63,939 nt of DNA, from positions 1 through 63,939 of the forward strand of contig SICL01000008.1 in NCBI GenBank assembly GCA_009691445.1, written 5' to 3'. Positions 1 through 63,939 of the stretch are shown here, piece after piece; within the stretch, counting starts at the first letter, position 1, and each line of letters opens with the position of its first letter. Position numbers and translations under genes: made by a program. The notes below the pieces were generated by a model. That model saw nothing but the letters and a program-made list of their open reading frames with translations, was not told the DNA's origin and did no database searches. This stretch comes from Candidatus Taenariivivens baikalensis (lineage in GTDB: Bacteria > Omnitrophota > Omnitrophia > Omnitrophales > Aquincolibacteriaceae).

Positions 1-3000
1 ATGGATTTGCCACAGCCACACTTAACCTTACTTCGGAGCGGCGGGTGGATTTAGGATGACGATGACGAATGTTAGGGACAAGATGAATGAACCCTCCTCC
101 TTTTCGAACGACTGGGGTAACACCTAAGCTTGGTTTTGGTGAACGGTGAAAAAGCTGAAAGATAAAACCAGAAATGTTATACCAATAAAACCAGATCCCG
201 TAGAAAATCGGCACCAGGAAGGCCCACGCAAATACAAACATACCGACTTTCAATAAAGTAAAATGCGGCTGAAAAAGATTGTCTTCAAGCCTCTCAGCCA
301 GAATCGCTCCATTCTGCGGAACAACCTTCAGGGCTCTTAGATACTCGTGTGCAAAAGGATAGGATCCCTTCCAAAGATTTCTTACCCAGTGAAAAAAATT
401 ACCGGCGGGAGCATCCCAAAGCACATTTCCCAAGGCAGTTTCTGAAGGAAGAGAATACTGATCAATGATGTCGGCACACGCAGCAAGCAGCAGCCCCTTC
501 AATCCGGAGAATTCAGCGTCACTACGAATCACAATCACGAACCGGCCGCCTATTTCAAGAGGCCCTTCTCCATAAATCTTGACGATTTTCGTCCCATCGA
601 TTAACGCTTTCTGATCTTCTTCTGAAACAGAAAAACGAGCGCGATTCTCAAGAATGGTAAAGGCCCGGGGAACAAGCTGCCTCAGGGTTTCCAGGGACAA
701 TCGATACTGGAGAGGACTTTCCAATATATAAGGATCCAAATCCTGGGGAGGACTTTTTCCCCACGCGGCTTGCAAAGCATCTTCAAAACGTCTGAACCGA
801 TTCAACATTTCCGGATCATGAAAAATCCACTGGGCATAAAAATCACTTTCCGGAGATCTCTGATACCGGTTACTTGAAGACGGCTTTGCTTTCCAAACAT
901 ACGTATCCTGAAAAACAGAAGGGACCTTAAAAGGCGCTTGCTGAACTGCCGGAGTTACACTTTCCGGTTTCACCGCCGCGGGAAGATTGGTTTTCAGCAA
1001 TGATTGAGGAATGGGCAGAGTTGCACTTTTTTGAGGAACAGCTGCAGAGCTTGAAACCACTGCAATCGCAAGAATAAGCATTTTGATCAATGAAGGATTT
1101 CGCAGTTCGGATCTTGGAACAAGCAACTCCGCGTTAACCATCGTTGGAGTGGTTGAAGGTTTCAGGAGGTTTAAAATATTCTGTTCGGTGAGTTGATTGC
1201 GCGAATGAAGAAGCTTGAGGCCTGCAACGAACTGCTCAGCCTGGCGAAGCATAGTGCTAAGAGCATAGGGCATAGAGTTTTCAGACCCTTTGCTCCCCGC
1301 CTGCCGCTTCGCTTCGGCGGGCAGGTCTGCGCTTTGCTCTATGCTCAGCTCGTCAATGAATCTCGTGTATTCGTGGGCGTGAGTGAGTTCGTTCTTTGCG
1401 GCGAGGTCGCGGATGATTTGGTCTCTCCAGAGCTTCGCCAGTTGGAAGTTCGAAGTTGGAAGTTGGACGAGTTGATCTCCGTCTATCTCTTCTAACTTCG
1501 AACTTCTAACATCTAACTTCAGGAGTTGGTCGCGTGTTGCTCTCACAAACGCATCATAAAGATTCACTTTCCCGTCCTTCACCTCAAAATAATTCTTCCA
1601 CGACACATTGCCTTTCATGTGTTCACGGTAATTCGTTTGCTCCGGAATCGTCGTCATCTTCGGCGTAATGATTGCGTACGAGATTCCCTGGGCTTTGAGT
1701 TTTGCCGCGAGGCCCTGGGTGTGGAAACCGCCAGCTACAATAACCGTAGGCAGGAGGCCGTCGGCAGAAAGCAGTAAAGAAAATGCCTTTTCTCTGGATT
1801 CGGCATTACGGTAAAATGCTAAATGATCCTGGAAAGCAGAAAAATGAAAGCTGCTTACTGCCTTCTGCATACTGCTTACTGCTTTCACCTCTTCCCACTC
1901 TTCCCTCGTCAGCTCAAGCTTCACCAGTTTAGTGAGTAGCTGAAGCTGATGCGTTTGACGGTCAAGCTCGCGCTGTCCGGCATTTTCAAACAGCGATTCT
2001 TTGACGTCCTTGATATAAATTTCAAGTTCCCGGAATAATTCTGTCCCTTCAATCTGATTAAGCGTCTCTTCATGACTGACCCGTTTCAGGAGTTGATCCG
2101 ATACCTTCATGGAGAATCTCTGCTTCATATATAAAGCAAACGCTTGCGGGGTGATCTCGGAGGTGTTGAATTGCTGGAGTTTGGCGTGGAACTCCTGCAA
2201 GTCCATAGTCGACGGTCCATGGTCCACAGTTACAAGATCTTTGTTTTTTCTGCCGACTGTCGACTGCCGACTGTGGACTAAGCGCAAAGCGCGTTCTGCT
2301 TCCTTCGCAAGCTTTCTCACTTCAATAACAATTGCCGGACGGCTTTTCCCCTCTTCCTGCATTTCTTCCAAAAGAACCTGGAGCTGGGTTCCTTTTTCCG
2401 GCTCTCGAATTTTGGACAGAAGAAAAAGAACATCTTTCAGGTTCGCGTGATTTTCATGGAATGCTTCAAGGCCTTCATCTATGACAAGCAATGACTTGGG
2501 GTAGGCACTTTTCTTCTCTTCCCTCAGTGCTTCCTGCATACTGCTTACTGCCTTCTGAAGTTCTTCTTCCTTCCCCATCGCTTCTTGATAAAATCCCAAA
2601 CCAGCTTCGTAGAGAGGCCAGTCTTCCATACCTGAAAATTCAGCATGGTGCATGGGGCTCGGGGCATGGGAATTGACTCCTTGCTCCTTGCTCCCTGCTC
2701 CTTGCCTAAAAATCGCTGCCCCAGTCCCGCCCGTTAATTCCCCGCGATCGTAATATGCCTCAAACACTTCTCGCAATCTCTTTTGATTCGGAAAGCTCTG
2801 GAAGATTTGAGAATCCAGTTTCGAACTTGCCCCTTCCAGCTTCACACTCCGTACCCCGTACTCTGCGCTCAGGTACTCAATCAATTTCTCAATATTTCTC
2901 TGAGCCTCAGGGATTTCGTGTGCGTCTTGGATGAGGAAAATAGGAGCCCCTTCCTTACCATGGAAAATGTCCTGGATATGGCCCAAATTTTTCGGAACCT

Positions 3001-3151
3001 GAACCGTGGTAAGATTTGTAAGTATTTGGGTCCTGGAATTAAGGGACTCTGGAGATGCCTTTGCTGCGTAAAGAGACGGAAGTGTATTCTGGGAAAATGA
3101 AAGAGTGAATACAATCGCCCAGGCCGTTATTTTTTTGATAGGATTTTTCAT
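1..3151 (-). CDS. Large secreted/membrane protein with its 3' end beyond the window. It is absent from the supplied ORF track because it has no in-window stop. Tentative TIKI/ChaN/TraB-like domain.
   Basis: Manual minus-strand translation from the ATG at 3151-3149 stays open for 1050 codons to the window edge. It starts with a signal-like MKNPIKKITAWAIVFTLSFS. Two His motifs, IFLIQDAHEIPEAQRNIEKLIEYL and TVIVAGGFHTQGLAAKLKAQGISYAIITP, resemble the ChaN/TraB/TIKI superfamily. Hydrophobic segments LIKMLILAIAVVSS and VGMFVFAWAFLVPIFYGIWFYWY follow. The + strand here has only short shadow ORFs. Confidence 0.75.
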   Translation of the reverse strand, partial: MKNPIKKITAWAIVFTLSFSQNTLPSLYAAKASPESLNSRTQILTNLTTVQVPKNLGHIQDIFHGKEGAPIFLIQDAHEIPEAQRNIEKLIEYLSAEYGVRSVKLEGASSKLDSQIFQSFPNQKRLREVFEAYYDRGELTGGTGAAIFRQGAGSKEQGVNSHAPSPMHHAEFSGMEDWPLYEAGLGFYQEAMGKEEELQKAVSSMQEALREEKKSAYPKSLLVIDEGLEAFHENHANLKDVLFLLSKIREPEKGTQLQVLLEEMQEEGKSRPAIVIEVRKLAKEAERALRLVHSRQSTVGRKNKDLVTVDHGPSTMDLQEFHAKLQQFNTSEITPQAFALYMKQRFSMKVSDQLLKRVSHEETLNQIEGTELFRELEIYIKDVKESLFENAGQRELDRQTHQLQLLTKLVKLELTREEWEEVKAVSSMQKAVSSFHFSAFQDHLAFYRNAESREKAFSLLLSADGLLPTVIVAGGFHTQGLAAKLKAQGISYAIITPKMTTIPEQTNYREHMKGNVSWKNYFEVKDGKVNLYDAFVRATRDQLLKLDVRSSKLEEIDGDQLVQLPTSNFQLAKLWRDQIIRDLAAKNELTHAHEYTRFIDELSIEQSADLPAEAKRQAGSKGSENSMPYALSTMLRQAEQFVAGLKLLHSRNQLTEQNILNLLKPSTTPTMVNAELLVPRSELRNPSLIKMLILAIAVVSSSAAVPQKSATLPIPQSLLKTNLPAAVKPESVTPAVQQAPFKVPSVFQDTYVWKAKPSSSNRYQRSPESDFYAQWIFHDPEMLNRFRRFEDALQAAWGKSPPQDLDPYILESPLQYRLSLETLRQLVPRAFTILENRARFSVSEEDQKALIDGTKIVKIYGEGPLEIGGRFVIVIRSDAEFSGLKGLLLAACADIIDQYSLPSETALGNVLWDAPAGNFFHWVRNLWKGSYPFAHEYLRALKVVPQNGAILAERLEDNLFQPHFTLLKVGMFVFAWAFLVPIFYGIWFYWYNISGFIFQLFHRSPKPSLGVTPVVRKGGGFIHLVPNIRHRHPKSTRRSEVRLSVAVANP

Positions 3152-3294
3152 AGGTTATATTGCCTTATTATAATACTTAATAAAAGTATTAAGTCTATAG
3201 TTTAAACGACCAATTCTATTCTTGCAAATTCACCCCGCTCGCCATGATGAAATGGACGTTAAAAACGATTAACTTATGGCAATTTATAACTTCC

Positions 3295-3359
3295 GGACAA
3301 GTGTCCGTGCCGGGCACATTAGAAAAAGATTTTACACTGCCTGGCACGGACACTTGTCC
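3295..3359. repeat. 21-bp inverted repeat (20/21 match) with a 23-nt loop, just upstream of the aminotransferase start
   Basis: ggacaagtgtccgtgccgggc (3295-3315) pairs with gcctggcacggacacttgtcc (3339-3359); the reverse complement differs at one base. Confidence 0.8.
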
Positions 3360-3391
3360 AAAACCCGTAGAACCTTTATGATCCGCAGCAT

Positions 3392-4573
3392 ATGAAATCA
3401 CCCGACTTTGCAAACCGAGCCAACTGGGAACAAACGGCTAATCTTTTTCACCGCAAGTGCACGGAACTTCGTCAAAAAGGTACGGAGCTTCTTGATCTGA
3501 CCGTTTCTAATCCCACTCAATGCGGTTTTGAATATTTGAATCCAGCTCTGCTGGCTCCGCTCCAAAATCAAAGCAATCTTGAATACACTCCAGATCCACG
3601 AGGACTTTTATCCTGCCGCGCGGCGATTGCTTCTTATTACAAGGTAAAAGGAATTCAGGTTGAACCCAGCCAGATTTTTGTCACGGCCAATACCAGCGAG
3701 GCCTACTCCTTTGTTTTTAAACTTCTTCTGGATCCCGGAGATTCTATGCTGGCTCCGGAGCCCAGTTATCCGCTCATCGACTACCTAGCATCCCTGAATG
3801 ACATTGAAATCGCCAGATACTCCCTAGATCCCGCTCAAAAATGGAAAATGAAACTGGAAGGCCTCCAAAAGGAAATTTCCAAAGCGGATAAAGCCCTTCT
3901 GCTTGTTCATCCCAATAATCCCACAGGAAATTATGTGTCGGATGAAGAAAGGCAGGCCGTCAACAAACTTGCCCGAGAAAATGGCTGGAGTTTGATCGTG
4001 GATGAGGTCTTTTTGGATTATTCTTTGAAAGATTCCACGCTAAAAAATGGAAGCTTCGCGGGAAATAAAGAAGCGCTGACCTTTACCTTAAGCGGGATTT
4101 CAAAAATCCTGGGACTTCCTCAAATGAAACTCTCCTGGATTGTCGTAAGCGGTCCCGAAAAAGAAAGCCTGGAAGCCTTGAGCCGGCTTGAAATCCTGGC
4201 GGACACGTATCTTTCTGCGAGCACGCCGTCCCAAAATGCACTACCCGCCTGGCTAGAACGAACGGATGAAATTCAAAAGGAAATTCTTACCCGTGTTCAG
4301 AATAATTACGAATGGTTTGAGAAAGAATATCAAAATAGCCGCTTCCCTGGGAATCCGCCGGAAATCGAGGGTGGCTGGTGCCTGCCCATCAAACTGCCTT
4401 CCACCCTTTCGGATGAAGCCTGGGCCCTGCATTTTCTCGAAGAGAGCCACGCAATTGTTCATCCAGGATATCTCTATGATTTTTCCGAAGGATCATGGAT
4501 CGTGGTGAGTCTGCTCGTACCGCCAAGAATTTTTCAGGAAGGCATCGGACGAATTTTTAAAACGATTCGTTAA
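3392..4573 (+). CDS. PLP-dependent aminotransferase, class I/II
   Basis: 393-aa ORF with HPNNPTGNY and SGISKILGLPQMKLSW (candidate PLP lysine); length and layout are typical of AlaC/AspC-like enzymes. Confidence 0.8.
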   Translation: MKSPDFANRANWEQTANLFHRKCTELRQKGTELLDLTVSNPTQCGFEYLNPALLAPLQNQSNLEYTPDPRGLLSCRAAIASYYKVKGIQVEPSQIFVTANTSEAYSFVFKLLLDPGDSMLAPEPSYPLIDYLASLNDIEIARYSLDPAQKWKMKLEGLQKEISKADKALLLVHPNNPTGNYVSDEERQAVNKLARENGWSLIVDEVFLDYSLKDSTLKNGSFAGNKEALTFTLSGISKILGLPQMKLSWIVVSGPEKESLEALSRLEILADTYLSASTPSQNALPAWLERTDEIQKEILTRVQNNYEWFEKEYQNSRFPGNPPEIEGGWCLPIKLPSTLSDEAWALHFLEESHAIVHPGYLYDFSEGSWIVVSLLVPPRIFQEGIGRIFKTIR

Positions 4574-4608
4574 GAGTTCAAAGAGAACCGTCCCTTGCCT
4601 CATCCCGA

Positions 4609-5931
4609 TTAAATCCAGCTCTTGAACCACATATGCTGGTTGAAAAAAGATTCGGAAATGGGAAAACCGGTCAGCAGTGGATACCAATAAAGGAACATTC
4701 CAAAAACGCAAAGAAGATAAATCAAAACTAATCGCGGGCCTTGGGGCTTCCACTCCCAAAGACGGTCCAAAAGCACAGCAATGGCCATCACGGCAAAGGG
4801 CAGTGCGGTATAAAAATAATGGAAGAAGGTCACACGCCGGACCGGAACCCACTGCAGCCACTCAGAAAAAAATCCAACCAGGATAAACGCAAAAAAACAG
4901 AACTGCGATTCTAGAGAAGGCCACCGACTTCTTTTTTTGAAAAATTGCACTCCGACAAATCCTATCCCCGCCGGGATCCCCCAGAAGATCAAAGGATTCC
5001 CAATGGAAAGAATCCCCTGCACCAGTTTTGGACCTGCCGTAGAAGCAGCCTCGTAATAATACCAAATCGGTCTTAGAAGAAACGGCCAGCCCCACCACTT
5101 CGAGGCATAAGTGTGTCCCGCCGTTAAATGTAGATGATAATCCACAAAATGCTTTTGCATCGCCCACAGGGATGAAAAGCCGTATCCCCGGATCGAAGGC
5201 AGAATCAGGAAAGGAATCCAATAAATAAGAAATGCCGGCAGGAATAAATAAAGAAATGTGTCCGTCAGAATGGGTCCCCTTTTGGCTGGCTGGCGCCACG
5301 CGAGAAGATAAGGCACAAGGAGCAGCGCAGGTGTGCTAAGCGCCACAATCCTTGTGGCAACGCCAAGCCCAAAACAAATCCCGGACCAGAAAAAAGCCCG
5401 GCGCCTTGTCCACACATCCAAAACCGAGTGTTGAAGGAGACAGTAAACTGAAAGCAGCATCCAGAAAAGCATGAAGGCATTGAGCATTCCGATCCTGGCC
5501 TGACTCATGGCCAGCCCGTCCAAAAAAAATAAAACTGCCGCAAAAAATGCGACGCGAGTCCGACGCCCCTCACCCTCCCCTCTCCCCGTGGGAGAGAGAC
5601 AGGGTGAGGGGACAAAAGCTTCTGTAATCTTGTAAATTAATGCAAGGCATCCGAATCCTGAAAAAAGAGACACGAGCCGCCAAACCCAGGAGAGATTGCC
5701 GAATAAAAAAATGAAAAGCGACATCAGCAGCATCGCAAGCGGGGGATGGGAAGTTTCTGTGTAGCCGCTTAATTGCAAAATTTGTTGCGCGGTTTTGACC
5801 TGATAGACTTCGTCGTAATGCATAGTAGGGGGGAATCCCAAGCGCGCCCCGTAAATGAGGAGATAAACTCCGCCAGCCAAAACCCAGCCCATGCAGGGAT
5901 ATTGTTTGAAAATTTTTACGATTAGACTCAC
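4609..5931 (-). CDS. Polytopic glycosyltransferase family 39 (PMT/ArnT-like, lipid-carrier dependent)
   Basis: 440-aa multi-TM ORF. The N-terminal HYDEVYQVKTAQQIL...ETSHPPLAMLL matches the DE...HPPL loop of PMT-family enzymes. It contains an in-frame GC-rich hairpin at 5566-5611. Confidence 0.7.
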   Translation of the reverse strand: MSLIVKIFKQYPCMGWVLAGGVYLLIYGARLGFPPTMHYDEVYQVKTAQQILQLSGYTETSHPPLAMLLMSLFIFLFGNLSWVWRLVSLFSGFGCLALIYKITEAFVPSPCLSPTGRGEGEGRRTRVAFFAAVLFFLDGLAMSQARIGMLNAFMLFWMLLSVYCLLQHSVLDVWTRRRAFFWSGICFGLGVATRIVALSTPALLLVPYLLAWRQPAKRGPILTDTFLYLFLPAFLIYWIPFLILPSIRGYGFSSLWAMQKHFVDYHLHLTAGHTYASKWWGWPFLLRPIWYYYEAASTAGPKLVQGILSIGNPLIFWGIPAGIGFVGVQFFKKRSRWPSLESQFCFFAFILVGFFSEWLQWVPVRRVTFFHYFYTALPFAVMAIAVLLDRLWEWKPQGPRLVLIYLLCVFGMFLYWYPLLTGFPISESFFNQHMWFKSWI

Positions 5932-5961
5932 GATATTATGTTCACATCAGCGATCATCGGG

Positions 5962-6669
5962 TTAAGCTTGATTCATAAGTTGCTGGGCCAAACGATGGAG
6001 TTCGTCACTGGCTAGAGCCCTTAACCTTTTTTTAAGCACGCGAGAAAAATACTCGCGTTCGGTTTTGGTCAAAGACTCTTGCCCAAGACGTTTTCTCAAA
6101 AGCAATTTTTGCCGCGGTGTAAAAACCTCTGAAAGAAGCAGTTCAAATTCCAAATCATGTTTCTTTTTTTCCAGATCGGCATCCTTTGGGGATGTCTTCA
6201 TTTGTACCCAGTACGTATGAAAAGTATTTTTAAATCTCTCCACGGAAAACGTCTCACTTCCAACTTTCAGTGCTTCCGATTCTGCAAACAGCGCCTGAAC
6301 ATTTTCCAAAACCTGCTCGCCGTCTGGGAATTTAAAAAGCATTTCCAAAACACGGGATTTACAGCCCTGGGTCAACCCTTCGGTTTGAAACAAGAGATAA
6401 CTCAGCGCGAGGAAATGGAGCAGTCTCTTTTGCGCTTTCCCGGATAAACTCCCTAACCCCTGAGCGGATGTTCCCCAGTCGAATGTCTCTTGCTCTTGCA
6501 GCATATGAGCCAAAACCACAGGAAATCCTTCCAATAAGCGGAAATCATCCTGTTCCAAAAGACTTTTTATCACCAATTCAGGTTGCGTTGGAGGCTTGAG
6601 CAATGGATAGCCATACGCCGCCAAGCTTTCACACAACTGATCTTTTGTCATTTCTCCGTTAGGCGCCAT
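5962..6669 (-). CDS. Hypothetical protein with an HTH-like C-terminus, partner of the upstream nucleotidyltransferase
   Basis: 235-aa ORF 20 nt downstream of the 6690-7265 gene. The C-terminal FTPRQKLLLRKRLGQESLTKTEREYFSRVLKKRL resembles sigma-region-4/LuxR-type HTH. An RFKNTFH (R-x5-H) stretch is present. Confidence 0.5.
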   Translation of the reverse strand: MAPNGEMTKDQLCESLAAYGYPLLKPPTQPELVIKSLLEQDDFRLLEGFPVVLAHMLQEQETFDWGTSAQGLGSLSGKAQKRLLHFLALSYLLFQTEGLTQGCKSRVLEMLFKFPDGEQVLENVQALFAESEALKVGSETFSVERFKNTFHTYWVQMKTSPKDADLEKKKHDLEFELLLSEVFTPRQKLLLRKRLGQESLTKTEREYFSRVLKKRLRALASDELHRLAQQLMNQA

Positions 6670-6689
6670 TTTCCCATCTCCTCTGACTC

Positions 6690-7265
6690 TCAGGCCTGGA
6701 TTCGCTGTAAGAACAACTCTAAATTTCTTAGCACCTTGGCTTCGCCTGTCTCATACTTTGCAGTTTCCTGATACCGATCTACGAGCGCCTTCGTATCAAC
6801 CAGCTCCTTTTGAACTAGCAGCTGACAATCCTGAAAATCTACCTCGTGGCCACGAAATAATTTTGTGATAATTAAATCAATCGAATTCAGGACACCTAAA
6901 TATATTTTTTTGAACTCCCTGACCATTCTATTTAGTCCGGGTTTTAAAGGAGAATCCAAAAGGCTAGTGGTGTAAACTGAACTCCCCGGAAACAGATCAA
7001 ACAAAATCACTTCTCCCTGCCGTTTCCAGCGATGCGCACTGAGCTGTTCATAGCCCGCCTGCCTCAAAAAATAAACCAGCCGCTGGTACTCACTCTCTTC
7101 GGGAATAATAAAATCAACATCCACGGTCGAAGCTTTGTGTCCCAGCAAAGTTAAGGCAGTGCCACCGCAGGCTATTAAATGAATTTTGCCCCGTCCCGTC
7201 ATCAGCTCATCCCAGGCCATGAGAGTTCTTATTAATTCGTCAGCATTAATCCGGTATTCAAACAC
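6690..7265 (-). CDS. Pol-beta-fold nucleotidyltransferase domain protein (MNT/DUF6036-like)
   Basis: IHLIACGGTALTLLGHKASTVDVDFIIP fits the hG[GS]x9-13DxD nucleotidyltransferase signature. Confidence 0.6.
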   Translation of the reverse strand: MFEYRINADELIRTLMAWDELMTGRGKIHLIACGGTALTLLGHKASTVDVDFIIPEESEYQRLVYFLRQAGYEQLSAHRWKRQGEVILFDLFPGSSVYTTSLLDSPLKPGLNRMVREFKKIYLGVLNSIDLIITKLFRGHEVDFQDCQLLVQKELVDTKALVDRYQETAKYETGEAKVLRNLELFLQRIQA

Positions 7266-7332
7266 CTTGAACCCCTCTTCTCTATTACAAAGGTACCCTT
7301 AAATATCGGATTTGTCAATTTTTTTGTATTTT

Positions 7333-7354
7333 TTAATACAATAAATTGTATTAA
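7333..7354. promoter_or_regulatory. Perfect 10-nt inverted repeat with a 2-nt spacer in an AT-rich divergent intergenic region; candidate operator
   Basis: ttaatacaat-aa-attgtattaa lies between the divergent starts at 7265 (-) and 7574 (+). Confidence 0.4.
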
Positions 7355-7573
7355 TTAGACATATTATTTGCACTAATAAATACAAACGCTGACTTACTGG
7401 CCTACGTTGCTGAGATGAGCCCCTTCATAATACTCATGATCTGATCCGTCAAAAAGACTGCCGGATCAAATGAACACAGTTTGCTGTGCTCATTTGACAA
7501 AGCTATGGAGCTGTGGCATCTATTAACTTAGGGAATCATAAGCGCTAAGGACTTACCAGAAAGGATTAATAAG

Positions 7574-9838
7574 TTGCACTCACTGCCAAGACGGACACTC
7601 GCAGGCATTACCTCATTTCTTTTAGTTTTTCATTTTACTTTGGGAGGAATCCCGGCGCTTTCAGCGGCCCAGCCTGTCCTGAACCAAAATCAGAATCAAT
7701 ATTCACCCGAGAACAGTGTCTCTCCCTCTCCGGCTCCGGCGAGTCCGCAGCCCAAAGCGAGTTCCAACCCTTATCAAAATCCGGCTCAGGGGTTTGAGAA
7801 TCAGTCAGGAAAGGCCCTTTCCAAAGCCACCCCTGAACTCTCCCCCTTACCTTCTCCGAATCCGTCGCCAAGCGCAACACCAAGTTCTTCGGAAACGCCG
7901 GAGCCGGGGCCTTCGGTTAGCCCAAGTCCCGAATCTTCAGACGAAATAAAAATTCCAGCTCCTGTCAATATTGAGCCCTTGAATTTTGCACCGCCTCTTG
8001 CAGATTCAGTAAGCAGCACTGACTCATCAGCGTTAGCGATCGCAAAAGAAAATAATTCGTTGCAGGAAGCCGCTACTTCGTTATCTGTAATCTCACCAGC
8101 ACCCGTTCCCAGGGCTGCACCTCAAGTCGATTCCTCTGTTGCCGAGCTGAATGTATCGCCTGAAACACTGCCGTCGTTTGCAAAGAATCCTGATGATGTA
8201 AACACTTCGAGCCCGTTGCCGGAAAACGTGATTTCCCCAGATCCAGCTGGAAACCTGGATAAAAATTTGAATGTACCGGCGCCTCAAAGCAACCAAGGCT
8301 CCGCCGATCTTCCGGCTGAAGTACTTACGGCTTCTGCACCGCAAATACAGCAAACCGCGCAGAAAGCCGCAGCAGCCACAGTTGCAAAAATAGCAGCCTC
8401 CCCTGCTGAAGAGCCGGTGCCGTCGCTCAACCTGGCGCAAAAGGCACTCGACATTTTTTCTCCGAACACGATAAACAGCATAGCCGAAAATAAAACAGCC
8501 GCGGTTTCAGCAGAACAACAAAACCTCCAACCCTCCGCGAATCTTCCCGCGGAAGTACTCACGGCTTCTGCACCGCAGATGCAGCAGACCGCGCCTTACG
8601 AAGGGAAGGAGGCTGCGAACGCTGGAGCATTGAAGGTGAGCGCAGTGCCGCCACGCACCCTGAACGAGCCTGTTCCTTCATCGGGAGTTATTAGAAACAA
8701 TCAGGTAACCCAAGTAACCGCACCTTACACAGGGACGATCCCATTTTCACTTTTAAATATTGCTAAAGTTGACGTGGACTTAGCTAAGGCAAGAGAGAAG
8801 TTTAACGAATGGAAAAAAAATCAACCCAAAGAGAAACCCTCTCCAAAACCATCGCCGAATCCTTCACCATCACCGGATTCTTCACCTTCCCCTAGCACCA
8901 CACAACCCACGAAAGTGAAGGCTCTTGAGGGGGTAATCGGGGCACTCGTAAAGTGGGTTTTTAACAAATGGGAGTCATGGCATTCAACCATTCCACCTGA
9001 AAATAGATCGGATCCGCTGGATGACCTGGATTTGATAAGCGAAATTTATGCCCAGCTGCTTATTTCAAAAGAAGAAAATCGAGAGCGTAATTTCTGGATT
9101 GTTCAAGATCCAGACACTGGAAAACTGAGTTTGGTGGATGCGATGTCGGCGAGGACAGAAAACGAAGCCGAGTTTGATTTTTTTGATCTTCCGCCTAATA
9201 CGATTGCAGCCATCCACACTCATCCAGGAATAGGAGAAACTAGACCTAGAGGATCCAGTTTTTTGGATACAAATGCAAGTGTGTTGCATCCGTTTTTTCG
9301 TCAATACAGCGTTGATGAATTTGGGCTCAACTGGGTCAACGACGACGGAACCACCTGGAGCAGGGCTGAATTTGACAAGCTGAATCAGCCAGTGGACGAA
9401 CAAAGGGCAACACAAATTGCAGCACAATTTATTTCCAGTGATGAAAACAAGTCTGCCTTTAAAGCGAACGGCATTGTATCAGGGCAAGTGTCCACTTATA
9501 CCTCTCCGGATCAAGCGATTTTCAATTCTCTAAAAAACAAAAAAGTGCTCCCGGATAACCTGGTGAAAGCACTTGATGGGAAAAGTTTTAACACGGTTTA
9601 CTTTGAGCAGTATCCCGACTATTCAAAAATTGAAAAAAACGCTCCTGGTAAACCGGATGAACGGACGTTTGGAAGCGCTTGGATTTTTGTCGAAAAAGAC
9701 ACAGGGGAAATTCTGGGGAATTATTCGGGCATTTTTTACATGTTGTTCGGCAATTTCAACAACGGGCATGGTGGAGCGCCATATAAAAGCTCCACCAAGC
9801 CTGGTCTGATCCCAGAATCTTCGTCACCTTCACCGTAG
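7574..9838 (+). CDS. Secreted protein with a long Pro/Ser/Ala-rich region and a C-terminal JAB/MPN-like (DUF4329-like) HTHP domain
   Basis: The N-terminus LAGITSFLLVFHFTLGGIPALSAAQP is signal-like. Low-complexity PSP tracts follow, with an internal repeat ADLPAEVLTASAPQIQQTA / ANLPAEVLTASAPQMQQTA. The C-terminal AAIHTHPGIGETRPRGSSFLD resembles a JAMM HxH...SxxD motif. The start is a TTG, so it is uncertain. Confidence 0.6.
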   Translation: MHSLPRRTLAGITSFLLVFHFTLGGIPALSAAQPVLNQNQNQYSPENSVSPSPAPASPQPKASSNPYQNPAQGFENQSGKALSKATPELSPLPSPNPSPSATPSSSETPEPGPSVSPSPESSDEIKIPAPVNIEPLNFAPPLADSVSSTDSSALAIAKENNSLQEAATSLSVISPAPVPRAAPQVDSSVAELNVSPETLPSFAKNPDDVNTSSPLPENVISPDPAGNLDKNLNVPAPQSNQGSADLPAEVLTASAPQIQQTAQKAAAATVAKIAASPAEEPVPSLNLAQKALDIFSPNTINSIAENKTAAVSAEQQNLQPSANLPAEVLTASAPQMQQTAPYEGKEAANAGALKVSAVPPRTLNEPVPSSGVIRNNQVTQVTAPYTGTIPFSLLNIAKVDVDLAKAREKFNEWKKNQPKEKPSPKPSPNPSPSPDSSPSPSTTQPTKVKALEGVIGALVKWVFNKWESWHSTIPPENRSDPLDDLDLISEIYAQLLISKEENRERNFWIVQDPDTGKLSLVDAMSARTENEAEFDFFDLPPNTIAAIHTHPGIGETRPRGSSFLDTNASVLHPFFRQYSVDEFGLNWVNDDGTTWSRAEFDKLNQPVDEQRATQIAAQFISSDENKSAFKANGIVSGQVSTYTSPDQAIFNSLKNKKVLPDNLVKALDGKSFNTVYFEQYPDYSKIEKNAPGKPDERTFGSAWIFVEKDTGEILGNYSGIFYMLFGNFNNGHGGAPYKSSTKPGLIPESSSPSP

Positions 9839-9858
9839 AAATCCCCTCTTTCTGAAAA

Positions 9859-10407
9859 TTATTGATAAAGTTCAGCATTCTTGAGGCGGGGATACTTCTG
9901 ATCTTTCTGCGAGAGGGTATAAGGGATTTTCAAATCCGGCCACGCGATCTTGAGATCAGGGTCATTCCATAAAACGCCGCGCTCGTGCTGAGGGGAATAA
10001 AGTTCGTTCACTTTATAGAGCACCTCGGTTCCGTCCTCCATCGTGCAGAAGCCGTGGGCAAACCCGGCTGGCACATAAAGCATTTTCTTATCTTGGGCAT
10101 TGAGCACGACACTGACCTGTTTTCCGAACGTGGGAGAACTTTTTCGGACATCCACCACCACGTCAAAAATTTCGCCGCGGACCACACGGATAAGTTTGGA
10201 TTGGGCCTTGGGAGGAAGCTGATAATGGAGCCCCCGGAGTACTCCCTTGGAGGAACAGCTGTGGTTATCCTGGATGAAACGTTCGGGAATCCCGTTTTGG
10301 TGAAAAAGGTCTTCGCGGTAACTTTCATAGAAAAATCCCCTCGGGTCGTCGAAAACTCGAGGTTCGATTAATATCACATCAGGAATTGATAGTCGTGTGA
10401 ATTTCAT
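9859..10407 (-). CDS. rfbC: dTDP-4-dehydrorhamnose 3,5-epimerase
   Basis: Contains RGFFYESY, RGLHYQ and YVPAGFAHGF; 182 aa. Confidence 0.93.
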   Translation of the reverse strand: MKFTRLSIPDVILIEPRVFDDPRGFFYESYREDLFHQNGIPERFIQDNHSCSSKGVLRGLHYQLPPKAQSKLIRVVRGEIFDVVVDVRKSSPTFGKQVSVVLNAQDKKMLYVPAGFAHGFCTMEDGTEVLYKVNELYSPQHERGVLWNDPDLKIAWPDLKIPYTLSQKDQKYPRLKNAELYQ

Positions 10408-10413
10408 ATTAAA

Positions 10414-10492
10414 TTGTCATCGCGAGTCCCGCCCAAAAGCGGGAAGTGGCGATCTGGGTTTTTAGATTGCTTCGCTTCGCTCGCAATGACAA
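10414..10492 (-). repeat. Miniature inverted-repeat element, GTCATTGCGAG family (sibling at 29254-29345)
   Basis: Termini ttgtcatcgcgag ... ctcgcaatgacaa. The internal gattgcttcgcttcgctcgcaatgac and gcgggactcgcg modules are shared with the 29254 copy. Confidence 0.75.
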
Positions 10493-10572
10493 GAGACGAA
10501 GGAGCCTCAGAATAACACTTCGTGTTACAAATCATTTCTTAAAAATCCAAGCTTCAGTATAATACACAACCC

Positions 10573-10974
10573 ATGAACGAAACAACCATCCAGCTTTTAC
10601 AATTTATGATCTGCCGGAACTTTCAAGGCACGGAGAAAGACGTGTATACGGCCGAGGGCATTCACAGCAATCTCTACGCCCCATTGTTCCCCCACCGCTT
10701 TGATACCGCACATGTGGTCACCTGCTGGCGCAAGGATCAACGCTTTCATAAGGAAGTGATTGAATACTGCACGGACTACGGAGAAACCATCCGCACCGCA
10801 CCCATGGACGTGGAACCTGTCACGAACTCCGTGCTGTTCCGCTGGCACAAGCACCACTTTCCTTCTGAACTCGTGATTGAAAAGCCCTGTCTTTTGACCA
10901 TCCGGGTGGTGCTGGACTGGAAAGTCCATTTCGAAAGCTATATCATGATTGAGGCGGCCCCGGAGTCTGCCTGA
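10573..10974 (+). CDS. Hypothetical protein
   Basis: 133-aa ORF of non-repetitive composition, and the only long + strand ORF in this region. Its 3' end overlaps the convergent response regulator by 32 nt. Confidence 0.45.
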   Translation: MNETTIQLLQFMICRNFQGTEKDVYTAEGIHSNLYAPLFPHRFDTAHVVTCWRKDQRFHKEVIEYCTDYGETIRTAPMDVEPVTNSVLFRWHKHHFPSELVIEKPCLLTIRVVLDWKVHFESYIMIEAAPESA

Positions 10975-11323
10975 AAAGTTTGTCCACTTCTTCCCAAAGC
11001 ACCATCAGATCAAACGGCTTTTGTAAAAAAACGTCTCGCCCCATTTTTGCGGCTTCATCAATAATAGCCTGATCGACATAGCCTGTATTGACAATCACTT
11101 TTGTGGCAGGAGAAATAGCCTTAGCGATCTGAAGAACATTCAGGCCGGACATATCAGGAAGTTTCATATCCAAAAGGAGCACATCGGGTCTGACTTGGCT
11201 GACAATCTGAATTCCTTCTTTGGCCGTATCCGCGGTAAAAACCTGATACCCTTCTTCCTCAAAAAATGATTTCACCTCGTCCGTGATACCGATTTCGTCA
11301 TCGACAATAAGAAGCGTTCTCAT
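10943..11323 (-). CDS. Single-domain response regulator (CheY-like receiver)
   Basis: Contains LLIVDDE, DVLLLDMKLPDMSG and KVIVNTGY; 126 aa. Confidence 0.9.
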   Translation of the reverse strand: MRTLLIVDDEIGITDEVKSFFEEEGYQVFTADTAKEGIQIVSQVRPDVLLLDMKLPDMSGLNVLQIAKAISPATKVIVNTGYVDQAIIDEAAKMGRDVFLQKPFDLMVLWEEVDKLFRQTPGPPQS

Positions 11324-11377
11324 TTATTTGTCCGCTGTTCTAGTTCGTCGCTCGTTGTTAAGTCCCAGTGATAATTT

Positions 11378-11461
11378 GAGATTGCTTCGCTCCACTCGCA
11401 ATGACGTCATTGTCCGCCACAATTCGTCGGATGGATCCGTCCTTCGGCGGAGAAGCAATCT
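11378..11461 (+). mobile_element. MITE-like element with GAGATTGCTTCG terminal inverted repeats (copy 1)
   Basis: gagattgcttcg...cgcaatgacgtcattg...tccgtccttcggcgga...gaagcaatct; siblings at 14278-14382 (inverted) and 33836-33907. Confidence 0.75.
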
Positions 11462-11490
11462 TCAGCTGTTTGAATTGATCAAACAAAGTT

Positions 11491-13023
11491 CTAATCCTGT
11501 TTTTGAAGAAGATGTTTGGCAACCGGCTCCGCATGAATCGGCAGAGTTAAAATAAACGTCGTTCCAACTCCTAAGGTGCTATTGACTCTAATCGTTCCGC
11601 CATGAAGCTCAATGATGTATTTACACATATAAAGCCCCATCCCTGATCCCTTACCTGGAGGCTTCGTCGTATAAGCGTAATTAAAAATCTTTTTCTGAAT
11701 CTCTTCCGTCATTCCCATCCCATTATCGGAAAAATGAACCGCAACAAACCCTTCTTCATCACTCGCCCGCTCAGCTTTAACTGTAATCTGCCGGTTACGC
11801 TTCCCCACCATCGCGTGGTAGGCGTTGATAAAGAGATTCAAAAAAACTTCCTGAAGCCGTTCCAGATCCCCGCGCACCAGAGGGATAGACTGCGGAATCT
11901 CAAACGCCACTTCGGTTCCGGTCAAGTTTTCCAGGTAAGTTTGAAACTGCACAAGCGGAAGAGTTTCTTCAAGCACCAGTTTGAGAGAAAGCGGCTCAAA
12001 CTTTCCCTTTTCTGATTTTTTGAGAAGACCCGTCAACGTATTCACCACGGCCTTGATACGCGAAATGTTTTGTTCCATTTTCTGGAACACATCCATAATG
12101 TCCGCCACTTTAAGGGTGGGATCCTTACGGAATTTCAAAATCGCCCGAGAGACATTCATAGAAAGAATCGTGAGCGGATTATTCACCTCATGCCCCACCG
12201 AAGCCGCGAGTCTGCCCAGGGTTGCCATTTTCTGCTCATGAATCAACTGTGCCTGCGCATCCTGAAGCTGCTTGTTGGCACGCTCGGTCTCCTGAAGAGC
12301 CTTGATAAGTTTGCTTTTGGAATACTCCAACTGATCATTGATGATCTTTAATTCATTTTTCTTTTGTTTAGTTTCATCAAACAAGTTAGCATTTTCAATG
12401 GCGACCGCGGCTTCCTGGGCCAAGTTATAAAAAAGCTCCCAATCATCCCGAGTATAACGCTGTTCTGATTTTTTCCTACCGAGGAAGAGAATGTTTTTAA
12501 GTTCGCTTCCAAAAAAACTGGGGATGGCGCAGACCGCGTCAAAGTCTTTCATGGTTTCAATCATGGTCCGGATTTTCGAGGCCCGCATATCCAGCTGTTT
12601 GGAAGGTGTGAGCTTCTGGTCGGCGACAAGTTGAACATCGAGAATCTGTTTTTTTTCATGGAGCCACTGAACCAACGGATGGTTGTCATCCATCTGATAT
12701 TCGAGAAAATTTTTCTCGTAGCCCCGCTGATTCGCAAGCCAGAAACCTTCCGCATCCTTGCGCCGCGTGAAAATCGCCACCTGCCGGATACCCACCCGAA
12801 AGGTCAGGAAATGCACCACCAGACTGAAAAGATGGGCAAGGTTTTCAATTTTAGACATACTACGGGACGCATCTTTGAGAAGCTTTTGGTAATCGGCATG
12901 TTTTTTCCTGGAAACGCGGGTCAGAATGGGCGTTAGCCATCGCCGGAGGAGCTCATAAACAGGAATCGTCAGAACAATTCCAAAGATAAAGGCCAGCATC
13001 TGAGAAAAACTCAACATGGTCAT
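11491..13023 (-). CDS. Sensor histidine kinase
   Basis: N-terminal TM, DHp box LAASVGHEVNNPL, and ATPase boxes DNGMGM and GSGMGLYMCKYIIELHGG. Confidence 0.9.
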   Translation of the reverse strand: MTMLSFSQMLAFIFGIVLTIPVYELLRRWLTPILTRVSRKKHADYQKLLKDASRSMSKIENLAHLFSLVVHFLTFRVGIRQVAIFTRRKDAEGFWLANQRGYEKNFLEYQMDDNHPLVQWLHEKKQILDVQLVADQKLTPSKQLDMRASKIRTMIETMKDFDAVCAIPSFFGSELKNILFLGRKKSEQRYTRDDWELFYNLAQEAAVAIENANLFDETKQKKNELKIINDQLEYSKSKLIKALQETERANKQLQDAQAQLIHEQKMATLGRLAASVGHEVNNPLTILSMNVSRAILKFRKDPTLKVADIMDVFQKMEQNISRIKAVVNTLTGLLKKSEKGKFEPLSLKLVLEETLPLVQFQTYLENLTGTEVAFEIPQSIPLVRGDLERLQEVFLNLFINAYHAMVGKRNRQITVKAERASDEEGFVAVHFSDNGMGMTEEIQKKIFNYAYTTKPPGKGSGMGLYMCKYIIELHGGTIRVNSTLGVGTTFILTLPIHAEPVAKHLLQKQD

Positions 13024-13040
13024 AGATTAAATCATGGCTC

Positions 13041-16000
13041 TTAAAGGATCAAGACGTTTTCTGATAAGGTAAACCGTAAAGTAAATACTGATCCCATTCC
13101 TTCTTCGGATCGAACCTCAACCTTGGCCTGGTGTTTCTGTAAAATGCTGTGACTGACGGCAAGTCCCAGCCCCGTTCCAGAGCCAACGTCTTTGGTTGTA
13201 AAAAAAGGATCGAAAATCCGGGTCAAATTTTCCTTTTTGATGCCGATTCCGTTATCCATAACATCGGCTTCAACCTCGTGATTCTTTCTTCTTAAAATAA
13301 TTTGTATTTGTCCGGCCCGTTTGGCAGATTTGACCGCATCCCGGGCATTCAAAATCAAATTGGTGAAAACCTGCTCCAATTCATTGGAAATCCCGTGAAT
13401 CGGATACGTTCCTTCCGAAGAAATCTGGACCTGAATATCATCTTGCGCCAGCTGATACTGCAACATCGAGACGGTACTCCGAACAACCTGGCCCAGATCA
13501 ACTTCTGTGAGCCCCTGCTCCTCTCCGGGCTGGCGGGCATACTTAAGCAGCTTCTGGATGATCACCTGGCATCGCTTGGCACCCTCTTCGATGAGGGAAA
13601 GCGTTTCAAGATCGTCCTCGGAACAGGGAGACATCTTGAGAATTTGAGCATTGGTCAAAACCGCCGTGAGCGGATTATTAATTTCATGAGCAACGCCTCC
13701 GGCAAGTGTACCGATGGTTGCCAGCTTTTCCGCCTGGATGAGCTGATCCTGGGTTTTGGCGAGTTCCTTGGTCCTCGTATCAACGATTTGCTCAAGCTCC
13801 TCATTCCAACGCTTGAGTTCGCGCGTCATTTTCCGGATCTTGATCAAGATCCCCACCCGCGCAATCAGTTCATCCTTATTGAACGGCTTGGAGATATAGT
13901 CATTGGCTCCGAGACTGAGACCGTGAATCTTGTCTCCCATATCCGTTTTAGCCGTCAGCATAATGACGGGAAGCTGATCCGAAGAGCGGCTCGCGCGTAC
14001 CTTTCGGCAAAATTCATAACCGGACATGCGGGGCATCATCAGATCAAGAATCACAAGATCCGGCTCACCCAATTTCATTTTTTCAAGCGCATCAATACCA
14101 TCCACCGCCTCAATCACCTCATATTGATGCATTTGAAGGCGCGTTTTTACCACTTCCCGGTTGATCGCATTGTCATCAACGATGAGGATTTTCTCTCCGT
14201 GACCCCGGACCGCTTCCTGAAATTCCGGATCTTTTTCCAAAGGAAGATGAGATTGAATCTGGACCGAAGTATTTGAAGAGATTGCTTCGTCGTCCTCTGG
14301 ACTCCTCGTCCGCCGGAGGACGGAGCCGTCCGACGAATTGTGGCTCGCAATGGCGTCATTGCGAGCGGAGCGAAGCAATCTCGAATTATCAGCAGGAATC
14401 CCCTCAGGATGCTTGGGCAGAAAAAAAGAAAAAGCGCTCCCCTTCTGAGGCGTACTCTGAACTTCAATCGAGCTCCCGTGAAGCTGAGCAATTTCCCGGG
14501 CAATGGAAAGTCCGAGCCCTGTGCCTTCATAGGTCCGGGTGGCACTTCCATCCGCCTGACGAAAACGCTCAAAGACAATTTTCTGATCCTCGGGAGAAAT
14601 TCCAATGCCGGTATCCGCCACACTGATCTTGAGCCGCGCTTCGTCCTCCTCCACTTTGATCGTCACACTTCCTTCGTGCGTAAACTTGATCGAATTTCCC
14701 GCAAGATTGATGAGGACCCGCTGGATTTTTTCCGGATCACCGTAAACATCCGAAAGCTGCGGCGGAGCAATCTTCTCGAACCGAAGTCCCTTTTTCTGCG
14801 CCACCCCGCCAAGCAGAGCTCTTACGGCATCAATCACATTCATGATGTTGAAGGCTTTGACTTTCAGCTCCATCTGGCCGGATTCCATCCGGGAAAGCTC
14901 AAGCAGGTTATTGATGAGTTCCTTGAGATTAGCTCCGCTTTCGATAATCATTTCAAGATGCTTTTTCTGAGATTCATTGACTGGTCCATCAGCTCCATCA
15001 ATCACCGATTCCACAAGGCCGAGGATTCCGTTCAGCGGTGTGCGAAGCTCGTGCGAGGTGTTGGCCAAAAACTCCGTCTTGAGACGATCCAGCTCTTTCA
15101 AGCGGTCGTTTTGAACCTGGACCTGCTCATAAAGTTTGTTTACATTTTCAAACTGGATGGAATTGGAAAATGCAATAGCAACCGGGAATTGGAGTTCCTT
15201 AAGAAATTGAATGTCGACCGGAGCATACCGCTTCAGATTCTCTTTTTTTCCCAAGTGAATCATTCCAATCATTTTTCCGCCAATGATCAAAGGCACGGCC
15301 ACTTGAGCCTCTTTCCCTAAAAAATACGCAAGAAACTCGTGTTTAAAAGCTTGGATTTCAGGATCTCCATCGGCCAGATCCGCCACAATCACTTCATTGC
15401 GCAATTCCGCCCACCGGACAACCGGATGATCTGCCGGGATGGGCTGAAGTCCTCGAATTCCCTTGGCGATTGCGGGGACAAACTGGCCGCTCGCCTCATC
15501 CCTGAGATAAATAGAAACCTTTCTCACATAAAGGGATTTCCTCAGCAGTCGGGGCAAGCGCTGCAAAAGACTGCGCAGGTCTTTCAGATAAACCAATTCC
15601 TGCGAAAATTCCGAAAGGGTATTTTTTAAATTAGCGCTTTGCCTTTGAAAAAAATAATCCAGGTACGGCTGGAGCACCTTGAAGTAAAAATAAAAGGCTA
15701 GGAGAAGCGATAAACTGTACGCGGTGGAAAAAAATCCGGGAAGCGTAGCCGTCCATCGCTGGGTTCCATAAATCAACCATGCAAAAGGCAGGACGGCAAT
15801 CACCGCAGTCATAAACCACATCAAGGTTTTATGGACTGCGGTCTCGATATCCATGGTCTTATATTTAATGATGGAATAGGCAACCACCGCAATCCAGAAG
15901 AAAACGTAGAGAAATCCCAAAGGATACAGCTCAAAACGGATGATCTTGGGCAGATAATCCAGCGAGGATAAAAAGGAAACAAGAAAAGCGATCGAGATCA

Positions 16001-16547
16001 GCTTGATTTGAGCCTGGGGAATCTTATGGGTTTGACTGCGGTAAGCGCGGATGAAATTATAAAAAGCAGCGAGAAAATAGCCGAAAAAGAAAACGAGGAA
16101 TACCTGATTGTAAACACCGTAAATCGGATAATACCCCCAAAAATATTTCTGCATTCCCGGAAAACTCCGGTCGGAAAAAAGACCCAGAAAATAAAAAAAG
16201 GCCGCACCTGCAAACCCGGCTCCAATTATCTTTTTCCTCACGGCCCCCAACTCCAGCCAAACTTCGGAAAAGAAATACACCAGAGGCGAAATCAATACTA
16301 CGCCCAAAAAAGCGACCCTGCGGTAAATGACGAGGGCTAACTCCGGATTTTTGACCGAATAGACTCCAAACAAGCCAAAAAGCCAGAAAAGGATTGCTAC
16401 GCAAAGAAGAAAAAATGAAAGATTGACGATGGACTTACGGTTCTGGAGATAGATGTAAAATCCGGTCAAAAAAATCAGAACAGCAACGGGGAGAAGGGGT
16501 AAGGCGTAGATATTCAGCGAAATGAAACTTAAGACATTATCCGCCAT
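13041..16547 (-). CDS. Hybrid sensor histidine kinase with an N-terminal polytopic domain, two kinase cores and an internal receiver
   Basis: About 7 N-terminal TM helices. First core: HisKA SHELRTPLNGILG plus HATPase GTGLGLSIAREIAQLHGS. Receiver: ILIVDDNAINRE...DLVILDLMMPRMSG...MLTAK. Second core: DHp LAGGVAHEINNPL plus HATPase DNGIGI...GTGLGLAVSHSIL. Confidence 0.9.
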   Translation of the reverse strand: MADNVLSFISLNIYALPLLPVAVLIFLTGFYIYLQNRKSIVNLSFFLLCVAILFWLFGLFGVYSVKNPELALVIYRRVAFLGVVLISPLVYFFSEVWLELGAVRKKIIGAGFAGAAFFYFLGLFSDRSFPGMQKYFWGYYPIYGVYNQVFLVFFFGYFLAAFYNFIRAYRSQTHKIPQAQIKLISIAFLVSFLSSLDYLPKIIRFELYPLGFLYVFFWIAVVAYSIIKYKTMDIETAVHKTLMWFMTAVIAVLPFAWLIYGTQRWTATLPGFFSTAYSLSLLLAFYFYFKVLQPYLDYFFQRQSANLKNTLSEFSQELVYLKDLRSLLQRLPRLLRKSLYVRKVSIYLRDEASGQFVPAIAKGIRGLQPIPADHPVVRWAELRNEVIVADLADGDPEIQAFKHEFLAYFLGKEAQVAVPLIIGGKMIGMIHLGKKENLKRYAPVDIQFLKELQFPVAIAFSNSIQFENVNKLYEQVQVQNDRLKELDRLKTEFLANTSHELRTPLNGILGLVESVIDGADGPVNESQKKHLEMIIESGANLKELINNLLELSRMESGQMELKVKAFNIMNVIDAVRALLGGVAQKKGLRFEKIAPPQLSDVYGDPEKIQRVLINLAGNSIKFTHEGSVTIKVEEDEARLKISVADTGIGISPEDQKIVFERFRQADGSATRTYEGTGLGLSIAREIAQLHGSSIEVQSTPQKGSAFSFFLPKHPEGIPADNSRLLRSARNDAIASHNSSDGSVLRRTRSPEDDEAISSNTSVQIQSHLPLEKDPEFQEAVRGHGEKILIVDDNAINREVVKTRLQMHQYEVIEAVDGIDALEKMKLGEPDLVILDLMMPRMSGYEFCRKVRASRSSDQLPVIMLTAKTDMGDKIHGLSLGANDYISKPFNKDELIARVGILIKIRKMTRELKRWNEELEQIVDTRTKELAKTQDQLIQAEKLATIGTLAGGVAHEINNPLTAVLTNAQILKMSPCSEDDLETLSLIEEGAKRCQVIIQKLLKYARQPGEEQGLTEVDLGQVVRSTVSMLQYQLAQDDIQVQISSEGTYPIHGISNELEQVFTNLILNARDAVKSAKRAGQIQIILRRKNHEVEADVMDNGIGIKKENLTRIFDPFFTTKDVGSGTGLGLAVSHSILQKHQAKVEVRSEEGMGSVFTLRFTLSENVLIL
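14278..14382 (-). mobile_element. MITE-like element (copy 2) inserted in frame inside the hybrid kinase CDS
   Basis: 105 nt (35 codons) bounded by gagattgcttcg / cgaagcaatctc. It translates as RLLRSARNDAIASHNSSDGSVLRRTRSPEDDEAIS between the first HATPase domain and the receiver. Confidence 0.8.
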
Positions 16548-18138
16548 GTTTCAGAACGGTTTCTTGACGGGCTTCCCTGAGTTCCTGGATATCTTTTTCT
16601 GTGAGCAGCTTTTCTCCCCAGAAAAAAGGGGCCAATCCAAATCCGTGCTTTTGCGCCATTTCGGAAATCTCGTGGACTTTTTCCTTAGTGATATTCCCCT
16701 TCCCCTCTGAGAAATTCTGGTAACGCTCTTCCAGATCCAGGATGATGGCTTCGGCGTAGCATCCGTACAAGGTCAAGGTGGAGGGAAGACCCACATCAAA
16801 ACCGAAATCAAACTCGTAAGGCAGAGAACAAATCCCTCCTGAAAAAACAAAAATATCTTTCCGGTCAGATTTGGAATGTGAAATGTTTTTGGGGTATCCG
16901 ATGTCACAGACAATCGCGCCGCATTTAAAATCATCCACGCCAACGATGGCTTCCGTGCTGCTGGCGGCCGCAATCACAATATCCGCATCTTTTACAGCCT
17001 CGCGGTTATCGGAGCTGGTTCGGATCTTGGCCCGCCCGCCATACGCCAGGCTGCGTTCGGCATCCACCAGATTTCTCGGGTTACGGCTCGTAATCGTGAT
17101 CTCTTTCACCTCTTCGGTCAAAATCTTGGCGCAGCCTCCTCCGATATCCCCCGCTCCTCCGATAATCGTCACCTTGGCCTGCGAAAAATCCATCCCCATC
17201 AGCTGGGCGGCCTTCCGGACTCCTTGAAGCGCCAGCGCCACGGTATAAGTATTTCCCGTCGTCACCGGAATATTGACCATCTGCCGAATACTTTTATTAT
17301 TCATCTCGCCGGCAATCGAAGTAAATCCTCCTAAAGCCATGATTCCCAGCCCCAAGCGCTCCGCCTGCTTGCATCCTTCCACCACTTTCTTGACCACCGC
17401 CTTCAGATCCGTTTTCAGCATATCGGGAACAAAAGGGCACATAATAAAATTACCGTGCGTTACTTTTCCCGTTTTGGATTTGAAGGTCTTCAATTCATAA
17501 GACACATAGGCGGGTATCGACTCAAAAATCTTGGATAAGAATTCACGGGAAGGAAGTTTTAGGTCTTTTTTGAAATACTGAATATATTTGACCAAATGAT
17601 TATAATTATAAGGATGGCACATCACGGCAAAACCGCTGATATCACTTTGTTTCCGGTCCGCAATACGCCGGTAACGCTGCATCGCAATCATCTCTTCAAA
17701 CGCGTCGAACATTGCACTGAAATTCTTGTGGATTTTTTCGACCAGCATTTTTTTTACAAATTCTTCAAGCTGGGGAATACCGATTTTAATGCTTAAAACG
17801 ACCTCCACTTCCGTTTGATTTTCTCCGGCAGGTTTAAGCGTCCACTCCCCTTTCAGTTCTTCCAAATCTCCTTCCGTGCTGCGAAAGGAGATAGCAAAAT
17901 TTTTAAAATCAAAGGTTTCTTCCTGTTTCCACGAAAGGGGGATTCCATCCATATCGATCTGCCAGGCGGTTTGAATCACCCTTCCAGTTCTGGACAGAAC
18001 CTGGCATTTTTTGACATTGGGCATAATGCGGGAAAATTCTTCCACGCGAGTGATCAGTCTGAGGACTTTCCATCGTTTGGCAGGAAGGATCCGCTTGATC
18101 CGGATAACTGGAGCTTCACTTTCAGACATAAGCGACAA
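16537..18138 (-). CDS. SRPBCC (START/cyclase-like) domain fused to a long-chain acyl-ACP reductase (AAR)-family NAD(P) oxidoreductase
   Basis: The C-terminal roughly 340 aa carries ALGGFTSI, TTGNTYT, IIGGAGDIGG, DIGYPKN, GCYAEAIILDLEE and GKGNITKEKVHEISEMAQKHGF, collinear with motifs I recall from cyanobacterial AAR. The N-terminal roughly 150 aa looks SRPBCC-like. Its stop overlaps the start of the hybrid kinase by 11 nt. Confidence 0.65.
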   Translation of the reverse strand: MSLMSESEAPVIRIKRILPAKRWKVLRLITRVEEFSRIMPNVKKCQVLSRTGRVIQTAWQIDMDGIPLSWKQEETFDFKNFAISFRSTEGDLEELKGEWTLKPAGENQTEVEVVLSIKIGIPQLEEFVKKMLVEKIHKNFSAMFDAFEEMIAMQRYRRIADRKQSDISGFAVMCHPYNYNHLVKYIQYFKKDLKLPSREFLSKIFESIPAYVSYELKTFKSKTGKVTHGNFIMCPFVPDMLKTDLKAVVKKVVEGCKQAERLGLGIMALGGFTSIAGEMNNKSIRQMVNIPVTTGNTYTVALALQGVRKAAQLMGMDFSQAKVTIIGGAGDIGGGCAKILTEEVKEITITSRNPRNLVDAERSLAYGGRAKIRTSSDNREAVKDADIVIAAASSTEAIVGVDDFKCGAIVCDIGYPKNISHSKSDRKDIFVFSGGICSLPYEFDFGFDVGLPSTLTLYGCYAEAIILDLEERYQNFSEGKGNITKEKVHEISEMAQKHGFGLAPFFWGEKLLTEKDIQELREARQETVLKHGG

Positions 18139-18254
18139 GCCTTTTAAGCATCACACATAACTAGTTTTTTCCGCGAAAGACACTACCATCGTATAACAAC
18201 GGCAGAAATTGATCTTTTTTTAGTCCTTCATCAGGACTTCACTGGCTGGATTTT

Positions 18255-18767
18255 TCAGCGGAACTGAGCCAATTCTTCTTTTAACTCTTCTGAAGATCCC
18301 CCGCCGCTCCGAACTTGGCCTTGGGGGTCAATCAGGATAAAAGAAGGCGTCGCCTCAATCCCGTAAAGTTGGACAATCTTGTTTTCCCAGCCTTCACCCT
18401 CAAAAATTACCGGGTAAGGAACATGATGCTCATTCACAAACTTTTGGAGTTTGGCAAGATCCTGATCGAGGCTCACGGAAATAAACTCAACCCCTTTAGG
18501 GTGGTAGGTCTTAAAAACTTCAATCATGGCTTTGGTGTCTTTGCGGCACCAGGAGCACCAAGTGGCCCAAAAATAAAGCACCACGAATTTTCCGCGGTAT
18601 TGTTCTAAAGATTGACGGTTGCCCTGAATATCGACTTCGGAGAAGCCCGGTGCTTGAACGAACTCAGCTCCTGCTGGATAAGGAAACGAGAGCGCAAAAA
18701 GGACGAGAAAAAAAATTGAAAAGATCCGACTAAGCTTTAACTTCCTGCTTTTTGCGTGCTTCATCAA
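18255..18767 (-). CDS. TlpA/ResA-like thiol:disulfide oxidoreductase (thioredoxin fold)
   Basis: Signal/TM N-terminus and the WATWCSWC CXXC motif. Confidence 0.88.
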   Translation of the reverse strand: MMKHAKSRKLKLSRIFSIFFLVLFALSFPYPAGAEFVQAPGFSEVDIQGNRQSLEQYRGKFVVLYFWATWCSWCRKDTKAMIEVFKTYHPKGVEFISVSLDQDLAKLQKFVNEHHVPYPVIFEGEGWENKIVQLYGIEATPSFILIDPQGQVRSGGGSSEELKEELAQFR

Positions 18768-19371
18768 TCACCTTGTAGTATTTAAGTTGATTACGGACTT
18801 CGGGTGAGGCAATGATCGCATCCTGCATCTGTTCCACCGCATGATGCATGGCATCCGTTAAGGCATCCTGCGGACCCAGATTCGTTCCAAATTCATTATT
18901 CACCTTCACATACCCTTTACCCAGAAATGCTTTCTGCCAAAAGATATGCTCCCGAGGGCTTTTCATCGCCACCGCAAGAGTAACTTCGCCTCGATATTCA
19001 TCCGCGGACCGAAAAGCCGTATCATTAGCCGCATCGATCATCTTAACCTCAAAAATGGCGGGACTATCCGAACGTTCAGTCTCAATCTGCGGAGTTCCTT
19101 CCTCAAACGTTTTGACTTCTCCAAATATTTCTCTGAAGGCGTCTTCCACCACGACAGGCAAAGTGTGCTGGGCATGAAAATTAGCCAAGTCTCCGACATC
19201 ATAACCCGAAAGAGGCGCCTGATGCATGTGATACTCGTCCGAAACATGTAAAAGAACCTTTTGCTGAAATTCAGGAGGCGTAACCAGCTTGTGAGTTCCC
19301 AAAAGAGATTCAGTCGAAGCACAGCCAGTCAGCAGAAGAAAGACGTAAAGATAATAGCCGGATGCTTTCAT
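18730..19371 (-). CDS. Lipoprotein, function unknown
   Basis: Lipobox LLLTGCAS; 213 aa. Confidence 0.7.
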   Translation of the reverse strand: MKASGYYLYVFLLLTGCASTESLLGTHKLVTPPEFQQKVLLHVSDEYHMHQAPLSGYDVGDLANFHAQHTLPVVVEDAFREIFGEVKTFEEGTPQIETERSDSPAIFEVKMIDAANDTAFRSADEYRGEVTLAVAMKSPREHIFWQKAFLGKGYVKVNNEFGTNLGPQDALTDAMHHAVEQMQDAIIASPEVRNQLKYYKVIDEARKKQEVKA

Positions 19372-19474
19372 GGGGACAAATTCTATGCGAGAGATCTGGA
19401 AGCGTCAATGGAAAGAAAAGCAATAAAATGGGGACAGGTTGCGGCAACCTGTCCCCATTTTATGGACGTTTTAC

Positions 19475-20137
19475 TTAGTCTTTAGCGAAGGTAATCTGAT
19501 CAACGTAAACCGTTCCGGTTTTTGGATTCGAGCTGATGTCATCAAACACCATAACAAACTCATTCATGCTCTTCCAATCCGTGATACGGCGAAATTTCTC
19601 AAGCGGAATCGAATACTGTTTCCATTCATCGGTAATTCCCGAAAGAATGTACGGAGACGGCTTGTTACTCATATCTTTGAGTTCAAGCTTAATCCGCTTC
19701 GTATAGCCAGCTTTGGCATCGCCCTTAAGATAAAACTTGAGCGTGTTGTACTGGGAAACATCTTCTCCATTGAGTTTCATCCAGAAACCATTATAGGCAG
19801 GATTCGGAGAATCTACGTCATAATCAAGACGGATACAATATCCAGCGGGATCTCCCAAAGCATCATTGGGTTCAAATGACATTTTCGTACCTTGAGTTTC
19901 GTCATTTGGATCTTTATCCCAACCGCCAAAATCGCCGCCAATATTATTGGGCTTGTCCCCTGTATCAAAATCAGCAAACACCAATGAATTCGGATCCTTG
20001 ATCTTTGGAGCTACATTCGATTCAGCGGGAGTATCTGTTGTGGGTTCTTCAGCTAAAACCGGACGCCCCCAGAAAGCTGTGACAGAAAGCACGAGCATGA
20101 CCAGGAAGGCACTTTGACTTAAACGTTTAGACGACAT
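19475..20137 (-). CDS. Secreted beta-sandwich (CBM11/CIA30-like) protein, tentative
   Basis: Signal peptide LVMLVLSVTAFWGRPVLA, then YNGFWMKLNGEDVSQYNTLKFYLKGD ... GTVYVDQITF. Confidence 0.5.
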   Translation of the reverse strand: MSSKRLSQSAFLVMLVLSVTAFWGRPVLAEEPTTDTPAESNVAPKIKDPNSLVFADFDTGDKPNNIGGDFGGWDKDPNDETQGTKMSFEPNDALGDPAGYCIRLDYDVDSPNPAYNGFWMKLNGEDVSQYNTLKFYLKGDAKAGYTKRIKLELKDMSNKPSPYILSGITDEWKQYSIPLEKFRRITDWKSMNEFVMVFDDISSNPKTGTVYVDQITFAKD

Positions 20138-20247
20138 TGATAAGTCTCCTTTCGGATATTGAAATTAAATTTGTGTACCCCAATAACCCACAGAACGGAT
20201 TACTAAGACGTGCCACTCTGACGCAACAAGCTCTTATTTTATTCATT

Positions 20248-20697
20248 TTAAAAGCCTGTCTCAAGAACTATTACCAAAACACCATCTTTTACATTCGGCC
20301 CCCCGACAAAAACCACCCCGGGATTTTGAATGGAAAGAAGCGTATATACATACTGAGTTGTATTCTTGCGAACCAACGCCTGAACCATCACCCGTTCGCC
20401 TTCAACTCCCTGGTAAGTCAAAACCAACTCATAGCCTTCGGGGAGGCTAATGATGGAGCGATCCGCCTTTTGAAGCTCTGCTGCTTTCACATCCAATTGA
20501 TGATAAGACTTATAGGAAAAAAGCTTTACCAGCTCATCCCGGTAGGCATCATTGTCAAAATCAAAGTCCGAACCTTCATTTGAAGCGCGAAGGACTGTGA
20601 CCTTTACTCTGATGGAATCATCTGCGGCAAGAGTCGGAAAAGAACCGGCTAAAAAAGATGCGATGAGACAAAACAAGATCAGGTGATTTTTTCTCAA
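20248..20697 (-). CDS. Secreted hypothetical protein
   Basis: 149 aa, signal peptide LILFCLIASFLAGSFPTLAA; same operon as the ECF sigma gene. Confidence 0.6.
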   Translation of the reverse strand: MRKNHLILFCLIASFLAGSFPTLAADDSIRVKVTVLRASNEGSDFDFDNDAYRDELVKLFSYKSYHQLDVKAAELQKADRSIISLPEGYELVLTYQGVEGERVMVQALVRKNTTQYVYTLLSIQNPGVVFVGGPNVKDGVLVIVLETGF

Positions 20698-20701
20698 GAG
20701 A

Positions 20702-21187
20702 CTATCCTCCTACAAAAACCCATACAATAGTGACTGGAATATTATCGCGGTTGGTTTGAAAAACCATGGTAGGACCTACTTGGCTATTAATTCTCTCAAC
20801 CCTGATGGGTAATCCCTGATTAAATTCGTCATTGCGAAGGGGCTCAGCGACCGACGCAATCCCGGACTGAGATTGTCCGCCACTAAATCTTCGGACGAAT
20901 CCGCCGTGCTCTTTGGTGGACTGCGTTTCACTCGCAATGACATTTTTTAAAGGTTGAGGATAAATATAAGCTAAACGAGGCGGCACCAAGGATTGAAACA
21001 AGAAAAAGATAGCGGCCAGCATTATCGCGGGTAACAAAAAAACAGGTTGGAATCCCCAAAATGGCTCCGGACGGAAATGGGCGGCAAGAAAATCTTTTTT
21101 TCTACTGCGGACCACAGAATCATGAACGGCTTCGTCCAGATAACCCCGGTAAGATTTCAGTACATCGTCGATGCGGCGGTTTTTCAT
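20702..21187 (-). CDS. Putative anti-sigma factor (single-pass membrane protein)
   Basis: 4-nt overlap with the upstream ECF sigma gene and one TM (FLLPAIMLAAIFFLF). It contains a partial ctcgcaatgac repeat translated as VIASETQS. Confidence 0.55.
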   Translation of the reverse strand: MKNRRIDDVLKSYRGYLDEAVHDSVVRSRKKDFLAAHFRPEPFWGFQPVFLLPAIMLAAIFFLFQSLVPPRLAYIYPQPLKNVIASETQSTKEHGGFVRRFSGGQSQSGIASVAEPLRNDEFNQGLPIRVERINSQVGPTMVFQTNRDNIPVTIVWVFVGG

Positions 21188-21789
21188 AAGACTTCTTCCT
21201 TATATCTCACGCCTAGAACTTCCGCTAAACGCCTGCGGGCATAAAAAAGGCGGGACATAACTGTTCCTATTTCAATATGGAGCGCTTCAGCAATCTCTTC
21301 GTAACTGAAACCCTGCCATTCCCGAAGCGTCAGAACTGCCCGCTGATCGGGAGAAAGCTGGTTCAGAGCCTTCTCAATCCCGTCCCGCATTTCGGATTGA
21401 GCGGCTGACTCCAGAGGATCCTGTTTAGGATCCGGAATCACAAGAGGCGCTCTGTCCTCATCATCACTGACATCGGTAAGATCAATGGAGTCTGTATACC
21501 GAATCCGGCGCCGGCAATCGATCGCCGCATTCACGGCAACCCGGTAAAGCCAAGTCTTGAATTTGGAACGGCCCTGATACTTTTCAAGATCGGCAAAGAC
21601 CTTGAGAAAAACTTCCTGGGTCACATCCAGCGATGATTCTCGGTGATTCAAAACTCCGTAGCTGAGTCCGTAAACCATTTCATAATGCCGATCGACCAGC
21701 TTGCCGTAAGCTTCTTTAGAACCCGCCTTGGCCTGCGCAACTAAAAGTTCATCCGAATCATCAGCCATTTTATGACGTGTCAACTCCAC
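21184..21789 (-). CDS. ECF-type RNA polymerase sigma factor
   Basis: Region 2 FLKVFADLEKYQGRSKFKTWLYRVAVNAAIDCRR; region 4 LREWQGFSYEEIAEALHIEIGTVMSRLFYARRRL. Confidence 0.9.
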   Translation of the reverse strand: MELTRHKMADDSDELLVAQAKAGSKEAYGKLVDRHYEMVYGLSYGVLNHRESSLDVTQEVFLKVFADLEKYQGRSKFKTWLYRVAVNAAIDCRRRIRYTDSIDLTDVSDDEDRAPLVIPDPKQDPLESAAQSEMRDGIEKALNQLSPDQRAVLTLREWQGFSYEEIAEALHIEIGTVMSRLFYARRRLAEVLGVRYKEEVL

Positions 21790-21804
21790 AAAATATTCAT
21801 TTTT

Positions 21805-23730
21805 TCACAGAATTTCTTCCCAGGAACTTCGATAACCGTGAATGGATTCCGCATACTCAATCAGCGCCCGGTAAAAAGGAATTTGCCCCAGCGTCGCGCT
21901 ATCGCCGATCAAAATCAGTTTTCTTTTCGCGCGAGTCATTGCCACATTCATCCGGCGGACATCATTTAAAAATCCCAAGTCCCCTTCCACATTAGACCTT
22001 ACGAGCGACACAAGGATCACTTCCTTTTCCCGCCCCTGAAACCCGTCGATGCTGTCGACTTCAATTTCAGGCTGGGGGATTTGACTTGAAAGTAATCTCA
22101 CTTGAGCACTGTAAGGACTGATCACCGCAATTTGATCAGGGGGAACCCCCCACCCAAGAAGCTGGGAAAGTTTATGGATCAAAAGAGTTGATTCTTCGGG
22201 ATTGGTGCGGCTTTGACTTCCCGGTTCCAGTTTTTCTTCAAAACCTCGGCCTGCCGTATCCAAAAACAAAAAGGGCTCCTCGGTCGCAGGATTTCGTTCA
22301 ACGCCGGGAAGATCCGCAAGGCATTGATTTTTGACGGAAGGATCCGCGAGAAGCTCCTGACTATAAAATTGACGGGAAGAAAAATTCATAATCTTTTCAT
22401 TCATCCGGTACTGAACTTTTAAAAGAGTTTTCCATTCCTCTCCCACCAAACCGTGCAGTCTTTCAAAAAGGGTTTTTGCAAGCCCCTGCTTTTCCGCTTC
22501 TTTGGAACGGACTGTGGGCGGAAGCTGGAAATGATCTCCGGCCAGAATCACTTTCTCGGCACGGATTATCGGAATCCAGGCCATCGGTTCCGAGGCTTGA
22601 CTGGCCTCATCCATCACCAGTAGATCAATCTTCCTTTTGCGAAGAAAAGGATCTTCGGAGCCTCCGTGAGTTCCGACCACCACAAGAGCTTCCCGATTCA
22701 CTTCTTCCCAGATGGTGGATGCGAGTTGTTTGATCTCCGCCTTGAGCTTTGCAATAGCTTCGTGGTATTCAGAACGCTCTTCCCTTGAAAGATTCCCGCG
22801 GTCAAAGCGTCTTTCCTTTTGGAGGATCTTCTGATGAAGCTCTTGTTCAAGTTCTCTGACGGTCATATTAACCGGATGATTCTCGATTTTGAAGTCCAGA
22901 GTATGGTCGCGTAAATGTTCCATAATCCGGGCTGGATGTCCGAGACGCAGGGCCGGGATGCCCGCCTTACACAGGCACTCCAGAAGCTGATCACAGGCGG
23001 TATTGCTTGGAGCGGTCGCGAACACAAACTGACCCTGGGCAATCGCTTGCTGGATAATTTCAACCAGAACGGTTGTCTTTCCCGTTCCCGGAGGGCCATG
23101 AACAAGCGCGATCTCTTTGGCCGCAAGGGCTTTGGCTGTAGCCTTTTTTTGCCACTCATTAAGATGGGAGTTAAAGAAAGTCATTTTGTCCCAGGCGATT
23201 TCATCATACGACTCTGGCTTCTTGATGCCAAAGCTCAGATCCCGCAAATAGGAAAGCCGGGAATCCTTGGCTCCTTTGACCCGGTGCAGAGCGTCATACA
23301 TTTTTTTGAAGGTGCCGCGGCTGGTGGAAATATTCAGATCGTAAATGCCTTCCTCATTAATCCCTTCTTCCTGGCCGTCTCTTAAAGCAAGCGTAATGGT
23401 ATCGCGGGTTTTGTCATAGACGGTTCCGGAAGTAGAATCCGCCCAGGCACTGCTGGAAGGTGTGATGCTGACCATATCTCCGATATCCGGGGAATAAATA
23501 GGAATGGGTTTGGCCTGGGCATACTGAAACGTGATCAGCGGATGTCCTCCGCCGCTATAATGAAACTCCACCGGTTTCAATCGAAGAAGGGCCTTACCGA
23601 TTTTTTCACGTTGATCGGCCGTAAGCTGTTCAAACCAGCCCCGGAACTGCTGAAGTTCTTCGGCCTCTTCCATCTCCACAAGCTTGCGCAGACGATCTAA
23701 ATGAGCAGAGGGATCCACAGAATGAGTCAT
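21805..23730 (-). CDS. Superfamily I helicase, Upf1/IGHMBP2-like (AAA_11/AAA_12)
   Basis: Contains VHGPPGTGKTT, DEASQ, AGDHFQLPPTV, DGFQGREKEVILVS and NVAMTRAKRKLILIGD. Confidence 0.88.
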   Translation of the reverse strand: MTHSVDPSAHLDRLRKLVEMEEAEELQQFRGWFEQLTADQREKIGKALLRLKPVEFHYSGGGHPLITFQYAQAKPIPIYSPDIGDMVSITPSSSAWADSTSGTVYDKTRDTITLALRDGQEEGINEEGIYDLNISTSRGTFKKMYDALHRVKGAKDSRLSYLRDLSFGIKKPESYDEIAWDKMTFFNSHLNEWQKKATAKALAAKEIALVHGPPGTGKTTVLVEIIQQAIAQGQFVFATAPSNTACDQLLECLCKAGIPALRLGHPARIMEHLRDHTLDFKIENHPVNMTVRELEQELHQKILQKERRFDRGNLSREERSEYHEAIAKLKAEIKQLASTIWEEVNREALVVVGTHGGSEDPFLRKRKIDLLVMDEASQASEPMAWIPIIRAEKVILAGDHFQLPPTVRSKEAEKQGLAKTLFERLHGLVGEEWKTLLKVQYRMNEKIMNFSSRQFYSQELLADPSVKNQCLADLPGVERNPATEEPFLFLDTAGRGFEEKLEPGSQSRTNPEESTLLIHKLSQLLGWGVPPDQIAVISPYSAQVRLLSSQIPQPEIEVDSIDGFQGREKEVILVSLVRSNVEGDLGFLNDVRRMNVAMTRAKRKLILIGDSATLGQIPFYRALIEYAESIHGYRSSWEEIL

Positions 23731-23779
23731 AGATGGATGATTCTAAGGCTTTTCCTGAAGCTGGCTAGAGGTTTTTGAA

Positions 23780-24868
23780 CTAAAACAGCTCCGCCTGCCG
23801 GGGCCGAAGGGAGGTGAAGTCCTGGATAGTTTCAAGGTTGGATAGACCGAGCCCCAGCAGACGAACGGCTTTTGTTCCAGCCTTGGTTTTATTCCTGAGC
23901 AGACGGCTTGCAATTTGGTGGACTGTTTCCGGATTGGCCGGAAAATCCTCAAGCGTGCAGGATCGCGTAATCAATTCAAAATCAAAATATTTCACTTTAA
24001 GGACAATCGTCTTTCCCATTCTTCCTTCTACCTTCAGCTGCTGATAGATATTCTTGGAAAATTCTCCCAGTTTATATTCCAGAAGCTGAAGGCTTTTCGT
24101 ATCCTTTTGGAAGGTCTCCTCGATGCTAAGCTGCTTGCTCTCTCCTTCCGGCTCTACCTCGCGATCATCACGTCCCTGCGATCGCTCATAAAGCGCGGCG
24201 CCTCCTTTTCCGAAATGCTTACGGAGAAATTCCGGGCCGGCCTTTTCGAGGTCCAAGCAGGTATAGATATTCTCTTCTTGAAGTTCCTTTTCCGTGACCG
24301 GACCCACGCCCGGAATCTTGCGGACGGAAAGATCCTTCAAAAATTCTTTTTCCTGTCCCGGAAAAACGACTGTGAGTCCGTTGGGCTTTTGAAAATCAGA
24401 AGCGATTTTGGCGAGAAAAAGATTCGGAGCAACTCCGGCTGAGGCGGTGATCTGCGTCACGGCCGCGATATTCTGCTTGATCAGTGTGGCGATCATCACT
24501 GGATCCTGAATGCCAAAACGGTGCTGGGTCACATCCAAATAAGCTTCATCCAGCGAAGCGGGTTCCACGAGCGTGGTGTGCTGTCTTAAAATCGCCATCA
24601 CCTGACGGGAAACCAGGCTGTACTTTTCAAATTGAGGACGGATAAAAATCCCCTGAGGACAAAGTTTTTTCGCCTGAGCTGCCGGCATCGCCGAATGCAC
24701 CCCGTATTTCCGGGCTTCATAAGAACAGGTGCTGACCACGCCGCGGCTCGCAGGATCCCCTCCGACAATCAAAGGCTTGCCCCGGTAAGGCGGATGGTCC
24801 CGCTGCTCAATCGCAGCAAAGAACGCGTCCATATCAATATGAATGATTTTTCGCGGCCAAGTCATCAT
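23780..24868 (-). CDS. dinB: DNA polymerase IV
   Basis: IIHIDMDAFFAAIEQRD and a Y-family layout. The track ORF starts at a TTG at 24901; the ATG at 24868 or 24865 is more plausible. Confidence 0.9.
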   Translation of the reverse strand: MMTWPRKIIHIDMDAFFAAIEQRDHPPYRGKPLIVGGDPASRGVVSTCSYEARKYGVHSAMPAAQAKKLCPQGIFIRPQFEKYSLVSRQVMAILRQHTTLVEPASLDEAYLDVTQHRFGIQDPVMIATLIKQNIAAVTQITASAGVAPNLFLAKIASDFQKPNGLTVVFPGQEKEFLKDLSVRKIPGVGPVTEKELQEENIYTCLDLEKAGPEFLRKHFGKGGAALYERSQGRDDREVEPEGESKQLSIEETFQKDTKSLQLLEYKLGEFSKNIYQQLKVEGRMGKTIVLKVKYFDFELITRSCTLEDFPANPETVHQIASRLLRNKTKAGTKAVRLLGLGLSNLETIQDFTSLRPRQAELF

Positions 24869-24924
24869 GTGGTTTGAACTCTTCTGAGATTCCCTGTACA
24901 ATACCCCAAACTTGGAGAAAATGC

Positions 24925-25182
24925 ATGGCGGAAAATAAGGTTTCGATTAATTTTGGCGGACGTCAGGTTCAGGCCACTCCCGTTGAGATCACCCAGAACG
25001 CGGAGCGGTGGAATGAGTACCTTCTGGAAGACGGAACGGTTTTAAAGATGAAACTGGTCTTAAAGAAGGTTCTGCGGGTTGACGGAGAATTTGACGCCGA
25101 GGGAAATCCCATTTATATCATGCAATCCACGAACGTCTCTTCGACTTCTTCCCCAGATGGTCTCAGAAAAAAGACAGAATAA
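24925..25182 (+). CDS. Small hypothetical protein
   Basis: ATG at 24925 preceded by ggag at 24914-24917; 85 aa, MAENKVSINFGGRQVQATPVEI... Confidence 0.45.
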   Translation: MAENKVSINFGGRQVQATPVEITQNAERWNEYLLEDGTVLKMKLVLKKVLRVDGEFDAEGNPIYIMQSTNVSSTSSPDGLRKKTE

Positions 25183-25223
25183 CGAATTCGAAATTTGAAT
25201 TCTTAATATCGGATTTAACTCTT

Positions 25224-26930
25224 TTAGCGCATCGAGAAAAGATGCCCGATGAGAGCCTGCGTCAACGCTTCAACCGGAACTTTTTTGGATTCTCCGGTCA
25301 GGCGGGATTTGATCTCGACCATTCCTTCTTTGAGATTGCGCTCGCCGATAATCACCTGCGTCGGGATTCCGATTAAGTCTGCGTCTGCAAACTTGACGCC
25401 TGCCCGTTCATCACGGTCGTCATAGAAAACCTCATAACGCTGCGCGTCCAAAGAATCGTGGATTTTCTCCGCAACCTCGGCGCTTTGCTTATCTTTTTGA
25501 TTGACCGTGATTACCGTGACTTCGAACGGAGCAATGCCTGGCGGCCACTTGATACCGCGTTCGTCATGATGTTCTTCAATGGCCGCCGCCAAAATTCGGT
25601 TCACGCCAATGCCGTAACATCCCATAATCGCGGGTTTGCGTTTCCCGTCTTCATCTAAAAAGTTGGCGCCGATGGACTCGGAGTACCGTGTCCCCAATTT
25701 GAACACGTGGCCGATTTCCATCGTTGTCGTCAAACGGAGTTTTCCGGATCCGTCCGGAGCCGCGTCGCCGTCTTTGACGGCGCGGATATCACCGAACACC
25801 GTCACATTGAAATCACGCCCGAGATTTACATTCTTATAGTGTTTGTCCTTCGTGTTGGCGCCGGTCACAAAGTCGGCCATGCCTTGAATATCCCAATCCG
25901 CATAAACAGGAATTTTAATCCCAAGAGGTCCAGCAAAACCCACAGGCGCGCCCGTTGCTTCTTCGATTTGCTGGGGACTGGCCAGTGACAACATTTTTAT
26001 TTTAAGCAGACGTCGCAGTTTTGATTCATTCACTTCGCTGTCACCGGAAACAAGCACCGCGATAAGATTTCCCTCCGCCGCGTAAATAAGCGTCTTCACC
26101 ATCTCCGAGGGTTTGATCTTGAATTTTTTGGCGAGTTCATCGATCGTACGAAGTTCCGGTGTATCAAAAATCACCGGCTTGCTTGATTTTGGAGGCGGCG
26201 TCTGTAAATTAGGATTGCCCCGCTCCGCGACATCCGTGCTGGCCAGGTATCCATTTTCAGATTTGGCAACGCGGTCTTCCCCGTACGGACATTCCACCAT
26301 AAATTCCTGGCTCATATTTCCGCCCATCATTCCCGAATCGGCTTTGACGATTTCGAATTTCAGGCCGCAGCGCGTAAAAATTTTTCGGTAAGCTTCGGAC
26401 ATTTTGTCATAGCTGATATCAAGACCCCGCAAGTCGCGGTCAAAGCTGTAGGCATCCTTCATAATAAATTCCTTGGTGCGGATCACTCCGAAACGCGGAC
26501 GCGCTTCATCGCGGAACTTGGTCTGGATTTGATAAAGTGTGACCGGGAGGTCGCGGAAGGAATTAATGCACGTCCCAACAAGATCCGTGATCACCTCTTC
26601 GTGCGTGGGGCCCAAAACAAATTCGTGGCCGGACCGGTTCTTGAAAGAGATCTTGTCGTCTCCGAGCGTTTCAAAGCGTCCAGATTTTTTCCAAAGATCC
26701 GCGGGATGAAGCGCGGGAAGCAGGACTTCTTCGGCCCCGGCACGGCTCATCTCTTCACGGATGATCTCAATGATCTTATGAAGAACCCGAAAACCCATCG
26801 GTAGATAACTATAGACGCCAGAGGCAAGCTGACGAACGAGGCCCGCACGAAGCGCCAGAATGTGACTGACCGCTTCTGCATCTTTGGGCGGATTTCTTAA
26901 GGTCGGTATAAGTGTTTGTGTCCAGCGCAT
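25224..26930 (-). CDS. proS: Proline--tRNA ligase
   Basis: 568 aa with class II motifs (FRDEARPRFGVIRTKEFIMKDAYSF), a bacterial-type insertion domain and a C-terminal anticodon-binding domain. Confidence 0.93.
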   Translation of the reverse strand: MRWTQTLIPTLRNPPKDAEAVSHILALRAGLVRQLASGVYSYLPMGFRVLHKIIEIIREEMSRAGAEEVLLPALHPADLWKKSGRFETLGDDKISFKNRSGHEFVLGPTHEEVITDLVGTCINSFRDLPVTLYQIQTKFRDEARPRFGVIRTKEFIMKDAYSFDRDLRGLDISYDKMSEAYRKIFTRCGLKFEIVKADSGMMGGNMSQEFMVECPYGEDRVAKSENGYLASTDVAERGNPNLQTPPPKSSKPVIFDTPELRTIDELAKKFKIKPSEMVKTLIYAAEGNLIAVLVSGDSEVNESKLRRLLKIKMLSLASPQQIEEATGAPVGFAGPLGIKIPVYADWDIQGMADFVTGANTKDKHYKNVNLGRDFNVTVFGDIRAVKDGDAAPDGSGKLRLTTTMEIGHVFKLGTRYSESIGANFLDEDGKRKPAIMGCYGIGVNRILAAAIEEHHDERGIKWPPGIAPFEVTVITVNQKDKQSAEVAEKIHDSLDAQRYEVFYDDRDERAGVKFADADLIGIPTQVIIGERNLKEGMVEIKSRLTGESKKVPVEALTQALIGHLFSMR

Positions 26931-26933
26931 AAG

Positions 26934-27006
26934 GGCTCAGCTTTCGGCTCTCAGCCTTCAGCAATCAGTTTTCATTTTTTCTGAAAGCTGACAGCTGAAA
27001 GCTCCT
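26934..27006. repeat. Heptamer-word hairpin between rseP and proS
   Basis: Left arm words gcTCAGC ttTCGGC tcTCAGC ctTCAGC. Right arm words GCTGAAA GCTGACA GCTGAAA. The arms are about 20/24 complementary. Confidence 0.7.
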
Positions 27007-28102
27007 AAAAAAGGTGTTTGATTCTCGCGATTACATCCAGATTAACGACATCATTATAAATAATAAAAACCATAAGCGCCAGAAGGAGTGCAAAGCCCAC
27101 CTGGGTTGCCTTATCCTGAACCTCCAGGCTCACAGTCTTGCGGCGGAAAGCTTCCACCAAAAGAAACATCAAATGACCGCCGTCCAGCGCCGGAATGGGA
27201 AGCAGATTGATCACTGCCAAAGAAACACTCAGCGTCGCCATCAGCTGAAGCACATAAGGAAGCCCCATCCGCGCAGCATCTCCGGTCATGGAAATAATCC
27301 CGATCGGTCCGGACATGGATTTAAAGGACATCTTTCCCGTCGCCACAAGAAAAAGTGCCCGATAGGTATTCACGGCAAGCTGGATCACCGTCTGTGCCGC
27401 ATGCTTGAGCGAAACCTGTAAACTGTAGCGTTCAAAAATCGCCGAGGCGGGATAAGGCGAAATACCAAGGCGCTTCACGCGAATGGATGTTCCAAAAGGA
27501 TCTTTGACCTCTTCGGATTTCAAATTGATTTCAATCGGCAGAAGCTCTCCGGAACGCTCAATCGTAAGCTTTGCCGCATCCTGAGGCGAGGCGTCCAGCG
27601 CCCGCGTGAGATCAAAAAAAGTCTGAACTTTTTTTCCGTTCACTTCCACGATTTTATCTTTTTTCATCAGGCCGCTTGTTTCCGCGGGATACCCTTTCAC
27701 AAATCCGCCGATGACCGTGCCCGGAACAGGACGGCCCATCATGAAAAGAAAAGAGAAAAGGAAGAATGCCAGAATATAATTCATAATCACGCCGGCACTC
27801 ACGATGAAAATGCGCGCACCCAGCGAAGCCGCCAGATAATCGCCAGGTTTAAGGCCTTCCTTGGAATCGACTTCACTGATGGATTCTCCGGCCGGCTTCA
27901 CAAAACCTCCCAGAGGAAAAAGAGAAATCGTGTAACGGGTTTCCTTTCCTTGCCAGTGGAGAATCTCAGGCCCGAATCCAATCGAGAACTTTTCCACCCT
28001 CACCTTAAAAAGACGGCAGGCCAGAAAATGGCCGAACTCGTGGATCACAATCAGCACTCCCAGCACAATCATGGTGGGGAAAATCGAATAAAAAAAACTC
28101 AT
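27005..28102 (-). CDS. rseP: RIP zinc metalloprotease RseP (site-2 protease, M50)
   Basis: HEFGHFL, a PDZ-like middle region and NLLPIPALDGGH. The ATG at 28102 forms an ATGA overlap with the dxr stop. Confidence 0.9.
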   Translation of the reverse strand: MSFFYSIFPTMIVLGVLIVIHEFGHFLACRLFKVRVEKFSIGFGPEILHWQGKETRYTISLFPLGGFVKPAGESISEVDSKEGLKPGDYLAASLGARIFIVSAGVIMNYILAFFLFSFLFMMGRPVPGTVIGGFVKGYPAETSGLMKKDKIVEVNGKKVQTFFDLTRALDASPQDAAKLTIERSGELLPIEINLKSEEVKDPFGTSIRVKRLGISPYPASAIFERYSLQVSLKHAAQTVIQLAVNTYRALFLVATGKMSFKSMSGPIGIISMTGDAARMGLPYVLQLMATLSVSLAVINLLPIPALDGGHLMFLLVEAFRRKTVSLEVQDKATQVGFALLLALMVFIIYNDVVNLDVIARIKHLF

Positions 28103-29241
28103 AACTGCTCCTTGGCTTGTTCCCGGGCCCAAAGATCACTCTGGATCAAATCCTGAAGTCCGGGATTAGAAATAAGTCGGTGTTTTTTCATCACATTTTC
28201 AATGATGCTCGGGATCTTCAAAAAAGAGATCTCTTCTTTTAAAAAAGCTTCGACCGCTACTTCATTCGCGGCATTGAGCACCGCCGGAAGGCTTCCACCC
28301 TTTTGGCTTGCCTCATACCCGAGATCAAGACAGGGAAAACGTTTCCGGTCAGGTCGTTCAAAATGAAAGCGGTGAAGCGCAACAAGATCCAGCGTAGGAA
28401 GATGGTTCATCAAACGCGCAGGATAAGTGAGCGCATACTGGATGGGAAGACGCATATCGGTGATCGCGAGATTCGCAAGATGTGTTCCGTCGACAAATTC
28501 CACCATCGCGTGAATGACCGCTTCGGGATGCACCAGCACTTCGATTTTGTCCGGATGAAACCCAAATAGATTGGCGGCTTCAATCACTTCCAAACCTTTG
28601 TTCATTAATGTTGCGGAGTCAATCGTAATCTTAGCACCCATTTTCCACTTCGGATGATTCAAGGCCTGCTTGGGCGTCACGCGAGTGAGCGATCCTTTCT
28701 TTTTATGGAAAGGGCCGCCGGAAGAAGTCAGAATCAGTTTCTTGACCATATCCACGCGCTGTCCTTCAAGGCACTGCCATAATCCCGAATGCTCGCTGTC
28801 AATTGGAAGAATCTTGACTCCTGTTTTTTTCGCTTCTTCGACCAAAAGCTTCCCTGCAATCACGAGAGGCTCTTTGTTCGCGATTGCCAAATCCTTTTTA
28901 GCTTTGAGCGCCGCAAAAATCGGAGCAAGGCCAACGGCACCGACGAGAGCGAAAACAACCTTCTGAACACCGGCAAGCGTACTGACTTCGCAAAGCCCTT
29001 CATCACCCGTGACCACCCGGATCTTTAAAGAGCGGAGTTCTTTTTGGACTTTAGCCGCGCTTTCAGGGTTATAAATACAAACGACTTCGGGACGAAATTC
29101 CCGCGCCTGAGCGATCAAATCATCGATGCTTTTTTTTGCCGCAAGCGCCAAAACACGGAATTTGTCAGGATGAGTTCTGACAATCCGTAATGTATTGATC
29201 CCGATCGAACCCGTGGATCCTAATATTGAAATGTTGATCAT
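28099..29241 (-). CDS. dxr: 1-deoxy-D-xylulose 5-phosphate reductoisomerase
   Basis: MINISILGSTGSIG, IDSEHS and NKGLEVIEA. The track's N-terminal extension (MLCSLRSLAMT) is a translated repeat element. Confidence 0.93.
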   Translation of the reverse strand: MINISILGSTGSIGINTLRIVRTHPDKFRVLALAAKKSIDDLIAQAREFRPEVVCIYNPESAAKVQKELRSLKIRVVTGDEGLCEVSTLAGVQKVVFALVGAVGLAPIFAALKAKKDLAIANKEPLVIAGKLLVEEAKKTGVKILPIDSEHSGLWQCLEGQRVDMVKKLILTSSGGPFHKKKGSLTRVTPKQALNHPKWKMGAKITIDSATLMNKGLEVIEAANLFGFHPDKIEVLVHPEAVIHAMVEFVDGTHLANLAITDMRLPIQYALTYPARLMNHLPTLDLVALHRFHFERPDRKRFPCLDLGYEASQKGGSLPAVLNAANEVAVEAFLKEEISFLKIPSIIENVMKKHRLISNPGLQDLIQSDLWAREQAKEQL

Positions 29242-29253
29242 AGTTTGTTTGAC

Positions 29254-29345
29254 CGTCATTGCGAGCGACCGGAGGGAGCAAAGCAATCTCGGGTTATGCC
29301 CCGGGATTGCCGCGTCTCCGCCAAAGCGCGGGACTCGCAGTGATA
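29254..29345 (+). repeat. Miniature inverted-repeat element, GTCATTGCGAG family
   Basis: cgtcattgcgagcga...gcaatctc...gcgggactcgcagtgataa is collinear with the reverse complement of 10414-10492. Confidence 0.75.
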
Positions 29346-29354
29346 ACGTACCAA

Positions 29355-30158
29355 TTAATGAGCCGACTGAAATCCAAGAAAAAATACGACGTAATAATAC
29401 ACAAAAGGGACCGTCAAGAGGAGACTATCCATAATATCAAGCACCCCGCCCAGACCGGGAATCACCCCTGAGTCCTTCACGCCCACGTCCCGCTTCATCA
29501 AGCTCTCCACCAGATCTCCGATCTGGGCAATCACGCTCACCAGAATGCCTAGAATAAAAAGATGCCCCCAGAAAACATTCTTGAGATAAAAACCCGAAAG
29601 CAGAGAAAGCACCAAGGTTGTGGCTAGACCGCCCCAGGCTCCTTCGATCGATTTATTGGGGCTAATATGCTTAGCAAGTTTTGAAGTTCCGTATTTCGTA
29701 CCCACAAAATAGGCGCCCGCATCTCCGGCCTTTACCAACAGAATCGTATAAAAAACCCACGACGATCCGTGAATGAGGTCGTGCATTTTAATGAGATGGG
29801 AAAAAAACCAGACCACGTAGACCAGGCCAAAGGTCATCATAGAGACCGAACCAAACACCTGTGAATTCAAATCCTCACGAAAATAAAGCACAAAGACAAG
29901 CAGAATGCCCAGCACAAAAAGCACCGGCTCCGCGCCCCAATTCGTCAAAATCGGAATCAGGACAGCCAGCGTCATCGCAAGAAGCTTGTGAACCACCACT
30001 CCTTTTTTCTCGATCAGAGCCAGAAACTCATGAAAGCCAACCAGACAAAAGGCCTCAACCACGAGAATAAAAATCCAGCGGGGTGCGGCAAAGATAGTCA
30101 AGAGAGCCAGCGCCACAAACAAGGAAGAAAATGTGAGTCGTTTAACCAGAGTCGTCAT
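29355..30158 (-). CDS. cdsA: Phosphatidate cytidylyltransferase
   Basis: Polytopic, with C-terminal SLMKRDVGVKDSGVIPGLGGVLD; conserved uppS-cdsA-dxr-rseP order. Confidence 0.9.
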   Translation of the reverse strand: MTTLVKRLTFSSLFVALALLTIFAAPRWIFILVVEAFCLVGFHEFLALIEKKGVVVHKLLAMTLAVLIPILTNWGAEPVLFVLGILLVFVLYFREDLNSQVFGSVSMMTFGLVYVVWFFSHLIKMHDLIHGSSWVFYTILLVKAGDAGAYFVGTKYGTSKLAKHISPNKSIEGAWGGLATTLVLSLLSGFYLKNVFWGHLFILGILVSVIAQIGDLVESLMKRDVGVKDSGVIPGLGGVLDIMDSLLLTVPFVYYYVVFFLGFQSAH

Positions 30159-30892
30159 GAGGCTGGATTCACCGTAGTCAGACCAAAACGGCGCTCTCGT
30201 TTTTGATAGTTTTGAATCGCCTTAGCAAATTCTTCTTCCGTAAATTCCGGCCAGAATTTATCCGTCAGGTAAAGTTCAGCATAAGAAATTTGCCAAAGCA
30301 AAAAATTACTGATACGCATTTCGCCGCTGGTTCGGATCAGAAGGTCCGGATCCGGCAAATTGGCCGTATAAAGATGCTGAGAAATCATCTCTTCCGTAAT
30401 GTCCCCGGGGGTTAATACTCCCTGAGCCACTTTCTCAGCAATCTTCCGGCAGGCCTGCAGAAGCTCAAGACGCGAGGAGTAGCTGATCGCAAAAGTCACC
30501 ACCAGCCCGGTATTCTTTTTTGTTTCTTCAATGTTGCGTTTCATTTTTTCCTGAATCAGACTCGGAAGATCGTTCAGGTTCCCGATAAAATTAAAAATCA
30601 CATTGTGTTCGTGGAATTTTTTAAGCTTGAGATCCAGATACGTGGAAAGAAGATTCATCAGAAAAGAAACTTCCAGCTTGGGCCGGTTCCAGTTTTCCTT
30701 GGAAAAAGCATACAGCGTCAGGTATTTGACGCCGTAATCCGGGACAACTTCAATGAGCTCTTCCAGACGGTTCACACCCTCCTGGTGCCCTTGAATCCGA
30801 AGCAATCCCTTTTTCTGGGCCCAACGCCCGTTCCCATCCATAATAATTGCGACATGATGCGGAAGATTTTGGGGTTCAACTTTAAGCGGCAT
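30155..30892 (-). CDS. uppS: Isoprenyl transferase (undecaprenyl diphosphate synthase)
   Basis: Contains HVAIIMDGNGRWA, LTLYAFSKENWNRP and IRTSGEMRISNFLLWQ. Confidence 0.93.
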   Translation of the reverse strand: MPLKVEPQNLPHHVAIIMDGNGRWAQKKGLLRIQGHQEGVNRLEELIEVVPDYGVKYLTLYAFSKENWNRPKLEVSFLMNLLSTYLDLKLKKFHEHNVIFNFIGNLNDLPSLIQEKMKRNIEETKKNTGLVVTFAISYSSRLELLQACRKIAEKVAQGVLTPGDITEEMISQHLYTANLPDPDLLIRTSGEMRISNFLLWQISYAELYLTDKFWPEFTEEEFAKAIQNYQKRERRFGLTTVNPAS

Positions 30893-30896
30893 TCTT

Positions 30897-32171
30897 TTAT
30901 AGGAAGATCGTCTGGGAGCGTTTGCTCCCTACGGAAACGATTTTGATTGGGGTTTCGAGAAGTCGTTCAAGCCGTTGCAGGTACCGGCGCGCATTCACCG
31001 GAAGATCTTTCCAGCGAGTGGCACTTGAGATATCCTCTTTCCATCCCGGCATGGATTCATAAATGGGCTTGCATCGGGAGAACTCATCCGTGGAGGTAGG
31101 ATAATCTTTCAGGATTTTTCCACCCAAACGGTAACCCGTCGCGATTTTCACTTCCGGAAGTCCGGAAAGAACATCAAGCTTCATCACCACCATTTCATTA
31201 AGTCCATTAATACGGACTGCGTGTTTGGTAATCACGCCGTCAAACCATCCACAGCGGCGCGGACGGCCGGTCGTGGAGCCGTATTCGTTTCCCTGTTTTT
31301 GAATCTGTTCCATCAGCTTGGGAGGAAACTGGGTGGGAAAAGGACCTTCGCCGACACGAGTCGTGTAGGCTTTCACCACACCAATGACGCGGTCAATTAA
31401 GGTCGGGCTTACTCCAGAGCCGGTGATCGCTCCTCCCACAGAGGCATTGGATGAAGTCACAAAGGGATAGGTTCCGTGATCCACATCCAGCATGGTTCCC
31501 TGAGCTCCTTCAAAGAGAAGATTTTTTTTCTTTTTGGACGCTTCATAAAGATAATTGGAAGTGCTGATGGAGAACTGAAGAAGCCGCTTGCGGATTTTCA
31601 GAAGGCCGGAATAAATTTCATCAAAGGAAAGGCCGGGATGATTATAGAGTTTACGAAGCGCCTGATTCTTTTCCTCCAGAACAACCCCTAAACGGACTTT
31701 GAGAGAATTCACATTTCTTAAATCCGCCACCCGGATTCCAAGCCGCGCCATTTTATCCGCATAACAGGGACCGATTCCCCGCTTCGTGGTTCCGATTTTG
31801 TGGTCCTGATGCGAATTTTCTTCCTTCAATTGATCGAGCAGGCGGTGATAAGGAAGCAAAAGATGCGCAGCATCGGAAACGAAAAGTCTTCCGTCTACTT
31901 TAATGCCTTTTCCGTGAAGCATTTTAACTTCCTCAAAAAAGGCTTCGGGATCCAGCACCACGCCGTTTCCGATCACACAGATTTTCTTCGGATGAAGAAT
32001 GCCGGAGGGAATCAGATGAAGGACATAAGTTTGATTTTCAATCTTGACGGTGTGACCGGCATTATTGCCGCCCTGATAGCGGACAATGATATCGCTTTTC
32101 TCCGCCAGAATATCAATGATCTTCCCTTTGCCTTCATCTCCCCAGTGCGCTCCGATAATAATATGGTTCAT
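30897..32171 (-). CDS. purA: Adenylosuccinate synthase
   Basis: Contains GAHWGDEGKGKIID, GGNNAGHT, TTKRGIGPCY and GTTGRPRRCGW. Confidence 0.95.
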   Translation of the reverse strand: MNHIIIGAHWGDEGKGKIIDILAEKSDIIVRYQGGNNAGHTVKIENQTYVLHLIPSGILHPKKICVIGNGVVLDPEAFFEEVKMLHGKGIKVDGRLFVSDAAHLLLPYHRLLDQLKEENSHQDHKIGTTKRGIGPCYADKMARLGIRVADLRNVNSLKVRLGVVLEEKNQALRKLYNHPGLSFDEIYSGLLKIRKRLLQFSISTSNYLYEASKKKKNLLFEGAQGTMLDVDHGTYPFVTSSNASVGGAITGSGVSPTLIDRVIGVVKAYTTRVGEGPFPTQFPPKLMEQIQKQGNEYGSTTGRPRRCGWFDGVITKHAVRINGLNEMVVMKLDVLSGLPEVKIATGYRLGGKILKDYPTSTDEFSRCKPIYESMPGWKEDISSATRWKDLPVNARRYLQRLERLLETPIKIVSVGSKRSQTIFL

Positions 32172-33766
32172 AATTTCACGACTTTGGCATCAAGAATTGG
32201 AGAAAATTTCTTGATCTCCTTAAGCACTGACGCGGAAACATCGTTATCCGTCATGATCACCGTCATCGCCATCGTCTTGGATCCTTTTTTGATGCGGCCC
32301 AAAGACATTTCAGCGATATTGATGTGATTGTCGCCAAGAATCCTTCCGAGATTACCAACCACACCGGGCCTGTCCTCATTATGGATGAAAAGAGCAATGC
32401 CTTCCGGAGCCATCTCCAAGCGAAACTCGTTCACTCGCACAATGCGTGGAAACTGTTCACCAAAAAGCGCGCCCATAATCCGGTTGGGTCCGGACTTGGA
32501 CGACTTCTCATCATTAACAATCACTTCGATATAATTAGTGAAATCTTCTTTTTCCGTGCTTCGATTTTCATTCACAGCCATTCCGCGTTCCTGGGCAATG
32601 GCCGGGGCATTCACAAAGTTAACCGTCTCTCCGCAAATGGGCGTCAAAAGGCCCTTGAGCATCGCAATGGTAAGCGGTTTGAGATTGTATTTCGTGAGCA
32701 CGCCCCCGTAACGCACGGTGACAGTTTGAATTCCGCCGCCGAAAAGTTGGGAATAAAGCATCCCAATTTTTTCCGAAAGCGTAATCCAGGGCTTAAGAAC
32801 ACTATAAGTTTCAGGATCCAGATTCGGAAGATTAACCGCGTTTTTGATCGCACGTTCATGAAGGGCATCGAGCACCTGCTTGACGACATCGATGGCCACA
32901 TTTTCTTGGGCTTCCTGAGTGGCCGCTCCCAAATGTGGAGTGGAAATTACCTGTGGAAGTTCCAAGAGAGGATTATTCACGGGCGGTTCGTCTTCAAACA
33001 CATCGAGCGCCGCGCCGGAAACTTTCCCGGATTTAATAGCTTCGTAAAGCGCCTTCTCTTCAATAATACCGCCACGAGCACAGTTAATAACCTTAACACC
33101 CGTTTTACACAGCTTGAATGTTTCAGCGTTTAAAATATATTTAGTTTCAGGCGTAAGCGGGGTGTGGACCGTAATAAAGTCCGCAATCTTGAGCAATGAT
33201 TTAAGTTCCAGAAAATCCACTGGGAAATCCTTAATACTGTCCTTGGTCACAAAAGGATCAAAGATCACTACTTTCATCCCAAAAGCAATGGCTCGCTTCA
33301 TAACTTCGCGGCCAATGCGGCCAAAACCAATTACGGCAAGCGTTTTTCCGTGGAGTTCTGTTCCAAGAAATTTATGGCGATCCCATTCCCCCTGGCGCAT
33401 GGATTGATTAGCCTGAGGAATATTACGAGCCAGCGACATCAGCATCGAAAACGTGTGCTCAGCCGTAGAGATCGTATTGCCTTCGGGCGTATTCATCACA
33501 ATAATACCCTTGGCCGTGGCCGTCTCAAGATGCACATTGTCCACACCGACGCCCGCGCGCCCAATCACGCGCAGTTTTTTAGCTGCGGTCAAAATATCTT
33601 TGGTCAGTTTAGTGCCGCTTCGAATAATAATGGCCTCATAATCACCAATAATCTTCTTCAGCTGCTCCGGAGGAAGCCCTGTTTTTTCCTCCACAACGAA
33701 ATCTTTTTCTTTTTTAAGCTCATCCATTCCGGCTTTACCCAGAGGATCGCTCACAAGAATTTTCAT
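32168..33766 (-). CDS. serA: D-3-phosphoglycerate dehydrogenase with a C-terminal ACT domain
   Basis: MKILVSDPL..., GFGRIGREV, and a C-terminal ACT-like region. The ATG at 33766 is preferred; the upstream extension runs toward a repeat element. Confidence 0.9.
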   Translation of the reverse strand: MKILVSDPLGKAGMDELKKEKDFVVEEKTGLPPEQLKKIIGDYEAIIIRSGTKLTKDILTAAKKLRVIGRAGVGVDNVHLETATAKGIIVMNTPEGNTISTAEHTFSMLMSLARNIPQANQSMRQGEWDRHKFLGTELHGKTLAVIGFGRIGREVMKRAIAFGMKVVIFDPFVTKDSIKDFPVDFLELKSLLKIADFITVHTPLTPETKYILNAETFKLCKTGVKVINCARGGIIEEKALYEAIKSGKVSGAALDVFEDEPPVNNPLLELPQVISTPHLGAATQEAQENVAIDVVKQVLDALHERAIKNAVNLPNLDPETYSVLKPWITLSEKIGMLYSQLFGGGIQTVTVRYGGVLTKYNLKPLTIAMLKGLLTPICGETVNFVNAPAIAQERGMAVNENRSTEKEDFTNYIEVIVNDEKSSKSGPNRIMGALFGEQFPRIVRVNEFRLEMAPEGIALFIHNEDRPGVVGNLGRILGDNHINIAEMSLGRIKKGSKTMAMTVIMTDNDVSASVLKEIKKFSPILDAKVVKL

Positions 33767-33835
33767 TTTCTTTGCTTTTTTTTCCACAAAAAACCTTTTT
33801 GACTTGGCTTTAGATAATACTTCTAAGGATTGGCC

Positions 33836-33907
33836 GAGATTGCTTAGCTTCGCCCGCAATGACATCATTGCGAGGAACCCACCGAAGGTAGGAGACGAAT
33901 CAATCTC
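33836..33907 (+). mobile_element. MITE-like element with GAGATTGCTT terminal inverted repeats (copy 3)
   Basis: gagattgcttagcttcgcccgcaatgacatcattgcgag...gacgaatcaatctc lies between clpP and serA. Confidence 0.7.
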
Positions 33908-33915
33908 AGAGCAAG

Positions 33916-34515
33916 TTATTTCTTGATATCGCCGCGACTGGCAACGACATGATCAACGATACCATAAGCCCGCGCTTCTTCTGCGCTCATAAAGTAGTCA
34001 CGGTCCGTGTCTTTTTTGACTTTCTCCAGCGGCTGGCCCGTATGCTTGGCAATCATCCCGTTCAGCTGGTCTTTCATTTTCAAAATTTCCTGAGCCTGAA
34101 TCTGGATATCAGAAGCCGTCCCCTGAGCGCCGCCCCAAGGTTGATGAATCATCACCCTGGAATTCGGAAGAGAGTAGCGTTTCCCCTTGGTTCCCACCAT
34201 CAGCAGCATCGCCCCCATACTGGCCGCCTGTCCCACGCAGTAAGTGGCAATGTCGCATTTCACGAACTGCAGCGTGTCATAAATAGCAAGCCCGGCCGTC
34301 ACCGAACCACCTGGAGAGTTCACGTAGACATTAATATCTTTGGCTGAATCTTCCATTTGAAGAAAGAGAATCTGCGCAATAATGATATTGGCAATCTGAT
34401 CATCAATCGGCGTTCCGATAAAAACAATCCGGTCCTTCATTAAACGGGAATAAATATCGTAGGATCTTTCACCTCTTCCTGTCTGCTCAACCACAATCGG
34501 AACTAAGTAACTCAT
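33916..34515 (-). CDS. clpP: ATP-dependent Clp protease proteolytic subunit
   Basis: [33 protein letters not shown] and MIHQP. The ATG at 34515 follows agggggtttt; the longer track ORF overlaps tig. Confidence 0.93.
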
Positions 34516-34531
34516 AAAACCCCCTGCTTTT

Positions 34532-35800
34532 TCATTTTGTTTTTGCGTTCGTTTTAAGATATTGAATGGCTTTTTCGCTTCGAATCTGTTCTTCCAGTGA
34601 ATGACGGGCGTCGTGATTTTCGGTGTAATATTTACGAACCAGATCCGCTTCCTGATGGACCTGGGCCGCCACATCCTGATAGCGCTTCTCGAAATCCTCT
34701 TCCAAAGCTGCCAGGTTTTCTTTTGTCGAGATTTCATCTAAAAGAAAAGCAATATGCACCTGACGCTTGGCTTCGTCTTCCAGATCCTTTCGCAGCTCCT
34801 TGGTCATCTCTTCCAATTTTTCTTTGGGAAATCCACTGCGTTCATAGTGCGCCAAGGCATCCTTCACCAGGTATTCAAGCCGGCGTGCCACCATGCCTTC
34901 GGGAAGCGAGATCTTGTTTTGTTTGATCAGTTCATCCAGAAGCGCTTTTTCATAGGACGCTTCGGCCTGCTTTTCTTTGGCAGCCAGAATTTCATGACGG
35001 ATCTTTTCCTTAAGCGCCGCAAGCGAATCAAAATTTCCGGCTCCTTTGGCAAGATCATCATTCATTTCAGGAAGGATTTCTTCTTTGAGTTCCTTCACCT
35101 TGACGGAAAAAACTGCGGGCTTTCCCGCGTATTCCTTTTTCCAGAAATTTTCCGGCAGTGTCACCGAAATGTCTTTTTCATCGCCGGATTTTGCGCCGGT
35201 CAGGCTTTTTGCAAAACCTTTGATGTATTCCTCTTCCTTTACCTGCACCCAGTCTTCGTCGCGCTGATCCACGACGGCTTCACCGGATTTGCAGACATAC
35301 TCAATGACCACATAGTCATTTTCGCGCGCCTCGCGGTCCTCAATAGTTTTGTACTGGGCCTGGGCTTTTTGAACACGTTTCAGGGATTCCTCGATTTCCT
35401 CCGGCTTGACCACCGTCGGCTCTTTTTTAACCTGCAGTCCCGTTACTTTGGAGAGCTTGATCTTGGGACGGACTTCAATCTGAGCGCGGTAAACAAGTTT
35501 TTCCTCAGAAAAATCCACTTCATCAATCTGGGGATATCCGATCGGTTCGATGGCCTCTTCTTTGATGGCTTCGCGGTAAGAGTCGGAGATGAGCTGATTG
35601 AGGACATTTTTTTTGGCTTCATCCTGATAATGCATCATCAGGACCGAGCGCGGGGCTTTGCCCGGACGAAATCCGGGGATTTTGGCTTTAGCAGAAATCG
35701 AGCTGTAAAACGACTCATACTCCCGCTTGACATCACTAGGATCAAGTTCAATTTTGAGAATTTTTTCGCAGGCTTTTCCGTCTTTGACTTTCACTTTCAA
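34532..35800 (-). CDS. tig: Trigger factor
   Basis: 422 aa, N-terminal GFRPGKAP motif, tig-clpP synteny. Confidence 0.9.
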
Positions 35801-35819
35801 GAGGCACCACCTAAAATTT

Positions 35820-35908
35820 CGAGGAACAAGGGACGAAGGGCGAGGGACGATGAAAAAATTGCCTGCTTACTTCCGTCGCTCGTCCTTTCGTCTTTTCGTC
35901 CTTCGTGC
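35820..35908. repeat. Heptamer-word hairpin between tRNA-Gly and tig
   Basis: Left arm gaggaac aagggac gaagggc gagggac. Right arm cgtcgct cgtcctt tcgtctt ttcgtcc ttcgtgc. The arms are complementary apart from G/A transitions. Confidence 0.7.
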
Positions 35909-35911
35909 TAA

Positions 35912-35985
35912 TGGAGCGAGTGGAGGGAATCGAACCCTCCTAACTGCCTTGGCAAGGCAGCGCATTACCACTATGCTACACTCGC
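35912..35985 (-). tRNA. tRNA-Gly(GCC), CCA encoded
   Basis: Minus strand reads gcgagtg-ta-gcat...ctgcc-ttGCCaa-ggcag...gaggg-ttcgatt-ccctc-cactcgc-t-cca. Confidence 0.9.
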
Positions 35986-36057
35986 AATGAATTTAATAAA
36001 AAAACGCCAAAGCGAAGAGGTATTCTAGGCAAAGAGATAGGGTTTGTCAATAAAGCC

Positions 36058-36615
36058 TTAACCCTTTTGAGCAAAAGAAGATAACCTCTGAATAAAACCG
36101 TCGTAACGCGCGCGCGAAGGATGCGACCGAGTTATAAACAGCTGTTTATTCTTCATCTCGGAAAGAAGTCCCAGCACAAATTTCTTACGTTCCTCGAAAG
36201 GATTGGCACAGCCCCAGGCAAGAATGATCATCTCGGATTCCTTCAACGCCGCCTTGATCGCAGAATTATTTTTTGAACCAATCTCGTGCGGCAATCCTTT
36301 GAAGAGATTGGTCTGAATAAACGCAAACTGATTCACCACAATCAAGCGGCTCACATTTTTAAATTCCGGAAGGCTTTTCTGGAAGACTACCTTTTCCATG
36401 AACTGGACGGACTTGTCCGCGAATTCCACGCACGCGTAACTTGGATTCTGCATCACCACACAAGCGGTTTTTCCTGAAGGAAAAAAATCCTTGATCATCA
36501 CTTCAAGACGGTAGCGGTAACGCAAACCGTTTTCTTCGGAGAACTGCGCTGTCACCTTGACTCCGTCAATGTGATTGTGCCGCATCACACGCGGACGGAC
36601 TTGGAGTAGTTTCAC
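36058..36615 (-). CDS. DUF1643-like protein
   Basis: RYRYRLEV...CVVMQNPS...LIVVNQFAF...MIILAWG matches the pattern I recall for DUF1643. Confidence 0.55.
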   Translation of the reverse strand: MKLLQVRPRVMRHNHIDGVKVTAQFSEENGLRYRYRLEVMIKDFFPSGKTACVVMQNPSYACVEFADKSVQFMEKVVFQKSLPEFKNVSRLIVVNQFAFIQTNLFKGLPHEIGSKNNSAIKAALKESEMIILAWGCANPFEERKKFVLGLLSEMKNKQLFITRSHPSRARYDGFIQRLSSFAQKG

Positions 36616-37118
36616 TTTCTTAAAAAAACCGCAATGCGGAGTTTGGTTTTGGAAGCGCCTTTTTGCTGCACACGCACGACGAGGTACGGCGCGCGCACTT
36701 CCACTTGCCGCAGGGCGCGGCTTTTAAACGCGTTCATCGCGGTATTGACTTCAATAATATTTTGACCGCCGCCGTCAAAACCCTTCGACACCAGCAGCGG
36801 ATATTTCGATCGTCCTTTGTTCTCTCTGATAATATTCGAATCCAGATAAAAAAAATTATTCAGGGTAAAATAAATTTCTTCTTCCGTGGATTGCACGTTG
36901 GGATCAAGTAGTTTTTCGGGCGGGCTCTTTTCAACCAGAATCATCGCGTAGCGGAAACTCGAAACATCAATCGGAGCAGAATCGTAAGCTTCTTCCGGCC
37001 CCAGCTCAAGCGCCGGTTCAATCTCAACCGTCTTACTGAAGGAAGCATCTTCGGCGTGCACACACGGGGTCATCAAAAAAATCAAAAGCAGAATAACGCC
37101 GATTTTTTTTCTCATCAA
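36612..37118 (-). CDS. Secreted hypothetical protein
   Basis: 168 aa, signal peptide IGVILLLIFLMTPCVHA, 4-nt overlap with the downstream gene. Confidence 0.6.
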   Translation of the reverse strand: MMRKKIGVILLLIFLMTPCVHAEDASFSKTVEIEPALELGPEEAYDSAPIDVSSFRYAMILVEKSPPEKLLDPNVQSTEEEIYFTLNNFFYLDSNIIRENKGRSKYPLLVSKGFDGGGQNIIEVNTAMNAFKSRALRQVEVRAPYLVVRVQQKGASKTKLRIAVFLRK

Positions 37119-37128
37119 AATCCCTTTT

Positions 37129-37214
37129 GATTTCGGAATGGGAATTGCGGATTTCGGATTTTGGTATCCCTTCGGGATGATCTAATCCGCATTCCGCAAT
37201 CTGAAATCCGCAAT
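37129..37214. repeat. AATCCGC-word hairpin, copy A, immediately 3' of tRNA-Leu
   Basis: gatttcggaatgggaattgcggatttcggatt...aatccgc attccgc aatctga aatccgc aat. The 65-nt core at 37150-37214 is about 95 percent identical to 37307-37373. Confidence 0.8.
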
Positions 37215-37220
37215 GGACAC

Positions 37221-37302
37221 TGCGGCTAGAGGGACTTGAACCCCCATTCCTTTCGGAACCAGATCCTAAGTCTGGCGCGTCTGCCAGTTTCGCCATAGCC
37301 GC
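37221..37302 (-). tRNA. tRNA-Leu(TAG)
   Basis: Minus strand reads gcggctatggcgaaactggcagacgcg-ccaga-ctTAGga-tctgg, then a long variable arm, then gggggttcaagtccctctagccgca. Confidence 0.88.
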
Positions 37303-37306
37303 GTTC

Positions 37307-37373
37307 GATTTCGGATTTTTGGTATCCCTTCGGGATAATCCTAATCCGCATTCCGCAATCTGAAATCCGCAAT
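37307..37373. repeat. AATCCGC-word hairpin, copy B, immediately 5' of tRNA-Leu
   Basis: gatttcggatttttggtatcccttcgggataatcctaatccgcattccgcaatctgaaatccgcaat. Confidence 0.8.
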
Positions 37374-37378
37374 AAAAC

Positions 37379-37422
37379 TGCGCCCTGTAGGGATCGAACC
37401 TACGACCCAGTGATTAAGAGTC
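37379..37422 (-). pseudogene. 3' fragment of tRNA-Lys, from the anticodon stem/loop to the 3' end; a perfect 44-nt copy of 37500-37543
   Basis: tgcgccctgtagggatcgaacctacgacccagtgattaagagtc is identical at both positions. There is no matching 5' half upstream. Confidence 0.85.
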
Positions 37423-37499
37423 CCCGCCCACCTGCCTCAGGTGGGACGGGTCCGTCCTTCCGCTTTGCGGAAGGCGGAACTTGCTTACCAAAAAATAGA

Positions 37500-37572
37500 T
37501 GCGCCCTGTAGGGATCGAACCTACGACCCAGTGATTAAGAGTCACTTGCTCTACCAACTGAGCTAAGGGCGC
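37500..37572 (-). tRNA. tRNA-Lys(CTT)
   Basis: Minus strand reads gcgccct-ta-gctcagttggtagagc-a-agtga-ctCTTaa-tcact-gggtc-gtagg-ttcgatc-cctac-agggcgc-a. Confidence 0.9.
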
Positions 37573-37807
37573 ACGAAACCAAATAGCGTCTGCCAGCTCC
37601 AGACTTCAAATATTTTTCCCGGTGCAGCGCTTCTTTTCTTGAAGCGAACCGTTCTGTATAAAACAAATCAAAAGGCCGATGCTTTCGCGTCCAAACATTA
37701 CAACCACGGTTGTGTTCCTCTAATCGCAGCTGGGGCGATTTGCGAGTAAACCCAACGTATCTCTTCCCATCCTTTTGACTTTTAAGGACATAAACATAAT
37801 ACGTCAT
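37535..37807 (-). CDS. GIY-YIG nuclease family protein (UPF0213-like); its 3' end overlaps tRNA-Lys by 38 nt
   Basis: MTYYVYVLKSQKDGKRYVGFTRKSPQLRLEEHNRG...REKYLKSGAGRRYL. The last roughly 13 codons and the stop lie inside the tRNA. The ATG at 37807 is preferred over the longer track ORF. Confidence 0.75.
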   Translation of the reverse strand: MTYYVYVLKSQKDGKRYVGFTRKSPQLRLEEHNRGCNVWTRKHRPFDLFYTERFASRKEALHREKYLKSGAGRRYLVSCALSSVGRASDS

Positions 37808-37964
37808 AAATCCGAGCTTCCGTCTCGCTTTTGCGAGGACGATCCCAATTCGAGCGCTTGGTGACAATTTGGTGTCAATCCAAGGATTGCTAAGGAGGTG
37901 AGAGTATATCGAAAAATGATGCGGATGGGTAGAGGGAAAAATCATTGCGGAAATTAACCTAAGA

Positions 37965-38936
37965 TTAGTTTTCCCTACCTGATGCTTTCTTTAGGAAATC
38001 AAGAAATTTAGGATGAACGGCTGATCCCATTTCTTCTACTTTATGCACATCTGCCCAAGCCTTATCATATTCTTTTGCTGCAAAATGGGCAACGCCGCGG
38101 TTCTCATAGGCCTCTGTGTAATTAGGGTTTATCTCAATGGCTTTGGTGTGGTCAGCAATGGCTTGTGCGAACTTGCCTTGCTTAGTATAAGCGAGACCAC
38201 GGCTGTAATAGAAATCTGCGTGGCCAGGATTTATTTCAATAGCCTTGTTATGATCAGCGATTGTTTGAGGAAGGTTGCCTTGTTTAAGAAAGGCAACGCC
38301 GCGATTATAGTAGGCATCTACGTAGTTAGGATTTATTTCGATAGCCTTATTATAGTCAACGATAGCTTGCATAAAGTTGCCTTGCGTAGCGTAATCAAAC
38401 CCACGGTTGTTATAGGCCACTGCATTGATAGGATTTATTTCAATGGCCTTGCCATAATCAGAAATTGCTTGAGAAAGGTTGCCCTGTTTATGAAAGATGA
38501 CGCCGCGGCTGTAATATGCATCACTATATTTAGGATTTAGTTCAATAGCCTTATTGTAGTCAACGATGGCTTGCGTGAGGCTACTTTGCTTAGAATAGGT
38601 AACGCCACGGTTGTAATAGACTTTTGCATCATTGGGTTTTATTGCGATGGCTTTAGCAAAGTCAGAGAGAGCTTGAGCGAAGTTACCCTGTTCGTCATGG
38701 ACAATCCCACGATTGTAATAAGCCTCTTCCAGGTTAGGCTTCATTTCAAGCGCCTTGGTAAAATCAGAAACGGCTTGAGCGAAGTTATGTTGTTTGGCTT
38801 CAACAACTCCGTGATTGAGATATTCTTCTGCGGTTTCAGCATAAACAAAAGAAACGCTTAAAAATAATACCCCTATTAAGGCACCCATTATTATTTTGGA
38901 ACTCTGAAATTTCATTTTTATCCTCTGAGGCTCCAT
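37965..38936 (-). CDS. Secreted tetratricopeptide-repeat protein (about 8 tandem TPRs)
   Basis: 34-aa periodicity with the pattern A..DY.KAIEINP....AY.NRG......GN..QA repeated throughout; N-terminal signal/TM. Confidence 0.88.
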   Translation of the reverse strand: MEPQRIKMKFQSSKIIMGALIGVLFLSVSFVYAETAEEYLNHGVVEAKQHNFAQAVSDFTKALEMKPNLEEAYYNRGIVHDEQGNFAQALSDFAKAIAIKPNDAKVYYNRGVTYSKQSSLTQAIVDYNKAIELNPKYSDAYYSRGVIFHKQGNLSQAISDYGKAIEINPINAVAYNNRGFDYATQGNFMQAIVDYNKAIEINPNYVDAYYNRGVAFLKQGNLPQTIADHNKAIEINPGHADFYYSRGLAYTKQGKFAQAIADHTKAIEINPNYTEAYENRGVAHFAAKEYDKAWADVHKVEEMGSAVHPKFLDFLKKASGREN

Positions 38937-39208
38937 CTAATTGAACTAAGAACACCTAAAAATTTAAAGTCCATGAATTCCACTCTAAGACAAAAATCCC
39001 TACAGTCGTGCTGTGATTCTTCAAAAAGTCGAGCGGTGCTGAATCGGACCCGCCCCGTCAGTGACGTATGCTGCGGAAAATAAGTAAAAAGTGCAAGAAA
39101 AACTAAAAGGCTCGCATCTTATGATCAGCGCTGAAGTGGTTCTATCGCGGTGTCACAGGTTAGGAACTCCTTGATAGTTCATAGGAGACGCTCTATTATG
39201 CGATCATT

Positions 39209-39961
39209 ATGAAATACGAAAATAAAATAAAAGAGATTGATGGGTTGAAAAAAGAGATCGACAAACATCGCCCTCTCTCACCCAAAGCGCTTGCACAATT
39301 ACAGGATTATTACCGGGTTGGGCTGACCTACTCCAGCAACGCACTTGAAGGTAACTCACTTACCGAGACCGAGACAAAGGTCGTGATCGAGGACGGCATC
39401 ACCATCGGCGGAAAGCCGCTTAAAGATCATTATGAAGCGATGGGTCACAGCGAAGCATTCACCCGCCTTTACCAACTCGCCAAAAAGAAAACGATCACAG
39501 AAAAAGACATCACCGGTCTGCATCATTTATTTTATTACAGGATAGATGAAGCCCGGGCCGGAAAATACCGGAAAGAGAAGGTCATTATCACGGGGTCCAG
39601 CTTTGTTCCACCGCCGCCTTCTGAGATCGCACGCCTGATGAAAAAATTCATGAACGCTCTCCCGAAACTCCGGAAAAAATATCATCCGGTCGAATTTGCA
39701 GCACGTCTGCATCAGGAACTGGTGACGATCCATCCCTTCACGGATGGCAACGGCAGGACAGCCAGACTCCTCATGAATCTCGCTCTTTTGCAAACGGGCT
39801 ATGCCATTACCATGATTCCGCCTGTCGTGCGGAGCGAGTACATCAATGCCCTCAAGAAGTCCCAGACCGGCACGAAGGATCATCAGCCCTTCATTAATTT
39901 CATTTCCAGTATGGTTTATGAATCCATGAAGGACTATAAGCGTCTCTTGAATGCTCTGTGA
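39209..39961 (+). CDS. Fic/DOC family protein
   Basis: HPFTDGNGRTARLL Fic motif; 250 aa. Confidence 0.92.
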   Translation: MKYENKIKEIDGLKKEIDKHRPLSPKALAQLQDYYRVGLTYSSNALEGNSLTETETKVVIEDGITIGGKPLKDHYEAMGHSEAFTRLYQLAKKKTITEKDITGLHHLFYYRIDEARAGKYRKEKVIITGSSFVPPPPSEIARLMKKFMNALPKLRKKYHPVEFAARLHQELVTIHPFTDGNGRTARLLMNLALLQTGYAITMIPPVVRSEYINALKKSQTGTKDHQPFINFISSMVYESMKDYKRLLNAL

Positions 39962-39974
39962 CACCCCTCGTTAG

Positions 39975-40853
39975 TTACTGCCGATAGATTTCTTTGATTC
40001 CTTTGGTCATGATCAGAAAATTTTCACGGTTGGTCGTGAAGGTCTGATTGGTGAGGGACAACCCTTCAAATTCCTTGTTCAGAAACTCCATCCGTTCCTG
40101 GGAAATCGGGCGCGACTCATAGTAATCCGTAAAATAGGGCCGGATCTCCGGCTTCGCGTTTAGGAATTTATGCTGCAGATCAATCAATCCTTGCGGATCG
40201 TATCCCGCCTTCACCATATAAGAAAGCGCGCGCTGGTCCGCTGCGGTTAATTTGTTTTCCGGGGTCGGTTCGCGGGCATCAGCCGTGGATTTGATCATGG
40301 CCAGCCCCACGATCGCCAATGCACCGAATTGCCCAAACGCCGGCGCGATCATCGCTCCCCCGTTCACAATTGACTCCAGGATTTTTTTGCCGCGCGAGAG
40401 CTTGGGATCGTGATACTGAAGCTCTCCGATCTCGTGAGCCAGTACCGCCGCAAGCTCGGATTCATTCTCCAGAAAATAAATCATTCCCGTGGTGAGATAC
40501 ACATGACCTCCGGGCGCGGAAGTCGCGTAAATCCGGTCATTATAAAGAATGAAAAATTGGTACGGGAGATCTTTGCGTTCCGCGTATCCCGCCAGATTTT
40601 TTCCGATCTTATTAATGTACTCGAGCGCTTGAGGTTCCGTGTAAGGACGGAACGAGCTCAGGATTTCATCATGAATTTTCTGGCCAATGACGGCTTCTTC
40701 CGAAGAAACTTTTGGGACGGTTCCCCAAGCAGGGACTTGAGCACTCTTTTCAACAGATTTGGAAGGAGAGGCACAGCCGGAAAAAAAGATTAAGAAGGAT
40801 AAAAAGCAGCAGAAAAACCTGAAGAGAAAATCATTCGATCTTGATTTCACCAA
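39975..40853 (-). CDS. M48-like lipoprotein with a degenerate zinc motif (HEIGE instead of HExxH)
   Basis: Lipobox FFSGCAS. LAAVLAHEIGELQYHD sits where M48 has HExxH, and MVKAGYDPQGL where M48 has AGYDP, but the upstream Glu ligand is not evident. Confidence 0.55.
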   Translation of the reverse strand: MVKSRSNDFLFRFFCCFLSFLIFFSGCASPSKSVEKSAQVPAWGTVPKVSSEEAVIGQKIHDEILSSFRPYTEPQALEYINKIGKNLAGYAERKDLPYQFFILYNDRIYATSAPGGHVYLTTGMIYFLENESELAAVLAHEIGELQYHDPKLSRGKKILESIVNGGAMIAPAFGQFGALAIVGLAMIKSTADAREPTPENKLTAADQRALSYMVKAGYDPQGLIDLQHKFLNAKPEIRPYFTDYYESRPISQERMEFLNKEFEGLSLTNQTFTTNRENFLIMTKGIKEIYRQ

Positions 40854-40865
40854 GGGGTGACCTCC

Positions 40866-41225
40866 TTAAGCCGCAAGACTGGCTTTGATCAGGTGAGATT
40901 CTGGATCAAAATCTACCAAGCATTTCATCGAAGTCACAAATTCTCCGATAGCCTGCTCGGAAAAACTTTCCATCGGATAAAAATGTCCCAGCCATTCGCG
41001 GAAAACCAAAAGTTCCCGAAGCAAAGAAGTTTCGCCCTGAGCTTCGATCGTTAAGTCGATCAGTTCATAAGCGCGGTCGAGAGAATCCTTCACGGCAGCC
41101 GCGTCGCCTTGTTTCATCCAGTTTTTAGCGCGGTTCATTTCGGATGCAATATTCAGCACCTGATGAGCAAAAGAGAATTGCTTCCAGTCTTCGAAGCTCA
41201 TTCCCTTATGAAAGCGGATCTTCAT
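40866..41225 (-). CDS. Small helical hypothetical protein
   Basis: 119 aa; 4-nt overlap with the upstream 115-aa gene. Confidence 0.5.
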   Translation of the reverse strand: MKIRFHKGMSFEDWKQFSFAHQVLNIASEMNRAKNWMKQGDAAAVKDSLDRAYELIDLTIEAQGETSLLRELLVFREWLGHFYPMESFSEQAIGEFVTSMKCLVDFDPESHLIKASLAA

Positions 41226-41566
41226 GCGAGCAGTTTCTCCGCAATCGCTTTTACTTTTTGGCGCAAAGCAGGATCCTGGATTTCCATAGCCATATTCTTT
41301 AATCGAGGACGGATATTAATCATTGACGTATATTCGATTCTTAAATCTCCCTCTTTATCCGGATACCAGTTTCCTCCCCACAAATTTTCCTGAAGCGAGC
41401 CTTTTCCCAAAAGAAGTTTTTCTCCGTCCGCGTGCAGTTTTCCTCCCAAGGCCATCGCGCCTGTATGGATATCGACGACGAACTTGATCATCTGGTCAAA
41501 AGGCCAGCCAAGATGTTTTCTCATCTCTTCCTGGGAGATTTTTTTATCAATAATTTGAATCATCAT
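41222..41566 (-). CDS. Small hypothetical protein
   Basis: Start at the ATG at 41566 (MMIQIIDKK...). The track's longer N-terminus is a translation of tRNA-Arg. Confidence 0.5.
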   Translation of the reverse strand: MMIQIIDKKISQEEMRKHLGWPFDQMIKFVVDIHTGAMALGGKLHADGEKLLLGKGSLQENLWGGNWYPDKEGDLRIEYTSMINIRPRLKNMAMEIQDPALRQKVKAIAEKLLA

Positions 41567-41579
41567 TTGTTCCTTAAAA

Positions 41580-41653
41580 TGCGCCCGGTAGGACTTGAAC
41601 CTACAACCCTTTGCTCCGAAGGCAAATGCTCTATCCAATTGAGCTACGGGCGC
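41580..41653 (-). tRNA. tRNA-Arg(TCG)
   Basis: Minus strand reads gcgcccg-ta-gctcaattggatagagc-a-tttgc-ctTCGga-gcaaa-gggtt-gtagg-ttcaagt-cctac-cgggcgc-a. Confidence 0.88.
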
Positions 41654-41796
41654 GAAATATTATCCAACTTCAAAAGTAATAAACGGCAAAAACATTTCTG
41701 CCTATCTTCCGCAGACTGTCCAGCGGACAGCTCCTTCGCCAGAGGCGAATCCGTCCATCAGCGGATTCGCCTCGCGGACGAATCCGCCTCAGGCGG

Positions 41797-41833
41797 AGAA
41801 GGCAGATGCTCTATCCAGTTGAGCTACAAGCGC
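41797..41833 (-). pseudogene. 5' fragment of a tRNA-Arg(TCT)-like gene, broken in the anticodon loop
   Basis: Minus strand reads gcgcttgtagctcaactggatagagcatctgcc-ttct, then unrelated hairpin-rich sequence. It differs at several bases from the adjacent tRNA-Arg(TCG). Confidence 0.7.
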
Positions 41834-41840
41834 ATAATTT

Positions 41841-42794
41841 TTATTTTTTATTTTCAAACACAAGCGCCAGAGCGCCGGTGTGGCCTTTTAACTTGGTGCG
41901 GACAATCTTGACCGCGCGGAATGCTTCGGGCCAGGCGTGAGCTCGAACACTCGTCATCATTTTTTTAAAAAACAAAGGAGGCGCGGAACTAAAAACGCCG
42001 CCGCCCAGAATGAGCTTTTCAGGATTCAAAATATTGAGAAGATTCGCCAGTCCGATTCCAAGATAATAGCCTCCCCGGGCATAAGCTTCAAGGGCCAAAA
42101 CATCTCCTGCTTTTGCCGCTTTTCCTAAAACGCGGGCTGTAAGAGTTTCTCCGGGTGAAAGTAAACCCGTGACCTTGGAATATTTTCCTTTTTTAATTTC
42201 GGCAGCGGCAAATTTGGCCATCGCCGTTCCGGAAGCGTAAGCTTCAAGGCAACCTTTGTTTCCGCAAAGACAAGGATCTCCTCCGGAAACAATGACCATG
42301 TGACCAGATTCCCCTGCTGAAAAACTCGCGCCCTCCAAAAGTTTCCCCCGAGAAAAAATTCCGGAACCAATTCCCGTACTTACCGTGAGATAAATGAAAT
42401 TTTGAAGGCCCTTCCCTTGTCCAAAAACATTTTCCGCCACAGCCACAGCCTTGGCATCATTCGCCATTCGAACCGGAAGATGAAACTTTGATTCTAGGAT
42501 TTTTTTGAGTGGAATTCCTTCCCAACCCGGCAGGTTAGGAGAATGAGGGACCGTCCCCTTAACAGGATCCACCGCTCCGGGAATACAAACGCCGATGCCT
42601 CGGAGTTTTGTTTTTTTTTGGCGGGCAATTTCGATAAATTTTGCCGTAACAACTTTGATTTGATCGACACTCGTTCCAGCTAACCTTCCGGTGTGAGTGG
42701 GGATTTCTAACGAGGCAATCTGTTTACCCGAAGGAAGTCCGAGACCAACAGCAATCTTGGTTCCACCGACATCAATACCAATAGCTGAATTCAT
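41841..42794 (-). CDS. ROK family sugar kinase (glucokinase-like)
   Basis: GIDVGGTKIAVGL and the zinc motif CLCGNKGCLEAYASG. Confidence 0.88.
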   Translation of the reverse strand: MNSAIGIDVGGTKIAVGLGLPSGKQIASLEIPTHTGRLAGTSVDQIKVVTAKFIEIARQKKTKLRGIGVCIPGAVDPVKGTVPHSPNLPGWEGIPLKKILESKFHLPVRMANDAKAVAVAENVFGQGKGLQNFIYLTVSTGIGSGIFSRGKLLEGASFSAGESGHMVIVSGGDPCLCGNKGCLEAYASGTAMAKFAAAEIKKGKYSKVTGLLSPGETLTARVLGKAAKAGDVLALEAYARGGYYLGIGLANLLNILNPEKLILGGGVFSSAPPLFFKKMMTSVRAHAWPEAFRAVKIVRTKLKGHTGALALVFENKK

Positions 42795-42821
42795 GGATGG
42801 TTATCAGAGTGTCCTAAAAAA

Positions 42822-42894
42822 TGGGCAGGGAGGGAATTGAACCCCCGACACAGGGATTTTCAGTCCCTTGCTCTACCGACTGAGCTACCTGCCC
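42822..42894 (-). tRNA. tRNA-Phe(GAA)
   Basis: Minus strand reads gggcagg-ta-gctcagtcggtagagc-a-aggga-ctGAAaa-tccct-gtgtc-ggggg-ttcaatt-ccctc-cctgccc-a. Confidence 0.9.
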
Positions 42895-43499
42895 GGAATT
42901 TGCTTACTGATGCCCACCACAAATCGTCGGCGGGTCCGTCCAAAGATCTCGGCGATTTGTGGACGGGTCCGCCTCGCTCTTTGGCGGAAACGGAGTTAGG
43001 TCAAGCACTTCAACCTCGCTCGATTCCTCGTGGGGCAACTGTGCCCTCTTTGTGCCCCGGCTGGAGGCCACACGATACAAGTTGGAATGTAAAATGTCAA
43101 GAACCTCATGACATTTCTGGGGGCTTAAATACGAATACCGTTTGGGGAGGGTGAGTTTTTTGGGTGGAGGGCCCTCAGGCCCGGCATTGCTCGGCAAGGA
43201 AGCGCTTGAAAGACTTGGAGTTACAACAAGAGGTATTGAATCTACCTCTACCGCGGGGGATTATTCTTGCGTAGAGGGTTGGAAATTATGCAACTTGCTG
43301 GATACGCTGTTCAGACCGGTAGGACTGAATAATAGCTTCGATGACTTGACCATTTAGATTGGGCCGTGGTTAAACAGATTGTGTAAATTAATGCCGTGAG
43401 AAAACAAGACAGGGCCAAGATTCTTGAATCAAAGCAGCACGGCAGGAAGGTATTGGAAGAAGTGATAGATAGAGCGGGCCTGAAGTATTGTGATTTTTT

Positions 43500-46400
43500 C
43501 TAAACAGGAATTCCAGTCCAGTCATCAAAAATGTACTCTCGATGATTCTTCGATGAGGGCGGTTCTAAACTTACATTATTCCATGTGTGAATGATAGTGC
43601 CATTAGAACGTTGAGTTGCAGTTCCCTTTTCAATAAAAAAAACTTTCCCGTATGAGAGCACATAGTATTCTCTCTTATAAATAGCTCCGTAAGGATCATA
43701 AAAAAAACTGAAATAAGTAGTGACACGATTGTTTATTTCAAAGAAACGATCCAAACGATAGCTTCCATCTTGCGGAGAAAAAATGATTTTTCCAGAGAAA
43801 TCCGGGCCATCAGAAAAAATCAAGGGATGATCTATGAGCGTATCCGGTGAACCCGAAAACTCGATTTGAGTGTAACTGGAATTATAAATAAATAAATTCG
43901 TATCGGTCTTTTGACCTGAATTCAGGTCAAAATGTTCGAGGCTTGTTTTACGAGAAATAGGGTAGGGTGTCAGTGAAATATCTCTATTAAGCTGTTCTAT
44001 CAATTGATAGCTTATCTTTTCGGTGAGTTTACCTGATGATTGGTAGTGATAAAAATCGTACCGGATCATTTTACCTGAAGAATCGAAGTGTTCTGTTTTG
44101 ATTTTTAGTCCGGCTACAAAATAATCCTTCGATATTATAACCCCTTGTCCATCATAATGATCCAGTTTCGTCAGACTCTTATTTAATTCAGCCCCGTGCA
44201 AAATGCCAAAATTATTTTCAATGATTTGTTGTTCACCGGTGGCGATAGTTTCTATAGTCACAGTTGTGATAAGAAGGTCATCTGCAGTGTAAGTGAAATG
44301 ATAGCGAAGACTTCGAGACGTCCATTCCATCATGGTGATATTTTTATGTGCATCCATCTGAATGGGAATCTCCCCCACTTTTTGATACCCTTTATAGATA
44401 GGCATAGACAAGTCGCTTTGAGCCCCATTATGACTGGCAAGAATTTCCATCATAGAAAGCAAGGTCCTGAGGCCAATAAACTGACTTTGAGTTATTGCTT
44501 TTTGCAACCAACCATTAAATGCGGCCTCCGTATTAGCCATAAACTGTCTGCCACCAAACTCTGCCACGCTCTCAGTATAGAAACTATTTGCGTAGTCGGT
44601 AGGCCGATCCTCAGGATTGCCTAAACTAAAAAGCTGACTTTGAATTCCACCGAAAGTGGCAAAATTCTTCTGATAAAGATATTGAAATTCTCCCCAGGTA
44701 CGAACAATGGTCAAGATATGCCACATTTCATGATGAAAACGGTCTGCAGACATCGTGTCTATGCCATTATAAATAGTAATTGAACCTGGTCGACCAACCA
44801 CGGCTGTGCCTTCGCCACAACAGGAAGACGCCTCGACGATAATACCAAATTCGGATACCAGATCAGCCGGGTAGAGACTAAGGTAATTATAGATTTTATT
44901 TGCTTCTTCAGCCGTTACATTTCCAGAGCCAGAGGACCATAGCAATATTCCAAAATCATCAAATATTTCTCTGCGTTTATCATTCGCGGGCATTTTCAAT
45001 TCAGACATAACCGTTTGAACATCCTTGTCATTACGGGCAATTCCTCGAATCATAGTTATAAGAGAATAATAATTTTTAAACTTATCCGGATAAATCATGT
45101 CTGGCCGAGAAAAAATTCTATCGTAATGGAAATCATAATCAAAGAAATCGGCCCATTGCTTGACAATCCATGATCTTTCAGGCCCATTGTCAGGAAGCGT
45201 ATTCTTTAATCTCTGCAAAATAACATAAAGATCCTTAATATAGGCAGCGCCTAAGTATGGCGCCTCAATGCTACAAACAAAAGAGCAAAATTGATCCCAA
45301 TCATTCTCTTTAAGCACATTGAAAATATTTTGGGCCATTTTTTGCGGATCAACATTCACAAGGGCAGGATGAAATAAAAAAGAGGCATAAAGATCGGATA
45401 AATCATACGTTGTCTTTCTATCTCTGGAACCAGATTTCGGCAAGATGCTATAATAAGAGTCCCAATTTCGAAAAACAGGCGAAAGTAATTTGGCGAGAAC
45501 ACTCATTACTTCTTTCGAGTAATTCACTTTCCAACTTGCGCCTATTTGTTTTTTTTCCCATAAGTCGATATCATGATCCAAAGAAAGCAAAGTATCTTTT
45601 GCTGGTTTTTCGGGATGAATAACTAATTCTCGGAGGGTCTTCATAAATTGAGACTGCCCTGCTGGATCCGTCAGGTCATTAGCACCTACTACATCCGAAA
45701 ATTTAATTGTTTTTTCGGTTTTGGAATAAAGACCGATTGACATCAAACTGTTATGCTCTAGCGTAATGGTAAAATAACTATCTTCTGATGATAGAAAAGT
45801 AGGCGATAAAGTTCCTTGCATCTTTCTTCCATCAGAGAGGAGCACGTTAAAATTAGTCGCCACTGAGACTTTGCCTAGCAATGATTTCATTTCGGAAGAA
45901 TTGACCAATTGCATCCACTGTGCAGAACTCAATTCATAAACACGGCTATCGATCTTCTTTAAAACCTGTTCAATGCTTACTTTGCCCTGATCATCAATCA
46001 TGGTTTGACGGTCCACGCGGATCGTTTCAGAAGCCGTGGTGATGACAATTTCAGAATCAGTGTTTTGAATATTTCTGAGTTCATCGTGTGGAATGGGAAG
46101 TTTGGCTTTCGCACCACTTTCCCAGTTCACAAGATAAAGATAGGACGCAGATTCGGCTGCCGTTTGCTGGACAACTTCCGCCACGACCGTTTTTGCATCT
46201 TTGGAAACATAGACACGCGCGGCACTTTGCACTCCGGGCTTATTCGATAAACTTTCCGGATCCCAGGAAATAAGACTCTGGGCTTTGATGCCTTTTCCTG
46301 TTACCTGGTAAACCATGACATCGCGGGATGTGGTCTGGACATAAAAAACCTGACCTGCGGGACCTCCCGGAACAAAAACCGCATCTTCCGGAATACTGAT

Positions 46401-46769
46401 TTGCTGTTCAGGGGTACGTCTCAACACTGAGACTGTCGCAGGATCCACGACGATGGGTACATTCAAAGGTTTAGACGTAGTAGACTGCGCAGTGGTAATG
46501 GATTTTCTAACCGGTGATCTGGGAGGATCCAAGGATGAAGGTAAAGAACCGGGTAAGGATTCCAACGGTTTTTCTGCTGTCATCCGGCTTACTGCTTCTT
46601 CAACGGGCGTTGCAGGAATTTGACGATTAACCGGTGAATCTAAACTATCTGTAGGGTCGGCGTACAAAACCGGAGAGGACGGCATCCATCCAGAACATAA
46701 AAAAAGAACGGCCGTAAAAGCAGCTGTTTTTAATTTTAATTTTTTTGTGTTCATATAAGTGAAACTCAC
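43500..46769 (-). CDS. Large secreted protein with an HExxH (HEMWH) motif and YD-like C-terminal repeats; low-GC island cargo
   Basis: 1089 aa. Signal-like N-terminus KTAAFTAVLFLCSGWMPSSPVLYA, then DRFHHEMWHILTI. C-terminal stretches HYDGQGVIISKDYF and GKMIRYDFYHYQSSGKLTEKISY resemble YD repeats. Confidence 0.7.
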   Translation of the reverse strand: MSFTYMNTKKLKLKTAAFTAVLFLCSGWMPSSPVLYADPTDSLDSPVNRQIPATPVEEAVSRMTAEKPLESLPGSLPSSLDPPRSPVRKSITTAQSTTSKPLNVPIVVDPATVSVLRRTPEQQISIPEDAVFVPGGPAGQVFYVQTTSRDVMVYQVTGKGIKAQSLISWDPESLSNKPGVQSAARVYVSKDAKTVVAEVVQQTAAESASYLYLVNWESGAKAKLPIPHDELRNIQNTDSEIVITTASETIRVDRQTMIDDQGKVSIEQVLKKIDSRVYELSSAQWMQLVNSSEMKSLLGKVSVATNFNVLLSDGRKMQGTLSPTFLSSEDSYFTITLEHNSLMSIGLYSKTEKTIKFSDVVGANDLTDPAGQSQFMKTLRELVIHPEKPAKDTLLSLDHDIDLWEKKQIGASWKVNYSKEVMSVLAKLLSPVFRNWDSYYSILPKSGSRDRKTTYDLSDLYASFLFHPALVNVDPQKMAQNIFNVLKENDWDQFCSFVCSIEAPYLGAAYIKDLYVILQRLKNTLPDNGPERSWIVKQWADFFDYDFHYDRIFSRPDMIYPDKFKNYYSLITMIRGIARNDKDVQTVMSELKMPANDKRREIFDDFGILLWSSGSGNVTAEEANKIYNYLSLYPADLVSEFGIIVEASSCCGEGTAVVGRPGSITIYNGIDTMSADRFHHEMWHILTIVRTWGEFQYLYQKNFATFGGIQSQLFSLGNPEDRPTDYANSFYTESVAEFGGRQFMANTEAAFNGWLQKAITQSQFIGLRTLLSMMEILASHNGAQSDLSMPIYKGYQKVGEIPIQMDAHKNITMMEWTSRSLRYHFTYTADDLLITTVTIETIATGEQQIIENNFGILHGAELNKSLTKLDHYDGQGVIISKDYFVAGLKIKTEHFDSSGKMIRYDFYHYQSSGKLTEKISYQLIEQLNRDISLTPYPISRKTSLEHFDLNSGQKTDTNLFIYNSSYTQIEFSGSPDTLIDHPLIFSDGPDFSGKIIFSPQDGSYRLDRFFEINNRVTTYFSFFYDPYGAIYKREYYVLSYGKVFFIEKGTATQRSNGTIIHTWNNVSLEPPSSKNHREYIFDDWTGIPV

Positions 46770-47534
46770 CTTTGTGCCTGAAAAATAACCATAAGGAAGT
46801 GTAGCTCGATCACAGCGGTCTTACAAGGGTACGCACCAAAATTTTAAAATAAAGAATACACGGCTCGCAAAAATTACGCAGGAATGTTTTAAACCAGTTG
46901 CACGTGTTTGAACTTGATGGGAGTTGCTAGAATCCAATCGACCCAGGGTTCCTGAATTCGGGCTCAGACAAATTTTCTATATAGCAATCAATAGCAACTC
47001 TATTCTTTTTCGGACAAAATTTATACGTTTTCAATGAATCTAAGAATAAGAAGAGAGAGCTAAATCAGAACTTCCATTTTTCACGGCGCATTTGAAGGCT
47101 GATTAAATGTGGAACTTGCTTCTTAACAGGCGAGAACTTTTTCGAGGGTTTGCTCGATCTGAGATTCTCTATTTCGAAGATCAGCAGGAAATCTCTTATT
47201 CACTTCATTCATAACTTTCCGCATTTTTTTGACAAGAATATGAACGATTTCGATCTTATTTTTTCGGAAATTTAAAATTCGAAAACCAGTTGGCATATTG
47301 GTGAACATCCCGCCTTCCAAAAGCAAGACATCCTCCAATTCCCTGACGTAGGAAGGCTCGCCGGTCTTGTTCGAATGACCGGAAAAAAAGTGTGCCAGCC
47401 TTGTGCCCTTTTAGATACCAAAATCGACCATTCTGGACCAAACGGTCTTCATACAAAAATTTTCGCAACTCATTACTCACAAAAGAATTTGTAACACTGG
47501 TAAGAATTTAGGAGATTTTGTTCGGAGGGGGGCG

Positions 47535-47572
47535 CAGTCCCTTGCTCTACCGACTGAGCTACCTGCCCGGAA
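47535..47572 (-). pseudogene. 5' fragment of tRNA-Phe; a 38-nt perfect copy of 42861-42898 ending in the anticodon loop
   Basis: cagtcccttgctctaccgactgagctacctgcccggaa is identical at both positions. Confidence 0.85.
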
Positions 47573-47577
47573 AGATT

Positions 47578-47655
47578 ACGGATTGGGGATTTCGGATTGC
47601 GGAATGAGCGCGGTAAAATCCGCAATCAGCAACCCGCATTCTGAAGTCGGAATCA
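47578..47655. repeat. AATCCGC-word hairpin, third locus, adjoining the tRNA-Phe fragment
   Basis: Left arm acggatt ggggatt tcggatt gcggaat; right arm aatccgc aatcagc aacccgc attctga agtcgga. Confidence 0.7.
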
Positions 47656-47689
47656 TACTGGACAGGCTGAGGAGTGTCAAGAAGGGTCT

Positions 47690-48157
47690 CTAGCGTTTGG
47701 AGAAAAAAGCATCCAGAGTCCACGGATGTTTTTTGGCGAAAAATAGGCGGAGGCTGAGCAGGGCATTGGCGGAATCCATCATCAGCACCTGCTTACCGCT
47801 CAGATGAATCAGACTCCCCTCGCCGAAACATCCGCAGTCGGCAGGAAATTTTCCAGTTTTGAAAAAGTAAACTCCAAGAAGCGTCACAAAGCTCAAACAA
47901 AGTCCGGAAGTCACAAGCGCGCTGAAACGCGTCATATAACCGGTGAGGAGAAAAAAACCAAAAATAAGTTCCAGCCACGGAAGCACCGCCGCAATAACCG
48001 GAACAAAAAAATAAGGAATGACTTCGTACTGCGCAATCACACCGCGGAAATTTTCCAGAGGCGCCGTCACCTTGGTCCAGCCAGAATAAACAAAGACAAT
48101 GCCGATAAAAATCCGGACGATCAGCCAAAAACTTTCAAAATAGAATTTAGACTTCAT
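47690..48157 (-). CDS. MauE/DoxX family membrane protein
   Basis: Four TM helices and the PADCGCFGEG motif. Confidence 0.8.
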   Translation of the reverse strand: MKSKFYFESFWLIVRIFIGIVFVYSGWTKVTAPLENFRGVIAQYEVIPYFFVPVIAAVLPWLELIFGFFLLTGYMTRFSALVTSGLCLSFVTLLGVYFFKTGKFPADCGCFGEGSLIHLSGKQVLMMDSANALLSLRLFFAKKHPWTLDAFFSKR

Positions 48158-48162
48158 GGACT

Positions 48163-48903
48163 CTAATGGGAAGGTGTCCCCTGGGGTGAGGAGGCGTTTG
48201 CCGCGGGTGTTGAAGCTTGGGTCGGGGTTTGAACCGCTACCGGAGTCGAGGGAGCAAGAGCAGGAGCAGGAAGCGGAGGAAGACCCAAAAATTTGCGGAT
48301 CAATCCCTCCCCTTTTATTTTTAGCTCCACGGGACCCACAACCCGATCTCCATTGATAAAAAATGTTGGCGTGGATTCAACCTTAAGCCTGTCGCCGTGA
48401 TAACGATCTTCTTTCACCGCATCAGTGACGCTTTGATCCGTGAGACATGCGGCAAATTGATCAAGATTCAGATTAAGTCCCTTCGCGAATTCCAGAAATC
48501 TGTCCGTAGGATTCGCGGGAGTTGACCATTCCTTTTGCGTCTGAAAAATCTTATCGTGAAATTCCCAGAATTTTCCTTTGCGGTGGGCGCACTCGGCTGC
48601 CTGATGTGCCACGCTCGACCATAAGTGCATCGGAAGTGGAAAATGCCGGAACACAAGCCGAATATCTTTGGGATACTTGGCCATGAATTCTGTGAGAATT
48701 GGCTCAGCTGCCTGGCAGGAAGGACACTGAAAATCGCTGTAACCCACAATGACAACCTTAGCGCTCCCGAGCCCTTTTGACTTGAGCTGACCCGTGAAAT
48801 TGACTTCTGAAGCGGACTGAAGCCGGTGAGTTTTTTGATAGATAAACACGCTGCCGGCAATCCCGGCAAGAAGAATGACTCCCACGGCCCATTTTTGATT
48901 CAT
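48163..48903 (-). CDS. DsbA-family thioredoxin-fold protein, membrane anchored
   Basis: N-terminal TM and the FQCPSC CXXC motif; adjacent to the MauE/DoxX gene. Confidence 0.85.
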   Translation of the reverse strand: MNQKWAVGVILLAGIAGSVFIYQKTHRLQSASEVNFTGQLKSKGLGSAKVVIVGYSDFQCPSCQAAEPILTEFMAKYPKDIRLVFRHFPLPMHLWSSVAHQAAECAHRKGKFWEFHDKIFQTQKEWSTPANPTDRFLEFAKGLNLNLDQFAACLTDQSVTDAVKEDRYHGDRLKVESTPTFFINGDRVVGPVELKIKGEGLIRKFLGLPPLPAPALAPSTPVAVQTPTQASTPAANASSPQGTPSH

Positions 48904-49011
48904 TTTTTTCCCCTCTGTGTACTCGGATTATCGGCTAAGTTCACGAAAATTCAAGGCGGTTAATCCTAATAAGAAGGCGCTCCACCCGCAATGACTTATT
49001 TTTTAGATGCC

Positions 49012-50841
49012 TTAAATTCTATCGGTGGATTCCACAAGTTTTCGGATCGTGCGATTGACTTTCAGGGTCTTCATCTGTTCAAGCGAAAAGGAAATCCTTA
49101 AATGCCAATTTTTTAAATGAAGCGTCCCCGGCACATTAATTCGGTAGGCCGGATCATCCACCACCTGAAATTTCGGATCAACGCTCAACCAGTCCTGGAG
49201 AAGCTGGATTGAAAAAATAGAATTCGATTCCAGACTCTTTTCGAGCAGCGCCTGCTCCAAAAGCTTGGGGGAAATTTTATTCGTCCCGAGAAGCCGAAGA
49301 AATTGTTCCCTCTCATGAATCGTGGATTCATAAAGCAAAACCAGTTTAGGGATTTTGGAAGCTGCCTTTGAAACCATTCTTAAAAAACAGGACCGGTCTT
49401 TCAAAGCCTCTTTCCAGCGCAACCTTCCAGGAGCAGAGGCCCTCAGATCAAACAAGGATCCCCGAAGCGCCGCAAGGTTAACACCGTAAACCCGGCACCA
49501 GTGTTCAAACGTTTTCGCATTGACGGTTCCCGCTTCATCCTTCCACCAGGTGCGCAGCACACTGGTATCATGCGTCGAAATCCAGGAAACCGATAACGGT
49601 CGATAACTTTCAGGACTTCGAAACTCATAGCTAGTTTCCCAATCACGCGCCCATCGCTGAACCTCCATCCCTGGAATACCCAATTCCTCCATGACCCGGC
49701 GCGCGCAGTCCGGAACCGAGCCAAGATCTTCCGCGCACGGAAGCATTGAGGTACTCTTAAGCATTTGTCTCAGGAGTTTTCTCCCCTGCGCTTCCCATTT
49801 TGTTTCGTCTTCGGGATCAAAAAAACCAAAGAGTCCTTCATCCTGAGACGGCTGCTTATGAAAGATCGTCCAGACGCGAAAGACTCCCGCCAAATGATCC
49901 ACGCGGTAAAGATGGTAGAAATTTTCCGCATATTTCAGTTTGGCGTTTAGATAATCATAACGGCGGTCGGCCATTTTCTCCCAATGATAAGGCGGCATTC
50001 CCCAGCGCTGGCCTTTGGCAAAATCAAGATCCGGAGGAGATCCCGCCAGCAAATCGAGCTTGAAATAATCCTGATGCGCCCACACATAGTCGCTGTTACG
50101 AGCCGCAAGAAACGGCATATCGCCCACAATCAGAACGCCCCGCTTTCCCGCATATTTTTTGACGAAAGAAAGCTGTTCAAAAAGCTGCCACTGAAGCCAG
50201 CGGTAAAATTCCAGATCATGGGCATGCTGTTTGGCTAGCAGAGAGAGGATTTTGGCATCGCGCTTCCGGAATACTTCGGGCCAGGATTCCCAAGACTGTT
50301 GGGCGAAGCGTTCCTGAATCACCTTAAAAAGAACGTAATCCTCCAGCCAGAATTTATTTTTTCGGACAAACTGATAAAACGCAGCCGGAAGCCGCTCGTG
50401 GACGGATTCGTAAATTTCTCCCAATAAAAAAAGCTTAGCCTTCTTGATCCGGTCATCGAAGTAAGACTTCCGGCAAGGATGATTGAGGCGGAGTTCCCGA
50501 ATTTTTAACTGAAAGGGTTTTAAAGAAACACCTCGCAGTTCTTCCAGCGATAAATACATCGGATCCAGAGCAATCACGCTTTGCGCGTCATAAGGACGAA
50601 AATCATACCCGATCTCATTTAAGGGAAGAAGCTGAAGCAGTGTCAGACCCGTTTGTTTGCACCAGTCAATCATGAGTTGGAGATCCGGAATTTCTCCTAC
50701 CCCGATGCTTTTTTTGGAATGGAGCGCAAAAAGAGGCACGCAAACTCCGGCCCTTCTTTGAACGCCTGTTTTTTCCCAGTGCCTTCCAGCTTCAGTCTTA
50801 AGGAATACGGAGTAGGGATTTTTAGAAGATTTTTTTATCAT
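49012..50841 (-). CDS. malQ: 4-alpha-glucanotransferase (GH77)
   Basis: Contains GVCVPLFALHS, LLQLLPLNE, YRVDHLAGVFRVW and CAEDLG. Confidence 0.88.
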   Translation of the reverse strand: MIKKSSKNPYSVFLKTEAGRHWEKTGVQRRAGVCVPLFALHSKKSIGVGEIPDLQLMIDWCKQTGLTLLQLLPLNEIGYDFRPYDAQSVIALDPMYLSLEELRGVSLKPFQLKIRELRLNHPCRKSYFDDRIKKAKLFLLGEIYESVHERLPAAFYQFVRKNKFWLEDYVLFKVIQERFAQQSWESWPEVFRKRDAKILSLLAKQHAHDLEFYRWLQWQLFEQLSFVKKYAGKRGVLIVGDMPFLAARNSDYVWAHQDYFKLDLLAGSPPDLDFAKGQRWGMPPYHWEKMADRRYDYLNAKLKYAENFYHLYRVDHLAGVFRVWTIFHKQPSQDEGLFGFFDPEDETKWEAQGRKLLRQMLKSTSMLPCAEDLGSVPDCARRVMEELGIPGMEVQRWARDWETSYEFRSPESYRPLSVSWISTHDTSVLRTWWKDEAGTVNAKTFEHWCRVYGVNLAALRGSLFDLRASAPGRLRWKEALKDRSCFLRMVSKAASKIPKLVLLYESTIHEREQFLRLLGTNKISPKLLEQALLEKSLESNSIFSIQLLQDWLSVDPKFQVVDDPAYRINVPGTLHLKNWHLRISFSLEQMKTLKVNRTIRKLVESTDRI

Positions 50842-50855
50842 TCATCACGCGTTAT

Positions 50856-50927
50856 GAGGGAAGAAAAAGGAATAAAACGGAAGAATACGGGAAAATCTAA
50901 GTGTGGGTTTTTCCTTTTCCTTCCCTC
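50856..50927. repeat. Purine-rich heptamer-word hairpin upstream of malQ
   Basis: gagggaagaaaaagga (50856-50871) pairs with tccttttccttccctc (50912-50927), 15/16 complementary, with a 40-nt loop. Confidence 0.7.
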
Positions 50928-50937
50928 TTTTTCCTTA

Positions 50938-51480
50938 TTATTCCATATTTTTTCTACGGTAATCATCCATCAATTTGCGGATATCACTATCCGCGGAGCG
51001 CTGAACCTGCATGCAGATAAAAATAAGAACAGAAAACTGCCAGCAGTCCTCTGGGCCCACAATTAAACCGGTGGAGATATTTTCTTCCTGATGAAGTTCC
51101 CGGCTATAGCGGTCAATCGCGCCCTTTAAACGTCCTTCAAAGAGATCCAGCGATTCCGTCTTGTTCTGATATTTAAACGAAGGAAAACGCACGCCGCGCA
51201 CCAGGAGAAATGTCGTAAGCAGATCCTGATTAAGTTTGGATTCTCTTTCAAAATCAAATCCTTCGAGCTGCGGCAGATCCGAGGGAAGATGGATCGATGG
51301 CTTATCTACCGCCACGGCCCCCTTGCGGACAACGGTGTCTCCCAAATTGACGGAGGACTCCGCCAAAAAAATATAGGGCAACTTCGTGGTTTCAAACGCA
51401 TGAAGCGGCTGCAAACGGAATCGAACAATTTCTGTTTGTTTAAGTGCCTTGGACCAAGCGGAGTGAATATCCATCGTCAT
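50938..51480 (-). CDS. Hypothetical protein
   Basis: 180-aa ORF of ordinary composition; I recognise no motif. Confidence 0.5.
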   Translation of the reverse strand: MTMDIHSAWSKALKQTEIVRFRLQPLHAFETTKLPYIFLAESSVNLGDTVVRKGAVAVDKPSIHLPSDLPQLEGFDFERESKLNQDLLTTFLLVRGVRFPSFKYQNKTESLDLFEGRLKGAIDRYSRELHQEENISTGLIVGPEDCWQFSVLIFICMQVQRSADSDIRKLMDDYRRKNME

Positions 51481-51562
51481 TAAATCCGAAATCCGAATAT
51501 CGAAATCCGAAAGATTCTCAAATAATTAGAGTTTTGAATTTTGAAATTAGTAAAACTGTCCA

Positions 51563-52432
51563 CTAGCATCTTCTAACTTGCTTAATGATAACCGGCAAAT
51601 AATCCAAGAGGTCACTTGCCATCAGACTCGCTTCGCCTGTTTTCCGGATCGCTTGATCGGCCACAAGGCCGTGGAGGAAAACCCCGAAACGGGCGCTGTC
51701 CCAAAGCGAAAATCCCTGCGCAGCAAGGGCAGCAATCATTCCCGTCAGGACATCACCAAATCCACCCTTTGCCATCCCCGGATTTCCTGTCATGTTAACA
51801 TAAAGTTTATTTTTTTTCGCGACAATCGTGTGCCAACCCTTAAGAACAATCACCCAGGGCCCTTGCTGAGCAATTTCAAACGCACATTTTTTTCGATCCG
51901 ATTCCCCCGCGGAGAGTTTGCCTCCGAAAAGCCTCTTAAATTCTCCGGGATGCGGAGTTAAAACAGCGCGCCCTGACAAATCCTGGAGTTCGCGTTTATG
52001 TCCAGCAAAGGCATTCAGTCCATCCGCGTCCAGCACGACAGGGATCGGGGTTTCCCGGATGAGCTTCCGGACAAGTTTCTGAGTTTCGGGATGCTGGGAA
52101 AGTCCGGGGCCAAGCGCAAGAATCGTTTGAGCGGAAATCATTTTTTTAAGCGGCTTCAGACATTTTAAGGAAAATGTTCCGGCTGAGGTGCTCGCAAAGG
52201 GATGAACCATCACGTCCGCGCGCACGCGGCGGGCGACGATAGAATAAACTGCTTCCGGAACCGCAAGGCTGACAAGTCCCGCGCCGGTGCGGAGAGCTGC
52301 AAGGCTCGCCAACTCCGCCGCTCCGGTCATCCCCTGGGAACCGGCCACAATCAACACGCGGCCAAAATCACCTTTGTGAGATTTTTTTTTTCGCGGCGGC
52401 CATTTTTTGAAGATTTCTTGAATAATATCCAT
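51563..52432 (-). CDS. nnrD: ADP-dependent NAD(P)H-hydrate dehydratase (YjeF C-terminal domain type)
   Basis: Contains KGDFGRVLIVAGSQGMTGAAELA and GNPGMAKGGFGDVLTG. The ATG at 52432 is preferred; the longer track N-terminus translates the repeat arm. Confidence 0.85.
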   Translation of the reverse strand: MDIIQEIFKKWPPRKKKSHKGDFGRVLIVAGSQGMTGAAELASLAALRTGAGLVSLAVPEAVYSIVARRVRADVMVHPFASTSAGTFSLKCLKPLKKMISAQTILALGPGLSQHPETQKLVRKLIRETPIPVVLDADGLNAFAGHKRELQDLSGRAVLTPHPGEFKRLFGGKLSAGESDRKKCAFEIAQQGPWVIVLKGWHTIVAKKNKLYVNMTGNPGMAKGGFGDVLTGMIAALAAQGFSLWDSARFGVFLHGLVADQAIRKTGEASLMASDLLDYLPVIIKQVRRC

Positions 52433-52438
52433 CAACAA

Positions 52439-52572
52439 AATAACCAAGAAACAAGAGACAATAACCAAATAAATTCAAAAATAATAAATTTCAATCTTTT
52501 CAAATCGCTCATTTCTTGGATCTTAGGGGCTTGATTATTCGTTTGTATCTTGCATCTTGTTTCTTGGTTATT
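52439..52572. repeat. Heptamer-word inverted repeat with an 18/18 perfect stem and a 98-nt spacer
   Basis: aataaccaagaaacaaga (52439-52456) pairs with tcttgtttcttggttatt (52555-52572). Words are taaccaa gaaacaa gagacaa taaccaa. The right arm contains the pdxJ stop codon. Confidence 0.8.
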
Positions 52573-53287
52573 TACTCTTTAGATTGATTAAACCCTTCAT
52601 TTCTTCCACGCTTTTGCGCAGTCCCCAAAAAACAGCGTGCGAAACAATGGAATGCCCGATATTGAGCTCTTCGATTTCGGAAATTCCGCAAATTGGCTGG
52701 ACATTGTCATAATCCAGACCGTGGCCGGCGTGCACCTTCATCCCCAAACGCACCGCAAGTGCCGAGCCTTGACGGATTTTATCCAGCTCCAGACGCCGGT
52801 GTTTTCCTTTGGCAAGACTGTACGCGCCCGTATGAATTTCAATGGCATCTGCACCCACTAAAGAAGCTTTCAAAATCTGTTCGGGAGAGGGATCTATAAA
52901 TAAACTGACTTCAATGTGCAGGGCCTTAAAAAGTGGGATGGTTTTCTTTAAGGCCTTTTCCTTGGCAATCACATTCAAACCGCCTTCGGTGGTCACTTCC
53001 AGGCGGCGCTCGGGAACAATGCAGACTTTTTCGGGCTTTAACGCCAAGGCAATACGGATAATTTCCGGGACCAGTGCAAGCTCCAGATTGATGGGAATGC
53101 GGCAACTGCGTTTTAAGGCCGGGAGATCCGTGTCCTGAATGTGGCGGCGGTCTTCGCGTAAATGAACGGTGATACTGTCCGCCCCGCCCGCTTCTGCTTC
53201 CTTAGCCGCAAGGATCACGTCCGGCTGAGTTCCACGCCGCGCTTGGCGCAGAGTCGCCACATGATCAATATTAACGCCGAGTTTCAT
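52568..53287 (-). CDS. pdxJ: Pyridoxine 5'-phosphate synthase
   Basis: Contains MKLGVNIDHVATLRQARRG, HLREDRRHI and HAGHGL. Confidence 0.93.
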   Translation of the reverse strand: MKLGVNIDHVATLRQARRGTQPDVILAAKEAEAGGADSITVHLREDRRHIQDTDLPALKRSCRIPINLELALVPEIIRIALALKPEKVCIVPERRLEVTTEGGLNVIAKEKALKKTIPLFKALHIEVSLFIDPSPEQILKASLVGADAIEIHTGAYSLAKGKHRRLELDKIRQGSALAVRLGMKVHAGHGLDYDNVQPICGISEIEELNIGHSIVSHAVFWGLRKSVEEMKGLINLKSK

Positions 53288-53306
53288 GATTCAATCTCTA
53301 GAAATC

Positions 53307-53371
53307 AGTTGCCAGTAACCAGTAACCTGACATTCTGAGCTCTGGTTACTAGCAACGGGTTACTGGTTACT
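53307..53371. repeat. AGTAACC-word hairpin between cdaR and pdxJ
   Basis: agtaaccagtaacc (53314-53327) pairs perfectly with ggttactggttact (53358-53371). Extra words agttgcc and agcaacg are present. A T7 run follows on the + strand. Confidence 0.8.
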
Positions 53372-53375
53372 TTTT

Positions 53376-54305
53376 TTATTTCTTCTTCACCGACACATGC
53401 ACCACGGGGATTTTATCCTTCATCGTCACGTCTTCAGGAAGAGCCACGATCACCGGCACCTCATGATCGCCTTCGCTAAGGCTCGCGAGATCGACATAGG
53501 CAAGAATATTTTGCGGCGTTAATTTTTCAAGCTGGCGTTTAGAACCGCTTACCACAAATGATACCTTGAGGGGCTTGATTTCAATCACGTCATTTTTTTC
53601 CGGCGAACGCAAGACCTTAAAAGCAACATCCAAAAATTTCTTTTCTTCAAATTCTTCATTAATCGGAATATGCGCATCGATCAAACTTTCGCTGACCGCT
53701 TTTAAATTAGACGGCAGAGCTATTGAAAGCGTCCGGCGGAAAGAACGGATACGCCCCACCAGATCAATCGGCTCCGTCGAAACCGCATCTAGTTTTTCTA
53801 GCTCCCCCTTGGGTCCCTGAACCAAAATAGCATTCGGATCAAGCTGGATCTGACTTGTTGCCACCTTATAGCCAAAAGCTGGTTCTCCCACAAACTTGGG
53901 TTTGACCGGAAGCTTAACCACAATCAATTCATCCAAAGTCATGCGGATAATTTCCGGCTGAATACTGGTCACCTGGATCTGAGGCTTAGGCAGCTTGATC
54001 TCACGAGCTTCAATCTGGAAAGTGTACTCGCCCGCTTTGGCCATTTCTTTTCCGATTTCATGCACCGCAATAATTTCCACGGACGCAAGATCCGAAAGAA
54101 GATTACGTTGAGAAACCAGCGTAACCTGCAGGGTTTCGGAGGAAAGCTTAAGCACGCTCACATTCGGATTCTGGACATGAATTTTAAGCGGTACCGTTCG
54201 CGTAACCTCCACGCTTTCCTCGCCCACGGCGTAGTTCCAAAGTCCAATCGCCAACACAAGGGAAATCAGCTTCAATCCCCAATCTTTCGTCACCCAGCGG
54301 ATCAT
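53376..54305 (-). CDS. cdaR: YbbR-domain protein (CdaR-like regulator of diadenylate cyclase)
   Basis: N-terminal TM, repeated YbbR-like beta modules, and a 4-nt overlap with cdaA. Confidence 0.7.
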   Translation of the reverse strand: MIRWVTKDWGLKLISLVLAIGLWNYAVGEESVEVTRTVPLKIHVQNPNVSVLKLSSETLQVTLVSQRNLLSDLASVEIIAVHEIGKEMAKAGEYTFQIEAREIKLPKPQIQVTSIQPEIIRMTLDELIVVKLPVKPKFVGEPAFGYKVATSQIQLDPNAILVQGPKGELEKLDAVSTEPIDLVGRIRSFRRTLSIALPSNLKAVSESLIDAHIPINEEFEEKKFLDVAFKVLRSPEKNDVIEIKPLKVSFVVSGSKRQLEKLTPQNILAYVDLASLSEGDHEVPVIVALPEDVTMKDKIPVVHVSVKKK

Positions 54306-55126
54306 TCGGTTTTCATGCCCTTCTTGAAGGTTTGCAGATTTGCCCGGAGAAGGTCCTTTAAGGTTTTTTTGGGTTCATCCTCTTTGAATATTTCCGTTAA
54401 AACCTTGCGCAGCTCCTCCGGATTCAAATCGCGCTTAAGTTCTCCGTAAACGGCAACAGAAATCATTCCCGTTTCTTCCGAGACAATCACGCAAACAGCA
54501 TCGCTTTCTTCCGTCAACCCAATGGCTGCTCGATGCCGAGTCCCCAGTGATTTAGAAAGATCCGTATTCTGGCTTAAAGGAAAAAGGCAGCCGCAGGAAG
54601 CCAAGCGGCCCCCTTCGATAACAATGCCGCCGTCATGAGTAGGATTATTCGGAAAAAAAAGTGTAATCAAAAGATCAGCGCTCACACGGGCGTCCAAAAT
54701 AATACCGTTTTCAATATAATTTTTAAGACCCACTTCTCTTTCAATCGCAATCAACGCGCCAATCTTGTTCCGGGAAAGATGCTCGCAGGCCTGGATCAAT
54801 TCATCGACCGTGCCGCCCTTTTTTAGGAAATTTCCGAAGATGGTCTGCTGGCCAATACGCGCCAGCGCACGGCGAAGTTCAGGCTGGAAGATGATCAGGA
54901 TCGCCACGACGCCGACCGCGAAGAGTTTGGTCAACACCCAATTAATAATATGAAGCTGGAAGATCTTGGCGATATTGAAGATCACGGCCAGCATGATGAG
55001 GCCCATCAAGACCTGCATCGCACGCGTGCCCTGAAAAAAACGGATGAGATAATAGATCAGGACCCAAATGAACAGAACCTCAACCAGAGGCCGCCAGAAG
55101 GAGAGAAGATACCCAAGACTCATCAT
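54302..55126 (-). CDS. cdaA: Diadenylate cyclase CdaA
   Basis: Three N-terminal TM helices and DAC-domain motifs HDGGIVI, GTRHRAAIGLTEESDAVCVIVSEETG. Confidence 0.9.
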   Translation of the reverse strand: MMSLGYLLSFWRPLVEVLFIWVLIYYLIRFFQGTRAMQVLMGLIMLAVIFNIAKIFQLHIINWVLTKLFAVGVVAILIIFQPELRRALARIGQQTIFGNFLKKGGTVDELIQACEHLSRNKIGALIAIEREVGLKNYIENGIILDARVSADLLITLFFPNNPTHDGGIVIEGGRLASCGCLFPLSQNTDLSKSLGTRHRAAIGLTEESDAVCVIVSEETGMISVAVYGELKRDLNPEELRKVLTEIFKEDEPKKTLKDLLRANLQTFKKGMKTE

Positions 55127-55242
55127 TTATTTTTTCCAAAAAGCGAAAATAGGACGGTTAAAATCAGACTGATTCAATGAATGTGTATCATAACACACGA
55201 CGCGAGGCCGAGGCAATGCACGCGGCACGGTTCAGTACCCTT

Positions 55243-56163
55243 CTACCGATTGAGATGCTCAAAGCTCTCCAAAATACTGTCACAAATAAAATCTTCCAGC
55301 CGCGAAAAATCATTTTGAAGCTGTGATTGATTCAAATAAAGAATATAAAACCGTCTTTTTTCCTGACGAATCATGGCCGGCGGAAGATCCCGGGAAAGCA
55401 GCATTCCGTGCAATAAAAGCCTTCCGATTCTTCCATTCCCATCGGAAAAAGGATGGATCTGTTCAAAAATGCTGTGGATGAAGGCCGCATGAGCAATCAC
55501 ATCTTTTCTTTTTTCAGAAATCTTCACAAATAAGTCTTTCATGAGCGCGGGAACTTTTTCTGGGTTGGCCGTCGGAACATTGGCCCCCGTAATCCGTACT
55601 CCATGATTGCGGTATCGTCCCGCATCGTGCTGAATGCTATTCAGTAAAATTCCGTGAAGTTTAAGAACAAGTTCCTCGTCAACCTTTTCCTTTCCTTCCA
55701 GATGATGAAATAAATAGTGGAGAGCTGTTTGATGATTTTTTGCTTCCAATTGTTCCGTCAATGTTTTATCCGGTAAAGCCGCCCCTTCAAATAAAATAGC
55801 GGCGGTTTCAGGTTCCGTAAGCGTGCTCCCCTCAATACGGTTTGTGTGAAAAGTCAGCGAAAGCACAAACTGGTCATAAATATCTTTTTGATTCAGAATC
55901 GTTCTCAGAACTCCCGAATATTTTTTCGATAGCCTTTCGATCTCCTGCTTCTTGGCTTCCAGGACGTTTGAAGGAATAACGTTTTGCCCCGTACACCTGA
56001 GAAAAGTTTCATCGATTTTCTCCCGCGCTTTTTTCCGGGGCAAAGAGCGCCCGTTGATCCAGCTATTTAAGGTAGGGAAAGACACACCCAGCTCCGCCGC
56101 CAGTTTTTCCTGGCTTTTACCCCGGAACTTTTGAATGAGTCTGAGCTTCTCCTGGAGGGTCAC
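55243..56163 (-). CDS. XRE-type HTH fused to a Fic domain
   Basis: The N-terminal QEKLAAELGVSFPTLNSWINGRSLP is an HTH; HPFSDGNGRIGRLL is the Fic motif. Confidence 0.9.
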   Translation of the reverse strand: MTLQEKLRLIQKFRGKSQEKLAAELGVSFPTLNSWINGRSLPRKKAREKIDETFLRCTGQNVIPSNVLEAKKQEIERLSKKYSGVLRTILNQKDIYDQFVLSLTFHTNRIEGSTLTEPETAAILFEGAALPDKTLTEQLEAKNHQTALHYLFHHLEGKEKVDEELVLKLHGILLNSIQHDAGRYRNHGVRITGANVPTANPEKVPALMKDLFVKISEKRKDVIAHAAFIHSIFEQIHPFSDGNGRIGRLLLHGMLLSRDLPPAMIRQEKRRFYILYLNQSQLQNDFSRLEDFICDSILESFEHLNR

Positions 56164-56200
56164 AAAAGAAGGATAGCTAACTTTATAAAGTTTGTCAATT

Positions 56201-56226
56201 ATTAGTAACTTTATAAAGTTACTAAT
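56201..56226. promoter_or_regulatory. Perfect 26-nt palindrome; its 14-nt core is repeated at 56179-56192. Candidate operator of the HTH-Fic gene.
   Basis: attagtaactttataaagttactaat equals its own reverse complement. aactttataaagtt also occurs at 56179-56192, and a half-site ataaagtt near 56241. Confidence 0.55.
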
Positions 56227-56255
56227 AACTCAAAAATACTATAAAGTTAGAAGAA

Positions 56256-59200
56256 TTACGCAGCGGAGGAAGTCTGAAGGGTGGAGTTGAAGAGGGTTTG
56301 CAGAGTTTCGGCCAAGCCTTGAAGCGCGGGAGTATTCAGATACATTAAATTACCCATTTGCTGAAGCACGGGGCCGTATTGTTCTGTCAGTTTTTCTGCT
56401 TTCATTTCGCGCGAATACGCGGCCGTAATCCAGTGCCCTGCTCTCATAATCCTGGAACTTGGATAAGAGGGGCGAACCACCAGAGCTGCAGAAAGATTAA
56501 GACTCTGAAGAATCGTCTCGCGGCCGGTCACCACAAAATAACGGGAAAGATCAGGTTCATTGCCGGATGCTTTGTTCCATAATTTCATTTGTCCAAGCAC
56601 CTGGGCGGAAAGTTTTTGGATTTCGTGATTGATGTTCGCGGTTCTCAGAATCACGCGAATCGTAAAACGATTCTTGAGATTGATTTGATTTTGCGTGGCC
56701 CACTGGGCTTCCTGTCTCACGATTTCCACCGCACGCGCTTGAAGTTCTTTGAGTTTCGCAGAATCCGCCAGTACAACAATTGTTTTCCCTTGGTGCGCGC
56801 TCGCCCAAATCGCACGATTGGCTTGAATCTCTTCCGGTGAAGGCAGGGCATCTTCATAAATATCCGCCACCCAGCCGGGAGTATCCGAAACCAGATCCTT
56901 CTTCTGAAGACTCTGGATCCAGTCCGGCGTCTCGGATTTGTTCAAGGCCTGAACCTGATCCAGTAATGCTCGCTGGTTTTCGTATCCCGTAATCCGGACA
57001 TCAATAAACCTTCCCGCCACCTCCACCACCTGGATCACAGGAAACGCATTCTCCGCGTTTTTAAGCGAATCCAAATCAAAACCAAGCTTTGCCGTGAGCC
57101 TTACGTGGTTTGGATGAGCGGATGACCCGCGTCCTTGTGTGCCGGTTAACTCATCCCGCCTCATCTCGGAACGGGCGGCTTCAAAAGCAATCCGTTTTTC
57201 CGAAACTTCCGTGGCAAAATAATCACGATACTCGGTGTGTGTTTTTAAAGCGATGGCCAAGATGTCTCTTACCTGCGTCCATCGAGAAAGAATCACGCTC
57301 TTGCTCTCTAAAATTTCATGGAGGCTTGTTGCGTAAGCAAATAGGGTATCGAGATCGTCAACGTTCGTGATTCCTCCAGGATATTGGGTAAGATAGATCA
57401 CGGAACTCAAAAGCGTTTCTGGTTTACTCGATCGGTCTGCAGTTAAAAGATAAAGCGTTTCATCCATCGAAGAACCCTCAATAATTCCTTTCATGTAGCG
57501 CTTCAAATAATCCGCATTCTGCCAATTTCGTGTGCGCTCCTCCAAGTCTTGCTGCGCTTCCGTGCCTCTCACCTCGGAGCGAGTCATGGATTCAATTCTT
57601 CTGAGACTTTCAGCCAGCACGGTCGACATCGGCGCCTTGGAATCTTGATGAAGATCAAACTGCCATTGGCCAAGGCCTTGAATACTTTTGCTTACTTCCC
57701 GTTTTAAAGATTCGTACTGGGATAGCGCCAGAGGAATCGATTGATAAAATTCAGCAAAAATAAATTGAAGTCCTTTTTTCGCCTCTTCAATCGAGCCTGT
57801 ATTCACCGACACAGATCGCAAGGCTGGAAGCACCGTCTGAAGAATGCGGCCCGTTTCGTTCAACCGCAGTTGATGACCCAGATAGTTGTAACGACGTTTA
57901 ATCCCGCCCCGCTTCAAAGCAATTTGCTTGAGGCGTTCATCCAAAAATGATTTCACTTCATTCATCTGCTGACGAGCGCCCTCAAGCTGTCCGCTCTTGA
58001 TTTGCGCCAGTGCAAGATCGAGCGACGCACGCGCTTTTGTTTTCTGAGACGTCTTTCCCCACCGCATCCCGCCTTTAGAATTTTGAATCTGCTCCAGGTG
58101 ATAAACAATCTGGTCGCGGCGATAATCTGAAAGCGTGCTCTCTTTGGAACCCAGCATCTCTTCAATAAAATCGAGCGCATTGCGGTGAAATGCAACCGTA
58201 CCGTAATCTTCTTCCTGACTCACTAAAATATGAACTTGCTGCCTGACGGCCGTAGGTAAATCAGCCAGCTTCATTTCCTTCTGTCTCAGGACGTAACCGC
58301 GAATGCTGGCGTCTTTGACCCAAAAGTTTTGCTGGATCGTGACTTGTTTTTTCTCGCCAATTTGCGTCGGGGCCTTGACCTTGATCCGGAAAAGCGAATA
58401 GTCGTAAATTTTCTCAGTGACACCATCCAAACTGGTTACGGGAATTTTCTTCACGCCCGCTTCTTCAATTCTCCGCCGCCAGCTCCAGGCATATTCTTCC
58501 CCGAGCCGCTGATAGAGCTTCCCCGCTGAAACAAGAACAGCCAGAAGCTGATTCCGGGTGAAATCGCTTTTCTGAACTTTGTCCCCATTTTCAATCGCCG
58601 CCAGCATCTTCGAGGCTTTTAGCAGCTGGGCTTTTAAACGCGCCTTGATGAAAAATACCGTGCCTCGGTTTAAGAATTCCAACCGATCCGTGTTTTTCTC
58701 CAAATACGCCTTCTCGAGCTTGGGAATCAGCGCGTGATATTCTTTTTCATAATCAGCGGATTTTTTTTGCAACTCTTCTGCGGAAAGACCCTCTGAACTC
58801 TTGAAGGTCCTATTTTGCTTGGCTTGAATAGCCTCTGAGAGATTGGGATCGGACTTGATGAGTTGGGCAAACCGTTTGATCTGGGGAAGATATTCCTGCG
58901 TCACACTTTGATCAATCTTCGCTGCATCATCGTCGCTTAATTCACCGCTCGCCTTCTGTTGTTTTCGGTAAGTAAACGCGGTATTGATATCGCGATTCCA
59001 CCTGTGAAGCGTTGTCGAGCGTGCCCGTGCTGTTTCCATCCGTTTGAAATAAGCGCGGATCTGACTCTGAATTACCGCAGCCGCTGCACCCGGCGCTGTG
59101 CGAAGTTCCGAGCGAGTGGGTTTACTCTGAGAAACACGGCTGGACAAATTCCTGACTTCCGCGCGAGGCCTGGGATCTGCCCCCCGCAATTCGGGACGGA

Positions 59201-62200
59201 ACCGAACAATTTTGAGCGAATCTATGGGAGTCCTAAGCACATCACGAATCGATGTTCCGCTCTCTATTTTTCTCACCTCGGAACGGCTCCGCCGCCCAAG
59301 GGCTGCCAGCTGAGCTGCTCGAACCACTCTTAGCGTTTCCGCTAATTCCCTATCCCTCCCGTGAACCTGGTTCATTTCTGAAATTTTATCCCTTTCCTCT
59401 TTAATATTCCAAAGGAACTTCTGAATGATCATCGAGGTTTCTCCCGCTGATCGGGAACGCTTGTTATAACGTTTTAAAGATGCCTGAGCTTGTCTAAAAT
59501 AAGTTTCTGCCTTCCGATAGAAATCGAGTTTGTCCGTGTCACTCGGTGACTTTCTGGCCGCATATAAATAACGGGAGGCGATCGACTTTTGAACAAACCC
59601 TTCCCGGATTTGATATTTGTCATAAAACGGATTTGACTGGGGTAAATGCTGCAGGGCCTGTTCGTAGAAGGATAATGCTTTTTGATAAGAGTCAATCAGC
59701 CCATTTCTAATTAAATCAAGCAACGCTCCCGGAGCAGCGCTGCGAGAAACAGCATTAGCTTCTTTGAAATGGATTCTCCCCATCTCCCCCTCAATCATGC
59801 CCTGGGCTGCCCTTCCGGTTTCGGATTTCGAAAAAATATTTTGAGAGCGCATTAAATCCAAGGCCTGAGTTAAAAATTCTGGCTCTACGCTGGGAAAATT
59901 TGCTCTTTCTTCGAGTGAAACATGAGCCTCGAGTTTCGCGGCATGATCTTCTACTTGAGTAAGCTGGTCCGCCGGAATTTTGGATTTTGCAAGCAGATCC
60001 AGAACCTGAGTCACCGTCCCGGAAACAGTTCCTCCGATTTCTGAGACTTGAAAAGCTCTCAGCAAATCAATGGCCGCCTGAATATCCGCCCCCTTTCTCA
60101 CCTCGGAACGAACATGACGGGAAATAATGATCGTTTCCAGAGCCTTCGAGTGCGATCCTGCAGAACGAAGCAGCTTTTTTCCCTGGGGAAGCTGTATCAC
60201 AACATCTTTGCCATTTCCCCAGAGAAACACATTTTTCGCCCCGCGCTCAATGAGATCAGCAATCAAATCACGAAGTACAGCACCACGGTAATGTGTTTTT
60301 CCCGGAACGATGCCAGCAAGGATTTTTCCCTTGGTCGTGAAACCAAAAAAAGTGTGTGGATGAATGCCGGGAAGCAGTTTAATAACCATCTTTTTTTCTG
60401 CTTCACGAATGAAGTATTGGCCGGGCTTGAGGACATTACCGGATTTCGCATCAGCCAGTTTCTGATATTCCCAATTTTCGAAAACCCTGTCGCGCTCTTC
60501 GGGAGTGATCCCAAATGTATCCAGAGGACTTAAATCCAGTTCAATCGCTTCTCCGCGCAAAGATTTTTGAACCAGCTCATGATTACGGTAAATCTCGCCC
60601 TTTCGGTCACTCACTCCCAAATGAATCTGTTTGGTTCCCCGCTCAAACATGGGCAAACGAAAAAGATGGCGAAGATCATCAAATTGCTTCGCGACTTTAT
60701 TCAAATTGTCCCGTCCATTTTTAACAATGTGCTGGCCGTAAATGGCATATCTAATTTTTTTAGCAATATTTTTTCCCGATTCGTCAAAAACTCCTATTTT
60801 GCCTTTCTTGTTTTTGAACCAAAGTTTTTGGATGCTCATCGTGCCGTCGGTCCAAATCACCAGCATATCCCGCGGCTTTAAAGCATCTCTTTGATAATGG
60901 AATAGTTTTCCATCCACAACACCCGCAAACCAATCATTGAATCCAAGATTGCCGTTGGGAAGCACGGCAAGAATTTCCTCATCCGGATGAAGCCGCTTAT
61001 GCCGTTTTAAAAATTCTCTACGGCTGATTCTCACATTGGCAATCTGGGGCGATGCGAAATTGATAGACTCATGATCCCAGTAAATCTTATTATTCACGCG
61101 ATCAAAATGAATCCGTCCGACACCGTCACGAAAAGCTTCTTCGACAACCTGCAAACTAACGCGGACCTGATCCGATTTAAAAATCCTCACCACCGGTTTC
61201 TCGATTTTGAATTCTAATTCCGTCTCACGCTTCATCCTCATCTCCGAACGAATGGTCTCCGTGTTTACCGCCCAAGAATCTTTATCTGTCATCTTCGCCA
61301 TTTCTTTTAAATCAAACGGAACTTTCTGAACCCGGATTTCTGAGCGGGGTTTGCGTTGAAAAGGTCCGGAATCGCCACTGTCGCCATCTCTCGTCGAGCG
61401 GTTCATTTCCTTCCATAATTCATAAACCTCGGGGTCGTCGGTCGTAGAATTTTGAATGGTGGTTCGATTGATAAGCGCTTTCGGATCTTGACTGACACCC
61501 TCCTGGGCATAAATACTACTAGTGATCTTGGCAAGTGGACCCAAGTGCATCCAGGAAGCTGTAACAAGGGGCGCCATGCTTGCCGCACCCAGCGCAATGA
61601 TCGGACCTTTTGAAGCAAAGCCTTTATGATTGTTATAAGCTGGACCAAGAATCACAATGAGATCAGGATTCCTGTTCACAAAACGCTTTGCGAGCATCCC
61701 TGTCAAATTTTGATTGGCTAAAAGATAGCGAAAATGTTTCGGCGCTTTTGTCACTCCATGCTCCGTCAATGCCTGTTGAATGACAAACCACGCATTCGGT
61801 AAAATCGTTTCCAGCTTGCGAAGAGAAATGGGCACCAAAACTGATTCGGGTTTTGCGCTTTCAGAAGGCCTCTTCAAAACTTCATCTTGAAGTCCATTGA
61901 GTGTGTCTAATAATGCTCTTTGGATCTCTGCGCTGGCATCTTGAATCTTGCTGCCCGTATAAGTCGTTTTCGTGCTCAATCTTGCCTGATCTTCCGCCAC
62001 AATCTTATTTTGCGCATAAAGGAACCAACCCGGATTTGCTCCCTTCTCCAGATAAATTTCCGCATTCGATATAATACCGCCGCTTATCTGCTGGCTGCCG
62101 CTCAGCATAATCACGGGCCCATAGGAAATAACGCTGTCTTGATTTCGATAATTAGGTCCCAAAATAACAACCGTCGTAGGATCGGTGTTGATAATGCTGC

Positions 62201-63939
62201 GAGAATTGCTTCCCACGAATCCTTGGTTGAAGAGGACGTATTGATACTTCATCGAATCTGCTTTTAGAAACTTCTCTTTTACTGTCTTCAGAGGGTCTCT
62301 CAAACCCAACATCTTTGCCGCAATCTTATAAGGCCTTCCACTCACATTGTTTTTGATTTTTATACGGAGACTTAAATTTCCAATCCTGAGCGGCATCGCT
62401 TCCTCTGAACCTGGTATCCGTGATCCATCCCCCCTCACTTCTGAGCGGTGCTTTGATGCCCGGCCACCTTTCGGGTGCCTGTCACCTACTTCTTTGGATC
62501 GTTTTTTTTCGTTAGCAAGACGTCTTTGGGCCTTAAGCGCTTTCACTTCTTCCGTCAAATTAAACTCTTTGACCCAATTCGAGACAGAAGCCACGGTAAC
62601 CGACTTACCCTTATAAATAATCTGCTTGGCCGTTTCCGTCAGGCTTCCCCAATTCGATCTGAGCAAGTCTAGGAGCCGCTTTTTGGTGGGATTTTTTCTG
62701 GGCTGTCCCGTCCAACCCCGGAAGCCCTTCGTAGCAGCACGAATCTCTTTTGCTTCTTTTAGTAATCCTGCCTTCTTAATGCGCCGCGAGGCTGTGCTCT
62801 TATCCACGCCAAGTTCGTCCGCAATTTTCTGCACAATCGCGTGATGTTTAACCAGTAAGCCTTCAAGCCGCGCGCGTTCTTTATCTCCAAAATCTTTCGT
62901 TGTTTCACTCCTCACTTCCGAGCGCGAGACAGGCGTAAAAAGAAAAATATTTTCCAGGGCATCGGGTGTCATCTGGATCCGCTCAAAACCCAGATCCTGC
63001 ATCAGTAAAATAAATAGCGGCATAAAATGCGCCGCAATAAATAACTGATTAACAACGGCTTGAAGACTTATTTTTTCGGAGGATTCTTTCGAGGCATATC
63101 GTGCCAACCCATCCACCAAGGCTGATTCGCTCCCCGATAAATTACTGTTGAGTAATTCCGGCAGATGGTGATAGGAGCCCACCTCAATCCATTCGATCGG
63201 GATATTCCTATTTTTGACTGTTGGTCCTCTAAGCATCGCCATATTTTCTCCTCGTCTTTCGAACCGGAAAAAAGCAGAATCATTAATTTGGACATAAACA
63301 AAATCTTGAGTGTAATCCAGATGAACGGCAACATGGATGGGCAAAAACGGCTGCGTTTTTTGTTTTTCGATCACCCAATCTCTCGGCGGATATTGACTAA
63401 AAAATTGGCGAGAAAATATGATGTACCCCATCACCATCTGATACTCCATAGAATCTACTCCGGCTTGATCCAACCTTTTGCGGGCCCCGTCCTGTTGAAT
63501 GCGATCCATAGGATCACCCGATTGATTGGAGACATAGTAACGATCCTTCGCATTTTTATCATCCATCACCCAGACCCGGGTTCCCTTAACCTTAGAAGAA
63601 TCACCCGACGGTGGATCGGCCGCGACTTCAATAGCCGCATCATGGGTGAAAATAATTTCCTGGGGTTTCGGCCAAGGAATATCAAAATGCCGGCGCGGCT
63701 TAGGATCAAGCAAGCCCCTCACCTCCGAGCGGTTAAATTGCTTGATGGTAGGTGAAAAAATCCCTGGAGAGGCCTTCTCGTATTGAGCGTATTTTGCTTG
63801 AACCATCGCGGTTAATTTTCCGCGGTGTTCAGAATTCTGAAGATCAAAATGATTTTCAAGGACGGCTTCTTCGATCATCTTTCCAAAACCAAGCAGCCAG
63901 CCCTTCACATCATTTTGATCAAGAATGTGATTCAAATCG
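56256..63939 (-). CDS. Giant multi-module protein (at least 2559 aa, frame open to the window edge) punctuated by R-S-E-V-R-type motifs
   Basis: Single uninterrupted minus-strand frame. The first in-window start candidate is a TTG at 63935, but the upstream codon is sense. It contains HTH-like stretches, an internal duplication and 12 RxE[VILM]R motifs. Confidence 0.8.
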   Translation of the reverse strand, partial: DLNHILDQNDVKGWLLGFGKMIEEAVLENHFDLQNSEHRGKLTAMVQAKYAQYEKASPGIFSPTIKQFNRSEVRGLLDPKPRRHFDIPWPKPQEIIFTHDAAIEVAADPPSGDSSKVKGTRVWVMDDKNAKDRYYVSNQSGDPMDRIQQDGARKRLDQAGVDSMEYQMVMGYIIFSRQFFSQYPPRDWVIEKQKTQPFLPIHVAVHLDYTQDFVYVQINDSAFFRFERRGENMAMLRGPTVKNRNIPIEWIEVGSYHHLPELLNSNLSGSESALVDGLARYASKESSEKISLQAVVNQLFIAAHFMPLFILLMQDLGFERIQMTPDALENIFLFTPVSRSEVRSETTKDFGDKERARLEGLLVKHHAIVQKIADELGVDKSTASRRIKKAGLLKEAKEIRAATKGFRGWTGQPRKNPTKKRLLDLLRSNWGSLTETAKQIIYKGKSVTVASVSNWVKEFNLTEEVKALKAQRRLANEKKRSKEVGDRHPKGGRASKHRSEVRGDGSRIPGSEEAMPLRIGNLSLRIKIKNNVSGRPYKIAAKMLGLRDPLKTVKEKFLKADSMKYQYVLFNQGFVGSNSRSIINTDPTTVVILGPNYRNQDSVISYGPVIMLSGSQQISGGIISNAEIYLEKGANPGWFLYAQNKIVAEDQARLSTKTTYTGSKIQDASAEIQRALLDTLNGLQDEVLKRPSESAKPESVLVPISLRKLETILPNAWFVIQQALTEHGVTKAPKHFRYLLANQNLTGMLAKRFVNRNPDLIVILGPAYNNHKGFASKGPIIALGAASMAPLVTASWMHLGPLAKITSSIYAQEGVSQDPKALINRTTIQNSTTDDPEVYELWKEMNRSTRDGDSGDSGPFQRKPRSEIRVQKVPFDLKEMAKMTDKDSWAVNTETIRSEMRMKRETELEFKIEKPVVRIFKSDQVRVSLQVVEEAFRDGVGRIHFDRVNNKIYWDHESINFASPQIANVRISRREFLKRHKRLHPDEEILAVLPNGNLGFNDWFAGVVDGKLFHYQRDALKPRDMLVIWTDGTMSIQKLWFKNKKGKIGVFDESGKNIAKKIRYAIYGQHIVKNGRDNLNKVAKQFDDLRHLFRLPMFERGTKQIHLGVSDRKGEIYRNHELVQKSLRGEAIELDLSPLDTFGITPEERDRVFENWEYQKLADAKSGNVLKPGQYFIREAEKKMVIKLLPGIHPHTFFGFTTKGKILAGIVPGKTHYRGAVLRDLIADLIERGAKNVFLWGNGKDVVIQLPQGKKLLRSAGSHSKALETIIISRHVRSEVRKGADIQAAIDLLRAFQVSEIGGTVSGTVTQVLDLLAKSKIPADQLTQVEDHAAKLEAHVSLEERANFPSVEPEFLTQALDLMRSQNIFSKSETGRAAQGMIEGEMGRIHFKEANAVSRSAAPGALLDLIRNGLIDSYQKALSFYEQALQHLPQSNPFYDKYQIREGFVQKSIASRYLYAARKSPSDTDKLDFYRKAETYFRQAQASLKRYNKRSRSAGETSMIIQKFLWNIKEERDKISEMNQVHGRDRELAETLRVVRAAQLAALGRRSRSEVRKIESGTSIRDVLRTPIDSLKIVRFRPELRGADPRPRAEVRNLSSRVSQSKPTRSELRTAPGAAAAVIQSQIRAYFKRMETARARSTTLHRWNRDINTAFTYRKQQKASGELSDDDAAKIDQSVTQEYLPQIKRFAQLIKSDPNLSEAIQAKQNRTFKSSEGLSAEELQKKSADYEKEYHALIPKLEKAYLEKNTDRLEFLNRGTVFFIKARLKAQLLKASKMLAAIENGDKVQKSDFTRNQLLAVLVSAGKLYQRLGEEYAWSWRRRIEEAGVKKIPVTSLDGVTEKIYDYSLFRIKVKAPTQIGEKKQVTIQQNFWVKDASIRGYVLRQKEMKLADLPTAVRQQVHILVSQEEDYGTVAFHRNALDFIEEMLGSKESTLSDYRRDQIVYHLEQIQNSKGGMRWGKTSQKTKARASLDLALAQIKSGQLEGARQQMNEVKSFLDERLKQIALKRGGIKRRYNYLGHQLRLNETGRILQTVLPALRSVSVNTGSIEEAKKGLQFIFAEFYQSIPLALSQYESLKREVSKSIQGLGQWQFDLHQDSKAPMSTVLAESLRRIESMTRSEVRGTEAQQDLEERTRNWQNADYLKRYMKGIIEGSSMDETLYLLTADRSSKPETLLSSVIYLTQYPGGITNVDDLDTLFAYATSLHEILESKSVILSRWTQVRDILAIALKTHTEYRDYFATEVSEKRIAFEAARSEMRRDELTGTQGRGSSAHPNHVRLTAKLGFDLDSLKNAENAFPVIQVVEVAGRFIDVRITGYENQRALLDQVQALNKSETPDWIQSLQKKDLVSDTPGWVADIYEDALPSPEEIQANRAIWASAHQGKTIVVLADSAKLKELQARAVEIVRQEAQWATQNQINLKNRFTIRVILRTANINHEIQKLSAQVLGQMKLWNKASGNEPDLSRYFVVTGRETILQSLNLSAALVVRPSYPSSRIMRAGHWITAAYSREMKAEKLTEQYGPVLQQMGNLMYLNTPALQGLAETLQTLFNSTLQTSSAA

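Follow-up and report, generated by a model that had tools for sequence, protein, structure and literature searches.

A partial gene on the minus strand of contig SICL01000008.1 carries tandem heptanucleotide tracts, singly or as paired arms that fold back into hairpins, at seven of the eight alignment hotspots at which such tracts concentrate in its gene family. The gene occupies positions 1-3151 of the window, by which we mean the whole 63,939-nt stretch analysed. The tracts are recurrent, site-restricted events drawn from a shared pool of words and not private random insertions, because distant members of the family carry tracts at the same hotspots and because, at hotspot s7 (1438-1523), L023 closely matches the window in both arms and peptide. 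The occurrence of the same kind of hairpin at eight fixed positions across a phylum is unusual for bacterial heptamer repeats and is so far undescribed. The best explanation is that these fold-back heptamers form a class of small repeats, common in some Omnitrophota genomes, that occupies intergenic DNA and very nearly a single coding domain.

The host protein, which starts with a signal-peptide-like segment, is one of a multi-copy family of Omnitrophota proteins that are predicted to be secreted.

1-3151, minus strand: host gene, a partial open reading frame (ORF) of at least 1050 amino acids, with its ATG at 3151-3149, running off the left end
~1151-2959, minus strand: conserved N-terminal domain of ~600 amino acids in the host gene (tblastn)

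Translation of the minus strand gave 1050 codons without a stop, which agrees with the in-frame read-through claimed in an earlier note on this DNA. As the ORF lies on the minus strand, the words quoted in that note are real but represent the antisense of the coding strand. Every homologue of the protein derives from an Omnitrophota-type MAG, at 33-42% identity, and all 86 copies of the family domain are intact ORFs. A Pfam search with the host protein gave no match, a sequence profile search against the PDB found no known domain or fold, and Foldseek against the PDB assigned no fold (best E = 0.43; the erythromycin-esterase/ChaN-like entry 3b55 surfaced at E = 2.1 only). A metagenome scan for close relatives of the window returned nothing beyond paralogues of 35-36% identity, and the 90% clusters of homologues were singletons or uninformative on polymorphism.

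A sliding lag-7 scan of the window detected nine period-7 runs, against 0.25 +/- 0.43 expected from dinucleotide shuffles, and five of the nine lie inside 1-3151. Among periods 2-15, none came near period 7 in the window except its harmonic, 14. The excess over shuffled sequence that the earlier note had anticipated is therefore present, and the tracts lie at the positions given there. TRF, run on the window at a low score threshold, detects the tracts, contrary to the expectation that repeat finders would miss them; its arrays consist of 3.3-4.9 head-to-tail 7-nt units. In a comparison set of 84 loci (722 kb, nearly all Omnitrophota) we counted 95 period-7 tracts against four in shuffles, and 4-32 at other periods. 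The shuffles of the window and of the loci rule out an artefact of chance or composition, and an assembly artefact is ruled out because the same architecture recurs in dozens of independent assemblies. Coiled-coil heptads, a repeat at the protein level, were also rejected: the encoded peptides, with their high content of Gly, Pro and Ser, are predicted to be disordered, and selection on protein does not yield a 7-nt DNA periodicity that is read in all three frames.

The tracts of the window gene are as follows, all within the minus-strand ORF.

2650-2706: hotspot s1 hairpin, arms CATGGGG CTCGGGG CATGGGA and CTCCTTG x4 (TRF 2677-2705)
2528-2560: hotspot s2, single tract of ~3.4 units of a TGCTTAC-type word (TRF 2528-2551)
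2201-2278: hotspot s4 hairpin, arm 1 GTCCATA GTCGACG GTCCATG GTCCACA (TRF 2201-2226), arm 2 CTGCCGA CTGTCGA CTGCCGA CTGTGGA (TRF 2250-2279)
1850-1888: hotspot s5 arm, 4.9 units of a CTGCTTA-type word, encoding KAVSSMQKAVSS (TRF 1851-1884)
1746-1786: hotspot s6 arm, GTCGGCA GAAAGCA GTAAAGA, inverted partner of the s5 arm
1438-1523: hotspot s7 hairpin, GGAAGTT / CGAAGTT units against AACTTCN units (TRF 1440-1467 and 1489-1520)
1249-1349: hotspot s8 composite hairpin, outer GCATAGN heptamers at 1249-1276 against 1329-1349 (TRF 1248-1277, period 14)
1297-1325: GC-rich core hairpin of 29 nt, CCGCCTGCCGC-TTCGCTTC-GGCGGGCAGG, nested in the GCATAG-type arms of s8

The hairpins at s1, s4 (with a 20-nt loop) and s7 encode RQGAGSKEQGVNSHAPSP, LVHSRQSTVGRKNKDLVTVDHGPSTMDL and KLDVRSSKLEEIDGDQLVQLPTSNFQL, respectively. 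When the paired tracts were folded, a check suggested in the earlier note, each of the five regions gave a more stable structure than its shuffles, whichever strand was used (z -2.6 to -6.4). At s1 the z-score is -3.05 for the mRNA strand and -4.19 for the antisense; the two strands score -4.86 and -5.24 at s4, -2.64 and -3.16 for the s5/s6 pair, -4.06 and -6.42 at s7, and -2.83 and -3.22 at s8. At s7, the stem 1445-1460/1491-1506, noted as matching at 15 of 16 positions, is present as part of a larger 22-nt pair (1441-1462 / 1489-1510, 91% complementary). The position given as 2531-2560 is no hairpin: a lone tract (2528-2560) sits there in a helix of constant length (domain residues 131-152, pLDDT >90 in the AF2 model). 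Nor are 1746-1779 and 1850-1888 a compact insertion: they are two arms that pair (1767-1786 / 1867-1886, 80% complementary) across ~70 nt of conserved coding sequence (HLAFYRNAE).

Comparison of 85 aligned family domains bears out insertion at four sites, which exceed the family median by 45 nt (2650-2706), 48 nt (2201-2278), 54 nt (1249-1349) and 30 nt (1438-1523). It does not do so at s2, where the segment is 60 nt long in 85/85 members, or around 1746-1779 and 1850-1888, where the segments are no longer than the median. In the AF2 model, domain residues 88-103, 236-249, 365-369, 483-499 and 543-563 are low-confidence segments (pLDDT <50 at s1, s4, s7 and s8) and match hotspots s1, s4, s5, s7 and s8; these five hotspots are predicted to be disordered loops. 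That the tracts are specific to a lineage is supported by the peptide encoded at s8, for which no relative with even three common 5-residue words was found among 5.8 billion proteins, and by s7, which differs among close relatives; against it, all tracts lie at hotspots where many distant members carry heptamer tracts.

The word sequence had been described as different at every site. GCAGTAA, however, is common to three tracts of the window gene, being used in direct orientation at s2 and s5 and inverted at s6, and several words recur in other genomes; the s4 word family is also present in L012, L022, L060, L074 and P0003, at other sites. The 18-mer CTGCATACTGCTTACTGC, whose identity to 1865-1882 is exact as noted, has its partner at 2534-2551 and occurs nowhere else (no occurrence expected); the two copies share a frame and both give the peptide KAVSSMQ.

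Tract density across the family is 5.25 per 10 kb within the conserved ~600-aa N-terminal domain, as against 0.38 over the remainder of these genes and 0.46 in sequence beyond them, an 11-14-fold enrichment. At the hotspots it reaches ~20 per 10 kb, above that of intergenic DNA, and it is low in the C-terminal parts of the genes, which are highly variable. Each hotspot is occupied in 4-19% of family members, and 29/85 genes carry any tract; one MAG has eight paralogues and no tracts, and another has three paralogues and 18 tracts. Hotspot DNA without a detectable tract keeps an excess at lag 7 and lag 14, which is consistent with decayed tracts. Of 103 tracts, 60 have an inverted partner no more than 120 nt away that scores beyond the 95th percentile of the null, and the remaining 43 have none. 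The pairs consist of two arrays of the same word, close together and on opposite strands, and show a fixed polarity: the purine-rich arm comes first (5') in 33 hairpins and second in four (p = 1e-6). The vocabulary is broad, with 70 canonical words among 100 tracts.

Heptamer hairpins are also found in the intergenic DNA of the window.

26939-27003: hairpin of GCTTTCG-type against CTGAAAG units (fold z -5.64 and -4.90), filling the 74-nt spacer between two minus-strand ORFs
37129-37215: hairpin of GGATTTC / AATCCGC words directly 3' of tRNA-Leu (fold z ~-4)
37305-37373: the AATCCGC hairpin a second time, 5' of tRNA-Leu; 67 nt match 37150-37214 at 95.5% identity
47574-47650: third AATCCGC-type hairpin, between a promoter-like site and a tRNA-like fragment
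51482-51512: AAATCCG tract, 23 nt of which are identical to a coding tract of L060 (hotspot s6)
52438-52573: long-range hairpin of CAAGAAA-type against TTGTATC / TTGCATC units (fold z -5.2), whose 37-nt arms, 81% complementary, enclose the whole intercistronic spacer
53300-53376: hairpin of CCAGTAA against GGTTACT, with 26 nt 92% identical to L013 1819-1844

In the gene run 50938-54305, similar hairpins lie in every intercistronic spacer. An Rfam search of the window found tRNAs only, the hairpins matching no family, and a scan for the canonical intrinsic terminator consensus did not call the heptamer hairpins.

Comparisons between relatives reveal concerted evolution within arms, inverted copying of flanking sequence and sharing of words. 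At s7, L048 is empty, L028 has a non-heptamer insert and L023 carries a near-perfect heptamer hairpin; ~18 nt are replaced with no obvious duplication, in proteins that are only 76-81% identical. The s7 arms of the window and L023 are 90-96% identical, with unrelated loops and flanks of ~62% identity. In L023, the s5 insertion is an inverted copy of the adjoining flank. The s5 segments of L032 and L074 have equal length (156 nt), with the same unit position substituted in four of four units, and this concerted change in an L032 arm is not compensated in the opposite arm; at both s3 and s5 of this pair, tracts replace resident sequence with no change in length. A 21-nt difference between related genes at L058 s6 consists of duplications of 14 and 7 nt. 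L074 reuses one word in both orientations at s3, s5, s7 and s8, and an arm pair of L005, like the s5/s6 pair of the window, brackets conserved coding sequence. Segment-wise mosaicism among the paralogues was suggestive of recombination-junction hotspots; this idea was dropped, the segments being too short.

The 29-nt core at 1297-1325 is 28/29 identical to L022 5107-5135 and L060 5062-5090, both at hotspot s5, and recurs inverted at L060 4665-4693 with three mismatches. In this small sample, the four copies of the core hairpin are 26-29/29 identical, come from two genomes and all lie within the gene family. Their arms are CCATAG-type heptamers in L022 and L060 and GCATAG-type in the window. 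A search for the pattern in viral contigs did not find it. The core is thus 97% identical between genomes whose host proteins are ~35-40% identical, and at different hotspots; this identity and that of the s7 arms point to transfer, mobility or constraint over independent local slippage. Identical words also occur in coding and intergenic contexts of different genomes, whereas similarity of copies over their whole length is confined to the 29-nt core and the 67-nt pair flanking the tRNA.

We give about an even chance to the tracts being fold-back heptanucleotide microsatellites that arose by slippage and by inverted or ectopic template switching, and that were kept where they are tolerated. 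A frame-blind process at the DNA level would make and remodel them: slipped-strand replication would amplify and homogenise the 7-nt unit, and intrastrand or ectopic template switching would copy a tract, inverted or direct, to a nearby site, giving rise both to complementary arms and to the spread of one word over several sites of a gene. Selection would discard versions that shift the frame or introduce a stop. The survivors, with lengths in multiples of three and would-be stop codons patched by single bases, would build up only in tolerant places, that is, in inter-helix loops predicted to be disordered and in non-coding spacers. Their translation products would be loop peptides of low complexity, of which no function is required. 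From the patterns described above we infer slippage and template switching as the probable generators, and the probable neutrality of the encoded peptides. The consensus words are stop-free in 71% of cases, against 70% for random 7-mers, and a perfect array would yield an in-frame stop in 19/76 coding tracts. Deviations from the consensus amount to 0.35 per base inside these would-be stop codons and 0.06 elsewhere, which fits a frame-blind DNA process followed by selection. Tolerance alone leaves both the hotspot density above that of intergenic DNA and the low C-terminal density unexplained, and slippage with template switching does not obviously predict the fixed polarity (33 vs 4), nor does it predict the strong genome specificity.

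It is possible, though doubtful, that the hairpins belong among the small non-autonomous mobile elements (REP, SDR, MITE or foldback type), copied into new sites by an enzyme of the host or of an element that recognises hairpins or heptamer tracts, and with arms that later vary by slippage. The GC-rich core, which varies in hotspot, orientation and genome but always lies within CATAG-type arms, argues for this, as do the identical words shared by coding and intergenic sites across genomes, the window and L023 arms that are so much more alike than their flanks, the one site at which close relatives have a hairpin, lack it or have it replaced, an abundance that varies between genomes as in bursts of activity, and a resemblance to Nostoc SDRs as these were reportedly described by Elhai and colleagues in 2008. 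Yet neither a target-site duplication (none obvious at s7, at 76-81% protein identity) nor conserved termini came to light; loops are unrelated within identical arm types; the s5/s6 pair of the window and the pair in L005 bracket conserved coding sequence and do not form a contiguous insert; and tracts replace resident sequence at constant length (at s2, and at s3 and s5 of L032 vs L074). The six ACGGATG hairpins of L084 and L046, with their conserved loops, were rejected as proof of mobility, since their conserved flanks are also common to them; they are therefore duplicated protein modules and not transposed copies. Scars of double-strand breaks, in which a 7-nt template was copied reiteratively onto both 3' ends before these were joined, are a highly improbable origin. 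The product of such healing would be W(n)-loop-rcW(m), where the synthesised strand, rich in purines, always lies 5', and this origin would account for the inverted tandem arms, the strand-symmetric polarity (purine-rich arm first, 33 vs 4) and word vocabularies that are specific to a genome or gene; the Xanthomonas pairs are likewise 'convergent' (PMC4692102). Arms that bracket conserved coding sequence misfit a single break, though, partnerless single tracts occur (43/103), and no candidate enzyme was identified. We know of no bacterial activity that copies a 7-nt template reiteratively at breaks.

Two further readings assign the tracts a function. We consider it distinctly unlikely that the tracts were selected as a device, for diversification or contingency, that acts on the surface loops of secreted paralogues, with gain and loss of units and replacement of words quickly altering loop length and sequence at the eight positions. 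Such a device would explain the extreme enrichment at particular sites of one multi-copy family with signal-peptide-like N-termini, the fast sequence turnover at hotspots between close relatives and the location of the encoded segments in loops predicted to be exposed and disordered, and the repeat unit, like that of classical contingency loci, has a length that three does not divide. But none of the 86 domain copies is frameshifted, the tracts are short (3-5 units) and imperfect, unlike those of phase-variable loci, and with tracts in only 29/85 genes and in none of the eight paralogues of some genomes the device is dispensable for the family. A role as functional RNA structures in mRNA or antisense RNA, for instance in translational pausing that aids secretion or folding, in processing by RNases or in stability, is very unlikely. 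The significant folding, the conservation of positions but not of sequence across the family and the hairpins in every intercistronic spacer of 50938-54305 would agree with it; however, the mRNA strand folds worse than the antisense in 22/30 coding hairpins (p = 0.004), per-site occupancy is 4-19% of members, the L032 arm change is uncompensated, and no Rfam family matches.

If the preferred reading as fold-back microsatellites holds, frame-blind repeat dynamics can make new disordered protein loops. The gene family amounts to a natural experiment, in which eight positions are hit repeatedly and empty, fresh and decayed states stand side by side, with the reading frame as a built-in record of what selection removed. 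Any mechanism must account for the fixed polarity, the genome specificity, the common vocabulary and the nested GC-rich core hairpins; with these features, comparative genomics can put the question to the test on complete Omnitrophota genomes. It is unlikely, on our assessment, that some of these genomes encode a trans-acting activity that makes or propagates fold-back heptamers of fixed polarity and that is directed to, or exploited by selection at, the eight loops. Candidates would be a transposase specific for hairpins or a polymerase that acts at breaks by copying a 7-nt template reiteratively, and such an activity would represent a previously unknown, frame-preserving route to the diversification of protein surface loops. 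For the very large Omnitrophota proteins of this family, heptamer tracts call for caution in annotation and alignment.

Heptanucleotide repeats in bacteria have been noted since 1990. Xanthomonas genomes contain 70-75 convergent pairs of the heptamer GGGAATC, which are 89-93% intergenic, use essentially one G-rich word and are read as G-quadruplex formers; length and sequence vary between related species, with the single-or-pair type usually kept (Rehm et al., 2015, PMC4692102). Like these (there mostly ~4 copies), the tracts described here are tandem 7-nt units, often convergent with the G- or purine-rich strand first, whose inverted arrays can form stem-loops. Unlike them, they use dozens of words, many without G-runs, in frame at fixed hotspots of one family; in the loci scan, 76/100 tracts lie in the coding domain of that family. 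In many prokaryotes, heptanucleotides are the most abundant long simple-sequence repeats, with polymerase slippage as the proposed origin (Mrazek, 2007, as summarised in PMC4679880). Such repeats, including STRR of heterocystous cyanobacteria and TAACTGA of Beggiatoaceae, are direct arrays of one or few words and mostly intergenic (PMC4679880). The over-representation of unit 7, the sporadic distribution over lineages and the proposed origin by slippage are shared with our tracts (PMC4679880). Those repeats, when within ORFs, lie at protein ends or in hypothetical ORFs, and hotspot-restricted, hairpin-paired, in-frame occupancy of a conserved domain is undescribed for repeats of any of these types.

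Our 29-nt GC-rich core, nested in CATAG heptamer arms, differs from Nostoc SDRs in phylum and sequence, and its four copies are all in one gene family. The likeness is to SDR4-6 of Nostoc punctiforme, which Elhai and colleagues reportedly described in 2008 as mobile dispersed elements of 21-27 nt embedded in tandem heptameric repeats. Rickettsia palindromic elements (RPE) form ~150-bp families of conserved sequence in many unrelated genes and, like the hairpins here, are palindromic, in frame in coding genes and translated at positions compatible with the fold (PMC10969869). Ours are 57-101 nt long, defined by architecture, with microsatellite arms, and concentrated in one family; nor do they show the whole-length similarity between copies that is expected of MITEs or RPE, since arms of the same type enclose unrelated loops. 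The coding palindromes of Nematomorpha mitochondria are long and perfect, and both of their arms encode conserved protein (PMC6649704). As with our tracts, inverted repeats that form hairpins lie within coding sequence that is functional, and DNA structure is balanced against protein (PMC6649704), but here the arms have a tandem sub-structure and encode non-conserved loops.

REP, BIME and REPIN elements are short extragenic, intercistronic hairpins of genome-specific conserved sequence with an associated RAYT transposase, and Foldback transposons are eukaryotic, kilobase-scale elements with inverted arms of short tandem repeats. Neither has period-7 arms in coding loops and, unlike REP or REPIN sequences, the words here differ between sites and most copies in the window gene are coding. 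With REP, our tracts share the hairpins in intercistronic spacers, and with Foldback elements the arms built of short tandem repeats.

Tandem arrays of 7-nt words recur at fixed sites in an unannotated protein family of the Omnitrophota, and in a MAFFT alignment of 85 domains they cluster at eight hotspots, s1 to s8. The window member of this family is the host of the tracts described in the earlier note, and lies on the strand opposite to the one quoted there.

1-3151, minus strand: host ORF, ATG at 3151-3149, 1050 codons, left end open
1297-1325, inside s8: 29-nt GC-rich core hairpin, CCGCCTGCCGC-TTCGCTTC-GGCGGGCAGG

The N-terminus of the host product resembles a signal peptide, a search for Pfam matches to the product gave none, and its homologues (33-42% identity) are "hypothetical proteins" of Candidatus Omnitrophota MAGs. 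Relatives were collected by a scan with one genome per species, retaining the best 80 of 204 loci, among which some MAGs hold up to eight family copies. AlphaFold2 models the domain as a bundle of helices that has a small beta core (mean pLDDT 75.9), and no match to this model was found among solved structures. An aminotransferase gene (3392-4573, plus strand) is divergent from the adjoining family gene, which starts at 3151 on the minus strand. In the MAG CAZOOM01 an aminotransferase gene (locus L004, 360-1550) is likewise the divergent neighbour of a family gene, which makes the product of that family gene, P0008, the probable positional orthologue; the word of its s7 hairpin, GGGATAA / CTACCCC, differs from that of the window. 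The divergent intergenic region of the window also holds a non-heptameric hairpin (3295-3359) with 22-nt arms, 95% complementary (GGACAAGTGTCCGTGCCGGGCA / TGCCTGGCACGGACACTTGTCC), which could be an operator or bidirectional regulatory element.

At a low threshold, TRF placed period-7 arrays at 1440-1467, 1489-1520, 1851-1884, 2201-2226, 2250-2279, 2528-2551 and 2677-2705, and a period-14 array at 1248-1277. The tracts reported from the sequence alone are confirmed by a lag-7 sliding scan of the whole window, in which nine runs were counted, while shuffles that preserve dinucleotides gave 0.25 +/- 0.43; the host gene holds five of the nine, and besides period 7 only its harmonic, 14, is enriched. 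Tract lengths preserve the reading frame, the 18-mer at 1865-1882 is repeated exactly at 2534-2551, and the 15/16 stem is real, being part of a 22-nt pair that is 91% complementary. On either strand, each paired region is more stably folded than its own shuffles, with z from -2.6 to -6.4. Other parts of the earlier description need revision: 2528-2560 is a single tract and not a hairpin, and the arms at 1746-1786 and 1850-1888 pair across conserved coding sequence. Nor is the word different at every site, since some recur; GCAGTAA is found at s2 and s5 in direct orientation and the same frame, and inverted at s6. The gene carries tracts at seven of the eight hotspots (s1, s2, s4, s5, s6, s7 and s8). 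The suggestion that they are insertions holds for s1, s4, s7 and s8, which exceed the family median by 45, 48, 30 and 54 nt, respectively, and fails for s2, s5 and s6, which are not longer. The only segments of the domain model with pLDDT below 50 (88-103, 236-249, 365-369, 483-499 and 543-563) are those encoded by s1, s4, s5, s7 and s8, respectively, and s2 lies within a confidently predicted helix.

In a survey of 84 loci (722 kb), consisting of family genes and their flanks, we counted 95 period-7 tracts against 4 in shuffles, and each other period gave 4-32.

Tract density in the surveyed loci
Conserved N-terminal family domain (~600 aa): 5.25 per 10 kb
Remainder of the same family genes: 0.38 per 10 kb
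Outside family genes (sampled flanks): 0.46 per 10 kb

Tracts outside family genes lie almost all beyond long ORFs, and hotspots, with ~20 tracts per 10 kb, are denser than intergenic DNA of the sampled flanks. Tracts are clumped in 29 of 85 genes and are genome-specific: eight paralogues in one MAG have none, and three paralogues in another have 18. CAYWRU01, JAYSWD01, JAYTHE01, CAZOOM01, CAYJSI01, CAISGE01 and the genome of the window are rich in tracts, and JBAYGD01, CAYSSX01 and JAHFHD01 are free of them. Hotspot DNA with no detectable tract retains an excess at lags 7 and 14 (0.272; nearby lags outside the codon period give ~0.25, and conserved segments 0.243), as expected of decayed tracts.

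Beyond the host gene, every period-7 tract of the window is a non-coding hairpin built like the coding ones (fold z -3.3 to -5.6); in the other coding sequence of the window, ~57 kb, there are no period-7 tracts.

26939-27003: heptamer hairpin, non-coding
37129-37215 and 37305-37373: heptamer hairpins, non-coding, either side of tRNA-Leu
47574-47650: heptamer hairpin, non-coding
51482-51512: heptamer tract, non-coding, intercistronic spacer
52438-52573: heptamer hairpin, non-coding, intercistronic spacer
53300-53376: heptamer hairpin, non-coding, intercistronic spacer

The last three occupy every intercistronic spacer of a minus-strand gene run (50938-54305), and the arms of 52438-52573 enclose their entire spacer and take in the upstream gene's stop and the downstream gene's start. 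The tRNA-Leu gene (37221-37302, in a tRNA cluster) is bracketed by a 67-nt repeat, 95.5% identical (37150-37214 / 37307-37373), which comprises the loop and right arm of an AATCCGC hairpin. A hairpin of AATCCGC type also precedes a tRNA-like 5' fragment (~47521-47572, minus strand; no ARAGORN or Rfam call), together with a promoter match, TTGACA-17-TATGAT at 47680..47652, the best sigma-70-like one in the scanned 36-55 kb. Elsewhere in the window are a perfect palindrome with 20-nt arms (19423-19463; ATAAAATGGGGACAGGTTGC / its complement) and tandem repeats of 102 and 204 nt (38176-38692; 34-aa periodicity, TPR-like) in ORF 37965-38936. A giant 2559-aa ORF (56256-63935), with an AT-rich palindrome just downstream (56177-56250; 37-nt arms, 84% complementary), has no Pfam match and no period-7 tract, and tblastn did not identify it as a member of the hairpin-bearing family.

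Comparison of relatives shows how tracts change. At s7, among three loci whose proteins are 76-81% identical, L048 is empty, L028 has a non-periodic 66-nt insert and L023 a near-perfect AAGTTNG hairpin. The s5 insertion of L023 is a copy of the adjoining flank in inverted orientation (GAGAAGGTGCCAGGG ... CCCTGGCACCTTCTC), which is a signature of template switching. At s5 the loci L032 and L074 are of equal length (156 nt) but have different words; all four units of one arm are altered at the same position (GGCTTTG vs GTCTTTG) with no compensating change in the partner arm, a case of concerted evolution within an arm. L074 uses a single word family, GACTAAC, at s3, s5, s7 and s8.

Consensus words are free of stops about as often as random 7-mers (71% vs 70%), and a perfect array would carry an in-frame stop in 19 of 76 coding tracts. 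In these 19, deviations from consensus reach 0.35 per base within the would-be stop codons and 0.06 elsewhere, with about one patch for each stop, and all 86 domain copies have an uninterrupted ORF. We take this as evidence that tracts probably arise blind to frame, with selection acting afterwards.

We therefore read the tracts, on an even balance, as fold-back heptanucleotide microsatellites that arise by slippage and template switching, are selected for frame and are retained in tolerant sites. Slippage at the DNA level and inverted or ectopic template switching would create and remodel them, selection would then remove those that do not keep the frame open, and the rest would persist only in non-coding spacers and in the family's disordered loops. 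We put it no higher because five features that simple slippage leaves unexplained (polarity, genome specificity, shared words, the GC core and hotspot density) suggest something more specific. In 33 hairpins the 5' arm is the purine-rich one and the 3' arm the pyrimidine-rich one, and in 4 the order is reversed (p = 1e-6); as an inverted repeat has the same polarity on both strands, the direction of transcription or replication is not the cause. Healing of breaks through repeated synthesis of a 7-nt unit at each of the two 3' ends would neatly yield both inverted arms and polarity, but we know of no enzyme for such synthesis and consider it highly improbable. That the hairpins are functional RNA structures also seems improbable, if slightly less so: in 22 of 30 coding hairpins the mRNA strand folds worse than its complement (p = 0.004), which argues against selection for mRNA structure, and one possible cause is substitution forced by coding.

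Shared words and the GC core bring in small mobile hairpin elements that prefer heptamer tracts, the strongest rival to the microsatellite account although distinctly less likely. An AAGGTGG / CCTTCGA hairpin is found in two genomes and four paralogues, at s5, s7 and s8, and GGGATAA / CTACCCC at both s1 and s7. The s7 arms of the window and of L023 share 90-96% identity, with unrelated loops and ~62% identity in the upstream flank. The GC core recurs at s5 of L022 and L060 (28/29 identical), with a further, inverted copy between s3 and s4 of L060, and each copy lies within CATAG-type heptamer arms. A selected device for diversifying loops is a rather unlikely reading of the tracts. Two further arrangements were seen among the related loci. 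An intergenic hairpin in L001 (23903-24015) has period-8 arms (AAAAAGTT x5 vs CTTTTAAA x3), which shows that tandem arms able to fold back on each other do not strictly require a 7-nt unit. In L084 and L046 (MAG DAOPYQ01) at least six copies of a module of ~200+ nt, composed of several heptamer tracts, lie in the C-terminal parts of family genes (e.g., L084 7490-7750). Its components are a GCAACGC array, the conserved segment GGAAGGGAAGTTGTGGCTTGAAAC and an ACGGATG hairpin whose loop is conserved.

Our literature search found no published account of such repeats in Omnitrophota. Heptanucleotides are the commonest long simple repeats of many prokaryotes, according to the summary of Mrazek (2007) in PMC4679880. 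In Xanthomonas a single G-rich heptamer forms 70-75 convergent pairs, of which 89-93% are intergenic (PMC4692102), and the convergence of these GGGAATC pairs is like the polarity of the Omnitrophota hairpins. TAACTGA arrays occur in Beggiatoaceae and cyanobacteria, within ORFs only at protein ends (PMC4679880); many genes of Rickettsia contain palindromic elements inserted in frame (PMC10969869), and Nematomorpha mitochondria carry palindromes within coding sequence (PMC6649704). None of these unites all features of the Omnitrophota tracts: a multitude of words, arms of microsatellite type that pair as hairpins, translation in frame, and confinement to fixed hotspots of a single protein family throughout the phylum.

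Follow-up and report, generated by a model that had tools for sequence, protein, structure and literature searches.

REP-like hairpin repeats paired head to head encode part of a hybrid histidine kinase linker and are probably a tolerated insertion

In a 63,939-nt stretch of the genome of Candidatus Taenariivivens baikalensis (hereafter the window), a 105-nt element at 14278-14382 is read as exactly 35 codons of a hybrid histidine kinase gene. The element is a head-to-head (HH) pair of short hairpin repeats with the plan (C)GTC-ATTGC-GAG...CGAA-GCAAT-CTC, and the "terminal inverted repeat" (TIR) that bounds it consists of the tails of the two repeats. We consider it likely that this REP-like pair, from a family that flanks Ssn-like GIY-YIG genes, was inserted into a hypervariable, disordered inter-domain linker and was tolerated there.

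Results

Anatomy of the element

The sequence GAGATTGCTTCG at 14278-14289 is mirrored by its exact reverse complement, CGAAGCAATCTC, at 14371-14382, giving a perfect 12/12 inverted repeat, and the exact 12-mer GAGATTGCTTCG occurs three times in the window (11378+, 14278+ and 14371-). The minus-strand reading of the element, RLLRSARNDAIASHNSSDGSVLRRTRSPEDDEAIS, corresponds to residues 723-757 of the 1168-aa ORF. Pfam places HATPase_c at residues 603-712 and Response_reg at residues 787-898, and the segment therefore lies between the two domains. Sequence and Pfam thus agree with the first-pass annotation, which had described a 35-codon, inverted-repeat-bounded element between the first HATPase domain and the receiver of this gene.

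Each unit is oriented by its (C)GTC head. The palindrome has ATTGC/GCAAT as its basal stem, which encloses an internal loop (GAG...CGAA) and a variable top, and it is followed by a C. Unit A is a canonical short unit, and its 28-mer is 100% identical in Hymenobacter rigui, a Dehalococcoidia MAG and Anaerolinea thermophila (loci L041, L068 and L069, respectively). Unit B is of a long-loop type that recurs at 11406-11461 and 20869-20941; in a blastn search against the collected loci, its 54-nt insert matched the 11378 sibling and nothing else. Similarity to that sibling extends 9 nt past the TIR (TGATAATTY), so the boundary of the element is not sharp on that side (Table 1).

The element is predicted to fold stably, both as mRNA (-56.8 kcal/mol, z = -5.8) and as DNA (-33.9 kcal/mol, z = -4.8), and five of its six frames are open. 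Its GC content of 62%, against 47% for the remainder of the kinase gene, lends weak support to insertion, because another 105-nt stretch of the same gene reaches 63%. No Rfam family covers the unit, either at gathering thresholds in the window and 18 diverse loci or at E values up to 10 in 10350-14450, and a literature search with the unit DNA strings and the encoded peptides returned primer coincidences only.

Table 1. Coordinates of the element, its parts and related features in the window (HH, head-to-head; TT, tail-to-tail)
Feature	Position	Strand	Description
Hybrid histidine kinase gene	13041-16547	-	1168 aa; HisKA_7TM, GAF, HisKA, HATPase_c, linker, REC, HisKA, HATPase_c
Element	14278-14382		Zero-gap HH hairpin-unit pair; 105 nt, 35 codons
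Unit A	14355-14382	+	Canonical short unit, GTCATTGCGAG-CGGAG-CGAAGCAATCTC; C immediately before (CGTC head)
Unit B	14278-14354	-	Long unit; degenerate head GCCATTGCGAG, 54-nt loop-position insert, tail CGAAGCAATCTC
Unit B loop insert	14290-14343		54 nt, specific to source genome (blastn)
Shared flank	14383-14391		9 nt past tail (GAATTATCA), common to 11378 sibling; inverted-repeat arms 11369-11460 / 14300-14391
Closest sibling	11378-11461		HH pair, inverted orientation; intergenic, between HK2 gene (11491-13023) and response-regulator gene (10943-11323), same operon as kinase
Second sibling	33836-33907		HH pair; between clpP-like 33916-34737 and serA-like 32168-33868
TT pair	10416-10490		First unit with compensated stem ATCGC/GCGAT
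TT pair in coding sequence	20828-20941		114 nt, 38 codons, in frame; inside ORF 20702-21187 (minus strand)
TT pair	29255-29344		Second unit degenerate; between dxr-like 28099-29286 and cdsA-like 29355-30158
GIY-YIG gene	37535-37807	-	Sole GIY-YIG gene in window (profile search); 90 aa, single domain; 3' end runs into tRNA-Lys

Unit pairs elsewhere in the window

Two intergenic siblings of the element had been described previously, and both are real; three further pairs are present (10416-10490, 20828-20941 and 29255-29344), of which the one at 20828-20941 lies inside a coding sequence. The closest sibling, at 11378-11461, is 86% complementary to the element over 92 nt (11369-11460 versus 14300-14391), and it lacks 21 nt, in agreement with the shortfall of about 21 nt that had been noted. 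The sibling at 33836-33907 has the short unit, the second head and the tails in common with the element. The Pfam catalytic domain of the neighbouring serA-like protein starts at residue 37 of the listed ORF, and this copy is therefore most likely upstream of the true start. The genome-specific composite of a short and a long unit is present in three copies in 64 kb.

With the boundaries chosen here, all six pairs of the window are multiples of three in length (the 11378 copy, however, reaches 85 nt once the final base of its tail is included). Divisibility by three was rejected as a property of the family, since two sets of distinct TT pairs from other genomes (87 and 42 pairs) show no such bias (p = 0.38 and 0.61, respectively), and we treat the pattern in the window as coincidence combined with selection on the intragenic copies.

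A cross-phylum repeat family associated with GIY-YIG genes

The unit was found in at least 120 stretches of GTDB species representatives, with Chloroflexota, Bacteroidota, Patescibacteria, Omnitrophota, Planctomycetota, Desulfobacterota, Proteobacteria and Bacillota among the phyla that carry it. Besides HH pairs, it is found as a solitary unit, in TT pairs and in tandem arrays. The pairs sampled in other genomes comprise 95 TT, 35 HT and 17 HH pairs, and no zero-gap HH pair was found among 305 heads from those genomes.

Variants of the internal stem are mostly compensated on the opposite strand of the stem. Specifically, the three commonest variants are compensated in 21 versus 2 (ATCGC), 11 versus 1 (ACTGC) and 7 versus 2 (ATTCC) cases, or 39 versus 5 in sum, against 1.9% in a random control, which suggests that the hairpin is under selection. 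This covariation test on the basal stem was used in place of a test on the upper stem: copies in Chloroflexus show GC-rich upper stems, but over all interiors the signal is weak (2.2 versus 1.5 pairs), because many subclasses carry purine-rich loops instead of stems.

The family is associated with genes for small GIY-YIG nucleases. Starting from the motif, 5 of 120 loci contain a PF01541-only gene (89-96 aa) directly between two units. Starting from the protein, in 77 metagenome loci selected by the GIY-YIG protein alone, a unit head lies within 200 nt of the gene in 58 loci and on both sides of it in 46. Heads reach a density of 5.56/kb close to the gene, compared with 0.40/kb at distances above 500 nt (a 14-fold enrichment) and 0.016/kb in shuffles, and those near the gene point outward. 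The unit-flanked nucleases are single-domain proteins, typically of 95 aa (89-96 aa), that match PF01541 only; they are 70-80% identical across phyla, and their nearest solved structures are the UPF0213 proteins 1ZG2 and 1YWL. The neighbours of the 120 motif-selected loci share no transposase family, and the other ORF families shared among them are ordinary paralogous ones (ABC ATPases, sensor kinases).

These findings bear on the earlier description of a TIR-bounded miniature element: the inverted repeat stands, but the element does not appear to be a classical MITE. In size, perfect 12/12 terminal repeats, absence of a transposase gene, copy number and occasional in-frame position, the element resembles bacterial MITEs such as Correia/NEMIS and Nezha, and it could in principle be a deletion derivative of a DDE-transposase IS that moved by cut-and-paste through its 12-bp TIRs. 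However, no direct repeat that would mark a target-site duplication was found around any of the three HH copies, and the ends are autonomous hairpin units, the "TIR" being the tail of a unit that is not confined to HH pairs. Furthermore, the exact unit is common to several phyla, and a parent IS with the same ends and a transposase was not found at the 120 loci, where the GIY-YIG nuclease is the sole small gene family that recurs between units. A MITE of this kind is thus very improbable.

In the window itself, no ssn-type gene bracketed by units is present, and a tblastn search for an ssn gene was negative. The one GIY-YIG gene, at 37535-37807, has no flanking ATTGC units. Its product shares only 27% identity with the nucleases that units flank, falls into another subfamily, and might act as a nuclease in trans.

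Comparison with known repeat systems

Ssn nucleases bind hairpins only as single-stranded DNA and cut a few nucleotides upstream, and their repeats flank ssn genes; only 2% of NTS lie inside genes, and in-frame coding copies are not described there (Chenal et al. 2025, Nat Commun 16:2388; PMC11893778). The ATTGC unit is similar to SRM/NTS in architecture. Both are oriented hairpins with a (C)GTC head, a stem starting with AT and a C after the palindrome (C-GTC-ATTGC...GCAAT-C in unit A, and likewise in the family at large), and the unit falls within the 20-50-nt range of hairpin-forming inverted repeats that defines SRM. Both occur in hundreds of copies per genome and in many phyla, have loops that tolerate insertions (cf. 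unit B), and bracket a single-domain GIY-YIG gene of ~94 aa in an IS-like layout, which for the ATTGC unit is seen in other genomes and not in the window. The two differ in the stem, which is ATTGC/GCAAT with a GAG/CGAA internal loop in the unit and ATTCCCGCG in SRM/NTS. The published SRM pattern, HGTCWYN(0-2)YYVSBRHN(0-5)WNVSBRGN(0-2)RNCYNB, matches the positive controls NTS and NTSvar but neither unit A nor three consensus forms of the unit. At the 77 GIY-YIG loci, the SRM pattern matches one, compared with 58 for our own motif. The pattern thus misses a very large cross-phylum class, and the numbers of Ssn/repeat pairs and of candidate ssDNA-cutting specificities are likely underestimated.

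CGTC-tagged REPs occur in many phyla, without a transposase and with intragenic copies; the latter encode 20-30 residues, and one of them lies in a histidine kinase of Sphingomonas wittichii (Di Nocera, De Gregorio, Rocco 2013, BMC Genomics 14:522; PMC3733652). The unit shares with them a CGTC/TGTC head, an AT-starting stem, inverted dimers, the lack of an associated transposase and intragenic copies; in unit A an unpaired CGTC leads directly into the AT stem, as do the CGTC/TGTC/CCTC heads of these REPs. Whereas the four CGTC-tagged families have perfect 8-9-bp stems, 4-5-nt loops and a CCA tail, the unit has a 5-bp basal stem with an internal loop, a top of 3 to >50 nt and the tail CTC. In addition, CGTC-tagged REPs form mostly HH dimers, whereas TT pairs are commonest in the present sample of the ATTGC class. 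Judged by sequence, the unit family therefore appears to match both the Ssn/SRM and the CGTC-tagged REP systems in architecture, yet it fails the SRM pattern.

Rickettsia palindromic elements (RPEs) reportedly lie in frame within functional protein genes. The element resembles RPEs in behaviour only, as a palindromic repeat that is in frame in a conserved gene and absent from the orthologues; the sequence appears to differ, as does the host clade, and RPE-1 is longer (100-150 bp). The event in the kinase gene is thus of a known type, for which RPEs and REPs provide precedents, and the present case connects what had long been seen, RPEs and REPs within genes, with the Ssn nucleases, which were characterised only recently. 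RPE-4 and RPE-6 are themselves CGTC-type REPs (PMC3733652).

In the REPIN/RAYT system, the replicating entity likewise seems to be an inverted pair of hairpin units and not the single unit (Bertels and Rainey 2011; PMC3337134). That system combines a GTAG head with a repeat-flanked Y1 (IS200/IS605-like) transposase, neither of which was found here, in contrast to the GTC head and GIY-YIG nuclease of the ATTGC class.

The host kinase and its linker

The element had been taken for the linker between the kinase and receiver domains. It does encode linker sequence, but it accounts for about half of an inter-domain stretch of ~74 residues. In the orthologue alignment that had been proposed as a check, none of the 19 full-length orthologues (52-61% identity) contains the 35-residue segment, and their linkers are hypervariable. 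The linker of the window kinase is only ~10-25 residues longer than those of the orthologues, not 35, and would be shorter than in any orthologue examined if the 35 residues were removed; either the original linker was partly lost, or it was short from the outset. AlphaFold assigns pLDDT values below 50 to residues 722-769 and predicts folded domains on both sides, and every aligned orthologue retains the phospho-acceptor residues His499, Asp835 and His954.

A syntenic relative (L201) served as a control; with ~60% protein identity, it is an element-free relative and not a true empty-site allele. Its 19.4-kb locus is fully syntenic and contains no repeat unit, and where the window carries the 11378 sibling, the relative shows a 4-nt overlap between the HK2 and response-regulator genes. 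Since the nearest orthologue is only 61% identical, the gain of the element cannot be dated, and loss of the segment in other lineages is formally compatible with the comparison. Taken together, the absence of the segment from the orthologues, the unit-free relative and the invariant catalytic residues bear out the earlier proposal that a repetitive element, which is probably mobile, became linker sequence without breaking the gene.

The same comparisons bear on two other accounts of the segment. It might be a native linker that resembles the intergenic repeats by chance or because it was copied out of the gene; linkers drift freely, and the similarity 9 nt past the TIR would then be flanking sequence copied along with it. 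Given that unrelated phyla carry the 28-nt unit without a single difference, that it belongs to a large GIY-YIG-tied family, and that all 19 orthologues lack the segment, such an origin appears effectively refuted. Alternatively, the gene might be a recent pseudogene, or the junction a repeat-caused assembly artefact, as misjoins in metagenomes arise at repeats and intragenic insertions are usually harmful. We regard both as highly unlikely, because the sequences flanking the element align collinearly, and in a single frame, with the same orthologous protein, the gene order is that of L201, and the ORF stays open throughout its 1168 codons, with invariant catalytic residues and confidently modelled domains. 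Nothing was found in favour of the first-pass alternative of a gene "freshly disrupted but still open".

Proposed origin and possible effects of the insertion

In the explanation that we favour, tolerated insertion, the genome-specific composite would have landed in, or been copied into, the linker that joins the first kinase core to the receiver. The insertion would have survived because it is divisible by three in length, is read in a stop-free frame, and lies in a linker that tolerates arbitrary hydrophilic sequence; for the same reasons, the kinase is most likely still functional, as far as sequence and structure prediction indicate. The element would now be a passenger that encodes about half of the linker. 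For its spread, it would rely on an Ssn-like GIY-YIG nuclease that acts on the hairpin in single-stranded form. The heads of an HH pair face inward, and the published cut position offers no obvious account of how such a pair would move. The case illustrates cleanly, and against a partial natural control, how selfish hairpin repeats can add coding sequence to multidomain signalling proteins where it is least harmful.

The copy might instead have been kept for a function: as an mRNA hairpin that tunes translation or processing between the sensor-kinase and REC-kinase halves, as an ssDNA nuclease target that limits recombination across the kinase gene, or as an inversion substrate together with the sibling 2.8 kb away. 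The very stable predicted mRNA fold and the inverted sibling in the same operon are consistent with such roles, as are ~730-aa homologues whose similarity is confined to the N-terminal 60% of the query and which lack a receiver-domain match, and a second intragenic pair that orthologues keep in canonical form (see below). NTS repeats, moreover, modulate Neisseria transformation (PMC11893778). Against such roles, SsnA does not bind RNA (PMC11893778), no intragenic terminator is predicted at the element, which also has no Rfam match, and the kinase orthologues function without the segment. Inversion between the siblings was rejected, as their longest perfect match, 16 nt, is too short for efficient homologous recombination. 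Retention for function is accordingly unlikely, and tolerated insertion remains the preferred explanation.

A second in-frame pair

ORF 20702-21187, which contains the TT pair at 20828-20941, is a conserved gene for a 161-aa membrane protein downstream of an ECF sigma gene. Some of its orthologues (55-64% identity) keep the pair at the same codon position and in canonical form at the DNA level. In other genomes, intragenic copies are present in guaA, a PfkB kinase gene, HsdS and others.

We tentatively raise the possibility that the ATTGC hairpin spreads horizontally together with its 95-aa GIY-YIG partner, the two making up an IS-like selfish element to which the SRM pattern is blind, and that pairs without the gene are a recurrent raw material for linkers. 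The window would then contain a recent case (the kinase) and an old one (the anti-sigma-like membrane protein); if so, either the hairpin would be selected inside coding sequence, or the same site would be repeatedly targeted or converted. For annotation, the peptides RLLRSARND, VIASEAKQS and HCERSEAIS can serve as flags for such repeats in predicted proteins.

Architecture of the repeat element in the hybrid kinase gene

The minus-strand ORF 13041..16547 contains a 105-nt element bounded by GAGATTGCTTCG (14278-14289) and its exact reverse complement (14371-14382). The element encodes residues 723-757 (RLLRSARNDAIASHNSSDGSVLRRTRSPEDDEAIS) of the 1168-residue product, between the first HATPase domain and the receiver, confirming the first-pass annotation of an in-frame segment with 12-nt inverted ends at this location. 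The annotation's name, "TIR-bounded miniature element", is retained only as regards the inverted ends: the element is a composite of two hairpin units abutting head to head, so the 12-nt "TIRs" are the two unit tails, and we rename it accordingly. The loop position of unit B is occupied by a 54-nt insert, which has no match outside the window among the loci compared. The window has three exact copies of the 12-mer, and allowing up to two mismatches gives 21 matches, compared with 9.0 ± 3.1 in shuffles. The whole element is predicted to form a long hairpin, with folding energies of −56.8 kcal/mol for the RNA (z = −5.8) and −33.9 kcal/mol for the DNA (z = −4.8), and no terminator-like site is predicted there. 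Its GC content is 62%, compared with 47% for the kinase gene, another stretch of which reaches 63%.

Repeat units, kinase domains and other repeats in the window
Feature	Position	Strand or arrangement	Description
Unit A	14355-14382	plus	28 nt, (C)GTC-ATTGC-GAG-CGGAG-CGAA-GCAAT-CTC
Unit B	14278-14354	minus	degenerate head GCC; GAG/CGAA and ATTGC/GCAAT parts as in unit A
Sibling pair	11378-11461	zero-gap head to head	
Sibling pair	33836-33907	zero-gap head to head	
Pair	10416-10490	tail to tail	
Pair	20828-20941	tail to tail	
Pair	29255-29344	tail to tail	
HisKA_7TM	residues 21-234		Pfam, kinase
GAF	residues 323-460		Pfam, kinase
HisKA	residues 490-557		Pfam, kinase
HATPase_c	residues 603-712		Pfam, kinase
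Response_reg	residues 787-898		Pfam, kinase
Second kinase core	to about residue 1150		Pfam, kinase
tRNA-Lys 3′-half copy	37373-37444		matches 37494-37565
tRNA-Phe 5′ part and its copy	42861-42898, 47535-47572		identical, 38 nt
Tandem array	38088-38801		at least six copies of a 102-nt (34-codon) unit, 64-75% identity
Second short repeat family	37124-37214, 37341-37373, 47582-47647, 51481-51513		ATTGCGGATTTCGGATT / AATCCGCAAT motifs

The kinase probably tolerates the element within an inter-domain linker

None of 19 full-length orthologues with the same architecture (52-61% identity) has the 35-residue segment, and the linker is hypervariable among them. In the same alignment, H499, D835, H954 and the ATP-binding-motif residues (e.g. 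N614, G647 and G649) are invariant. Together these results support the proposal that a repeat element has become part of a linker without breaking the gene. In the AlphaFold model (20-sequence alignment, mean pLDDT 75), pLDDT is below 50 at residues 722-769 and 80-90 in the flanking domains. In five of its six frames the element is free of stop codons, and therefore roughly one in four random insertions would leave the gene open. The stretch aligned to query residues 695-800 is 79-97 residues long in the orthologues and 106 residues long here; minus the 35 residues, it would be shorter than in any orthologue, for which either an originally short linker or later loss of some of it would account.

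A syntenic relative (L201, GCA_964460795.1) has the gene order of the window (cyclase/dehydrogenase-like gene, hybrid kinase, second kinase, response regulator and rmlC) and its 19.4 kb are free of units. Where the window has a 167-nt spacer with a sibling pair between the second kinase and regulator genes, in L201 the two genes share a 4-nt overlap. The kinase of a further locus, L202, likewise contains no unit.

The element belongs to a family of unit pairs in the window

The window contains five further unit pairs and solo remnants, with a head density of 0.19/kb, ~12-fold the shuffled rate. Both siblings named in the first-pass annotation are real: 11369-11460 is 86% complementary to 14300-14391 over 92 nt, the copy at 11378-11461 lacking 21 nt, and the kinase element has its short unit, second head and tails in common with 33836-33907. 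The window has three zero-gap head-to-head pairs; 305 heads from other genomes yielded none, most pairs there being tail to tail. The kinase element is thus one copy of a genome-specific composite, apparently copied whole in a REPIN-like manner. The lengths of all six pairs, intergenic ones included, are multiples of three (75, 84, 105, 114, 90 and 72 nt); they depend on our choice of pair boundaries, one of them arguable. This length bias is absent from pairs in other genomes.

The unit represents a cross-phylum class of CGTC-type hairpin repeats

A search of GTDB representatives (one genome per species) with the pattern AGATTGCTTCG-N(2-14)-CTCGCAATGAC returned at least 120 stretches. The matches listed include Chloroflexota, Bacteroidota (Pedobacter, Flavobacterium and Hymenobacter), Patescibacteria, Omnitrophota, Planctomycetota, Desulfobacterota, Alpha- and Gammaproteobacteria, Bacillota and others. 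Hymenobacter rigui, a Dehalococcoidia MAG and Anaerolinea thermophila all carry an exact copy of unit A's 28-mer. The unit interior can be as short as 3 nt or form a perfect, GC-rich stem. Internal stem variants are mostly compensated in the tail (compensated versus not: ATCGC, 21 versus 2; ACTGC, 11 versus 1; ATTCC, 7 versus 2; control rate, 1.9%), covariation which argues that the hairpin is under selection. No Rfam family matches the unit. At 1372-1870 of L004, a Chloroflexus sp. locus, units form tandem direct arrays (35-nt unit, GC-rich stem, ~15-nt spacers) that are superficially CRISPR-like; the spacers, however, are near-identical.

CGTC-tagged REPs, defined by Di Nocera et al. (2013) by a CGTC head and an AT-initiated stem, form dimers, occur in several phyla without a dedicated transposase, encode 20-30 residues where they lie within genes, and include Rickettsia RPE-4 and RPE-6 (PMC3733652). 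Ssn proteins (cd10448), ~94-aa single-domain GIY-YIG proteins, bind the Neisseria repeat CGTCATTCCCGCG..CGCGGGAATC only as ssDNA and cut a few nucleotides upstream of it; its loop can be replaced or extended, and Ssn-related motifs (SRMs) flank ssn genes in an IS-like arrangement (Chenal et al. 2025, PMC11893778). The unit described here shares with SRM/NTS repeats the head, the AT start, the 3′ C and the association with a GIY-YIG gene, but differs in its stem. It fails the published degenerate SRM pattern, which the NTS and NTSvar controls pass. Because of these shared features, the different stem and the failed pattern, we designate the unit a putative Ssn-type (CGTC-type) hairpin repeat of a class outside the published pattern. 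The repeat/nuclease pairing was already published in 2025 (PMC11893778); a class conserved across phyla and missed by the published pattern is a modest addition.

Units flank a family of single-domain GIY-YIG genes

In a motif-first test, the ORFs of 120 pattern-selected loci were compared all against all. A single small ORF family lay directly between units: in five loci, 89-96-aa proteins with a GIY-YIG domain (PF01541) alone, ~10-20 nt from a unit on each side. In the reciprocal test, 80 metagenome loci were selected by similarity to the GIY-YIG protein alone, of which 77 were usable. GTCATTGCGAG (at most one mismatch) lies within 200 nt of the gene in 58/77 loci, and on both sides in 46/77; the published SRM pattern matches one of the 77. 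Head density falls from 5.56/kb near the gene to 0.40/kb more than 500 nt away; shuffles give 0.016/kb. Most upstream units are directed toward the gene (62:21) and most downstream units back to it (62:31), and therefore the heads face outward. The protein family is very large, with members 70-80% identical across phyla. In one locus (L022), a 116-bp direct repeat (4877-4992 and 5436-5551, 99% identical) surrounds a unit-unit-GIY-YIG-unit cassette, and is either a long target duplication from insertion or an assembly artefact.

The window's sole GIY-YIG gene (37535-37807, minus strand) encodes a 90-aa protein with PF01541 as its single domain, 27% identical to the unit-flanked family. Its last ~12 codons overlap tRNA-Lys (37498-37573), and immediately upstream is a mini-hairpin with a CGTC tag, GTCCTCGCAAAAGCGAGAC (37822-37840). 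No ATTGC unit flanks this gene, whose product is only a candidate for the nuclease acting on the units.

Units recur within coding sequences

Since the work on Rickettsia, palindromic repeats lying in frame within genes have been a known phenomenon. In other genomes, units also occur within open frames having real domains: inside the GATase domain of guaA (L030), a PfkB kinase of an Omnitrophica MAG (L054) and a PD-(D/E)XK nuclease (L023); in HsdS (L110) they separate the two target-recognition domains, and in L059 two glycosyltransferase modules.

Within the window, the 114-nt pair at 20828-20941 forms 38 in-frame codons of ORF 20702-21187, which follows an ECF sigma gene and encodes a 161-aa anti-sigma-like membrane protein. 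Both ends of the protein are conserved in four homologues; in two of these, peptides encoded by the repeat (VIASEAKQS...IAS...PRNDE) occupy the corresponding position, and the other two have decayed versions. Homologues with a canonical or decayed pair there are 55-64% identical. In the DNA of one homologue (L203, 979-1041), a clean 63-nt pair starts at the same codon. The insertion is thus either old or at a site hit repeatedly. The more distant L201 orthologue has no pair. Such a coding copy retained in orthologues is a second modest addition.

Other repeats in the window

Downstream of the intact tRNA-Lys gene, at a distance of ~120 nt, is the copy of its 3′ half, running from the anticodon arm to the acceptor end; it is possibly a decayed tRNA gene or the scar of an old integration. 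The 38-nt copy of the tRNA-Phe 5′ part lies 4.7 kb from the gene, with one 1089-aa ORF (43500-46769) between them, and the arrangement resembles a direct repeat of a tRNA fragment flanking an insertion. The second short repeat family clusters beside tRNA genes and is unrelated to the hairpin units. The tandem array probably encodes a repeat-domain protein.

Follow-up and report, generated by a model that had tools for sequence, protein, structure and literature searches.

An integrase-less 4.6-kb island bounded by copies of a tRNA-Phe 5' half in Candidatus Taenariivivens baikalensis

Results

Organization of the tRNA-Phe locus

The DNA analysed, referred to here as the window, is a single 63.9-kb contig (GCA_009691445.1 SICL01000008.1:1-63939) of Candidatus Taenariivivens baikalensis, an uncultivated Omnitrophota bacterium. 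The features of the locus are as follows.

41841-42794, minus strand: gene for a ROK-family kinase, which forms the conserved right flank and lies 28 nt away from the tRNA-Phe 3' end
42822-42894, minus strand: intact tRNA-Phe(GAA) (ARAGORN; Rfam tRNA, 74.5 bits)
42861-42898, minus strand: proximal repeat copy (exact match), att-like, its upstream side joined to island DNA
42899-43499, minus strand: non-coding island end nearest the tRNA, with a host-like GC of 49.4%
43500-46769, minus strand: cargo gene, an ORF of 1089 aa (1084 aa from ATG), GC 40.5%
46770-47128, minus strand: intergenic stretch, AT-rich, on the upstream side of the cargo gene; a weak promoter-like site lies at 46870-46841
47129-47453, minus strand: decayed DUF2283/YuzE-like gene (homologue comparison)
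47535-47572, minus strand: distal repeat copy (exact match), an orphan displaced tRNA-Phe 5' half with its native upstream flank attached
47574-47689, minus strand: native MauE-tRNA intergenic DNA directly outside the island, with a repeat and a promoter-like site
47690-48157, minus strand: gene for a MauE/DoxX-family membrane protein; conserved left flank, with orthologues next to tRNA-Phe in relatives L001 and L004

The original prediction described a perfect 38-nt direct repeat of the 5' half of tRNA-Phe, and this was borne out: the 38-mer occurs exactly twice, on the same strand and with 0 mismatches, where the chance expectation is 0 matches (100 shuffles). Because ARAGORN and Rfam place the intact gene at 42822-42894, the repeat corresponds to tRNA-Phe nucleotides 1-34, ending at anticodon base G34, plus the four upstream nucleotides TTCC. 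The tDNA fragment proper (nucleotides 1-34, at 47535-47568, minus strand) is 100% identical to the intact gene and on the same strand. It is an end fragment: it begins at tRNA nucleotide 1, extends for a further 4 nt beyond that point and is found on the upstream side of the intact gene. TTCC is present in both copies and is unconserved upstream of tRNA-Phe in relatives; by calculation, its sharing would be a coincidence of about 1/256 if the copies were independent. A crossover in the anticodon loop had also been proposed. Identity does end at G34, but this edge marks the limit of attP/attB identity and not necessarily the crossover itself.

Gene order in relatives and integrity of the junctions

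An empty tRNA-Phe site, for which a search of relatives had been suggested, was found in two of them, where MauE, tRNA-Phe and ROK are contiguous at about 50-56% protein identity. The order in L001 is MalQ-DsbA-MauE-107 nt-tRNA-Phe-23 nt-ROK with no insert; L004 shows the same order, also with no insert, its MauE and tRNA-Phe genes being 71 nt apart. In the window, 122 nt separate the orphan half from the MauE stop codon. Since these two distant relatives show MauE-tRNA-Phe-ROK without the insert, the orphan half adjoining MauE is, on gene order, identified as the original 5' half of tRNA-Phe. By the same reading, nucleotides 35-73 of the intact gene would be the original chromosomal 3' part and nucleotides 1-34 an island-borne copy. 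The collections examined held no close relative of this genome, and with the nearest relatives only about 50-67% identical in ROK the comparison is a deep one, silent on when or how the island DNA arrived.

Immediately outside the orphan half lies a host palindromic repeat (47574-47650), of which the contig carries 3 copies, and between MauE and the orphan half a near-consensus promoter, TTGACA-17-TATGAT, is located at 47680-47652. The latter is probably the ancestral tRNA-Phe promoter, now reading into the orphan half and the island. A further promoter-like site, TTGACA-17-TATCGT at 43100-43072 in the tRNA-proximal end of the island, could drive the rebuilt tRNA-Phe.

That the locus is an assembly artefact, produced by mis-joining an empty-site chromosome and a separate 4.7-kb circle carrying the 38-mer, is hardly credible. 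Logan unitig L018 (42869-47564) coincides precisely with the island extended on both sides by 30 nt of the repeat, as a circle would also give; it is uninformative, however, because unitigs built with k=31 necessarily end inside a 38-nt repeat. Contigs of 27.7 and 7.1 kb from an independent assembly, like the 63.9-kb window, run MauE-island-ROK through both junctions.

Composition of the island

The DNA between the repeat copies measures 4,636 bp. Its GC content is 41.5%, compared with 47.3% for the rest of the contig (z = -5.4 against all same-length windows), and its tetranucleotide distance (z = 6.6) is the contig maximum, such that by both measures the island is the most compositionally deviant 4.6-kb stretch of the contig. 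Uniform composition, which a proper GC and k-mer calculation could have revealed, is ruled out. The anomaly is a moderate one. The earlier description of a low-GC island applies to the stretch as a whole, but not to the 600 bp nearest the tRNA, which are host-like; likewise, only one of its two long non-coding stretches is in fact AT-rich. The segment 46770-47534, at 39.5% GC, contains two overlapping small ORFs. At the tRNA-proximal end (42899-43499), GC-rich interleaved hairpins were seen at about 42917-42974, and none of the ORFs there has any family match. This end and a mini-insert at the tRNA-Lys gene of the same contig have GTAAGCAARTTCC and a 30-nt block in common.

The cargo protein and the decayed gene

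The gene for a secreted protein of 1089 aa anticipated between the repeats is present, and its product has a signal-peptide-like N-terminus. Among 42 genes it has the lowest GC and the lowest GC3 (GC3 0.366, z = -3.0). No homologue was found with the protein by word-index search, and Pfam, NCBIfam and PHROG searches gave no match; 10 remote homologues were recovered among 1.84 billion representatives. The core of the protein, at about residues 500-860, contains H675-E676-x-x-H679, invariant or nearly so in every homologue covering the region, and downstream of this HExxH motif E728/E732 are conserved in the family. A PDB profile search gave a weak zinc metallohydrolase match (E 0.047). With a predicted core model (pLDDT 73), the best Foldseek E value was 0.24, and metallopeptidases 4l7a and 1pwu aligned at TM of about 0.3-0.36. 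The protein is a putative secreted zincin-type metallopeptidase and belongs to a very small unannotated family. It resembles HExxH metallopeptidases such as the thermolysin-like gluzincins and anthrax lethal factor in its HExxH motif, downstream glutamates and helical core. Zinc metallopeptidases are found among its weak matches in fold and sequence; no match to a defined peptidase family is significant (Pfam, NCBIfam, PHROG, PDB, Foldseek).

The two small ORFs, previously noted as broken-looking, are indeed broken, but they belong to one single decayed DUF2283-like gene. A homologue search returned 72 matches (best E 5e-28, with 73% identity across the C-terminal 80 aa), among them proteins annotated as DUF2283 or YuzE and one carrying PF10049. 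The C-terminal 80 codons are intact and share 72.5% identity with homologues from Omnitrophota; about 27 codons at the N-terminal end are degenerate and hold an in-frame TAA. Homologues of this family are about 107 aa long and abundant in Omnitrophota, and in L034 and L035 the gene follows a partner gene of ~122 aa, or overlaps it by 4 nt. While the island copy is like the DUF2283/YuzE proteins of such two-gene, toxin-antitoxin-like modules in its C-terminal 80 residues, it differs in the stop codon of its degenerate N-terminus and in the absence from the island of the usual upstream partner. For these two reasons it is a pseudogene. A decayed, partnerless small gene and a near-absence of cargo relatives are typical of old accessory DNA.

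These data also bear on an explanation with no horizontal transfer, in which tRNA-Phe or its 5' half was tandemly duplicated in place and then truncated, the DNA between being native or accreted and the 1089-aa gene that of a fast-evolving secreted protein. Several observations fit: the 600 bp nearest the tRNA have host-like GC and motifs in common with this genome's tRNA-Lys mini-insert; the same sample contains, on a different contig, a cargo-gene paralogue (P0002); and giant unannotated genes lie upstream of tRNA-Phe in L020 too. P0002 itself has 43% GC against 49% in its flanks, so low GC may be partly a property of the cargo gene family. Local duplication is nevertheless very unlikely, given that the orphan copy sits at the expected ancestral tRNA start and the intact tRNA at the expected 3' end, that 38 nt are perfectly kept with abrupt replacement of everything 3' of G34, and that the cargo gene is an outlier in GC and GC3.

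Searches for recombinases and related elements

The original prediction noted no integrase, and this held on wider searching. Family searches of the island ORFs gave no integrase, excisionase or other recombinase; a six-frame Pfam search of the island non-coding DNA gave no recombinase relic; and no recombinase domain was detected in the other large ORFs of the 64-kb contig. Viral and metagenome scans yielded no related element, attP-bearing phage or plasmid, nor any further orphan tRNA-Phe 5' half.

Partial tRNA copies at other loci

Two further tRNA genes of the contig are accompanied by partial copies whose boundary falls in the anticodon loop. The tRNA-Arg gene has a displaced 5' copy of nucleotides 1-36 with an insert of 144 nt, the copy lying 8 nt past the ROK stop codon, where relatives have the tRNA itself. 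For tRNA-Lys, a displaced 3' copy of nucleotides 31-74 is present with an insert of 75 nt. Inserts of just 144 and 75 nt indicate that tRNA-splitting events recur in this lineage and decay to stubs. Across the Omnitrophota loci covered, partial copies on the same strand were seen near 16 of 42 tRNA genes; the figure for control loci was 3 of 79. In one Omnitrophota clade a conserved, covarying, structured mini-insert of about 107 nt was found, with compensatory changes in 22 of 41 predicted pairs; the fragments there break in the T loop. An internal segment of this module is predicted to be complementary to the T-loop region of the tRNA ahead of it.

Discussion

A model for insertion into tRNA-Phe

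What is directly observed at the locus (the repeat, its tRNA register, insertion relative to the ancestral gene order, deviant composition and the absence of a recombinase) is probably best accounted for by taking the 4,636 bp as what is left of an integrative element, or as a non-autonomous derivative of such an element, which entered tRNA-Phe by conservative site-specific recombination. The element's attachment site would have carried a copy of tRNA-Phe nucleotides -4 to 34, and recombination would have taken place inside the 38-bp identity block. The chromosome's own 5' half would thereby be left stranded beside MauE (47535-47572), and the element's 5' copy, joined to the chromosomal 3' half, would rebuild a functional tRNA-Phe (42822-42894). 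Because the native promoter stays with the orphan half, the rebuilt gene must be transcribed from island DNA, the possible sources being the promoter-like site at 43100-43072 and transcription that runs on from the cargo gene. Of the site-specific integration proposed at the outset, the layout, which is the accepted signature, and the empty site in relatives are supported. The recombinase mechanism and the promoter arrangement at the rebuilt tRNA-Phe we infer; with no integrase present, the agent would be a tyrosine-type integrase later lost by deletion or acting in trans from elsewhere.

Illegitimate entry of Omnitrophota donor DNA carrying its own tRNA-Phe, for instance by homology-facilitated illegitimate recombination, would also leave a duplicated 5' half if homologous exchange in the tRNA 3' half or ROK were coupled to an illegitimate joint at nucleotides 34/35 of the resident tRNA. 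The intact tRNA-Phe is 100% identical to that of relatives from several Omnitrophota genera (L002, L005, L006 and L008), so the repeat's tRNA portion can be explained without an att site carried by an element, and the lack of an integrase agrees with this route. It is nonetheless quite improbable: the joint must happen to fall within the tRNA, the donor must also have the unconserved TTCC upstream, and the Arg and Lys fragments of the same contig share the anticodon-loop boundary, which argues for a recurrent site-directed process and not for accidents.

The partial copies raise a different prospect, that of an undescribed system, common in Omnitrophota, which duplicates tRNA ends and is small, integrase-less and possibly structure- or RNA-guided. 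We consider it improbable that the island is a cargo-bearing mini-insert of such a system. The excess of partial copies near Omnitrophota tRNA genes over the control, the covariation of an internal segment of the ~107-nt insert with the T loop of the host tRNA, and the sequence common to the Phe island end and the Lys mini-insert speak for it. Set against these, the structured mini-insert family was not found in the 64-kb window, the three fragments of the window break in the anticodon loop as opposed to the T loop of the other clade, and no mechanism or enzyme has been identified. Integrases classically use two sublocations, the anticodon loop and the T loop, and scars of ordinary integrases would therefore explain the fragments. 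The broader proposal, that the island, the Arg and Lys stubs and the Omnitrophota partial copies together represent phylum-typical small integrase-less elements splitting and rebuilding tRNA genes, is unlikely. If it were true, the 4.6-kb island would be the first of these elements with cargo, and would have moved in trans or under structure or RNA guidance and not by a resident integrase.

Taken as an integrative remnant, the tRNA-Phe island is a routine case of tRNA-associated accessory DNA. Its value lies in being among the first islands to be precisely delimited in Omnitrophota, an uncultivated phylum, and in marking large secreted HExxH proteins of a tiny unannotated family as mobile cargo. 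In its rarer 5'-fragment geometry, the promoter for the rebuilt tRNA must come with the element, and the old one is now directed into the island. The broader pattern of partial copies may be more interesting than the island itself and, with the covarying mini-insert, could open the question of how mobile DNA uses tRNA genes in this phylum.

Comparison with known systems

In the Islander collection, 159 of 3,919 islands have a 5' tDNA fragment and 3,760 a 3' fragment, so that duplication of the 5' half, earlier called unusual, is better described as uncommon (PMC4383910). A 5' fragment upstream of the tDNA is accepted there as a valid configuration, and the anticodon loop is the commonest sublocation in the Islander table, with 2,083 of the 3,919 islands (PMC4383910). 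The collection requires, as a filter, a tyrosine integrase gene that lies within the island or overlaps it, and a length of 2-200 kb (PMC4383910), a range that includes the 4,636 bp found here. Compared with the Islander class of tyrosine-integrase islands at anticodon-centred 'A' sites, the tRNA-Phe island has no integrase gene, is very small (4.6 kb) and holds a single intact cargo gene. It agrees with that class in the intact tDNA with a same-orientation terminal 5' fragment upstream, in an identity block ending in the anticodon loop, in deviant composition and in the island-supplied replacement of part of the tRNA. Since displaced 5' fragments are a documented minority and anticodon-loop boundaries the commonest class, the island belongs to a known kind; the best reading is that of an ordinary genomic island, decayed or helper-dependent, whose type is a known minority, and it is most likely a remnant or a trans-mobilised island.

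Cis-mobilisable elements (CIMEs) are integrase-less, att-flanked remnants of integrative elements, described for Streptococcus ICESt1/ICESt3. The tRNA-Phe island differs from these in having no known co-resident parent element or cognate integrase. Like them, it has an intact att-like direct repeat on either side and lacks recombination and transfer genes, and by analogy it could plausibly have originated by deletion and be potentially mobilisable by an integrase acting in trans.

A perfect repeat of the tRNA-Phe 5′ half

The 38-mer CAGTCCCTTGCTCTACCGACTGAGCTACCTGCCCGGAA occurs in exactly two copies in the window, on the same strand and with 0 mismatches, where 0 are expected in shuffled sequence. 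The first copy overlaps an intact tRNA-Phe(GAA) gene called by both ARAGORN and Rfam, and the second, an orphan half, lies 4,636 bp away. The features of the interval and its flanks are as follows.

41841–42794, ROK gene
42822–42894 (−), intact tRNA-Phe(GAA)
42861–42898, first repeat copy
42899–43499, tRNA-proximal non-coding end, GC 49.4%, with GC-rich interleaved hairpins
43500–46769 (−), ORF of 1089 aa
46770–47534, distal stretch, GC 39.5%, with two overlapping small ORFs
47535–47572, second repeat copy (orphan half)
47690–48157, MauE gene
48163–48903, DsbA-like gene
49012–50841, MalQ gene

In the tRNA sense, the repeat reads as TTCC plus tRNA nt 1–34, its last base being the first anticodon base; after the second copy, CGCCCCCCTCC replaces the remainder of the anticodon loop. 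The original prediction, which proposed integration at tRNA-Phe, had described this repeat and its position correctly. The predicted attB would be CGTAATCT-TTCC-full-length tRNA-Phe and the predicted attP GTAAGCAAA-TTCC-tRNA nt 1–34-CGCCCCCCTCC, with attL and attR being the two junctions as present. Because the tRNA-Phe sequence is 100% identical across several Omnitrophota genomes, the match within the tRNA part is in itself barely informative. The TTCC, 4 nt that adjoin the tRNA, is also common to both copies; relatives have TACC, ACAT, TCGT or ACAA there, and by simple calculation two unrelated copies would share it with a probability of ~1 in 256. This fits an att identity block running slightly past the gene end.

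Ancestral gene order at the insertion site

The window covers an entire 63,939-bp contig, and the best relatives of its ROK gene come from Candidatus Omnitrophota MAGs (~50–56% identity). Among the relatives' loci fetched for comparison, the order of tRNA-Phe directly followed by ROK is kept in L001, L004, L005, L006, L008, and L020. In L001, the full order is MalQ, DsbA-like, MauE/DoxX (ending at 9800), tRNA-Phe (9907–9978), and ROK (from 10001); L004 has the same order. In the window, 122 nt separate the MauE stop from the orphan half, and 28 nt separate the intact tRNA-Phe from the ROK start. These spacings place both flanks where an unbroken ancestral tRNA-Phe would have them, so the 4.6 kb is an insertion into that gene. 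The orphan is accordingly the chromosome's original 5′ half, and the 5′ half of the working tRNA arrived with the inserted DNA. An empty site of the kind that integration predicts is therefore found in L001 and L004, in a comparison made at ~50–56% ROK identity. No closer relative for a fine-scale empty-site test was found among 5.8 billion clustered proteins, where the closest ROK (67% identity) was on a 1.3-kb contig.

A host-specific palindromic intergenic repeat (~90 nt, GGATTTCRGATTGCGGAATG...) has three copies on the contig: after tRNA-Leu, after a tRNA-Lys fragment, and at 47574–47650, between MauE and the orphan half. Its exact 20-nt cores lie at 37190–37209 (−), 37349–37368 (−), and 47587–47606 (+), three occurrences versus 0.06 expected, and it may act as a bidirectional terminator. 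As one copy sits directly outside the orphan half, that flank is taken to be native DNA. In another clade, Phd/YefM-type antitoxin genes lie immediately upstream of tRNA-Phe (L005 8528–8875, L008 9125–9481), which makes the 5′ side of this tRNA a variable spot in several Omnitrophota lineages.

Mis-assembly is a rival explanation. Logan unitig L018 corresponds to window 42869–47564, the island plus 30 nt of repeat at each end, and is not evidence for a circle since a k=31 graph must give such a unitig at a 38-nt repeat. In another assembly, two contigs (27.7 and 7.1 kb) span MauE through the island into ROK, which argues against a mis-join, and mis-assembly is the less likely account.

Composition and contents of the island

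The GC content of the interval is 41.5% versus 47.3% for the rest of the contig (z = −5.4 against all non-overlapping windows of equal length), and its tetranucleotide distance is the contig maximum (z = 6.6). The deviant composition that had been proposed from spot counts thus held in windows of the same length. The 1089-aa ORF has the lowest GC (0.405) and GC3 (0.366, z = −3.0) among 42 contig genes. The deviation is real yet moderate, at about six points, and its source is the large ORF and the distal spacer, not the tRNA-proximal 600 bp. The second-lowest-GC gene on the contig encodes a TPR protein (37965–38936; GC 0.414, GC3 0.386) and adjoins the tRNA-Lys/Leu cluster with GIY-YIG and Fic genes; this region, 37965–39961, may be another variable one.

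Searches of all island ORFs against Pfam, PHROGs, and NCBIfam gave no match, nor did 42899–43499 contain an ORF with any family match; Rfam, run on the island ends and on the mini-inserts of relatives, returned tRNAs only. The N terminus of the 1089-aa protein is basic and hydrophobic and, by eye, signal-peptide-like (model helix at residues 5–22). The protein had no Pfam, NCBIfam, or PHROG match and no homologue in a word-indexed search, and when 1.84 billion representatives were searched exhaustively with HMMER, just ten relatives emerged, all large, with a common core at about residues 500–860. In all relatives covering the region an HExxH motif (HE[MLF][WG]H) is kept, with H675, E676, H679, E728, and E732 showing little or no variation. 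A PDB profile search yielded only a weak match (E 0.047), with a zinc metallohydrolase lipoprotein. AlphaFold modelled the full-length protein poorly (pLDDT 48.9), and the Foldseek matches of that model were discarded as meaningless; a core-only model (pLDDT 73) had no significant PDB fold match, its only long weak matches being 4l7a, a putative zinc metallopeptidase, and anthrax lethal factor (TM ~0.3–0.36). The motif, not family membership, is the basis for regarding the protein as a putative secreted metallopeptidase, zincin-like and belonging to a very small new family.

A paralogue, P0002 (823 aa, 39% identity, same HEMWH motif), is encoded at 855–3326 of L019, another contig of the same sample, where it adjoins a CopG-like antitoxin gene and not a tRNA. 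Its GC is also below that of its flanks (43% versus 49%), which weakens composition as proof of foreign origin. Giant unannotated proteins were common in the loci examined: an ORF of at least 2559 aa (56256–63935, −) reaches the contig end, and an unannotated 3102-aa ORF lies immediately upstream of tRNA-Phe in L020.

The two small ORFs of the distal stretch read, from alignment with homologues, as one decayed gene. Positions 47368–47129 correspond to the C-terminal 80 residues of a ~107-aa family common in Omnitrophota (72 matches, best 73% identity, some annotated DUF2283 or YuzE), and the N-terminal ~27 codons are degenerate, with an in-frame TAA. Repair by a +1 frameshift was rejected since the alignment with homologues stays in one frame, which carries a nonsense codon and has a degenerate N terminus. 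In L034 and L035, a ~122-aa partner gene precedes this gene or overlaps it by 4 nt, like a toxin–antitoxin pair; no trace of the partner was detected in the window, and tblastn of the small ORF against phage and plasmid collections gave no match. The degenerate N terminus and absent partner indicate that the distal island end underwent mutation and deletion. Decay is also part of a rival explanation, local duplication with decay, which we consider less likely for an interval that is compositionally deviant and lies within an otherwise ancestral gene order.

Missing recombinase and source element

No recombinase was matched among the island ORFs, in six-frame Pfam searches of the island non-coding DNA, where no integrase relic was seen either, or among the other large ORFs of the 64-kb contig, in agreement with the first reading that no integrase was visible. 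An exact-pattern scan of IMG/VR for the tRNA-Phe 5′ half returned 0 matches, as did a search of JGI metagenomes for orphan 5′ halves (tRNA-Phe nt 1–34 followed by a non-A base). A shorter 5′-half pattern gave 13 JGI matches, all to tRNA-Asn or uncalled tRNAs in tRNA arrays, and these were set aside as irrelevant.

Predicted transcription of the rebuilt tRNA

A near-consensus promoter, TTGACA-17-TATGAT, is predicted at 47680–47652 (−), in the gap from the MauE stop to the orphan half. This is probably the ancestral tRNA-Phe promoter, now aimed into the orphan half and the island, the genes of which are all on its strand. A promoter-like TTGACA-17-TATCGT lies at 43100–43072 (−), 178 nt upstream of the rebuilt tRNA-Phe. 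Any element replacing the 5′ portion of a tRNA gene would itself have to provide transcription for that gene, and this is a plausible reason for the rarity of the 5′-fragment geometry.

Other tRNA fragments on the contig

When each tRNA of the window was compared with the window itself, two cases were found beyond tRNA-Phe.

37498–37573 (−), tRNA-Lys(CTT); perfect 44-nt copy of nt 31–74 at 37379–37422, 75 nt downstream
41580–41653 (−), tRNA-Arg(TCG); copy of nt 1–36 with four transitions at 41798–41833 (−), 144 nt upstream

The tRNA-Lys fragment is a classical 3′-type, anticodon-loop-bounded att scar whose insert is nearly gone. The tRNA-Arg copy, which begins 8 nt past the ROK stop (in L007, the tRNA itself begins 6 nt past ROK), is a second, older 5′-type event, and its 144-nt insert terminates in an AT-rich, promoter-like stretch. 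On this contig, each of the three fragments has its boundary in the anticodon loop, and two are 5′-type. These fragments support a recurrent site-directed process in the lineage; illegitimate or homology-facilitated insertion is accordingly the less likely reading. The Lys and Arg cases further support inserts decaying to stubs, which makes integrase loss from the Phe island plausible. The 75-nt Lys insert shares an exact GTAAGCAARTTCC (GTAAGCAAGTTCC) with the Phe island at its tRNA-proximal end, and also a 30-nt GC-rich block with a local score of 31 versus a shuffle maximum of 23; the shared sequence could be either element-derived or a host repeat.

Partial tRNA copies in relatives

Same-strand partial copies were found near 16 of 42 Omnitrophota tRNA genes (counted in the window, L001–L009, L020, and L035) versus 3 of 79 in non-Omnitrophota loci. 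From the loci fetched, tRNA-end duplication appears to be a phylum trait. In the L005/L006/L007/L008/L009 clade, the copies are 3′ ends, from the T loop, located 117–345 nt downstream, and the DNA between tRNA and copy has at its end a conserved structured module (~107 nt). This module occurs downstream of tRNA-Phe, Leu, Lys, Gly, and Arg genes and terminates in a perfect copy of its tRNA's 3′ end, from the T loop onward. The module was located at the following positions.

L005: 9712–9819, 14807–14913 (−), 15110–15216 (−), 16005–16113
L006: 12187–12305, 12485–12591
L007: 943–1129
L008: 15185–15291, 15368–15461, 15777–15897
L009: 3538–3643

The predicted consensus structure has 41 pairs, 22 of them with compensatory changes, and its closing helix would pair an internal GGAnTTG with the tRNA-derived CAAnTCC of the fragment, varying with tRNA identity. 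Direct repeats at these modules measure 17–108 nt. The module matched no Rfam family; candidate identities are a mobile mini-element, an att-arm remnant, and an RNA gene. A covariance model found 12 copies in this clade and 0 in the window, L001–L004, and L020, so the module is not part of the Phe island. In L020, two tandem units (16492–16776) lie upstream of tRNA-Lys, each consisting of tRNA nt 1–19 followed by a GC-rich insert of 47 nt (CGGTCGAGCGAAGCGAGCCGTCC...) and by TAGAGCA..., resembling pseudo-tRNAs with a D-loop insertion; their GAGCGAAGCG motif resembles motifs of the ~107-nt module and, more loosely, window hairpins at 42917–42990.

Comparison with known tRNA-gene islands

Taken together, we consider it fairly probable that a small element bearing the 5′ part of tRNA-Phe integrated site-specifically and that its recombinase is now gone. 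A new Omnitrophota-specific system of tRNA-splitting elements, to which the excess of partial copies in the phylum could point, is a less likely explanation of the island. The finding is of modest interest, the lead worth following being the phylum-wide excess itself. The Islander survey looks for exactly this signature and counts a 5′ fragment as valid when it lies upstream of the tDNA. Its islands carry a 3′ fragment in 3,760 cases and a 5′ fragment in 159; the largest class is that of anticodon-centred sites (2,083 of 3,919), and an integrase gene is among the survey's filters (PMC4383910). By the 5′-fragment counts, the layout belongs to a documented minority and is not a new kind. Compared with Islander islands, the window island has the 5′ fragment upstream and the anticodon-loop boundary but lacks an integrase, which keeps it from being classed as an autonomous integrative element. 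The most fitting description is a remnant flanked by att sites or a non-autonomous element of the CIME type.
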